A DNA stretch of 32,642 nt from Corallococcus sp. RDP092CA (GTDB taxonomy: Bacteria; Myxococcota; Myxococcia; Myxococcales; Myxococcaceae). The translations under genes were made by a program, and so were the position numbers. The stretch spans positions 1 to 32,642 of the forward strand of contig NZ_JAYESI010000001.1 of assembly GCF_041903675.1 (NCBI RefSeq), given 5' to 3'. A model generated the notes under the pieces. That model was not told the origin of the DNA and searched no databases. It worked only from the letters and a program-made list of their open reading frames with translations. Within the stretch, counting starts at the first letter, position 1; every line of letters starts with the position of its first letter. Positions 1-32,642 of the stretch are shown one piece after another.

Positions 1-185
<185 letters not shown>

Positions 186-223
186 TCGGCTTCCCGCCGA
201 CCGGCTTTCACGGGCACTGAGTT

Positions 224-262
224 GCGAAGGGGAGGGCTGCATCTGTAGCCTTCCCTTCTCGC
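224..262 (+). other. Imperfect long hairpin in the tuf-rpmG intergenic region (possible processing/attenuation structure)
   Basis: Arms GCGAAGGGGAGGGCT (224-238) and AGCCTTCCCTTCTCGC (247-262) pair at about 15 positions, with one bulge and two G-U pairs, around an 8-nt loop. No T-tract follows. Confidence 0.3.
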
Positions 263-279
263 ATCTGGTGAAATGAACC

Positions 280-444
280 ATGCCTAAGGGTAACCGTTCC
301 ATCATCTCGCTCGAGTGCACCACGTGCAAAGAGCGGAACTACACGACCACGAAGAACAAGCGGAAGAGCCAGGACAAGCTCGAGCTGAGCAAGTTCTGCC
401 CTCGCTGCCGCAAGCACACGGACCACAAGGAAGGCAAGGTCTAG
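280..444 (+). CDS. rpmG: 50S ribosomal protein L33
   Basis: ATG at 280 to TAG at 442-444 encodes the 54-aa [54 protein letters not shown], the L33 family Cys-x2-Cys...Cys-x2-Cys zinc ribbon. It is too short to appear in the supplied ORF track. Position between tuf and tRNA-Trp/secE is typical. Confidence 0.85.
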
Positions 445-466
445 GTCGTCGGTTTCATGAAGATTT

Positions 467-542
467 AGGCCAGTAGCTCCAACGGTAGAGCAGCGGTCTC
501 CAAATCCGCGTGTTGGGGGTTCGAATCCCTCCTGGCCTGCCA
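467..542 (+). tRNA. trnW: tRNA-Trp (anticodon CCA)
   Basis: 76-nt sequence AGGCCAGTAGCTCCAACGGTAGAGCAGCGGTCTCCAAATCCGCGTGTTGGGGGTTCGAATCCCTCCTGGCCTGCCA. The 7-bp acceptor stem is AGGCCAG/CTGGCCT and the T-arm reads GGTTCGAATCC. The anticodon loop CTCCAAA gives anticodon CCA, and the 3' CCA is encoded. The sequence closely resembles E. coli tRNA-Trp. Confidence 0.92.
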
Positions 543-551
543 GCTTCAGTA

Positions 552-596
552 CAGGGACCCCCGGTACCGAGCGGTGCCGGGGGTCCCTGCCTTTTC
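552..596 (+). terminator. Rho-independent terminator after tRNA-Trp
   Basis: Perfect 13-bp GC-rich inverted repeat CAGGGACCCCCGG...CCGGGGGTCCCTG (552-589), followed by CCTTTT. Confidence 0.65.
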
Positions 597-630
597 GCAG
601 TCCCGCTTCCGCAGTCCCTCGTGAGGCACC

Positions 631-1074
631 ATGGCGACGGCATCTGAGGCCAGCCAGCAGGCTAACCGCTCGGGCATCGACCCCAAGCGGCTCGTGGTCA
701 TCTTCTATCTCGTCTCCGGCATCGTCCTGGCCCTCTTCCTGGAGCACGTCTTCGGGTTGCTCTGGAGTCGGTTCGGCTGGAGCGACGTGGAGCTCTTCGA
801 AGGTCTCGGCTGGCGCGTGTCGACGCTGGTGGGCTATGTGGGCGCCCTGGTCCTGATGCTGGCGGCCTACTTCCACCCTCGCACGCACGCCCTCTCCATC
901 GACGTGGCGTCCGAGCTGATGAAGGTCACGTGGCCTACCTGGTCGGAGACCCGCGCGTCGACCATGGCCGTGGTCGTCGCCTCGCTGGTGGCGGCCGTTC
1001 TGCTCTTCTGCATCGACACCGTCGCGTACAACTTGATGGTGGAGTGGCTGCCTACCCTGTGGGGGAAGCTGTAA
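631..1074 (+). CDS. secE: Preprotein translocase subunit SecE
   Basis: 147-aa ORF with three hydrophobic segments. The C-terminal part (KVTWPTWSETRASTMAVVVASLVAAVLLFCIDTVAYNLM) matches the conserved SecE core. It lies immediately upstream of nusG in the canonical secE-nusG arrangement. Confidence 0.85.
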   Translation: MATASEASQQANRSGIDPKRLVVIFYLVSGIVLALFLEHVFGLLWSRFGWSDVELFEGLGWRVSTLVGYVGALVLMLAAYFHPRTHALSIDVASELMKVTWPTWSETRASTMAVVVASLVAAVLLFCIDTVAYNLMVEWLPTLWGKL

Positions 1075-1622
1075 TGGCGAAGAAATGGTTCACGGTCCAG
1101 ACCTACTCGAACTACGAGAACCAGGCGAAGAAGAACCTGGAAGAGCAGGTGCGTCTCAAGGGCCTGCAGGACCAGGATCTGATCGGTGAGATCCTCATCC
1201 CCATGGAGCAGGTCGTGGAGATGGTGAACGGCGAGAAGAAGACCACGCGCCGCAAGCTCTTCCCGGGCTACATCTTCGTCCAGATGGAGCTCAACGACAT
1301 CACCGTCCACCTGGTGAAGAACACCTCCAAGGTGACGGGGTTCCCGGGCGTCGGCCAGAACGAGCAGCCCCGGCCCATGTCGGACCGCGAGGTCGAGCGC
1401 CTCACCGCGCAGGTCACCGAGGGCGCCCACAAGGCCAAGCCCAAGGTCCAGTTCGAGACCAGCGACACGGTGCGCGTCATCGACGGCCCGTTCGCCAACT
1501 TCAACGGCACCGTGGAAGAGGTCAACCCGGAGAAGGGCCGCGTGCGCGTGCTCGTCAGCATCTTCGGCCGCGCGACCCCCGTGGAGCTCGACTTCATGCA
1601 GGTGGAGAAGACCACCGGCTAG
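1074..1622 (+). CDS. nusG: Transcription termination/antitermination factor NusG
   Basis: ATG at 1074-1076 overlaps the secE TAA stop (1072-1074) by 1 nt. The product MAKKWFTVQTYSNYENQAKKNLEEQ... has the NGN domain and a C-terminal KOW motif (VRVIDGPFANFNGTVEEV) and is 182 aa. The six-frame ORF 930..1622 extends upstream in frame, but the conserved N-terminus begins at 1074. Confidence 0.9.
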   Translation: MAKKWFTVQTYSNYENQAKKNLEEQVRLKGLQDQDLIGEILIPMEQVVEMVNGEKKTTRRKLFPGYIFVQMELNDITVHLVKNTSKVTGFPGVGQNEQPRPMSDREVERLTAQVTEGAHKAKPKVQFETSDTVRVIDGPFANFNGTVEEVNPEKGRVRVLVSIFGRATPVELDFMQVEKTTG

Positions 1623-1635
1623 TTTCATCAGTCTT

Positions 1636-1658
1636 CCGCGCCCGGGTGATGGGCGCGG
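1636..1658 (+). other. GC hairpin in the nusG-rplK leader
   Basis: CCGCGCCC GGGTGAT GGGCGCGG, an 8-bp perfect stem with no T-tract. It may be part of the rplK leader, which in E. coli is the L1 autoregulatory target. Confidence 0.3.
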
Positions 1659-1730
1659 CTCAACGGGTGGGAGGGTCGCCCCGTCTGGCGGCCCGTCGGA
1701 ACCACCCTCTCGAAAGGCAGCAGTCCGCCG

Positions 1731-2177
1731 ATGAAGAAGGTCACAGGTCAGGTCAAGTTGCAGATTCCCGCCGGCAAGGCGAACCCCGCTCCGCCGATCG
1801 GCCCCGCGCTCGGTCAGCAGGGCGTGAACATCATGGAGTTCTGCAAGCAGTTCAACGCGAAGACGCAGGCGGAGGCCAAGGAGGGTCTGATCATCCCGGT
1901 GATCATCACCGTGTATCAGGACCGCTCCTTCACCTTCATCCTGAAGACCCCTCCCGCCGCCATCCTCATCAAGAAGGCCGCGGGTCTCCACACGGAGAAG
2001 AAGAAGGGTTCGGGCGCGAAGAAGCCGGGCAAGGAGAAGGTGGGGCAGATCTCCCGCAAGCAGCTCGAGGAGATCGCCAAGAAGAAGATCCAGGACACCA
2101 CCGCCGCGTCCCTCGAGGCCTGCATGAACACCATTGCTGGCACCGCGCGCTCCATGGGCATCGACGTCGTCGGCTAG
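1731..2177 (+). CDS. rplK: 50S ribosomal protein L11
   Basis: [43 protein letters not shown]... is the unmistakable L11 N-terminal domain. 148 aa. Confidence 0.95.
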
Positions 2178-2205
2178 CCCGCCCCCTCTCTCAAGGATTC
2201 CTGCA

Positions 2206-2919
2206 ATGGCTAACTCCGGAAAGAAGTTCCGCGCGTCCAACGATCTGGTGGACCGCAACAAGCGCTACGCCGTCGCCGAGGGCTTCGCGCTGCTGAAGAA
2301 GACCGTGGAGGCCCGCGCGACGAAGTACGACCAGACGGTCGACGTCGCCATCAACCTGGGCGTGGACCCGAAGCACGCGGACCAGATGGTCCGTGGCGCC
2401 GTGGTGCTCCCGCACGGCACCGGCGCCACCGTGCGCGTGGCGGTGTTCGCCAAGGGCGAGCGCGCCACCGAGGCCACCAACGCCGGCGCGGACATCGTCG
2501 GCGCCGAGGACCTCCAGAAGCGCATCGAGGAGGGCTTCCTCGACTTCGACACCGTCATCGCGACGCCGGACATGATGGGCATCGTCGGCCGCCTCGGTAA
2601 GGTGCTCGGTCCCCGTGGCCTCATGCCGAACCCGAAGGTCGGCACGGTGACCATGGACGTCGCCAAGGCCATCCGCGACTCCAAGGGCGGTAAGGTGGAC
2701 TTCCGCGCGGAGAAGGCGGGCATCGTCCACGCCAAGATGGGCAAGGCCTCCTTCGAGGCGGACAAGCTCGAGGCGAACTTCAACGCGCTGGTGGACCTGG
2801 TGATGAAGCTCAAGCCGGCCACCGCCAAGGGTGTGTACCTGAAGGGCGTCGCCATCTCGACGACCATGGGGCCGGGCATCAAGCTCGACACCCAGGAAAT
2901 CCTGGCGCGTCACCGCTAA
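2206..2919 (+). CDS. rplA: 50S ribosomal protein L1
   Basis: Starts at ATG 2206 ([32 protein letters not shown]...). The ORF-track start at 2134 is an in-frame upstream extension overlapping rplK. 237 aa, typical L1. Confidence 0.93.
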
Positions 2920-3316
2920 TCGCGGGTGCCAGGAGGGGCAGGGAAGGGTGCGCTCCCTGACAGGGAGCGTCGCTCCTGTCGCCTGTAGAACGTCGGTCCG
3001 ATAGAAAGTGCTGGATCTTTGCGAAAGCCGGGGGTATAGGCCCCCGGCTTTTGCAATTGGAGCGCCATGTCGTGAGACGCGGCGTTCCGACCTGGTTCAT
3101 GACAGCAGGGACCTGGATTGGGGAAGACGCTTCCGTTGGGAACCGGGCAACCGGTCGGGCCGTCCATCCACTCCTGGTTCAAACGACCGCAAGGTCAGCC
3201 CTGCCGAGACTGGAGGTGCGGTGTGGTGCCTCTCGGAGGCTCCTCTCTCGCTCTGCCACTTTGGCCCAGGCATCACGCCCGACTGTCAGGTCGGGCCATG
3301 AAGGAGGTGAGTCAAG
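2920..3316 (+). promoter_or_regulatory. rplA-rplJ intergenic region: probable L10(L12) leader / autoregulatory mRNA structure plus promoter for rplJL-rpoBC
   Basis: Unusually long (about 400 nt) structured non-coding region upstream of rplJ, as in the E. coli L10 leader. It contains a strong hairpin plus T-tract (3026-3052) and a strong SD AAGGAGGTG (3301-3309) before the GTG start. Confidence 0.4.
3026..3052 (+). terminator. Rho-independent terminator/attenuator downstream of rplA
   Basis: AGCCGGGGG-TATAGG-CCCCCGGCT, a 9-bp GC stem followed by TTTT (3049-3052). Confidence 0.5.
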
Positions 3317-3838
3317 GTGCTGAAGAGCGAGAAGGAAGAGATGATCAAGGACCTTCACGATAAGTTCACGCGGACCAAGACCGCGGTGCTCGTGGAGTCC
3401 TCCAAGGTGAACGTCGAGACCGTCACTCGGCTCCGTCGCAAGTTCCGCGAGGGCCAGGTCGAGTACAAGGTCATCAAGAACACGCTGGCGCGCCGTGCCG
3501 CTCAGGGTACGTCCGTCTCCGTGATTTCGGATGACTTCACCGGTCCCGTGGCCCTCTGCATCAGCTACGACGACGAGGTGGCTCCTGCGAAGATCCTGAT
3601 GGATTTCATCAAGGACATGGAGACCATCAAGGTCCGTAGCGCCGTCGTCGCCGGTAACAAGGTCGACGCCAACGGCGTGAAGGCGCTGGCGAAGCTGCCA
3701 GGCCTCAACGAGCTGCGCGGGCAGTTGCTCGGCATGCTCAACCAGCCGGCGGGCAAGCTGGTCCGGACCATCGCGGCCCCCGGGTCGCAGCTCGCGCGCG
3801 TCATCCAGGCGCACGCGGACAAGGCGCAGGGGCAGTAA
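3317..3838 (+). CDS. rplJ: 50S ribosomal protein L10
   Basis: GTG start at 3317, seven nt after SD AAGGAGGTG. The product VLKSEKEEMIKDLHDKFTRTKTAVLVESSKVNVETVTRLRRKFRE... is the L10 family. 173 aa. Confidence 0.9.
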   Translation: MLKSEKEEMIKDLHDKFTRTKTAVLVESSKVNVETVTRLRRKFREGQVEYKVIKNTLARRAAQGTSVSVISDDFTGPVALCISYDDEVAPAKILMDFIKDMETIKVRSAVVAGNKVDANGVKALAKLPGLNELRGQLLGMLNQPAGKLVRTIAAPGSQLARVIQAHADKAQGQ

Positions 3839-3927
3839 TCGTTCCGAGAAGTTTTTCTACCGCAACCTCTTCGGCCGAGCCGCCCAAATGGGTCGCCGGC
3901 CGTTAGTCAACCAGAAGGAACAGTTCC

Positions 3928-4299
3928 ATGGCCGATTTGAACGCGATTGCTGAAGAACTCTCGAAGCTCACCGTCCTCGAGGCGGGCGAGCTCGTGAAGC
4001 TGCTGGAGAACAAGTGGGGCGTGTCCGCCGCCGCCGTGGCCGTTGCCCCCACGGGCCCCGCCGCCGCCGCTGCCCCTGTTGAGGAGAAGACGGAGTTCAA
4101 CGTGGTGCTGGCGAACGCCGGCGCCAACAAGATCAACGTCATCAAGGAGATCCGTGCCATCACCGGCCTGGGCCTGAAGGAGGCCAAGGACCTGGTCGAG
4201 GGCGCGCCCAAGACGGTCAAGGAAGGCGTCAACAAGGACGACGCCAAGAAGATCAAGGACCAGCTCACCGCGGCTGGCGCCACCGTCGAGATCAAGTAG
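3928..4299 (+). CDS. rplL: 50S ribosomal protein L7/L12
   Basis: [41 protein letters not shown]...Ala-rich hinge...[56 protein letters not shown] is the canonical L7/L12. Confidence 0.95.
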
Positions 4300-4310
4300 T
4301 TCTGTCCAGG

Positions 4311-4345
4311 GGCTACCCTGTTCTTCCGGGAAATCCCGGGTAGCC
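4311..4345 (+). other. Nested hairpin in the rplL-rpoB intergenic region
   Basis: Outer stem GGCTACCC/GGGTAGCC (4311-4318 / 4338-4345) encloses an inner stem CCGGGA-AA-TCCCGG. No T-tract. Confidence 0.35.
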
Positions 4346-4363
4346 GCCTGATCGGATGAGCAG

Positions 4364-4396
4364 GCCGGCGCTCCCTTTGTTGGGGCGCCGGCTTTG
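4364..4396 (+). terminator. Partial terminator/attenuator between rplL and rpoB
   Basis: Stem GCCGGCGC (4364-4371) / GCGCCGGC (4385-4392) with a 13-nt loop, followed by TTTG. This is the analogous position to the E. coli rplL-rpoB attenuator. Confidence 0.5.
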
Positions 4397-4480
4397 CCCA
4401 TTTGACATTTGCCAAATTTCCCGGCGCCGCCGCGCGTTACTGAAGTTTGCCCCGCCCGAGCAGCCGTCCCCGGAGACCGA

Positions 4481-8707
<4,227 letters not shown>

Positions 8708-8839
8708 GCCTTTTCAAAGAAGCCGGTGCGCCCGCCTGACCGGCTGGCTGCTTCCTCGTGGAGGGAGCGGCTGGCCGGGTGCAGGGCGGGGGCCCGAAAC
8801 GTTTGGCGCCTCGGGCGCTCATAAGTTTTCGGAGGCAAC

Positions 8840-13051
<4,212 letters not shown>

Positions 13052-13086
13052 TGTTTCCCCGAGGCGTCCCTGACGCTTCGTGAGCC

Positions 13087-13131
13087 AGCCGCCGTCCTGG
13101 TGTCATGCCGGGGCGGCGGCTTTCTCGTTTT
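13087..13131 (+). terminator. Rho-independent terminator of the rpoBC operon
   Basis: Stem AGCCGCCG (13087-13094) / CGGCGGCT (13114-13121), followed by TTTCTCGTTTT. Confidence 0.65.
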
Positions 13132-13153
13132 GCACAGTCCAGCCCATGTTCGC

Positions 13154-13181
13154 TTGACGGCATGTTGCGGTGCGTTATGTT
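13154..13181 (+). promoter_or_regulatory. Candidate sigma70-like promoter and repeated motif upstream of the phasin-like gene
   Basis: TTGACG (13154-13159), 16 nt, then TATGTT (13176-13181). The region also holds direct repeats of ATGTTG(A)CG and CGTTAT, which could be an operator. Confidence 0.3.
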
Positions 13182-13225
13182 GACGCATCACGTTATTAGA
13201 CCCGGAATACCGGGGGGAGTGCGAC

Positions 13226-13675
13226 ATGGCGACGACGAGCGAGAAGACGGGCGTGACGCAGAACGTGGAGGCCTACCTGAAGGGTCGGTTCTCCGAGGCG
13301 CAGAAGCGGTTCCAGGGGCTGGAAGGGGAGGCGAACAAGGCCTTCCGTGCGCTGGAGACGCGGGGCCAGGTGGCGGCGAAGGAGGTCCAGGCCCTGTGGA
13401 CGAAGGTGCAGGCTGGCGAGCTGCGCGCGGATCCCCGCGTCCAGGAGCTGACGAAGAAGGTGGACGCGGCGGGCGTGGAGTTTCGCAAGCGGCTGGACGG
13501 GTTCCAGACGAAGGTCGTCGAGGCGGTGGGAGTTGCCAGCCAGTCCCAGGTGGAGCAGATCACCCGCGAGCTGAACCGCCTTTCGAAGAAGTTGGATGTG
13601 CTCTTGAAGCCCACCCGGCGGGCCCACCGGGCGACCAAGAATTCGGGCGGCGCGGCGTCTAGTCCGCGCGCCTGA
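13226..13675 (+). CDS. Phasin-family (PHA granule-associated) protein-like, coiled-coil
   Basis: 149 aa with SD GGGGGAG seven nt upstream. Helical sequence (…AVGVASQSQVEQITRELNRLSKKLDVL) resembles the TIGR01837-type phasin family. It is a paralogue of the next gene. Confidence 0.55.
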   Translation: MATTSEKTGVTQNVEAYLKGRFSEAQKRFQGLEGEANKAFRALETRGQVAAKEVQALWTKVQAGELRADPRVQELTKKVDAAGVEFRKRLDGFQTKVVEAVGVASQSQVEQITRELNRLSKKLDVLLKPTRRAHRATKNSGGAASSPRA

Positions 13676-13778
13676 GAGCGTTTCCTTCACCCATGGGGTG
13701 TGCTTAGGTCGCAGACCCCCTTGAATGCCCTGGGTTCCTTCCACCGGGAGGGCCTGGGGTAACTCCCGGAGCGACTTC

Positions 13779-14129
13779 ATGGACAACAACACCGAGGGCC
13801 CCCGAGAGAAGACCTCCGTGGCGGAGGCATTCGAACGGATCTGGAGCCAGGCGCTCCTGGCGGTGAACACGGCGGAGGAGGAGGCCTCCCGTGCCGTGCA
13901 GCGCGTGGCGTCCGTCGCGGGCTGGAGCCAGGACGAGGTGAAGCGCCAGGCCCGTGAGTTCGCGGACCGGCTGGCGGGCCACCGCAAGGACCTGGAGCAC
14001 AACGTGGAGGAGCGGGTCCGCACGGCCCTGAGCCTCCTGAAGCTGCCGCGCCGCGAGGAGCTGCAGGCGTTCGGTGCCCGCCTGGAGCGCCTGAACGAGC
14101 GCATCCAGGCCCTGGAGCACCGCAAGTGA
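13779..14129 (+). CDS. Phasin-family (PHA granule-associated) protein-like
   Basis: ATG at 13779 gives MDNNTEGPREKTSVAEAFERIWSQALLAVNTAEEEASRAVQRVAS...LERLNERIQALEHRK. The ORF-track start 13725 is an upstream extension. Same family pattern as the preceding gene. Confidence 0.55.
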   Translation: MDNNTEGPREKTSVAEAFERIWSQALLAVNTAEEEASRAVQRVASVAGWSQDEVKRQAREFADRLAGHRKDLEHNVEERVRTALSLLKLPRREELQAFGARLERLNERIQALEHRK

Positions 14130-14887
14130 GTGGACCCGCCGCCTCGGGCGGCAGGTCGTGGGGAACGCGGTTCTTCGCGGGGCTGCATGCCCTGAGCAGC
14201 GGGTGCTCCCGGCTCCCGCTGCTCGCGGGCGTGGCGCTCGTGGTGTCCGCGCGGGTGGTGCCCCTGCTGGAGGAGCCCGCCCCGTCGCCCGTGGTCCCTG
14301 AAGTGGTGGCGCAGGAGGCCATCTCCGAGGATGCGGCGCTCATCGACGCCGTGCTGGCCAAGCGCGCTCCGGACCTGGGGCTCACGCTGCGCCGGCGGCT
14401 GGGGCAGGCCATCGACGAGGAGTCGCGCCGCACGGGGTATGACCCGCTGCTGGTGCTGGCCATCATCGACGTGGAGTCCGACTTCGAGGAGGAGTCCGTC
14501 TCGGAGAAGGGCGCCCGGGGGCTGATGCAGATCAAGCCCAGCACGCTGCACTTCCTGGCGGAGAAGGAAGGTCTGAAGCTGTCGCGCGAGGAGGTGGTGG
14601 CGGACCCCGCCGTCTGCGTGCGCCTGGGCATCCGGTACCTGCGCAACCTGCAGGGCCGCTTCGGCGGCGACCTGGACCTGGCGTTGATGGCCTACAACGC
14701 CGGCCCCACGCGCATCCGGGACGCCATGAAGGCCAAGGAGCTGGAGAAGTTCCGCCGCTACCCCCGCGCCGTACGGCGTGACTTCCGCCGCTTCCGGGAG
14801 GGCCATGGCCTGGGCGGAGACTGGGCGCTCGCGCAGCGCGAGCTGCCTCCGCCGCCGCCCGACGAGACGCCGACCGCGGCGCCCTGA
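14126..14887 (+). CDS. Lytic transglycosylase (SLT domain) protein, membrane-anchored/secreted
   Basis: SLT catalytic motifs ES.F (IIDVESDFEEESVSEKGARGLMQIKPST) and AYNAG (LALMAYNAGPTRI) are present. The hydrophobic N-terminus is LPLLAGVALVVSA. The start is assigned to GTG 14126, overlapping the upstream stop by 4 nt (GTGA). No in-frame ATG precedes the catalytic domain. Confidence 0.65.
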   Translation: MSGPAASGGRSWGTRFFAGLHALSSGCSRLPLLAGVALVVSARVVPLLEEPAPSPVVPEVVAQEAISEDAALIDAVLAKRAPDLGLTLRRRLGQAIDEESRRTGYDPLLVLAIIDVESDFEEESVSEKGARGLMQIKPSTLHFLAEKEGLKLSREEVVADPAVCVRLGIRYLRNLQGRFGGDLDLALMAYNAGPTRIRDAMKAKELEKFRRYPRAVRRDFRRFREGHGLGGDWALAQRELPPPPPDETPTAAP

Positions 14888-15049
14888 GCCGCTCGCGTCC
14901 GGCTGGACAGGAAGACGGGCCTCGGGGTGAATGTTCGTGGCGGCGGAGCGCTCCAAGGGGGCTGACCCCGCCTTGTCCCGCTCCCCCGGGTGCGCTAAGT
15001 CGTTCGCAAGCTCCCGGGACTGTTGAGGATTCCTTGGAGGAACGCCGCC

Positions 15050-15736
15050 ATGCCCCGCACGTCCGCCCGCATCGCCATCACTGTCGCGGCCTCGCTCGTC
15101 CCCATGCTGGCCTTGGCCGGCTCGGTCTTCCTGAACGGTGTGAAGATCGACGGGGTGACGAACACGCGCTTCGAGAAGGCCACCGTCCGCATCGACGCGG
15201 AAGGGAACGTCCACATCGACGCGCCGGGGTACGCCGCCCGCGTGACGACCGTGACGCCCACGCCCGCGACGCCTTCCACCGCGACGCCTCCGGCCGCCGC
15301 CGCGGCTCCGGACGCGGGCATCGTCGCGCAGGCTCCGGCTCCGACCGCTCCCGCCGCTCCCACGTCCGGGCCGGCGCGCATCACGCAGCGCTACTGGCTG
15401 GTGACGGAGCAGACGACGCCGGGCATGACGGACTTCGACATCGACGTGTACGTGAACTCGCGCTGGCTGCGTCGTCTGCGCAACAACGAGGACCAGGTGG
15501 TGATGGACATCACCAGCCAGTTGCGTCCCGGCGCGAACGCGGTGACGCTGATTGCCCGCAAGGTGAACGGGGGCAGCCGCCGCAGCACGTCGCCCGGGAA
15601 CGTCTTCAAGGTGATCATCGGCGAGGGCAACGAGGGCGGCGGCAACGTGATGGTTGACACGCCCCTCATCCGCTTCCAGAAGACGGCTGCGGACGCGCAG
15701 GACGCGACCGAGGAGTTCACCCTCACCACCCGCTGA
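15050..15736 (+). CDS. Secreted hypothetical protein (signal peptide, Pro/Thr/Ala-rich linker, C-terminal beta-rich domain)
   Basis: ATG 15050 follows GGAGGA at 15036-15041. The signal peptide reads MPRTSARIAITVAASLVPMLALAGS. The ORF-track start 15023 is an upstream extension. Third-codon-position GC bias supports the frame. Confidence 0.6.
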   Translation: MPRTSARIAITVAASLVPMLALAGSVFLNGVKIDGVTNTRFEKATVRIDAEGNVHIDAPGYAARVTTVTPTPATPSTATPPAAAAAPDAGIVAQAPAPTAPAAPTSGPARITQRYWLVTEQTTPGMTDFDIDVYVNSRWLRRLRNNEDQVVMDITSQLRPGANAVTLIARKVNGGSRRSTSPGNVFKVIIGEGNEGGGNVMVDTPLIRFQKTAADAQDATEEFTLTTR

Positions 15737-15760
15737 GGGTGCGCGGGAAGGGAGACGACG

Positions 15761-16225
15761 GTGTTCACCATCGACGAGCGCTACCGGGGTCTTCCCGCCA
15801 ACCGCGACCAGGTGCTCTCGCTGCACCTGTCGCTCAACACGCCGCACGTGGCCATCCCCGGCAAGCAGGCGGGGCCCGCGCAGGCCTTCGTGGTGGGGCT
15901 GCGCGGTGGACAGAGCGCGGGCGTCTTCGTGTACCTGTACCTGGTGGAGGCGGGGGACTGCGCGGTGTACGTGTCCGGCCGGCGCATCCAGTCCGCGGAT
16001 GAGCTGCGCGAGGATGAGGACGACGCGCTCGCGTTCGTGGAGTCGCTGGGCTTCATGATGGACAACGCGAACTGGCGTGCCGCGGCGCCCGCGCAGCAGG
16101 ACGAGTGGCTGAAGACGCTGCCCGTGTTCTTCCGGGAGCCCACGCTCGTGCCCGCCGTGAAGGCCCGCGCTGAAGAGAAGCGCAACGTCGCCACCACCCT
16201 GGGCCGCTTCCTGGCCGCGTTCTGA
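15761..16225 (+). CDS. Conserved hypothetical protein
   Basis: GTG 15761 is preceded by GGGAAGGGAG. 154 aa, about 24 nt downstream of the previous gene (likely co-transcribed). Codon bias supports the frame, which runs antisense to a spurious 1016-aa minus-strand ORF. Confidence 0.5.
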   Translation: MFTIDERYRGLPANRDQVLSLHLSLNTPHVAIPGKQAGPAQAFVVGLRGGQSAGVFVYLYLVEAGDCAVYVSGRRIQSADELREDEDDALAFVESLGFMMDNANWRAAAPAQQDEWLKTLPVFFREPTLVPAVKARAEEKRNVATTLGRFLAAF

Positions 16226-16248
16226 CCCTCCACCCTGGATTGGCACCC

Positions 16249-17007
16249 ATGTCCCGCATCACTTCCTCCTGCTTCCTCGCGTTCGCGCTCGCATCGGCGG
16301 GCTGCGCGCACGTCCCCACGGAGAAGGAGCGCCGGAGCTCGGAGATCCACTACGACCTGGGCGTGCAGGCCCAGCAGCACGGCGCGGTGCAGGACGCGCT
16401 CGCGGAGTACCAGAAAGCGCTGGAGCAGAACCCGGGCAACGCGGAGGCCCACAACGCGGTGGGCCTGCTGCTGCACCTGTCCTTCCGCCGGCTCGACGAG
16501 GCGGCGTCCCACTACGACAAGGCGCTGGAGCTGCGGCCGACCTTCTCCGAAGCGCGCACCAACCTGGGCAACCTGCGCCTGGACCAGGGGCGCTACGACG
16601 ACGCCATCAAGCTGTACGAGGAGTCGCTCAACGACATGCAGTACCGCTACGGCTTCTCCGCGCAGGGGAACCTGGGCTGGGCGCTCTACAAGAAGGGCGA
16701 CACGGCGAACGCGGTGCAGAACATCAAGGCCGCCGTCACCACCAACCCGGAGTTCTGCCTGGGCTACAAGAACCTGGGCATCATCTACGACGAGACGGGC
16801 AAGACGGAGGAGGCGTGCCGGCAGTTCGCCCACTACCGTGAGAAGTGCCCGGACGTGGCGGAGGCCTACCAGCGCGAAGGCGTGTGCCAGGCGAAGCTCG
16901 GGCGGGTGGAGGAGGCGAAGAAGGCGTTCGCGAGCTGCGAGTCCAAGGCCCAGGCGAACGAGTCCGAGCTCAAGGACCACTGCCGCTCACTGCTGGACCA
17001 CCTCTAG
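16249..17007 (+). CDS. tgl: TPR-repeat outer-membrane lipoprotein, Tgl-like (type IV pilus secretin pilotin family)
   Basis: MSRITSSCFLAFALASAGC has a lipobox (LASAGC) and a signal peptidase II site. The rest is tandem TPR-like repeats (AEYQKALEQNPGNAEAHNAVGLL...YDKALELRPTFSEARTNLGNL...). The size (about 27 kDa precursor), lipoprotein nature and TPR content match M. xanthus Tgl. The symbol rests on recollection of the tgl locus lying shortly after rpoBC, not on a search. Confidence 0.7.
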   Translation: MSRITSSCFLAFALASAGCAHVPTEKERRSSEIHYDLGVQAQQHGAVQDALAEYQKALEQNPGNAEAHNAVGLLLHLSFRRLDEAASHYDKALELRPTFSEARTNLGNLRLDQGRYDDAIKLYEESLNDMQYRYGFSAQGNLGWALYKKGDTANAVQNIKAAVTTNPEFCLGYKNLGIIYDETGKTEEACRQFAHYREKCPDVAEAYQREGVCQAKLGRVEEAKKAFASCESKAQANESELKDHCRSLLDHL

Positions 17008-17027
17008 CCGCGGGACCCCGAAAGACC

Positions 17028-17414
17028 GTGGACCACGTCGACTTCGGCAAATACCTCAGCCAGCAGCGCGAGCTTCGCGGCCTGTCGCGCGAGGACGTCT
17101 CCCGGGAGACGAAGATTCCCCCCAGCCTCGTCGCCGCGCTGGAGGCGGGGCAGGTGGAGCGGCTGCCCGAGCGCGTGTTCGTGCTCAACTACATCCGCGC
17201 GTACGCGCAGGTCATCGGCCTGTCGCCAGAGGAGGCGGCGCTGCGCTACGAAGAGGTGGACCGGGCGGTGCCCGCGCCTTCGCCGGCGCAGCTGGAGCAG
17301 GCGCGGCGCAAGCGGGCGTACCTCATCCTGGCCATCCTCCTGGCGGTCGTGCTCCTGGGCGCGGGCCTGTTCCTGGTGCTGTCCGGGAAGCTCCCGCCCC
17401 CGGCCGCGCGTTGA
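17028..17414 (+). CDS. HTH (XRE-type) domain protein with C-terminal transmembrane helix (RodZ N-terminal-like)
   Basis: GTG 17028 is the first plausible start. There is no in-frame ATG, and the upstream in-frame region overlaps the tgl-like CDS. The HTH reads VDHVDFGKYLSQQRELRGLSREDVSRETKIPPSLVAALEAGQVERLP and the TM segment AYLILAILLAVVLLGAGLFLVLSG. Confidence 0.5.
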   Translation: MDHVDFGKYLSQQRELRGLSREDVSRETKIPPSLVAALEAGQVERLPERVFVLNYIRAYAQVIGLSPEEAALRYEEVDRAVPAPSPAQLEQARRKRAYLILAILLAVVLLGAGLFLVLSGKLPPPAAR

Positions 17415-17423
17415 AGAGGGATC

Positions 17424-18158
17424 ATGGAGCGGTACGCCGACGACGCGTTCGTGCTGTCCACGGTGGACTATGGTGAGTCCGACCGGCTGGTGACGCTGCT
17501 CACGCGTGAGCACGGCAAGCAGACCGCGTTCGCCGCGGGCGCGCGCAAGAGCAAGCGCCGTTTCGCGGGGGCGCTGGAGCCGTTCATGCGGCTGCGCGTG
17601 CAGCTCGTGGAGACGCGCGGCAGCACGGTGCGGCTGGACTCCGCGGACATCGTCGCGGGCTTCTATGCCGCGCGCGAGGACCTGTCGCTCATCGCCCGGG
17701 CGCTGTACTCCGTGGAGCTGTGCCGCGAGCTCACGCGCGACCATGAGCCGCACCCGGAGCTGTTCGAGCTGGTGGAGGGCTACCTTCACCGGCTGGACGC
17801 GAAGGAGGCCGGGCCCACGTCGCTGCTGGCGTTCGAGCTGGCGGCGCTGGCGCAGGCGGGGTTGATGCCGCGCTTCGACTCCTGCTCGCTGTGCGGCGGT
17901 CTGCCCGGCGAGCGGCCCCGGTTCGACCAGGGCCACGGCGGCGCGGTGTGTGAGCCGTGCGGTGGACGCGCGCGCGACTCGGTGCCCGTGCCGGTGGCGC
18001 TGCTGGCGGGGCTGCGTTCGCTCCAGGAGGGTCAGCGCACGCCGCTGCCCGCGGACCTCCGCGCGCGGGCGCGGGGGCTGCTCAACGTCTTCATCGCGCA
18101 CCACGTGGGCCGCAAGCTCAAGAGCGTGGACTTCATGGCGCAGGTGGGCCTGGACTGA
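17424..18158 (+). CDS. recO: DNA repair protein RecO
   Basis: The N-terminal OB fold reads MERYADDAFVLSTVDYGESDRLVTLLTREHGKQTAFAAGARKSKRRFAGALEPF. The C-terminal zinc motif is CSLCGG...CEPCGG. 244 aa. Confidence 0.88.
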   Translation: MERYADDAFVLSTVDYGESDRLVTLLTREHGKQTAFAAGARKSKRRFAGALEPFMRLRVQLVETRGSTVRLDSADIVAGFYAAREDLSLIARALYSVELCRELTRDHEPHPELFELVEGYLHRLDAKEAGPTSLLAFELAALAQAGLMPRFDSCSLCGGLPGERPRFDQGHGGAVCEPCGGRARDSVPVPVALLAGLRSLQEGQRTPLPADLRARARGLLNVFIAHHVGRKLKSVDFMAQVGLD

Positions 18159-18188
18159 CGGGCAGCGCGGTCCCCAGGGGGAAGGGTC

Positions 18189-19202
18189 ATGCACGAAGCC
18201 GGGCCGCTGGACGTGGTGTGTGTCGGCGAGACGCTGGTGGACTTCCTCCCCGTGGCTGGCGGCGCCACGCGCGTTCGGGACGTGGAGGCGTGGAAGCCGT
18301 CTCCGGGGGGCTCTCCGGCCAATGTCTCCGTGGGGCTCGCGCGGCTGGGGCTGCGCTCGGCGATGGTGGGCGTGGTGGGCTCCGACGAGTTCGGCCACTT
18401 CCTGCGCGACCGGCTGGCGGCGGAGGGCGTGGACGTGAGCCGCTTGCGTCAGGTGGACCACGCGCGCACCGGCCTGCTGTTCGTCTCGCTGGATGCGCAC
18501 GGTGAGCGCAGCTTCACGTACTTCCGGACGCGCTCGGCGGAGTTCCTGCTGGACGACTCCGACGTGGATGGCGACTTCGTGCGGCGTGCGAAGGTGCTGC
18601 ACTGCGGCTCCAACTCCCTGCTCCTGCCAGAGGCGCGCGAGGCCATGGTGCGCCTGCTCACCCTGGCACGCGAGGCCGGGATGCTGGTGAGCTGTGATCC
18701 GAACCTGCGGCTGCATATGTGGACGCGGCCCGAGGAGCTTCAAGCCCTCCTGGGCCGCATGCTCCCGCTGTGCACGGTGGTGAAGCTGTCCGAGGAGGAG
18801 ATCCACTTCGCGACCGGCGAGCACTCGCCGGAAGCGGCCCTGCAGGTCCTGGCCGCCCAGGGCGTGCGGCTGCCCGTGGTGACGCTGGGGCCGCGCGGGG
18901 CGGTGTTCCTCTGGCGGGGCGAGGTCCTCTCCGTTCCCGCGCCCCAGGTGACGGTGGTGGACACGACGGGCGCCGGTGACGGCTTCGTGTCCGCGATGTT
19001 GAGCGGGCTGGTGCGCGGCCATGGCGGCGCGCGTGCACTGGAGGGCGCGACGCGCGAGGACCTGGTCGCGCTGATGACCTTCGCCGCGGGGGTGGGGGCC
19101 CGGGTGGTGACGAAGCTGGGCGCGGTGGCGGCGCTCCCGCTGGCGTCCGAAGTGGAGGGGCTGTTGCCCGAAGGACCCGCCGCGCGTCGCATCGCGCGCT
19201 GA
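18189..19202 (+). CDS. PfkB-family carbohydrate/nucleoside kinase (ribokinase superfamily)
   Basis: The N-terminal GG motif region reads VVCVGETLVDFLP...PGGSPANVSVGLARLG. The C-terminal anion-hole/ATP motif is DTTGAGDGFVSAMLSGL. 337 aa, with SD GGGGGAAGGG upstream. Confidence 0.85.
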   Translation: MHEAGPLDVVCVGETLVDFLPVAGGATRVRDVEAWKPSPGGSPANVSVGLARLGLRSAMVGVVGSDEFGHFLRDRLAAEGVDVSRLRQVDHARTGLLFVSLDAHGERSFTYFRTRSAEFLLDDSDVDGDFVRRAKVLHCGSNSLLLPEAREAMVRLLTLAREAGMLVSCDPNLRLHMWTRPEELQALLGRMLPLCTVVKLSEEEIHFATGEHSPEAALQVLAAQGVRLPVVTLGPRGAVFLWRGEVLSVPAPQVTVVDTTGAGDGFVSAMLSGLVRGHGGARALEGATREDLVALMTFAAGVGARVVTKLGAVAALPLASEVEGLLPEGPAARRIAR

Positions 19203-19280
19203 CGGGGAGCACCGGCCAGGGTCAGGCTCGCATGCTTCGCCGCGTCCTGCGTGGCCCGCCATCCCATCCAGGAGGGACCG

Positions 19281-20567
19281 ATGAGCGACACGCGTGAGAG
19301 CGCTTCTTCCACCCCGGCGCGGGTCCGTGGGCTGGAGCAGATCGACCGGCTGTCCGTGCCGCTGCCGCATGGTACCGAGGTCACGACGCGCGTGGAGCGC
19401 GTGGCGTCCGGCCGCCGCATTCCCCAGGGCGTGGTGGGCCGCGTGGTGCGCGCGCATGATGGCGGCTTCGACGTCCAGATCGTCGGGGTGGGCGAGGTGT
19501 GGTTCGCGCGCGACGAGCTCGTGCCCCGGCGGATGGGGCAGGTGCAGTTCGCCCAGCGGCGCGAGGCGGCCTGGAGCGCGCTGCGGCCGTGCGTGGTGCT
19601 GGAGACGCGCGTGGGCAGTCACGCCTGGGGGCTCGCGGACGAGCGCTCCGATGTGGACGTGCGCGGCGTGTTCGCGCTGCCGCTGCCGTGGACGCTGGGC
19701 CTGGGGCAGCCCCCGCAGGACCTGGTGAGCGCGGATGGCAGCACCACGTACTGGGAGGTCCGCAAGGCGGTGGAGCAGGCGCTGCGCGCGGATCCGAACA
19801 CGCTGGAGACCCTCTTCGTCCCCGGCGTGAAGCCGCTGGACGAGCTGGGCGCGTGGGTGCTGGAGGTGCGCGAGGCGTTCGTCTCCAAGGCCATCTTCGG
19901 CAGCTTCGGACGCTATGCCATGAGCCAGCTCGACAAGCTCACCCGCAGCCAGCGGCTGGCCGAGCACCGCGACCTGCTGCTCGCGTGGCTGTGCGAGGAG
20001 CCCACGCCGGACCTGGACGAGGTGGCCCGGCGCCTGGCCGCCGTGTCGCCCCGCGCCGCGCCCACGCCCGAGGACGCGGTGCTCGCGGCGAAGACGTACG
20101 TCAAGCAACTCTACCGCTCGCTCTGGGACCAGGGACTGCTCGCGTCGAATGACCTCGCCGCGCTCACGGCATACGCGCGCGGCGGGGGCCAGCGTCCCCC
20201 GTCCGCGCGGGAGCTGCGACCGAAGAACGCCTACAACCTGCTGCGGCTGGTGGCGCTGGCGACGGGCTGGCTGCGCGACGGCGTGCCCACCTTCGAGGCG
20301 ACGGGGGCGCTGAAGGCCCGGCTGCTCGACATCAAGCGTGGACAGGTGCCACTGAAGGACGTGCTGCGCGACGCCGAGGCGATGGCGCCAGCGCTGGAGG
20401 CCGCGCACCGGGAGAGCCGGCTGCCGGAACATCCGGACCATGCCCGCGCGGATCGGCTGCTGCGACGCGTGGGAGGGGAGGTGGCGCGGCGCTGGGTCTT
20501 GCAGACGCCCGGACCGCTGGGCCGTGACGCGCCGGAGGCTCCGGCGCTGGAAGGAGGGATGGAATGA
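19281..20567 (+). CDS. RlaP/COG3541-type predicted nucleotidyltransferase (Pol-beta superfamily) with extra N-terminal small beta-barrel-like domain
   Basis: ATG 19281 lies 5 nt after the strong SD AGGAGGGA. The ORF-track start 19251 is a 10-codon upstream extension. The Pol-beta NTase signature is LETRVGSHAWGLADERSDVDVRGVF (G-S...D-x-D). A C-terminal helical region (RPKNAYNLLRLVALATGWLRDGVPTFEA) is typical of PF10127-like proteins. 428 aa. Confidence 0.7.
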   Translation: MSDTRESASSTPARVRGLEQIDRLSVPLPHGTEVTTRVERVASGRRIPQGVVGRVVRAHDGGFDVQIVGVGEVWFARDELVPRRMGQVQFAQRREAAWSALRPCVVLETRVGSHAWGLADERSDVDVRGVFALPLPWTLGLGQPPQDLVSADGSTTYWEVRKAVEQALRADPNTLETLFVPGVKPLDELGAWVLEVREAFVSKAIFGSFGRYAMSQLDKLTRSQRLAEHRDLLLAWLCEEPTPDLDEVARRLAAVSPRAAPTPEDAVLAAKTYVKQLYRSLWDQGLLASNDLAALTAYARGGGQRPPSARELRPKNAYNLLRLVALATGWLRDGVPTFEATGALKARLLDIKRGQVPLKDVLRDAEAMAPALEAAHRESRLPEHPDHARADRLLRRVGGEVARRWVLQTPGPLGRDAPEAPALEGGME

Positions 20568-21352
20568 AGGGCAGGCTGACGGAACATCAGGAGCGGATGG
20601 CGGACCGCGTGCTGGACGCCGAGTCCCTCGCGCGCGAACACCTGGTCATCTCGCTGTCCGGCGCGCATGCGTACGGGTTCCCGTCGCACGACAGCGACCT
20701 GGACCTCAAGGCCATCCACATGGCGCCCACCGCCGCGCTCCTCGGCCTCCAGCCGCGGCACGTGCCGGCGGAGCGGATGGAGGTGCTGGAGGGCGTGGAG
20801 GTGGACTACTCGTCCAACGAGTTGCAGCCCGTACTGCTGGGCATCCTCCAGGGCAACGGCAACTACATCGAGCGGGTGCTGGGGGCCATCACCGTGCGGG
20901 CCCTGCCGGAGCTGGAGACGCTGCGGCCCCGGGTGCGGGCCGTGCTGTCGCGGCGCATCCACCGGCACTACCGCGGCTTCGCGCAGGGACAGCTGCGTGA
21001 ATGGGAGAAGGGTGGCTTCCGCTCCGTGAAGAAGCTGCTGTACGTGCTGCGCACCACGCTCACCGGGGCGCATGCGCTGCGCACGGGCGAAGTGGAGACG
21101 GATGTCACCGTCCTGCTGGAGCCGTATGGCTTTGGCGGGGCCCACGCGCTGGTGGAGCGCAAGCAGTGTGGCGAGCGCATCGAGCTGGACGACGCGCTTA
21201 GCGAGCAGTGGCAGGGCGAGGTGACGCGCGCGTTCGCGGTGCTCGATGCGGCGGACGCGGCCTCCGTGTTGCCCCTGGAGCCACAACCGTCGGCCGTGGC
21301 CGCGCTCGAGGGCTGGATGCTCGACGTGCGGCGCCAGCGGTTCGGCGCCTAA
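20564..21352 (+). CDS. RlaP/COG3541-type predicted nucleotidyltransferase (second, paralogous copy)
   Basis: The ATG overlaps the upstream TGA as ATGA (translational coupling). The signature is ISLSGAHAYGFPSHDSDLDLKAIH, and the conserved helical motif VKKLLYVLRTTLTGAHALRTGEVETDV is present. 262 aa. Confidence 0.7.
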   Translation: MKGRLTEHQERMADRVLDAESLAREHLVISLSGAHAYGFPSHDSDLDLKAIHMAPTAALLGLQPRHVPAERMEVLEGVEVDYSSNELQPVLLGILQGNGNYIERVLGAITVRALPELETLRPRVRAVLSRRIHRHYRGFAQGQLREWEKGGFRSVKKLLYVLRTTLTGAHALRTGEVETDVTVLLEPYGFGGAHALVERKQCGERIELDDALSEQWQGEVTRAFAVLDAADAASVLPLEPQPSAVAALEGWMLDVRRQRFGA

Positions 21353-21422
21353 ACCGCTTTCCCGGGGCTCCTGGCTCCGGGCGGCCGGCCGAGGGGAAAG
21401 ACGAACATCGACCTGGGAGGGC

Positions 21423-23723
21423 ATGGCGGGTAACATCCGCCCCGCCATGAGCACGCAGGGAGGCGCCGGAGAAGATCCCGACCGGGGGCGGCGCATCGGA
21501 AAGTACGAGATCCTCACCCGACTCTCCATGGGAGGGATGGCGGAGCTGTTCCTCGCGTACACCTCCGGCCCCGGTGGCTTCCGCAAGTTCGTGGCGGTGA
21601 AGCAGATCCTCCCCGACATCAAGAAGGACGACCAGTTCGTCAAGATGTTCCTCGACGAGGCGCGCATCACCGCGGCCTTCTCGCACGCGAACATCGGGCA
21701 GGTGTTCGACCTGGGCGAGGAGGACGGCGAGCTGTACCTCGCCATGGAGTTCCTGCCCGGCCAGAACCTGGAGCAGGTGGTGAAGATGGCGGCGCGGCGC
21801 AACTACACGCTGCCGCTGGGCTTCAGCGCGCGCGTGATGCGCGACACGTGCCTGGGCCTGCACTACGCCCACCACTTCATGGATCCGTCGGGCCGCCCCG
21901 TGGCGGTGGTGCACCGCGACGTGTCCCCGAAGAACGTGATGATCACCTACGACGGCGTCGTGAAGGTGATCGACTTCGGCATTGCCAAGGCGCGCGGCAA
22001 GCTGGGGCGCACGCAGGTGGGCACCGTGAAGGGGACCAGCGGGTACATGTCCCCGGAGCAGGTGCGCAACAAGGACCTGGATGGCCGCAGCGACCAGTTC
22101 TCCACGGGCGTGATGTTCCACGAGCTGCTGGCCGGCCAGCGCCTGTTCAACGCTCCGGGCGAGGCCGCCGTGATGATGCAGATCGTGGACGGGGAGATCC
22201 CCGCGCCGCGCTCGCTCAACCCGGCCGTGTCGGAGGCCCTGGACGCGGTGGTGCTCAAGTCGCTGTCGCGCGACTCGGCCCAGCGCTTCGGCACGTGCCG
22301 GGAGATGGCGCGCGCCATCGAGGCCTCGCTGGGCGCCGAGCTGTTCGACGAAGATCAGATGGCCGCCATCATGGGCGAGCTCTTCGAGGAGAAGCGCCAG
22401 AAGACACGCACGCTCCTGGAGCTGGCCAGCCGCGCGGAGGACGCCCGCGTCAGCGAGGCCGCTGGCGCGCTCCACGTGGAGGAGGGCGGTGAGCAGGCTT
22501 CCGCAGAGCCCACCGCGCAGGTGAAGTCGCCGCCCGCGGACGTCGCGCCGTCCTTCAAGCCGACCCCCGTCCGCCGCACTGCGACCGAGTCCACGACGCC
22601 CGCCCCGCGCGCCACTCCGCGCCCCGCCATGGAGGCCGCCGAGGCCCGCGCCTCGCGCGTCAATACGCCCACCGTGGCGCCGCGATCGCAGCGTCCCTCG
22701 GGCGCTGATTCGGCATCGGTTCCGCGGGTGGTCCGCCCTCCCGCTGACGCCGTGCGGCCCTCTCGGGCTCGCCCCAGTGCGCGGCCCGAACCCTCCGAAG
22801 CGCGTGGTGCGTCCCAGTCCGAAGGGCTGATGGATCCGCCCAGCGAGCTCCAGACCCAGCGCTTCAAGACCCGCCCCGCGCGGAGCTCCACCCGGACCCC
22901 GCGTCACGCGGAGGAGGCGGAGGTCGCCGAATCAGCGGCTCCGGCCCCGCCCGCCCGTGAAGGCTCCGGCTGGGGCATGCGGCTGTTCCTGCTCCTCCTC
23001 CTGGGCGGCGTGGCCTACCTGGCGACGCTGGAGCCCGTGCGCCGCGTGTTCATGCCGGCGTACGAGTCCGCGAAGCAGTGGGTGCAGGCGGAGCTGGATC
23101 CACCTCCGCCCGTGGACCCCGCCGCGAACGGGCAGTGGCCGCCCAAGCCCTCTGGTCCGCCTCCGGGCTTCGCCCAGAAGCCCGCCCCCGAGCCCGAGAA
23201 GGCGCCGGAGGTGGAGCCGTCGCCTCCGCCCGAACCCGAGGTGGAGCCGGTCGTCGCCGACGCGAAGAAGACGCCCGCGGGCAAGGGGGCGCGCAAGGCG
23301 AAGCCGGCCGCTCCCAGCGTTCAGCCCGCCTCGGTGGACAAGCCCGCAGTGGACAGCCCGGTGGTGGCGAAGGCGGACCCGCGCCCCGCGAAGCCCGCGG
23401 CCCCTGAGCCGGTCACCACCGTCACGCAGGAGGAGAACCCGGAGGTGCTCGACACGACCACCTCGAAGGGCGCCGCGAAGGCGGGCCTGGGCTGGCTCAC
23501 GCTCTACACGGTGCCGAAGAACGCGGCCGTGTTCGACGGCGCCACGCAGCTGGGCACGTCCCCCCTGATCAAGTTCCCGCTCCCCGTGGGCACCTACCGC
23601 CTGCGCGTGGTGGACCCGCAGGACCCCGGCGGAACGAGCAAGCTGTTGTCCGCTCCCGTCCGTCCCGGCGAGGTGACGAAGCTGCAGATTCGACTGGCCG
23701 ACCTCCCGGCCTACGCGGACTGA
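21423..23723 (+). CDS. Membrane Ser/Thr protein kinase (Hanks-type) with Pro-rich linker, TM helix and periplasmic PEGA-like domain
   Basis: Kinase subdomains are present: I-II (IGKYEILTRLSMGGMAELFLA...FVAVKQI), VIb (VVHRDVSPKNVMI), VII (DFGIAK) and VIII (GTSGYMSPEQ). A long low-complexity Pro/Ala/Glu region follows, then a TM helix (MRLFLLLLLGGVAYLATL), more Pro-rich sequence and a C-terminal PEGA-like beta domain (GTYRLRVVDPQD...VTKLQIRL). ATG 21423 is chosen over the ORF-track start 21246. ATG 21447 is an alternative. Confidence 0.78.
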   Translation: MAGNIRPAMSTQGGAGEDPDRGRRIGKYEILTRLSMGGMAELFLAYTSGPGGFRKFVAVKQILPDIKKDDQFVKMFLDEARITAAFSHANIGQVFDLGEEDGELYLAMEFLPGQNLEQVVKMAARRNYTLPLGFSARVMRDTCLGLHYAHHFMDPSGRPVAVVHRDVSPKNVMITYDGVVKVIDFGIAKARGKLGRTQVGTVKGTSGYMSPEQVRNKDLDGRSDQFSTGVMFHELLAGQRLFNAPGEAAVMMQIVDGEIPAPRSLNPAVSEALDAVVLKSLSRDSAQRFGTCREMARAIEASLGAELFDEDQMAAIMGELFEEKRQKTRTLLELASRAEDARVSEAAGALHVEEGGEQASAEPTAQVKSPPADVAPSFKPTPVRRTATESTTPAPRATPRPAMEAAEARASRVNTPTVAPRSQRPSGADSASVPRVVRPPADAVRPSRARPSARPEPSEARGASQSEGLMDPPSELQTQRFKTRPARSSTRTPRHAEEAEVAESAAPAPPAREGSGWGMRLFLLLLLGGVAYLATLEPVRRVFMPAYESAKQWVQAELDPPPPVDPAANGQWPPKPSGPPPGFAQKPAPEPEKAPEVEPSPPPEPEVEPVVADAKKTPAGKGARKAKPAAPSVQPASVDKPAVDSPVVAKADPRPAKPAAPEPVTTVTQEENPEVLDTTTSKGAAKAGLGWLTLYTVPKNAAVFDGATQLGTSPLIKFPLPVGTYRLRVVDPQDPGGTSKLLSAPVRPGEVTKLQIRLADLPAYAD

Positions 23724-23812
23724 CCGCCGTCCTTGACGCTCCAGGACCCCCTCACTAGGGTCCGCCGCGTTCCGCCTTCGCCTTCGACGCACTGCGAGAA
23801 GGACTCGCCAAC

Positions 23813-24805
23813 ATGTATTTCCAGGACCTCATCCTCACGCTCCAGAAGCACTGGGCCGACCAGGGATGCATCGTCACCCAGTCGTACGACACGGAAGTCG
23901 GCGCGGGCACGATGGCCCCGTACACGTTCCTGCGCGCGCTCGGTCCCGAGCCGTGGAACGTCGCCTACGTGCAGCCCTCGCGGCGCCCCGCGGACGGCCG
24001 CTTCGGTGAGAACCCGAACCGCCTGTTCCAGCACCACCAGTTCCAGGTCATCCTCAAGCCCGCGCCCAAGAACGTCCAGGAGCTCTACCTGGAGTCGCTG
24101 CGGAAGATCGGGATGGATCCGCTGGAGCACGACATCCGCTTCGTCGAGGACGACTGGGAGTCCCCCACGCTGGGCGCCTGGGGCCTGGGCTGGGAGGTGT
24201 GGTGTGACGGGATGGAGGTGACGCAGTTCACCTACTTCCAGCAGTGCGGCGGCTTCGACTGCCGCCCCGTGGCCGCGGAGCTGACGTACGGGCTCGAGCG
24301 CCTGGCCATGTACCTGCAGAACGTGGAGAACGTCTTCGACATCGAGTGGGTCAAGGGCGTGAAGTACCGCGAGGTGTTCCACGCGAACGAAGTGGAGATG
24401 AGCAGGTACGCCCTCCACGAGTCCGACCCGCAGATGCTCTTCGCGATGTTCGACGCGTACGAGAAGGAGTGCAAGCGGCTCATCGAGCGCCACCTGCCGC
24501 TGCCCGCGTACGACTACGCGCTGAAGTGCTCGCACACGTTCAACCTGCTGGACGCGCGCGGCGCCATCTCCGTCACCGAGCGCGCCAACTTCATCAAGCG
24601 CGTGCGTGACAACGCGCGCCTGTGCGCGGAGGGCTACCTCCAGATGCGCGAGCGGCTGGGCTTCCCGCTGACGAAGACGCCGTGGACGGTGGGCGAGCAG
24701 CCGCCGGTGCTGGAGGGCAGGCCCGCCAGCGACTACTGGAAGACGGTGCAGCTGAACAAGCCGGTGGAGAAGAAGGAGAAGGCGGAGGTGTCCCGTGGCG
24801 CGTGA
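23813..24805 (+). CDS. glyQ: Glycine--tRNA ligase alpha subunit
   Basis: [83 protein letters not shown] is the hallmark GlyQ sequence. Confidence 0.95.
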
Positions 24806-26894
24806 TCTGCTGCTGGAGGTCGGCGCCGAGGAGATCCCGGCGTCGTTCATCATCCCCGCGCTGGAGGACCTCCAGCGCGTGCTCACCGAGCGCATGGCCG
24901 ACGCCCGCCTGAAGCACGGCGAGGTGCGCACGTTCGGCACGCCGCGCCGGCTGGCCGTCTGGGTCCGCGACGTGGCGGACTCGGGCGAGGACATCACGAA
25001 GGAGGTGCTGGGCCCCAGCGCCAAGGCCGCCTTCGACGCGCAGGGCAAGCCCACCAAGGCGGCGGAGAAGTTCGCCGAGGGGCTCAAGCTGTCCGTGGAC
25101 GCGCTCGGGCGCACCACCACGGCCAAGGGCGAGTACGTCTCCGCGCGCGTGGAGGAGAAGGGCCGTCCGGCGGAGGCCATCCTCCAGGACGCGGCGCACG
25201 CGGCGGTGCACGGCATCAACTTCAAGAAGTCCATGCGCTGGGGTGACGTGGACACGGCGTTCGCCCGCCCGGTGCAGTGGATGGTGGCGCTCCTGGGCGA
25301 CACGGAGCTGCCGGTGGTGCTGGGCGACGTGAAGGCGGGCCGGACGACCTACGGCCACCGCTTCCTCGCGCCGGGCCCCATCGTGCTGAAGGCGCCCGCG
25401 GACTACGAGGCCGCGCTGGAGAAGGCGCACGTGGTGGCGGACATCGCGAAGCGCCGCGCGGAGCTGGTGCGCAAGGTGACCGCCGCGGCGAAGGCGGAGG
25501 GCGCGCAGCTGCTGGAGGACGAGGGGCTGGTGGACCAGGTGACGAACCTGGTGGAGCTGCCGAGCCCCGTGGTGGGCCGCTTCGAGGAGCGCCACCTGGA
25601 CCTGCCGCCCGAGGTGCTGGTGCAGGAGATGAAGAGCCACCAGCGCTACTTCTCGCTGACGGACGCGAAGGGGAAGCTGCTGCCGCGCTTCATCGCCGTG
25701 TCCAACACGCCGGTGCGCGACGAGCAGCTGTCCCTGCGCGGCTACCAGCGCGTGCTGGCGGCGCGGCTCGCGGACGGGCGCTTCTTCTTCGACGAGGACC
25801 GCCGCACCCCGCTGGCCGACCGCGTGGAGAAGCTGGGCCGCGTGGTGTGGCAGGGGCAGCTGGGCACGTACCTGGAGAAGGTGGAGCGCTTCCGCTCGCT
25901 GGCGCTCTGGCTGGCCCAGGCCACGGGCATGGCAGGGGAGTCCGCCACGGTGGAGCGCGCCGCCACGCTGTCCAAGGCGGACCTCGTCACCGGCATGGTG
26001 GGCGAGTTCCCGGAGCTCCAGGGCGTGATGGGCCGCGAGTACGCGCGCGCGGGCGGTGAGCCCGAGGCGGTGGCGCTGGCCATCTTCGAGCACTACCTGC
26101 CCCGCGGGGCCGAGGACGCGCTGCCGTCGCAGGACGCGGGCGCGCTCATCGGCCTGGCGGACCGGCTGGACTCGCTGTGCGGCATCTTCGCCATCGGCAA
26201 GGCGCCGTCGGGCGCGGCGGATCCGTTCGCGCTGCGCCGCGCGTGTCTGTCCATCATCCGCATCGTGCTGGGGCGCGGCTACCGCTTCAGCCTGTCCGCC
26301 GCGGTGGACGAGGCGCTGCGCCTGCTGGCCCCCCGGCTGGCCAACGTGAAGCGCAAGCCGGGGGAAGCGGCCCCGCGCGAGCAGGTGCTGGAGTTCTTCC
26401 GCGGCCGCCTCAAGGCGCTGTGGGGCGAGCAGCACCGCACCGACGTCGTGGAGGCGGTGCTGGCCGTGGGCTTCGACGACCTGGTCGCGGCGAAGAAGCG
26501 CCTGGAGGCCCTGAGCGTGCTCGTGGGCCACGCGGACTTCCAGCCGCTGGCGGCGGCGTTCAAGCGCGTGGTCAACATCGTGGAGAAGCAGGGCAAGGAC
26601 GTGGCCGGCGGGCAGACCAACCCGCAGCGCTTCACGGACGAGCCGGAGAAGCACCTCCACACCGCCTTCACCCAGGCGCGCGCCAGGGTGGGCGAGCACG
26701 TGCGCGCGGACGACTTCGCCAGCGCGCTCAAGGAGATCACCGGCCTAAAGCCCGCCGTGGACACCTTCTTCGACAAGGTGATGGTGATGGCCGAGGACAA
26801 GGACCTGCGGGAGAACCGCATCCGGTTCCTCACGGAGATTGGCGCCCTGTTCAACCAGGTGGCGGACTTTTCCAAGATCCAGGCCGAGGCCTGA
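24795..26894 (+). CDS. glyS: Glycine--tRNA ligase beta subunit
   Basis: GTG 24795 with SD GGAGG at 24784-24788 overlaps the glyQ 3' end by 11 nt. The product [57 protein letters not shown]... is the GlyS family. 699 aa. Confidence 0.93.
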
Positions 26895-26896
26895 GG
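26890..26896. repeat. Putative target-site duplication, left copy (CCTGAGG), containing the glyS TGA stop
   Basis: It lies immediately outside IRL. An identical heptamer sits immediately outside IRR at 28245-28251. Confidence 0.5.
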
Positions 26897-28244
26897 GCGT
26901 GAGAAAAAATTAACGATACTGATGCGTCCGCAGGACGCATAAGCATCTCTGTGCGAGCATGACTCGCCATGGCGGGAAGCAGACGGCCGCGAGTGCGTGT
27001 GCTGCGGCCGAGACGGGCTCAGGTGCTGACGGCTCGGACCTATGAGCAGTTGGTTGACCGAGGTCATCCGGTCCGAGCCGTATGGGCGGCTGTCGAAGCG
27101 CTAGACATGTCGGACTTCGAGCGCGCCATCCGCGCTCGTCCCCATCACGCGGGCCGTTCGGCGGTGGACCCGAAGCTGTTGCTGGCGCTGTGGGTGTATG
27201 GGCAGATGGAGGGGCTCTCCAGCGCTCATGCCATTGCTGCCAGGCTGCGCACGGACGTTGCGTATTGGTGGTTGTGCGGCGGCGTCGGAGTGTCGGCACA
27301 TACGCTGTCCTCCTTCATGACGCGCTCAGGCCCTGCCTTCCGGGCGTTGCTGGGCAAGCTGCTGGATGACCTGTGCAGCCGCGGTGCCGTACGCCGGCCA
27401 CGGCGACTTGCACAGGACGGCACGCGTGTGCGGGCCTCCGCAGGGGCCGCCTCTTTTCACCGCAAGGCCACCCTGCAGAAACGGGCCACTGAGGCTGCTG
27501 CCGCCGGCCAGTGCCGGCGGGGCGCCAGCCCCCAGGCACGTGCGGCGCGCAAACGCGCTCGGGCCGATTTACAGGCTCGGGCGGCACTCGCGCTTGCTGC
27601 TTTGCCGGCAGCGGCACGGCGTAAGAAACGTGCGAAGGGGGGCGCTCGTGGCGAACCCCGAGCCTCTCTCACCGACCCACAGGCACACGTGATGCGCATG
27701 CCAGACGGCGGCTACCGCCCCGCCTACAACGCGCAGGCCGTCTCGGACGTGGAGAGCCGGCTCGCATTGGCCGGTCGTGTCACCAATGAGGGGGCGGACA
27801 CGGCCCAGTTGCTACCGATGGTGCACTGTGTGGCCCACGTCCTGGGACTCAAGCCCGAAGCTTGGTTGGTAGACGGGGCCTATCGGAATCTCAAGGCCTT
27901 CTCCGCGCTCGAATCGCAGGGCATTCGTGTCTTCTCTCCTCTACCGGCGCGCAAGAACCTGCTTCCACCGGGGGAGCAGCGCAGGCGCCGACGAGGCGAA
28001 CCCATCGAGGCGTGGCGTGCGCGGATGCAGACACTCGCAGGCAAGCGCACATACGCCCAGCGCGCACCGACGGCGGAACTGCTCAATGCGCAGGTCAAGG
28101 AGCGCCAAGGCCTGCGCAGGCTTCACGTACGAGGTCGCAAGCGAGCCGAAGCTGCATGGCTGCTCGCACTCGTCGCCCACAACCTTCTGCTCGCCATCGC
28201 GCAAGGGTGGCTCGGCGAGCCGGAAGGCTCATTTTTTCTCACGC
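26897..28244 (+). mobile_element. Complete insertion sequence, IS1182-family-like (IS5/IS4 superfamily), about 1348 bp, with 14-bp perfect terminal inverted repeats
   Basis: IRL GCGTGAGAAAAAAT (26897-26910) and IRR ATTTTTTCTCACGC (28231-28244) are perfect reverse complements. Including the flanks gives a 23-bp IR with one mismatch (26888-26910 vs 28231-28253). The element holds a single DDE transposase ORF with a DUF772-like N-terminus and is abruptly AT-rich at its ends against about 70% GC context. The 7-bp direct repeat CCTGAGG flanks it (26890-26896 and 28245-28251). Its size fits the IS1182 family range. Confidence 0.78.
26922..26940 (+). other. Perfect 8-bp hairpin just inside IRL, upstream of the transposase start
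   Basis: ATGCGTCC-GCA-GGACGCAT. IS elements commonly carry such structures to block translation from read-through transcripts or to bind transposase. Confidence 0.4.
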
Positions 28245-28249
28245 CCTGA
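26969..28249 (+). CDS. IS1182-family DDE transposase (DUF772 N-terminal domain plus DDE_Tnp_1-like catalytic domain)
   Basis: 426 aa. The N-terminal region has the DUF772/InsH-like motif DPKLLLALWVYGQMEGLSSAHAIAARLRTDVAYWWLCGG...HTLSSFMTR. The catalytic region reads HVMRMPDGGYRPAYNAQAVSD...LVDGAYRNLKAFSALESQGIRVFSPLP. The C-terminus reads RLHVRGRKRAEAAWLLALVAHNLLLAIAQ. The ORF ends with the TGA inside the right-hand CCTGAGG. Confidence 0.8.
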   Translation: MAGSRRPRVRVLRPRRAQVLTARTYEQLVDRGHPVRAVWAAVEALDMSDFERAIRARPHHAGRSAVDPKLLLALWVYGQMEGLSSAHAIAARLRTDVAYWWLCGGVGVSAHTLSSFMTRSGPAFRALLGKLLDDLCSRGAVRRPRRLAQDGTRVRASAGAASFHRKATLQKRATEAAAAGQCRRGASPQARAARKRARADLQARAALALAALPAAARRKKRAKGGARGEPRASLTDPQAHVMRMPDGGYRPAYNAQAVSDVESRLALAGRVTNEGADTAQLLPMVHCVAHVLGLKPEAWLVDGAYRNLKAFSALESQGIRVFSPLPARKNLLPPGEQRRRRRGEPIEAWRARMQTLAGKRTYAQRAPTAELLNAQVKERQGLRRLHVRGRKRAEAAWLLALVAHNLLLAIAQGWLGEPEGSFFLTP

Positions 28250-28251
28250 GG
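28245..28251. repeat. Putative target-site duplication, right copy (CCTGAGG), containing the transposase TGA stop
   Basis: Identical to 26890-26896. Because CCTGAGG is a near-palindrome (CCTNAGG), the alternative reading is a 23-bp imperfect IR with no TSD. Confidence 0.5.
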
Positions 28252-28415
28252 CCCCACCGCCGCTTCACCGCCGGAGCGTGCCCGTTTCCCCACCAAGGGA
28301 GCGGCGCACGCCTTCCGGGCGGGGGCGGATGTCCGCGGGCGGGCGTCCGGGAATAGCGGCAGCCCTATTCAGTTGCCCGGGGCAGGGCCGCGTTCCTACA
28401 CTCCGCCCCCCTCTG

Positions 28416-29945
28416 ATGCGCCTCCACTTCCTGACCCCCGCGCTGCTGCTCCTCGGGGCGTGTTCGATCGAGTCCGAACCGAACCCGCCTCCGTCCACCC
28501 GCTTCGTGTACCCCAGCGGGGTGGCGTTCTGGCGCCCTCCGTCGGCGGGAGGCCCCTCGGCGAGCAACGGCTACCTCTTCGTCGCGAACGCCAACTTCGA
28601 CAACTGCTACGACTCCGGTTCAGTGGTGGCGCTGAACCTGGACACGCTGAGCACGCAGCAGGACGGGCAGGCCGTCGCCTTGCCCCACCTGGGCGGCGCG
28701 CTCCCGGAGTCCTCGCTCGCCTTCGAGGACCTGGCGTCCTCGGACGAAGCGCTCGTGCAGATCCGCAGCTTCGCGGGCGAGCTGGGCCTGTGGGTGAACC
28801 CGGCCACCGGGCTGCCGCGCCTGTTCGTGCCCTCGCGCGCGGAGGGCAACAACCTGCACGCCGTGGACGTGGGCCTGACGGCCAGCGGCGCGCCGACGCT
28901 CACCTGCGTGCAGGGCGGCGTGGACTGCCGCAACGGCGCGCTGTCGCTCACGGACGACATCCCGTCATCCCTCAGCGAGGAGGGCCGCTCGGGCCTGCCG
29001 CGCGCGCCGTCGCCCATTGGCGTGACGGTGGATGACGCGAGCGGCACCCTGTACGTGACGCACTCGGAGGCGGCGGACTCGCCCGCGAAGTCCAGCACCA
29101 ACTTCGAGAACTACCTGGCCACGGTGAAGCTGGACAACCCCACGCGGGACACGCTGGGCTTCATCCCGCTGTCGCCCGAGGGCTACGCCTACGGCGGCTC
29201 GGACTCGGTGACGGTGGGCGCGGGCTACCTCTACGTGACGGGCCGCAACTTCGTGGCCGGCGTCAGCGGCACGGTGGCCGCCAACTTCGTGCTGCGGCTG
29301 GTGGACAAGAACCAGCCCGGCACGCTCCTGGAGCCCTCGTTGCAGTCGGTGTACCGCATCCGCGAGGCGCGCGCGGTGCGCGTGGTGCCCCGGCCGGTGA
29401 CGGCGGCGGAGCTGGCGGCGGATCCGAACTTCGTGCGCGAGCGGCTCTACCTGCTGGCGCGCGGCCCGGACACGCTGCTCACCATCGACTTCGAGTACGA
29501 CGCGGTGCCGGGCGGCGCCGCCAGCCAGCCCTACTTCCGGGTGGTCTCCGCGGTGCCCATGCCCGACGGCGTGAGCGACATGCAGCTCATCTCTCGCACG
29601 CCGGGCACGTCCAACGCGGACACCAACATCATCGCGGTGACGAGCACGGGCGACAGCGCGGTGTCCTTCTACGACGAGGCGCTCGGGCAGGTCGTGGCGC
29701 AGGTGCCGCTCGTCAACGACCTGAACCAGGGCAGCAACCCGTCGCAGGCCTTCGGGCTGACGGTGGACAACCCCGCCGGGACGAACGCGGCGCGGCTGTT
29801 CGTGACCAACTTCGGTGACAGCCAGGTATCCATCGTGGACATCCCCGACCTGGCGCGTCCCCAGGACGCGCGGCTGGTGGCGAAGCTGGGCATCCAGCAG
29901 CAGCGCGATCCGAACCAGGGCACCAGCGTGTGCCAGGAGAACTGA
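28416..29945 (+). CDS. Lipoprotein with YVTN-type beta-propeller-like repeats
   Basis: ATG 28416 gives MRLHFLTPALLLLGAC with lipobox LLGAC. The ORF-track start 27927 is an in-frame extension running back into the IS. Repeated motifs of the 40-residue YVTN beta-propeller type occur (YLFVANANFDN, LYVTHSEAADS, LYVTGRNF, LFVTNFGDSQVSIVDIP). 509 aa. Confidence 0.72.
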   Translation: MRLHFLTPALLLLGACSIESEPNPPPSTRFVYPSGVAFWRPPSAGGPSASNGYLFVANANFDNCYDSGSVVALNLDTLSTQQDGQAVALPHLGGALPESSLAFEDLASSDEALVQIRSFAGELGLWVNPATGLPRLFVPSRAEGNNLHAVDVGLTASGAPTLTCVQGGVDCRNGALSLTDDIPSSLSEEGRSGLPRAPSPIGVTVDDASGTLYVTHSEAADSPAKSSTNFENYLATVKLDNPTRDTLGFIPLSPEGYAYGGSDSVTVGAGYLYVTGRNFVAGVSGTVAANFVLRLVDKNQPGTLLEPSLQSVYRIREARAVRVVPRPVTAAELAADPNFVRERLYLLARGPDTLLTIDFEYDAVPGGAASQPYFRVVSAVPMPDGVSDMQLISRTPGTSNADTNIIAVTSTGDSAVSFYDEALGQVVAQVPLVNDLNQGSNPSQAFGLTVDNPAGTNAARLFVTNFGDSQVSIVDIPDLARPQDARLVAKLGIQQQRDPNQGTSVCQEN

Positions 29946-29947
29946 CC

Positions 29948-32194
29948 TTGAAGCGCGGCTTTCTTGCTGCCCTGTTGCTGAGCGGCGCGGGCCTCGCGCT
30001 CGCCTGCTCCGACACCACCTCCACCGCGGGTATCGCCGGTCTGTCCGGCACGTACGACGTGGTGCTCTCCAACGATCTCGTCTTCGTCACCTCGCAGGAC
30101 CGGGATGAGCTGCGCGTGCTGGACCTGGGGCGGTCGCCGCGTGACTTCATCCCCGCGCCCAACCCGCTGGAGCCCCTGGCCATCCCCGTCATCGCGCGGC
30201 CGGATTCGCTCACCCGCGACGTGAGCTACAGCGAAGTGAACAAGGAGGCGTCGGGCCCGTACGTCTACGCGCGCAGCTCCGGCGGCCGCGGCATCTCCGT
30301 GGTGGCCGCGGACCGCGAGCGCCTCAACGAGGTGACGCGCCTGGCGACCGGCGAGCTCATCACCGCCTTCGCCGCGCACGCCCCCGTGGCGGCCGGCGCG
30401 CCCAGTGTCCTGTACTACGCGCTCCAGACGCGCCCGCAGGCCGCCGAGCAGCTGTGCGGCCCCTTCGGCGGCGGGGTGGTGATGCGCCAGGACCTGCCCG
30501 GACCGGACGGCTTCGACGCGGCCGCGCTGCCGCCCGCGCTGCCGGTCTTCTGCCTCAAGCCGGCGGACACGGTGATGTCCCTGCTCTCGCTGCCCCCCCA
30601 GGCCGACAAGCCGGACTCGCTGGTGGTCGCCATCCGCAACGTGTCCGGCACCAGCCGGCTGGTGCGCGTGGTGGCGGACGGGACCAACGTGGAGATCCCC
30701 TACAAGCGGCCGCGTCCGGCGCCGTTCACGGTGCCCACGTACACGGACCTGGTGGACATCCCGGCGCGGCTCGTGGCCACGCACCCCAGCTACGAGGTGC
30801 AGCGGGCCAAGGTGAATGATGCATGCCCGGAGGGCACCACGACGAGGGCCATTGATGAGAACGACCCTCCGACGACGATCTGCATCGAGACCTGGCCCGC
30901 GGGCCGCTTCGTGTACGCGGTGCTGGATGAGCTGACCTGCAACTCGTCGGACTGCGAGGGCGTCATCGCGCTCGACAACGGGCCGGATCCGGTGAATGCG
31001 CCGTCCGCGGCGCCGGTGCTCGCCCGCGACATCACCGGCGCGCCCATGCTGACGCTGCGGCCGACCGCGGGCCTGCCCACGGGCCTCACGCTGGTGCCGG
31101 GCCAGGAGGTCCGCGAGCTGCTGTCGGACAGCGTGGCCTACCGCAGCGCCATCCCGCTCCTGGGCATCATGCCGTCGTCCAGCGGGGAGATCACCCTGTT
31201 CCGCGCCGACGAGCGCCGCGCGTTCAACCTGGACCGGCATCCGACCGATGGACCGCTGAACGCGTCGGTGACCTCGGACCTGCGCGACGGCAACGAGGTC
31301 TCGTACACGGAGCAGTCCCAGGGCGTCCTGGTGAACGAACCGGGCTGTCCCCAGGCGACCGACGCGACCAACGCCACCGCGTTCCTCTGCAACGGGACGG
31401 TGCCCAGCGGGACGTACCGTCTGGTCTACCAGGGGCTGCTGCCCGGGCTCGTCGGCCTCACGCGCGATGTGCGCGAGGAGGACCCGCCGCTCCTCATCGA
31501 AACGTCGCTGGCGACGGCGCGCGGGGTGATGCCGGGGGACTCCATCGTGCTGGCCAACAACGCGGGCCCCTGCGCGGCGAGCATCCCCATCCTCCGCCTG
31601 GAGGACCAGGGCAACGGCCTGACGCGCCTCTACCCGGACCTGTCCGACCCGGCCGTCGCGGACGCCGTGGCGCCGTGCTCGTCATATCCGGCGTTCGACG
31701 TGCGCGCGGGCCCGAACGCGAAGCCCTTCGTGCTCTACTCGGGCCTGGAGACCAGCGACACGTACGTGAAGCGGCTGGACGTGAACGAGGCGTACACGGT
31801 CTCCAGCTTCCTGGACTACTACTACCACCCGGACGACTTCGACCTGGGCCTGGAGCCGCCCAAGACGCCCCCCACCCGGTACGTCCCCGCGCCGCTGACG
31901 CTCACCCTCACGCCGACCGTCTGCGCCCCCACCACGCCGTGCCGGCTGGTGCCGGGGGACCGCTTCGTGGTGACGCTGCAGCCGCGCTTCCGCCGGTTCG
32001 TCTTCGGGGTGGACACCAGCTCGACGAGCAACCTGGCGGTCTACACCCTGCCTTCTTCCGTGGTGGCCACGGCCGTGGACGGCGCCAGCCTGGCCTTCAT
32101 CGCCTACCCCTCGGCGGACGGCATCCTCCAGGTGGCGCTGGAGTCGATCAGCGATAACGTGGACAACCTCACGTATCTCCGGGCGTTCCAGTAA
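29948..32194 (+). CDS. Large lipoprotein (about 749 aa), probable beta-propeller/beta-rich surface protein
   Basis: A TTG at 29948, 3 nt after the upstream TGA, would give M-KRGFLAALLLSGAGLALAC, a textbook lipoprotein signal with lipobox LALAC. GGAG lies about 10 nt upstream. The alternative is the GTG at 29930 (ORF-track start), overlapping the upstream gene by 16 nt. YVTN-like segments are present (LVFVTSQDRDELRVLDLG, YVYARSSGGRGISVV). TAA at 32192-32194. Confidence 0.68.
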   Translation: MKRGFLAALLLSGAGLALACSDTTSTAGIAGLSGTYDVVLSNDLVFVTSQDRDELRVLDLGRSPRDFIPAPNPLEPLAIPVIARPDSLTRDVSYSEVNKEASGPYVYARSSGGRGISVVAADRERLNEVTRLATGELITAFAAHAPVAAGAPSVLYYALQTRPQAAEQLCGPFGGGVVMRQDLPGPDGFDAAALPPALPVFCLKPADTVMSLLSLPPQADKPDSLVVAIRNVSGTSRLVRVVADGTNVEIPYKRPRPAPFTVPTYTDLVDIPARLVATHPSYEVQRAKVNDACPEGTTTRAIDENDPPTTICIETWPAGRFVYAVLDELTCNSSDCEGVIALDNGPDPVNAPSAAPVLARDITGAPMLTLRPTAGLPTGLTLVPGQEVRELLSDSVAYRSAIPLLGIMPSSSGEITLFRADERRAFNLDRHPTDGPLNASVTSDLRDGNEVSYTEQSQGVLVNEPGCPQATDATNATAFLCNGTVPSGTYRLVYQGLLPGLVGLTRDVREEDPPLLIETSLATARGVMPGDSIVLANNAGPCAASIPILRLEDQGNGLTRLYPDLSDPAVADAVAPCSSYPAFDVRAGPNAKPFVLYSGLETSDTYVKRLDVNEAYTVSSFLDYYYHPDDFDLGLEPPKTPPTRYVPAPLTLTLTPTVCAPTTPCRLVPGDRFVVTLQPRFRRFVFGVDTSSTSNLAVYTLPSSVVATAVDGASLAFIAYPSADGILQVALESISDNVDNLTYLRAFQ

Positions 32195-32257
32195 CTGGGC
32201 GCGCCCAGCCGGCTCTGCTATCGTCCCTCACGTCCAGCATTTCCCGAGCCAAGACCG

Positions 32258-32642
32258 ATGATCGATCAGAACTCCCGTCCCGCACGCAAGGTCGGCATCG
32301 CCGAACACCTGTGGGAGACGTACGAAGAGATGGCCCAGCAGATGGGGTCGGATCGCGACGCGCTCATCAACCAGGCGCTGTTCATGTTCGCGCGCCTCAA
32401 CGGCTTCATCGACGTCAGGACCAAGGGTGAGCCCGTCGTGGCGGCGGTGCCGTCCCCCACGCCCGCCCCGGCCGTGCGTCCTGCCGCCGCGCCGCCACCC
32501 GCCAAGGGCGCTCCGCCAGTGCTGAACCCCGCGCCGGCGCCCGCGCGCTCCGCCGCGCGCAACGTGGAGGAGCGTCCGTCCTCCAACGGGCTGGACAATG
32601 ATCCGGTGCGCCGCGAGGTCGCCGAGCGCGTCCTGGAGACGG
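32258..32642 (+). CDS. Hypothetical protein, 5' part only (RHH-like N-terminus followed by Pro/Ala-rich low-complexity linker)
   Basis: ATG 32258 gives MIDQNSRPARKVGIAEHLWETYEEMAQQMGSDRDALINQALFMFARLNGFIDVRTKGEPVVAAVPSPTPAPAVRPAAAPPPAKGAPP... and is open to the window end. It is absent from the ORF track because it has no stop. Strong third-position GC bias favours this + frame over the overlapping minus-strand ORF 32266..32598. Confidence 0.55.
   Translation, partial: MIDQNSRPARKVGIAEHLWETYEEMAQQMGSDRDALINQALFMFARLNGFIDVRTKGEPVVAAVPSPTPAPAVRPAAAPPPAKGAPPVLNPAPAPARSAARNVEERPSSNGLDNDPVRREVAERVLET

Follow-up and report, generated by a model that had tools for sequence, protein, structure and literature searches.

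The RlaP family (PF10127) of nucleotidyltransferases (NTases), whose naming is credited in PMC7824862 to Burroughs and Aravind (2016), comprises over 10,000 proteins and was first characterised biochemically in a 2025 preprint, which deals with single-subunit enzymes of RtcB operons only. The two enzymes in question, PfRlaP and PaRlaP, are single polypeptides encoded in an RtcB–RlaP–RtcA operon; they add one or two NMPs to the 3′-OH of RNA, prefer Mn2+, and are inactive on DNA and protein (PMC12776372). The crystal structure of PfRlaP consists of an N-terminal NTase domain and a C-terminal helical domain, forming a cleft. An association with RNA-repair genes has been described for just some members of the family (PMC12776372).

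Here we describe a locus of Corallococcus sp. RDP092CA in which two NTases of this family lie in tandem, downstream of recO and a PfkB-family kinase gene. The window – the whole stretch of DNA that was analysed – is 32,642 nt long. We consider it probable (roughly 0.6) that the two NTases form a heteromeric RlaP RNA 3′-end nucleotidyltransferase that has become detached from its ligase, and that PfkB and recO are unrelated to it. The features of the locus are as follows.

17424–18158, + strand: recO (TIGR00613, 144.3 bits, plus RecO_N and RecO_C); context, outside the unit
18189–19202, + strand: PfkB-family sugar kinase, fructokinase-like (PF00294, 217.8 bits, E = 2.7e-64); context, outside the unit
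19270–19275, + strand: Shine-Dalgarno-like AGGAGG ahead of the NTase1 ATG (5-nt spacing), read from sequence
19281–20567, + strand: NTase1, A-type (long) RlaP subunit, 428 aa (PF10127)
19377–19526, + strand: putative RNA-binding KOW/SH3-like beta-barrel at the NTase1 N-terminus, aa 33–82
20552–20567, + strand: predicted translational-coupling junction (AGGAGG at 20552–20557, within the last codons of NTase1, followed by ATGA at 20564–20567)
20564–21352, + strand: NTase2, B-type (short) RlaP subunit, 262 aa (PF10127)

Two coupled RlaP-family nucleotidyltransferases

Every gene lies on the + strand, with gaps of 30 nt between recO and PfkB and 78 nt between PfkB and NTase1; the coordinates thus confirm the arrangement given in the preliminary description (an ATGA overlap, a single strand and gaps of no more than 80 nt). 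No terminator-like site was found in the intergenic sequence between recO, PfkB, NTase1 and NTase2. The junction of the two NTase genes reads ...GAAGGAGGGATGGAATGA..., the ATG at 20564–20566 overlapping the TGA at 20565–20567, and on this reading of the sequence NTase1 and NTase2 are translationally coupled. With a 78-nt gap and no terminator, PfkB and the NTases may be co-transcribed in Corallococcus. Homologues of NTase1 begin at the same MSD... residues as the ATG at 19281. The long subunit bears a propagated misannotation, "UDP-phosphate N-acetylglucosaminyl 1-phosphate transferase".

Profile searches bear out the assignment of both open reading frames to the RlaP Pol-beta NTases: NTase1 matches PF10127 with 71.7 bits (E = 1e-19) and NTase2 with 82.5 bits (E = 5e-23), the gathering cut-off being 23 bits. 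The NTase2 match runs from position 24 to 248 of the 249-position profile. That of NTase1 spans just positions 20–144, because it is broken by a lineage-specific insertion of ~90 residues (~aa 221–310) within the helical domain (aa ~160–406), which follows the Pol-beta NTase core (aa ~105–160); the N-terminal beta-barrel (aa 33–82) falls outside the coverage of the profile. Neither NTase matched any other Pfam family, nor any NCBIfam profile, including those for aminoglycoside/lincosamide NTases (ANT(4′)/KNTase, AadA, LinB). In AlphaFold models of both proteins the NTase core is followed by a predicted helical domain (pLDDT 86.3 for NTase2), in agreement with the C-terminal helical module previously proposed for each. 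A Foldseek search with the NTase2 model returned 3c18, HalB, ANT(4′)/KNTase and AadA at TM 0.3–0.5; PfRlaP did not turn up among the solved structures covered by the searches.

The motifs RVGSHAWGLADERSDVDVRGV and LSGAHAYGFPSHDSDLDLKAI are present in the NTase translations. Alignments of 36 homologues each showed that G112-S113, D124, D126 and D152 of NTase1, and G33-A34, D45, D47 and D81 of NTase2, are invariant, with D152 aligning to D81. The preliminary description was therefore right that the catalytic acidic residues are kept in both proteins, and by this measure both look catalytically competent.

Conservation of the pair and its links to RNA repair

Of the 75 informative Myxococcota loci, 64 have NTase2 downstream of NTase1 at a distance of no more than 200 nt, and 51 of these 64 adjacent pairs share the 4-nt overlap. 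The structure of the pair is kept among Corallococcus, Myxococcus, Stigmatella and Melittangium, while the flanks are wholly different: nothing beyond the two NTase genes is conserved as a unit. Counted on cluster representatives at the 50% identity level, at least 22 independent representatives are single-polypeptide fusions with an NTase1-like N-terminal half and an NTase2-like C-terminal half, always in this order. Fused relatives occur in Polyangia and other uncultured bacteria. Their conserved adjacency, the naturally occurring fusions and the orthologous Deinococcus pair described below mark NTase1 and NTase2 as functionally paired. NTase1 is 62–95% identical across Myxococcia; between Corallococcus and Myxococcus its identity is 83–88%, against 69–73% for PfkB, and conservation above that of PfkB indicates a strongly constrained, vertically inherited gene.

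A pair need not mean two working sites. One subunit could be catalytic and the other a structural or RNA-recognition partner, or both could act independently on different substrates and be merely co-expressed. NTase1 and NTase2 share only ~28% identity over 141 residues and differ in their accessory domains; in a Hyalangium-like clade (8 loci) NTase1 occurs without NTase2 within 10 kb, which suggests that the A subunit may act alone in some lineages; and single A-type RlaPs are present in phages and chromosomes. Against a single catalytic subunit stand the Gly and three Asp residues, invariant in both proteins across their 36 homologues, and the SDxD-type motifs found in both halves of all six fusions read out (of the 22) and in the Deinococcus B-type proteins. 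That every catalytic residue has been kept in both proteins across so deep a phylogenetic range favours two functional sites, and we regard the alternative as unlikely, though the strongest of those considered.

The contexts of related genes point to RNA repair. On megaplasmids of D. gobiensis and D. ficus, genes for Hen1, an A-type NTase, a B-type NTase and Pnkp are arranged with 4-nt overlaps; a D. taeanensis megaplasmid has the same Hen1, A-type and B-type genes, again with 4-nt overlaps, but no Pnkp gene at that locus. Reciprocal scores match the subunits one to one: NTase1 scores 85–92 bits against the Deinococcus A-type and NTase2 96–113 bits against the B-type, as opposed to 42–44 bits for NTase2 against the A-type. 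Elsewhere, a Gordonia phage RlaP adjoins an RNA ligase, and an RlaP gene on a C. botulinum plasmid overlaps that of a CCA-adding enzyme, near RtcB. Within Myxococcota, one locus (L080) has RtcB and RtcA on the same strand, 4.3 kb downstream of the pair, another (L079) has a Hen1_L fragment upstream, and a 1032-aa MJ1316-EEP-2H-PAP RNA-end-processing protein is encoded near the pair in Myxococcus/Pyxidicoccus.

No gene for Hen1, Pnkp, RtcB, Rnl/RNA ligase, a CCA-adding enzyme or Thg1 was found in the window, 78 of the 80 Myxococcota loci likewise had none, and tblastn searches of the window with D. gobiensis Hen1 and Pnkp gave no match. The reported absence of a ligase thus holds for the window; it does not extend to the lineage, given the Hen1–Pnkp operons that carry the orthologous pair in Deinococcus and the RtcB and RtcA genes or Hen1 fragment at L080 and L079. 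The case for an RNA-repair role in Myxococcota rests on homology at 30–34% identity and on context in other lineages. Taken together, the Deinococcus operons and the residual RNA-repair links in Myxococcota (L079 and L080) place the pair in the RNA-repair RlaP lineage rather than in the new small-molecule pathway that had been suggested. The pair is ancient, being common to the Deinococcus Pnkp/Hen1 operons and Myxococcota.

These contexts also bear on two further readings. The first, which we consider improbable, takes the pair for an enzyme that nucleotidylates small molecules (antibiotics or metabolites), as ANT(4′)/KNTase, AadA and Lnu do, and that works as a dimer in which both subunits contribute to the active sites. 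The folds recovered by Foldseek do include such enzymes, but the structural scores are weak (TM 0.3–0.5, identity 9–16%), RlaP is the sole Pfam match, orthologous pairs are embedded in Hen1/Pnkp operons, the KOW/SH3-like barrel suits nucleic-acid binding, and the 62–95% identity of a vertically inherited NTase1 across Myxococcia is atypical of resistance genes. The second, less probable still, is that the pair is an anti-phage synthase of signal nucleotides or oligonucleotides, akin to Hailong HalB – itself among the structural matches – or to CD-NTases. The check for a defence system came out negative: PADLOC gave no matches, and no conserved effector (a HalA-like channel or a Cap effector) adjoins the pair in the 80 loci, whose contexts have the two NTases alone in common. 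The flanks are housekeeping genes, and inheritance looks vertical rather than island-like.

The PfkB and recO neighbours

That the kinase is a PfkB protein, as first described, is supported by its PF00294 match (217.8 bits). Its best NCBIfam matches, fructokinase NF006957 (217.9 bits, cut-off 450) and iolC (205.4 bits, cut-off 300), both fall below the equivalog cut-offs, so that membership is established at the level of the PF00294 family. The preliminary description had placed PfkB, and recO, in a module with the NTases and saw in this a new, kinase-partnered context. The distribution of the genes does not sustain that view: of the 80 Myxococcota species loci, the 11 that have PfkB and recO no more than 10 kb from NTase1 all come from the Corallococcus clade, with gene order conserved, and none of the other 69 shows this linkage.

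Nor is the order kinase–NTase–NTase invariant across Myxococcota. recO is part of a conserved rpoC...TPR-HTH_25-recO-PfkB array, and PfkB orthologues (65–73% identity) remain beside recO where the NTase pair lies elsewhere: in Myxococcus stipitatus, rpoC...TPR-HTH-recO-PfkB is followed by unrelated genes, and in Melittangium boletus the order is ...recO-PfkB-glyQ-glyS. Since the recO–PfkB array exists without NTases, it seems that a housekeeping array received the pair by insertion; in the Corallococcus array rpoBC...recO-PfkB-glyQS, the pair and a Ser/Thr kinase gene appear to have entered between PfkB and glyQ. PfkB is thus an orthologous, fructokinase-like gene whose linkage to the pair is not conserved. 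Within the explanation that we prefer, it probably encodes a fructokinase-like sugar kinase that is functionally unconnected to the NTases, and it drops out as a misleading lead.

The contrary proposal, that PfkB phosphorylates a sugar, nucleoside or RNA end which the NTases then activate or nucleotidylate, or, in a variant, that PfkB is the "missing" RNA 3′-kinase making RlaP products compatible with RtcB (the RlaP preprint states that RtcB would need such a kinase, still undiscovered; PMC12776372), draws on the shared strand, the 30- and 78-nt gaps without a terminator-like site and the order kept in 11 loci, but conserved order within one genus is explained by descent, 69 of 80 loci have no PfkB within 10 kb, PfkB stays beside recO when the pair is elsewhere, no PfkB gene was found in the fusion, Deinococcus, phage or plasmid contexts of the NTases, and the protein itself scores best against fructokinase and iolC models; the proposal is largely refuted by these comparative data and we give it very little credence.

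Proposed function and comparison with known systems

According to the reading favored here, NTase1 (barrel, core and enlarged helical domain) and NTase2 (core and helical domain) would together be a two-subunit enzyme of the RlaP class. Translational coupling would ensure that the subunits are made in fixed proportion, and they most likely combine into a heteromer whose two active sites are both intact but not equivalent. The RNA end would be gripped by the barrel and by the positively charged cleft that the NTase and helical domains form between them, and one or a few NMPs would be moved from NTPs to the 3′-OH of RNAs, for example tRNA, that have been damaged or truncated; repair would then be completed by a ligase from another locus, or without any ligase. 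This activity is proposed because of homology with the single-subunit RlaPs and the gene context of the orthologous pair; from these we infer RNA as the substrate, and likewise the number and identity of the nucleotides added.

In split CCA-adding systems, two related Pol-beta NTases cooperate to extend an RNA 3′ end step by step; Aquifex, Deinococcus and cyanobacteria have one class II NTase for the addition of CC and another for that of A. Such systems offer a functional analogy for keeping two active sites. They differ in belonging to the class II family, with head, neck, body and tail domains, and the CC- and A-adding enzymes are separate and not known to occur as an obligatory coupled or fused pair. 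The Myxococcia pair and its fused relatives might be a ligase-independent, two-active-site RNA 3′-end tailing or repair enzyme that has taken on a housekeeping role and is passed on vertically. By analogy with the split enzymes, the A and B sites would each add nucleotides in turn, perhaps not the same ones, to a particular RNA (such as a tRNA or rRNA 3′ end) picked by the barrel. We offer this tentatively, as a doubtful extension; if true, the RlaP class would gain its first heteromeric member, with a role beyond toxin–antitoxin-style repair of RNA damage.

The nearest solved folds, those of ANT(4′) and related antibiotic NTases and of Hailong HalB, likewise combine an NTase core with a helical (HEPN/KNTase_C-like) domain, and these enzymes act as oligomers. 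They differ in substrates and genomic settings, are only 9–16% identical at TM of no more than 0.5, and show no family-level sequence match.

The Deinococcus operons (D. gobiensis P2, D. ficus pDFI2 and D. taeanensis p_TS293_5) have the same A-then-B order and 4-nt overlaps, and their A-type protein shares the N-terminal barrel of NTase1, although at ~304–318 aa it is without the insertion. The Deinococcus pair is flanked by Pnkp/Hen1 healing, sealing and methylating machinery, whereas that in the window sits in a housekeeping array, between genes for PfkB and a Ser/Thr kinase.

With RlaP (PF10127) itself the pair shares a match above the family threshold, the catalytic signature and, judging by the predicted models, probably the architecture of an NTase core followed by a cleft-forming helical domain; other members of the family adjoin RNA ligases, Pnkp, Hen1, RtcB or CCA-adding enzymes. 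Unlike PfRlaP and PaRlaP, it consists of two diverged, coupled paralogues with no ligase within 10 kb, and NTase1 adds an N-terminal KOW/SH3-like barrel and the ~90-aa insertion. A widespread sub-lineage of RlaP thus comprises two diverged subunits, co-translated or fused, with active-site residues intact in both, and in Myxococcia the pair persists under strong constraint without a linked ligase. Experiments on why two NTase sites are required for the repair of RNA ends could therefore start from this pair. The pair is not a new kind of system, and the RlaPs characterised so far are single-subunit enzymes.

Gene order around the pair and the PfkB neighbourhood

All credible genes of the window, part of a Corallococcus chromosome with a GC content of 63-74%, lie on the forward strand; scanning for Rfam families and tRNAs turned up a single tRNA-Trp and nothing else. 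NTase2 has 100% identity to a protein of Corallococcus sp. RDP092CA.

Genes of the window, in order (coordinates, strand, description)
467-542, +, tRNA-Trp (Rfam and tRNA scans)
after tRNA-Trp, +, secE, L11, L1, L10 and L7/L12, in this order
after L7/L12, +, rpoB and rpoC
after rpoC, +, two phasin-like genes, then an SLT transglycosylase
14999-15736 and 15737-16225, +, two small unknowns, ORFs of about 245 and 162 aa, without Pfam match
directly before recO, +, TPR lipoprotein and HTH_25 protein
17424-18158, +, recO
18189-19202, +, PfkB kinase
19281-20567, +, NTase1, the long, A-type nucleotidyltransferase (PF10127)
20564-21352, +, NTase2, the short, B-type nucleotidyltransferase (PF10127)
about 21423-23723, +, Ser/Thr protein kinase, next gene after NTase2
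after the Ser/Thr kinase, +, glyQ and glyS
27873-29945 and 29819-32194, +, two large ORFs of about 690 and 790 aa, high GC3, without Pfam match

The two large ORFs downstream of glyS have unannotated equivalents after glyS in Melittangium (L009), and the two smaller ones, flanked by the SLT and TPR lipoprotein genes, keep their position in Corallococcus, Myxococcus and Melittangium (L007-L009).

As the preliminary description had it, recO, PfkB and the two nucleotidyltransferases share a strand with gaps of no more than 80 nt: those in the recO-PfkB-NTase1 run measure 30 and 78 nt. A promoter and terminator scan gave no signals and no terminator-like hairpin separating the four genes. The start codon of NTase1 stands 5 nt past an AGGAGG, and that of NTase2 overlaps the NTase1 stop as ATGA, with a second AGGAGG 6 nt upstream.

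The preliminary description further proposed that the PfkB kinase and the two nucleotidyltransferases form one module, for which an invariant kinase-NTase-NTase order would be expected. A scan of one genome per species yielded 80 loci with NTase1 relatives, all from Myxococcota (Myxococcaceae, Archangiaceae and Anaeromyxobacteraceae, MAGs included). By tblastn, the recO, PfkB, Ser/Thr kinase and glyQ genes of the window adjoin NTase1 only in 11 loci of the Corallococcus clade, where NTase1 is at least 91% identical to that of the window; in 69 of the 80 loci none of the four lies within 10 kb of NTase1. In annotated neighbourhoods the flanks have nothing in common: in Stigmatella the pair lies beside NUDIX, YfbR-like HD and GNAT genes, in Myxococcus beside a hybrid histidine kinase, and in Melittangium beside a MoxR/BatA operon. 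When six-frame ORFs of the 80 loci were clustered all against all, a noisy procedure because high-GC sequence gives many spurious overlapping ORFs, nothing but the two nucleotidyltransferases was common across clades.

PfkB, apparently a sugar kinase of the fructokinase or iolC type, persists apart from the pair. Its orthologues are 65-73% identical and are kept by M. stipitatus in the array rpoC...TPR-HTH_25-recO-PfkB and by Melittangium boletus in ...recO-PfkB-glyQ-glyS; Corallococcus therefore differs by an insertion of NTase1, NTase2 and the Ser/Thr kinase between PfkB and glyQ. Close homologues of that Ser/Thr kinase (at least 92% identity) occur only in Corallococcus loci, and its insertion seems to have accompanied that of the pair. 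A fructokinase-like orthologue with unrelated flanks in relatives and no conserved linkage is what the preliminary description had itself named as evidence against a module. The PfkB context of the pair in Corallococcus is a lineage-specific accident, and a kinase-coupled pathway feeding the nucleotidyltransferases is essentially refuted.

Two nucleotidyltransferases kept as a pair

The assignment of both ORFs to PF10127 holds, with scores of 71.7 bits for NTase1 and 82.5 bits for NTase2 against a cut-off of 23 bits, and the nucleotidyltransferase motifs quoted for them are present in both. The two proteins are about 28% identical over 141 residues. Alignments of 36 homologues for each show no variation in the glycine motif or in three aspartates, which bears out the earlier statement that both retain their catalytic acidic residues. 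The match of NTase1 covers the first half of the profile only, a truncation caused by a lineage-specific insertion at about aa 221-310; aligned to A-type proteins of Deinococcus, NTase1 falls into two blocks that skip this stretch.

The AlphaFold model of NTase1 (pLDDT 82.6) comprises a small beta-barrel (aa 33-82), a minimal nucleotidyltransferase core (about 105-160) and a long helical domain extending to about 406, part of which falls among HEPN/KNTase_C-like bundles; that of NTase2 (pLDDT 86.3) comprises the core and the helical domain. The isolated barrel and insertion of NTase1 gave no meaningful Pfam family, even at E up to 1. Searches of PDB chains with both sequences and with an NTase2 profile returned nothing useful and nothing close in sequence, NCBIfam holds no model for either protein, and PADLOC gave no matches. 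Many NTase1 orthologues in NCBI and UniRef (P0004, P0009, P0011 and others) bear the names 'UDP-phosphate N-acetylglucosaminyl 1-phosphate transferase' or 'undecaprenyl-phosphate...'; these look like propagated misannotation, since the sequence is that of an RlaP nucleotidyltransferase without a membrane-transferase domain.

Among the 75 loci with enough downstream sequence, 64 have NTase2 no more than 200 nt behind NTase1 and on its strand, and 51 of these 64 adjacent pairs have the 4-nt overlap. Exhaustive searching of 1.84 billion representatives, without a profile, returned 2681 NTase1 relatives, many of them 600-725 residues long and with two matched stretches each. All 22 long representatives that were checked consist of an NTase1-like N-terminal half followed by an NTase2-like C-terminal half, and in all six fusions read out (P0375, P0384, P0388, P0391, P0392 and P0364) both halves carry an SDxD-type motif. 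The two fusion contexts seen, one of them on a contig of a Polyangia MAG, are unremarkable. Gene fusion, translational coupling and co-inheritance are together strong evidence that the two nucleotidyltransferases act as one unit.

Some relatives depart from this arrangement. Eight loci of a Hyalangium-like clade (L050-L056, L059) have NTase1 without NTase2 within 10 kb. In the NTase1 of H. versicolor (L056:10001-11266), an in-frame stop takes the place of Trp158, a residue invariant elsewhere (STY*EY); this suggests either gene decay after loss of the partner or a sequencing error; a deoD-like purine nucleoside phosphorylase lies downstream on the opposite strand. One 569-aa protein (P0417) joins an A-type RlaP (barrel, nucleotidyltransferase and helical domain) to a C-terminal partner other than a B-type nucleotidyltransferase, resembling by eye a HAD-type hydrolase (ILFDLDDTLY motif). 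A locus labelled Comamonas sp. KCTC 72670 (L024, BNCN01000014.1) encodes proteins 85% (NTase1) and 74% (NTase2) identical to those of the window and cannot be told apart from Myxococcus loci; mislabelling or contamination of the assembly is probable.

Links to RNA repair

A plasmid search with NTase1 gave matches on three Deinococcus megaplasmids, in which an A-type nucleotidyltransferase of 304-318 aa, with the same N-terminal barrel, precedes a B-type of 259-264 aa. Both lie directly downstream of Hen1 with 4-nt overlaps, and in D. gobiensis and D. ficus Pnkp stands on the far side: the Deinococcus pair forms part of the classical bacterial Pnkp/Hen1 RNA-repair operon. In a blastp matrix NTase1 scores 85-92 bits against the A-type and 29-33 bits against the other, and NTase2 scores 96-113 bits against the B-type and 42-44 bits against the other. 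The Myxococcota pair is thus orthologous, subunit by subunit, to the pair embedded with Hen1 and Pnkp, and the A/B duplication and the order of the two genes are therefore older than the Myxococcota versions. The matches of the Deinococcus proteins extend over the full RlaP profile (144 and 172 bits), and their A-type, unlike NTase1, has no insertion corresponding to aa 221-310. On the D. taeanensis plasmid (L095:2429-3684) a gene resembling Thg1-family tRNA(His) guanylyltransferases and a small AAA ATPase gene lie just upstream of a Hen1-NTaseA-NTaseB cluster without adjacent Pnkp.

Among single RlaPs, one neighbours an RNA ligase in Gordonia phage DatBoi, and one on a plasmid of C. botulinum neighbours a CCA-adding enzyme and RtcB; others are solitary, in phage-like or housekeeping surroundings.

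The absence of a ligase from the window, already remarked upon, is confirmed by tblastn with RtcB, Pnkp and phage RNA ligase, and neither the window nor 78 of the 80 loci has a tblastn match to Hen1, Pnkp, RtcB, phage RNA ligase, CCA enzyme or Thg1. In a Myxococcota MAG (L080), RtcB and then RtcA are encoded on the strand of NTase1, 4.3 kb downstream of it (15599-17895); RtcA is an ORF with an RNA 3'-phosphate cyclase domain, and the NTase2 match spans only 95 residues and may be a degraded gene. An Archangiaceae MAG (L079, 3234-6816) has a Hen1_L fragment upstream of NTase1: a 217-aa ORF comprising only the Pnkp-associating Hen1_L region of Hen1 precedes a 584-aa HEAT-repeat ORF, whose 3' end NTase1 overlaps by 4 nt, an arrangement that may be the remnant of a Pnkp/Hen1 operon. 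At seven Myxococcus and Pyxidicoccus loci a 1032-aa protein is encoded on the strand opposite the pair, at a distance of 2-6 kb (L004:11103-14201, minus strand). It combines MJ1316 (RNA cyclic-phosphate end recognition), EEP (nuclease/phosphatase), 2H phosphoesterase (2',5' RNA ligase-like) and poly(A)-polymerase nucleotidyltransferase plus central domains; in six M. xanthus-group loci it is cut down to an MJ1316 piece of ~78 residues. Besides L004, the observation covers L027-L032, L048 and L070. Each of these three links is confined to particular clades and, taken alone, weak, but all point in the same direction.

A putative heteromeric RlaP enzyme

According to a December 2025 preprint (PMC12776372), the characterised single-subunit enzymes PfRlaP and PaRlaP lengthen RNA at its 3'-OH by one or two NMPs, work best with Mn2+, prefer nicked-tRNA mimics, do not use DNA or protein as substrates, and can restore aminoacylation of a tRNA missing a nucleotide. 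From homology and context we propose that NTase1 and NTase2 are the subunits of a heteromeric RlaP enzyme by which RNAs damaged at the 3' end would be extended. The helical domains, along with the KOW/SH3-like barrel, would position the RNA; the active sites, both intact, might act in succession or serve different ends. It is on these same grounds that we infer complex formation and RNA as the substrate, together with the number and identity of the nucleotides added and any recourse to a distal ligase.

That only one subunit is active is disfavoured, for both catalytic sets are kept not only in the 36 homologues of each subunit but also in the Deinococcus pair and the six fusions. Two further readings draw on fold comparison, made against structure libraries without the PfRlaP crystal structure, in which the nearest solved folds to NTase2 (3c18, HalB, ANT(4')/KNTase and AadA) are all weak (TM 0.3-0.5). 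This likeness is the sole support for an ANT-like nucleotidyltransferase acting on small molecules, which the contexts of the RlaP family contradict, and for a HalB-like signal synthase, which those contexts likewise contradict and for which no conserved effector gene lies next to the pair at the 80 loci. Against both stands a vertical and highly constrained inheritance, NTase1 being 83-88% identical between Corallococcus and Myxococcus as against 69-73% for PfkB.

In the searchable literature, outside which Burroughs and Aravind 2016 falls, we found no description of a two-subunit or fusable RlaP pair, of both sites of such a pair staying intact, or of its being kept across Myxococcia without a linked ligase. 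Both genes belong to a known family, RlaP, and recognised RNA-repair operons likewise contain the ordered A/B pair.

What the first reader, a model, noticed from the sequence alone, without database searches (positions are those of the whole stretch)
26888..28253. IS1182-family-like insertion sequence inserted exactly on the glyS stop codon, with the duplicated heptamer CCTGAGG supplying the TGA stop for both glyS and the transposase
IRL begins 2 nt after the glyS TGA (26892-26894), so the stop lies inside the left CCTGAGG copy. The transposase ORF has no stop of its own within the element. It terminates at the TGA inside the right CCTGAGG copy (28247-28249), immediately outside IRR. Two readings are possible. 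Under reading (a), a 7-bp TSD of a CCTNAGG-type palindromic target and an element that relies on the target sequence to end its transposase ORF. Under reading (b), 23-bp imperfect IRs with no TSD. In either case the IS has replaced whatever native 3' UTR/terminator glyS had, and it now separates glyQS from the downstream lipoprotein genes. The element looks intact (complete ORF, perfect IRs), so it may be active.
Basis: seen in the sequence. Interest (0 to 1): 0.6.

Follow-up and report, generated by a model that had tools for sequence, protein, structure and literature searches.

The report
ISCoco1-like insertion sequence at glyS stop
A 1350-bp mobile element of a known family (IS1182, close to ISCoco1 of Corallococcus) sits on the stop codon of glyS; the duplicated target CTGAG restores the glyS stop on one side and ends the element's own transposase gene on the other, a tidy variant of known transposon behaviour.

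Summary
An IS1182-family insertion sequence (26896-28245, 1350 bp, 15-bp perfect terminal inverted repeats, intact 426-aa DDE transposase) lies directly after the glyS stop codon. The interpretation needs correcting. Twelve insertion sites of this element and its 89-93% identical relatives, one copy that splits an IS256-type transposase gene, and two IS-free glyS alleles show that the duplication is the pentamer CTGAG, not CCTGAGG. They also show that "no duplication" is wrong. The extra C and G, and the extension of the 15-bp repeat to 23 nt, come from a quasi-palindromic target (AGNNCTGAGNNCT). In every close copy the transposase ORF runs through the right repeat and stops at the TGA of the right CTGAG. 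The left CTGAG preserves glyS, whose product ends QAEA as in an IS-free strain. The native glyS 3' region is displaced by 1.35 kb, not replaced. Seven of nine classifiable sites are stop codons of co-oriented genes, and all copies share one orientation. The element is 91% (protein) and 90.4% (DNA) identical to the named ISCoco1. Target-supplied stop codons are known (IS870, ISMt1), and so is an IS1182-family transposase gene with no internal stop (IS1272). This is a new member of a known kind, of modest interest.

The parts
24795..26894 (+). glyS (glycine--tRNA ligase beta subunit), complete. Its product ends ...FSKIQAEA and the stop codon is TGA 26892-26894.
   Evidence: TIGR00211 scores 824 bits over profile positions 1-684/684. 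The same 699-aa length and QAEA* ending occur in IS-free C. coralloides CP172866 (L020).
26891..26895 (+). Left copy of the target duplication CTGAG. It contains the glyS stop codon.
   Evidence: CTGAG flanks all 12 copies examined. A single CTGAG is present at the IS-free glyS stop in L020 and L011.
26896..28245 (+). The insertion sequence proper, 1350 bp, a member of the ISCoco1 group of the IS1182 family.
   Evidence: The boundaries are set by the point where the flanks of 12 copies diverge. It is 90.4% nt identical to the ISCoco1 copies of C. coralloides DSM 2259 and 99.9% identical to L003-L006.
26896..26910 (+). Left terminal inverted repeat, GGCGTGAGAAAAAAT.
   Evidence: It matches the right repeat perfectly over 15 nt.
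26915..26947 (+). Stem-loop in the transposase 5' leader. Its function is unknown.
   Evidence: Inverted repeat I7 and the minimum-free-energy fold. The region as a whole folds no better than shuffled sequence (z = -0.78). The stem is kept with a G-C to G-U change in L001 and L015.
26969..28249 (+). Transposase ORF, 426 aa. The final Pro codon straddles the IS/target boundary, and the stop TGA 28247-28249 lies entirely in the right duplication copy.
   Evidence: The exact protein is WP_374259480, annotated in Corallococcus sp. RDP092CA. DDE-type motifs QD150GT, LVD302GAY and Y362..R365....E370......K377 were located; their assignment as catalytic residues is inferred.
28231..28245 (+). Right terminal inverted repeat, ATTTTTTCTCACGCC. 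It encodes the last residues of the transposase (FFLTP).
28246..28250 (+). Right copy of the target duplication CTGAG. It supplies the transposase stop codon.
28251..28415 (+). Native glyS 3' and intergenic region, intact but displaced. It holds a conserved stem-loop (about 28271-28318) and a conserved promoter-like TTGCCC-N18-TACACT (28373-28402).
   Evidence: Alignment A1 with three IS-free Corallococcus loci. The fold gives z = -2.54.
28416..29945 (+). Downstream gene, 509 aa. Its N-terminus MRLHFLTPALLLLGAC looks like a lipoprotein signal peptide with a lipobox.
   Evidence: The sequence is. A gene of the same length and position follows glyS in L011 and L020. The lipobox reading is my inference.

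Best explanation
This is a simple insertion of an intact 1350-bp DDE-transposase insertion sequence of the IS1182 family. It is a close relative (91% aa, 90.4% nt) of ISCoco1 of Corallococcus coralloides. The host is a Corallococcus genome. The element recognises a short quasi-palindromic target, about AGNNCTGAGNNCT. It integrates with a staggered cut that duplicates CTGAG. Five bp is the longest duplication consistent with all copies. Nested 3-bp (TGA) or 1-bp staggers cannot be excluded, because the pentamer is palindromic around its central G. All copies found so far have the same orientation relative to the asymmetric centre of the target. The transposase ORF therefore runs through the right inverted repeat and is closed by the TGA of the right CTGAG copy, while the left copy regenerates whatever the target encoded. 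Here the target was the glyS stop codon (GCC TGA G). glyS stays unchanged, and its native 3' region and the downstream lipoprotein gene, with its own upstream region, are pushed 1355 bp away. Shown: family membership, boundaries, the duplication, the single CTGAG at empty sites, the intact flanks, the fixed orientation, and the recurrence at stop codons. Inferred: the size of the stagger, asymmetric target recognition as the cause of the orientation bias, and purifying selection against gene-disrupting insertions as the main reason why most surviving copies sit on stop codons.
For: Family: NF033551 scores 296 bits against a cutoff of 270; Pfam finds DUF772, DDE_Tnp_1 and DDE_Tnp_1_6; NCBI names a member of a 94%-identical protein cluster 'IS1182-like element ISCoco1 family transposase'. 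Boundaries and duplication: 12 insertion sites from Corallococcus, Myxococcus and Pyxidicoccus all read X-CTGAG-[GG..1350-1353 bp..CC]-CTGAG-Y, with X and Y unrelated between sites. Split gene: in M. xanthus CP068048 the element interrupts an IS256-type transposase gene. Joining the flanks with one CTGAG restores ...LERGLRGVRLVIADGHAGL... and gives a continuous PF00872 match (91 bits, profile 140-246). With zero or two CTGAG the match is 57-61 bits and ends at the junction. Empty sites: C. coralloides CP172866 has a 699-aa glyS ending QAEA* with the sequence GAGGCCTGAGCCCC. Corallococcus sp. 4LFB has GCGGCCTGAGGCCC. Each has one CTGAG, at the stop codon. Intact flank: alignment A1. Target logo: A at -4 in 10/10 sites, G at -3 in 9/10, C at +3 in 10/11, T at +4 in 6/11. 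Stop in the duplication: seen in every copy. Activity: L003, L004 and L005 are 100% identical over 1350 bp at different flanks, and the window copy differs from them by about 1 nt. Stop-codon sites: 7 of 9 classifiable left flanks are ORF ends with coding-type GC3 of 0.85-1.00. These include a full-length L-serine ammonia-lyase (profile 1-450/450) and a thioesterase.
Against: No transposition was observed, so activity is inferred. The stagger length cannot be fixed from sequence alone. The orientation bias and the absence of read-through copies could partly reflect how copies were found, namely by look-ups of 426/427-aa proteins. Against that, none of the 26 listed members of the three close clusters is longer than 427 aa. 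The ISfinder entry for ISCoco1 could not be read, so I do not know what is already recorded about its duplication. No promoter was found in the element with a sigma-70 consensus scan.
Confidence: 0.88

Rival explanations
1. One reading: the element is 1348 bp (GCGTGAG...CTCACGC) and duplicates a 7-bp CCTNAGG-type target.
For: In the window alone, CCTGAGG is present on both sides. The window's reconstructed empty site is the same string under a 7-, 5-, 3- or 1-bp model.
Against: In the other sites the 7-mers differ at their outer positions. L001 has GCTGAGG and CCTGAGT; L007 has GCTGAGG and CCTGAGG; L015 has GCTGAGG and CCTGAGC; L016 has CCTGAGG and CCTGAGT. The inner G and C are constant because they are the first and last bases of the element. 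The IS-free allele L020 reads CCTGAGC.
Confidence: 0.02
2. One reading: the CTGAG/CTCAG arms belong to 23-bp imperfect inverted repeats and the element makes no target duplication, as reported for the IS1182-family member IS1272.
For: The 23-nt inverted repeat exists. IS1272 of the same family inserts without duplication (PMC4923244).
Against: IS-free glyS alleles already contain one CTGAG at the site. The interrupted IS256-type gene is restored only with exactly one CTGAG. Beyond CTGAG the 'repeat' is site-specific: GGC/GCC occurs only in the window.
Confidence: 0.01
3. The same element and target, but the real stagger is 3 bp (duplication TGA; element GGGCG...CGCCC, 1352 bp) or 1 bp. This would resemble the TNA-type 3-bp duplications of some IS5-family groups (from memory).
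For: CTGAG is palindromic around its central G. Every nested partition therefore predicts the same junctions and the same empty sites (reasoning). IS1182 and IS5 transposases are related: there is a weak NF033581 hit.
Against: Nothing in the sequences speaks against it. By the usual convention the longest identical flanking repeat (5 bp) is reported.
Confidence: 0.2
4. The position on stop codons is not a by-product of selection. The element actively seeks gene ends (TGA stops of co-oriented genes), for example so that it is transcribed by read-through from the host gene.
For: 7 of 9 classifiable sites are stop codons of co-oriented genes. Only about 7% of background CTGAG sites, and about 17% of those outside ORFs, lie at stop codons. 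This gives binomial P = 3e-7 and 1e-4. No consensus promoter was found in the element. The tnp start codon lies only 75 nt after the host stop.
Against: The 13-bp motif contains TGA. A rough estimate of mine puts about half of all non-disruptive motif sites at stop codons, which gives P = 0.09. Two copies are not at gene ends: L017 is intergenic and L007 lies inside another IS. The 45% identical relative L018 has the same CTGAG flanks, which suggests plain sequence recognition.
Confidence: 0.2

Closest known systems
ISCoco1 (IS1182 family; Corallococcus coralloides DSM 2259; transposase WP_014396122)
   Same: Same length (1350 bp). Same 426-aa transposase with no gaps in the alignment. Same repeat core (GGSGTGAGAAAAA). 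Same CTGAG flanks. Same stop codon in the right CTGAG. Two of its three full copies also sit on stop codons.
   Different: 91% aa and 90.4% nt identity, so it is a sister element rather than the same IS. The left repeat differs at two positions (GGCGTGAGAAAAAAT against GGGGTGAGAAAAATT). I could not read the ISfinder entry.
IS870 (Agrobacterium vitis) and ISMt1 (M. tuberculosis): stop codon generated by the CTAG target
   Same: The transposase ORF has no stop inside the element. A specific palindrome-like target supplies it (PMC13630536, citing Fournier et al. 1993, J Bacteriol 175:3151).
   Different: They do not belong to the IS1182 family (IS870 is an IS630-family element, from memory; not tested here). 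The target is CTAG and the stop is TAG, against CTGAG and TGA here.
IS1272 / TnSha1 (IS1182 family, staphylococci)
   Same: Same family. The transposase gene has no stop codon within the element. It prefers palindromic or hairpin sites at gene ends (PMC4923244; PMC5678879).
   Different: IS1272 recognises structure without primary-sequence specificity, inserts in both orientations, makes no duplication and deletes part of the hairpin. The element here has a fixed primary-sequence target and one orientation, duplicates CTGAG and deletes nothing.
IS5-family elements with short palindromic targets (CTAG / TNA types)
   Same: A related DDE transposase (weak NF033581 hit). Short palindromic target with an ambiguous boundary between duplication and repeat.
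   Different: The transposase scores far below the IS5 model cutoffs (36 bits against 140) and above the IS1182 cutoff.

Membership tests
IS1182 family | The transposase matches the family model above the curated cutoff. | tested here: met
   NF033551 scores 296.4 bits against a cutoff of 270. The IS5, IS4 and IS1380 models all score far below their cutoffs.
IS1182 family | Single ORF with an N-terminal DUF772 domain and a DDE_Tnp_1 / DDE_Tnp_1_6 catalytic domain. | tested here: met
   PF05598 at residues 62-128, PF01609 at 247-406, PF13751 at 346-406. There is one ORF of 426 aa.
IS1182 family | Terminal inverted repeats, and a length within the family range (about 1.3-1.95 kb; ISfinder figure from memory). 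| tested here: met
   15-bp perfect repeats at 26896-26910 and 28231-28245. The element is 1350 bp.
IS1182 family | Catalytic DDE triad present. | tested here: inconclusive
   The motifs QD150GT, LVD302GAY and Y362-R365-E370-K377 are present. Assigning them to catalytic residues rests on resemblance to IS4/IS5-type signatures from memory. No structure or alignment to a characterised enzyme was made.
ISCoco1 (same IS / isoform) | At least about 95% aa identity of the transposase and at least 90% nt identity (ISfinder convention, from memory). | tested here: not met
   91% aa and 90.4% nt. It is a sister element of the ISCoco1 group, not an isoform.
Elements with a target-supplied stop codon (IS870 / ISMt1 type) | No in-frame stop inside the element, and a stop that lies in a sequence-specific target or duplication in every copy. 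| tested here: met
   The ORF is open through the right repeat, and the TGA lies in the right CTGAG in all 11 sites whose right flank is known. This is a functional class, not a phylogenetic family.
IS1272-type stem-loop-replacing insertion | [quoted passage not shown] | tested here: not met
   CTGAG is duplicated and nothing is deleted relative to the IS-free alleles.

The most novel reading that the evidence does not exclude
The ISCoco1 group may be a 'stop-codon-parking' insertion sequence. Asymmetric recognition of AGNNC-TGA-GNNCT would place it, always in one orientation, on the TGA stop of host genes. Under this reading one duplication preserves the host gene and terminates the transposase, and also puts the promoter-poor element under read-through transcription from the host gene. 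This would be an evolved low-cost niche, not merely what survives selection.
Probability: 0.2. Interest if true: 0.5.

Novelty: new member of a known kind. Interest (0 to 1): 0.3.

Why it matters
For annotation, it fixes the true boundaries: a 1350-bp element with a CTGAG duplication. It shows that glyS is intact and that the downstream lipoprotein gene keeps its own upstream region, so the insertion is probably near-neutral. For transposon biology, it documents an IS1182-family lineage with a strict primary-sequence target and a single orientation. Its transposase stop codon comes from the target, and seven of nine classifiable copies sit on host stop codons. This contrasts with the structure-directed, duplication-free behaviour of IS1272 in the same family. 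It also parallels the CTAG-dependent IS870 in another family. The case is useful and testable, but it is not a new kind of system.

Tried and rejected
1. An exact look-up of the window's glyS found nothing. I used close homologues instead. 2. A metagenome scan with the 20-nt left end returned only a chance match in AT-rich DNA (L014). 3. The single genome-contig scan gave only one close copy. The other copies came from protein look-ups, which may bias the sample towards 426/427-aa products. 4. The 34% identical relative L002 has its own stop 145 nt before its right repeat and no CTGAG flanks, so it says nothing about this target. 5. I considered that the insertion caused the 4-codon-shorter GlyS tail (QAEA against QAETAAAA). 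This is rejected, because IS-free C. coralloides CP172866 has the same 699-aa allele. 6. I considered an extended left-flank motif AGGS, seen in the first five sites. This weakened to AG at -4/-3 once the ISCoco1 copies were added. 7. A terminator-like hairpin plus T-run in the right repeat (28217-28239) is not conserved in ISCoco1 or L019, so I do not claim it. 8. The leader region 26885-26990 that contains the 5' hairpin folds no better than shuffles (z = -0.78). 9. No sigma-70-like promoter was detected. 10. 'ISCoco1' appears in no searchable paper.
Full report
**Observation**

The region reads ...CAG GCC GAG GCC TGA G | GGCGTGAGAAAAAAT...(1350 bp)...ATTTTTTCTCACGCC | CTGAG GCCCCACC. glyS (24795-26894) is a full-length glycine--tRNA ligase beta subunit (TIGR00211, 824 bits). 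It is preceded by glyQ.

The repeat finder returns a 23-nt, 96% complementary inverted repeat at 26888-26910 and 28231-28253. Its 14-nt core occurs only at these two places in the window, where 0.04 matches are expected by chance.

The ORF 26969-28249 encodes 426 aa and has no stop before the TGA at 28247-28249. It passes the NCBIfam IS1182 model (296 bits, cutoff 270). It carries the DUF772, DDE_Tnp_1 and DDE_Tnp_1_6 domains.

**Other copies**

The exact transposase is recorded for Corallococcus sp. RDP092CA (WP_374259480). NCBI names a member of a 94%-identical protein cluster 'IS1182-like element ISCoco1 family transposase' (C. coralloides DSM 2259, WP_014396122).

I collected twelve insertion sites:
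- the window;
- Myxococcus sp. RHSTA-1-4 (L001);
- three Logan contigs with the identical transposase (L003-L005);
- M. xanthus CP068048 (L007);
- a JGI contig (L010);
- three ISCoco1 copies in DSM 2259 (L015-L017);
- Corallococcus sp. EGB (L019);
- Pyxidicoccus parkwayensis (L021).

All elements are 1350-1353 bp and 89-100% identical to one another (L021 was not in that matrix and its length is).

In every case the flanks agree only over CTGAG on each side, always in the same orientation relative to the transposase gene. The C before and the G after the pentamer that make the window's 'heptamer' are different things on the two sides. On the left they are one target base plus the first base of the element. 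On the right they are the last base of the element plus one target base. In L001 the corresponding heptamers are GCTGAGG and CCTGAGT. The 7-bp reading is thus refuted.

**Is CTGAG a duplication or part of the element?**

Three independent empty-site tests agree.

1. In M. xanthus the element splits an IS256-type transposase pseudogene. Joining the flanks with one CTGAG restores ...SWLELLRQLLERGLRGVRLVIADGHAGL... and a continuous PF00872 match (91 bits, profile 140-246). With zero or two pentamers the match stops at the junction (57-61 bits).
2. C. coralloides CP172866 (L020) has a 699-aa glyS with the same QAEA* end and no IS. Its sequence is CAGGCCGAGGCCTGAGCCCCCC, with one CTGAG at the stop codon.
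3. Corallococcus sp. 4LFB (L011) reads GCGGCGGCCTGAGGCCCGG, again with one CTGAG.

The no-duplication reading is therefore refuted as well. One caveat remains. CTGAG is palindromic around its central G, so a 5-bp, 3-bp (TGA) or 1-bp stagger all predict the same junctions and the same empty sites. Five bp is the longest duplication consistent with all copies. The true stagger needs an experiment or an insertion into a variant target.

**Target**

Beyond the pentamer, position -4 is A in 10/10 sites and -3 is G in 9/10. Position +3 is C in 10/11 and +4 is T in 6/11. In a roughly 70% G+C genome, ten A's out of ten have a chance probability of about 6e-9.

The target is therefore a quasi-palindrome, AGNNCTGAGNNCT, that is better conserved on the left. 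In the window the flanks happen to be GGC/GCC.

Palindromic targets have been noted for some IS1182-family members (Siguier et al. 2015, as cited in PMC5678879 and PMC4923244). A 45%-identical relative (L018) is also bounded by CTGAG on both sides, so the target preference appears older than the ISCoco1 group.

**Stop codons**

In all close copies the ORF ends ...TTT TTT CTC ACG CC|C TGA G. The last sense codon straddles the boundary and the stop lies wholly in the right duplication copy.

The 45% relative and a 34% relative have their own stops 105-145 nt before the right end. Running the ORF through the right repeat is therefore a derived feature of this group.

There are precedents. IS870 and ISMt1 use a CTAG target to create a TAG stop (PMC13630536, citing Fournier et al. 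1993). [quoted passage not shown] Unlike IS1272, this element makes a duplication, deletes nothing and has a primary-sequence target.

**Consequences at this locus**

glyS is unchanged, because the left CTGAG regenerates GCC TGA. From the right CTGAG onward the window aligns with the IS-free glyS-lipoprotein spacer of three Corallococcus genomes (alignment A1). The aligned region includes a conserved stem-loop (about 28271-28318; z = -2.54). It also includes an invariant TTGCCC-N18-TACACT just upstream of the ATG (28416) of a 509-aa putative lipoprotein.

The IS has therefore displaced the native 3' region, not replaced it. The downstream gene keeps its own upstream sequence. I infer a near-neutral insertion.

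**Recurrence at gene ends**

At 7 of 9 classifiable sites the left TGA terminates a co-oriented ORF with coding-type composition (GC3 0.85-1.00). The genes are:
- glyS;
- a full-length L-serine ammonia-lyase (profile 1-450/450) and a thioesterase;
- a TPR protein;
- a choice-of-anchor protein;
- two hypothetical proteins.

The two other classifiable sites are an intergenic site and the IS256 pseudogene.

In about 90 kb of surrounding DNA, after excluding the target sites themselves, only 5 of 70 CTGAG sites lie at stop codons. That is 5 of the 29 sites outside ORFs. These backgrounds give binomial P = 3e-7 and 1e-4.

My rough estimate for the full 13-bp motif, which contains TGA, is that about half of all non-disruptive sites would be stop codons. 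That gives P = 0.09. The simplest explanation is a target that contains TGA, combined with selection against gene disruption. Active homing to gene ends remains a minority possibility.

**Orientation**

All twelve copies share one orientation. No listed member of the three close protein clusters exceeds 427 aa. This points to asymmetric target recognition, although my sampling through 426/427-aa proteins is biased.

**Activity**

The ORF is intact and the repeats are perfect over 15 bp. The DDE-type motifs are present (D150, D302, E370; inferred). Copies that are 100% identical occur at different flanks in other samples, and the window copy differs from them by about one base. Recent mobility is likely but has not been demonstrated.

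**Verdict**

The finding is a real and correctly located insertion sequence. Its family was correctly named and the point about shared stop codons is correct. The duplication length, the no-duplication alternative and the 'replaced 3' UTR' claim are wrong. It is a new member (91% aa) of the named ISCoco1 group. The target-supplied stop and the palindromic target both have published precedents. Interest is modest.

Noticed in passing
window 28271-28318: A strong stem-loop about 20 nt after the native glyS stop (MFE -46 kcal/mol for 28251-28330, z = -2.54). It is conserved in three IS-free Corallococcus loci. It has no U-tract. It may be the glyS terminator or a regulatory hairpin, and it now lies 1.35 kb from glyS.
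   Followed up: partly
window 28373-28402: An invariant TTGCCC-N18-TACACT lies only 13 nt upstream of the ATG (28416) of the 509-aa putative lipoprotein gene. It is conserved in all four aligned genomes (A1). It falls below the promoter scan's threshold, and it would imply a very short or absent leader.
   Followed up: partly
window 26892-26913: The left junction closes all three reading frames within 22 nt: TGA in the duplication (26892), TGA in the left repeat (26900) and TAA (26911). Any host ORF entering the element would be terminated quickly.
   Followed up: no
window 26915-26947: A 15-bp-arm hairpin (GATACTGATGCGTCC / GGACGCATAAGCATC) lies in the transposase leader, between the left repeat and the ATG. 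It is retained in L001 and ISCoco1 with a G-C to G-U change. Its function is unknown.
   Followed up: partly
glyS C-terminus, window 26880-26894; P0121-P0145 and P0264-P0277: The GlyS C-terminal alanine tail varies in length among Myxococcaceae: QAEA, QAEVAA, QAETAAA, QAETAAAA, QAEAPASAA. The shortest form (699 aa) occurs in several Corallococcus strains, with and without the IS.
   Followed up: yes
L007 1-1597 (M. xanthus CP068048, next to the IS copy): The M. xanthus copy is nested in an IS256-type pseudogene. Next to it are genes with SMODS/DncV-like nucleotidyltransferase, bacterial HORMA and AAA ATPase domains. This looks like a CBASS-type defence cluster in an IS-rich island.
   Followed up: no
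L018 1-1444 (Logan SRR27026606): A 45%-identical IS1182-family relative has different repeats (AGTTTGTGAAT...) but is also bounded by CTGAG on both sides. Its transposase stops about 105 nt before the right end.
   Followed up: partly
window 467-542: tRNA-Trp (CCA) gene. It is the only Rfam or ARAGORN hit in the window.
   Followed up: no
window 28217-28239: A terminator-like hairpin GAGCC-GGAA-GGCTC is followed by the T-run of the right repeat, just before the transposase stop. It is not conserved in ISCoco1 or the EGB copy, so it is probably fortuitous.
   Followed up: partly
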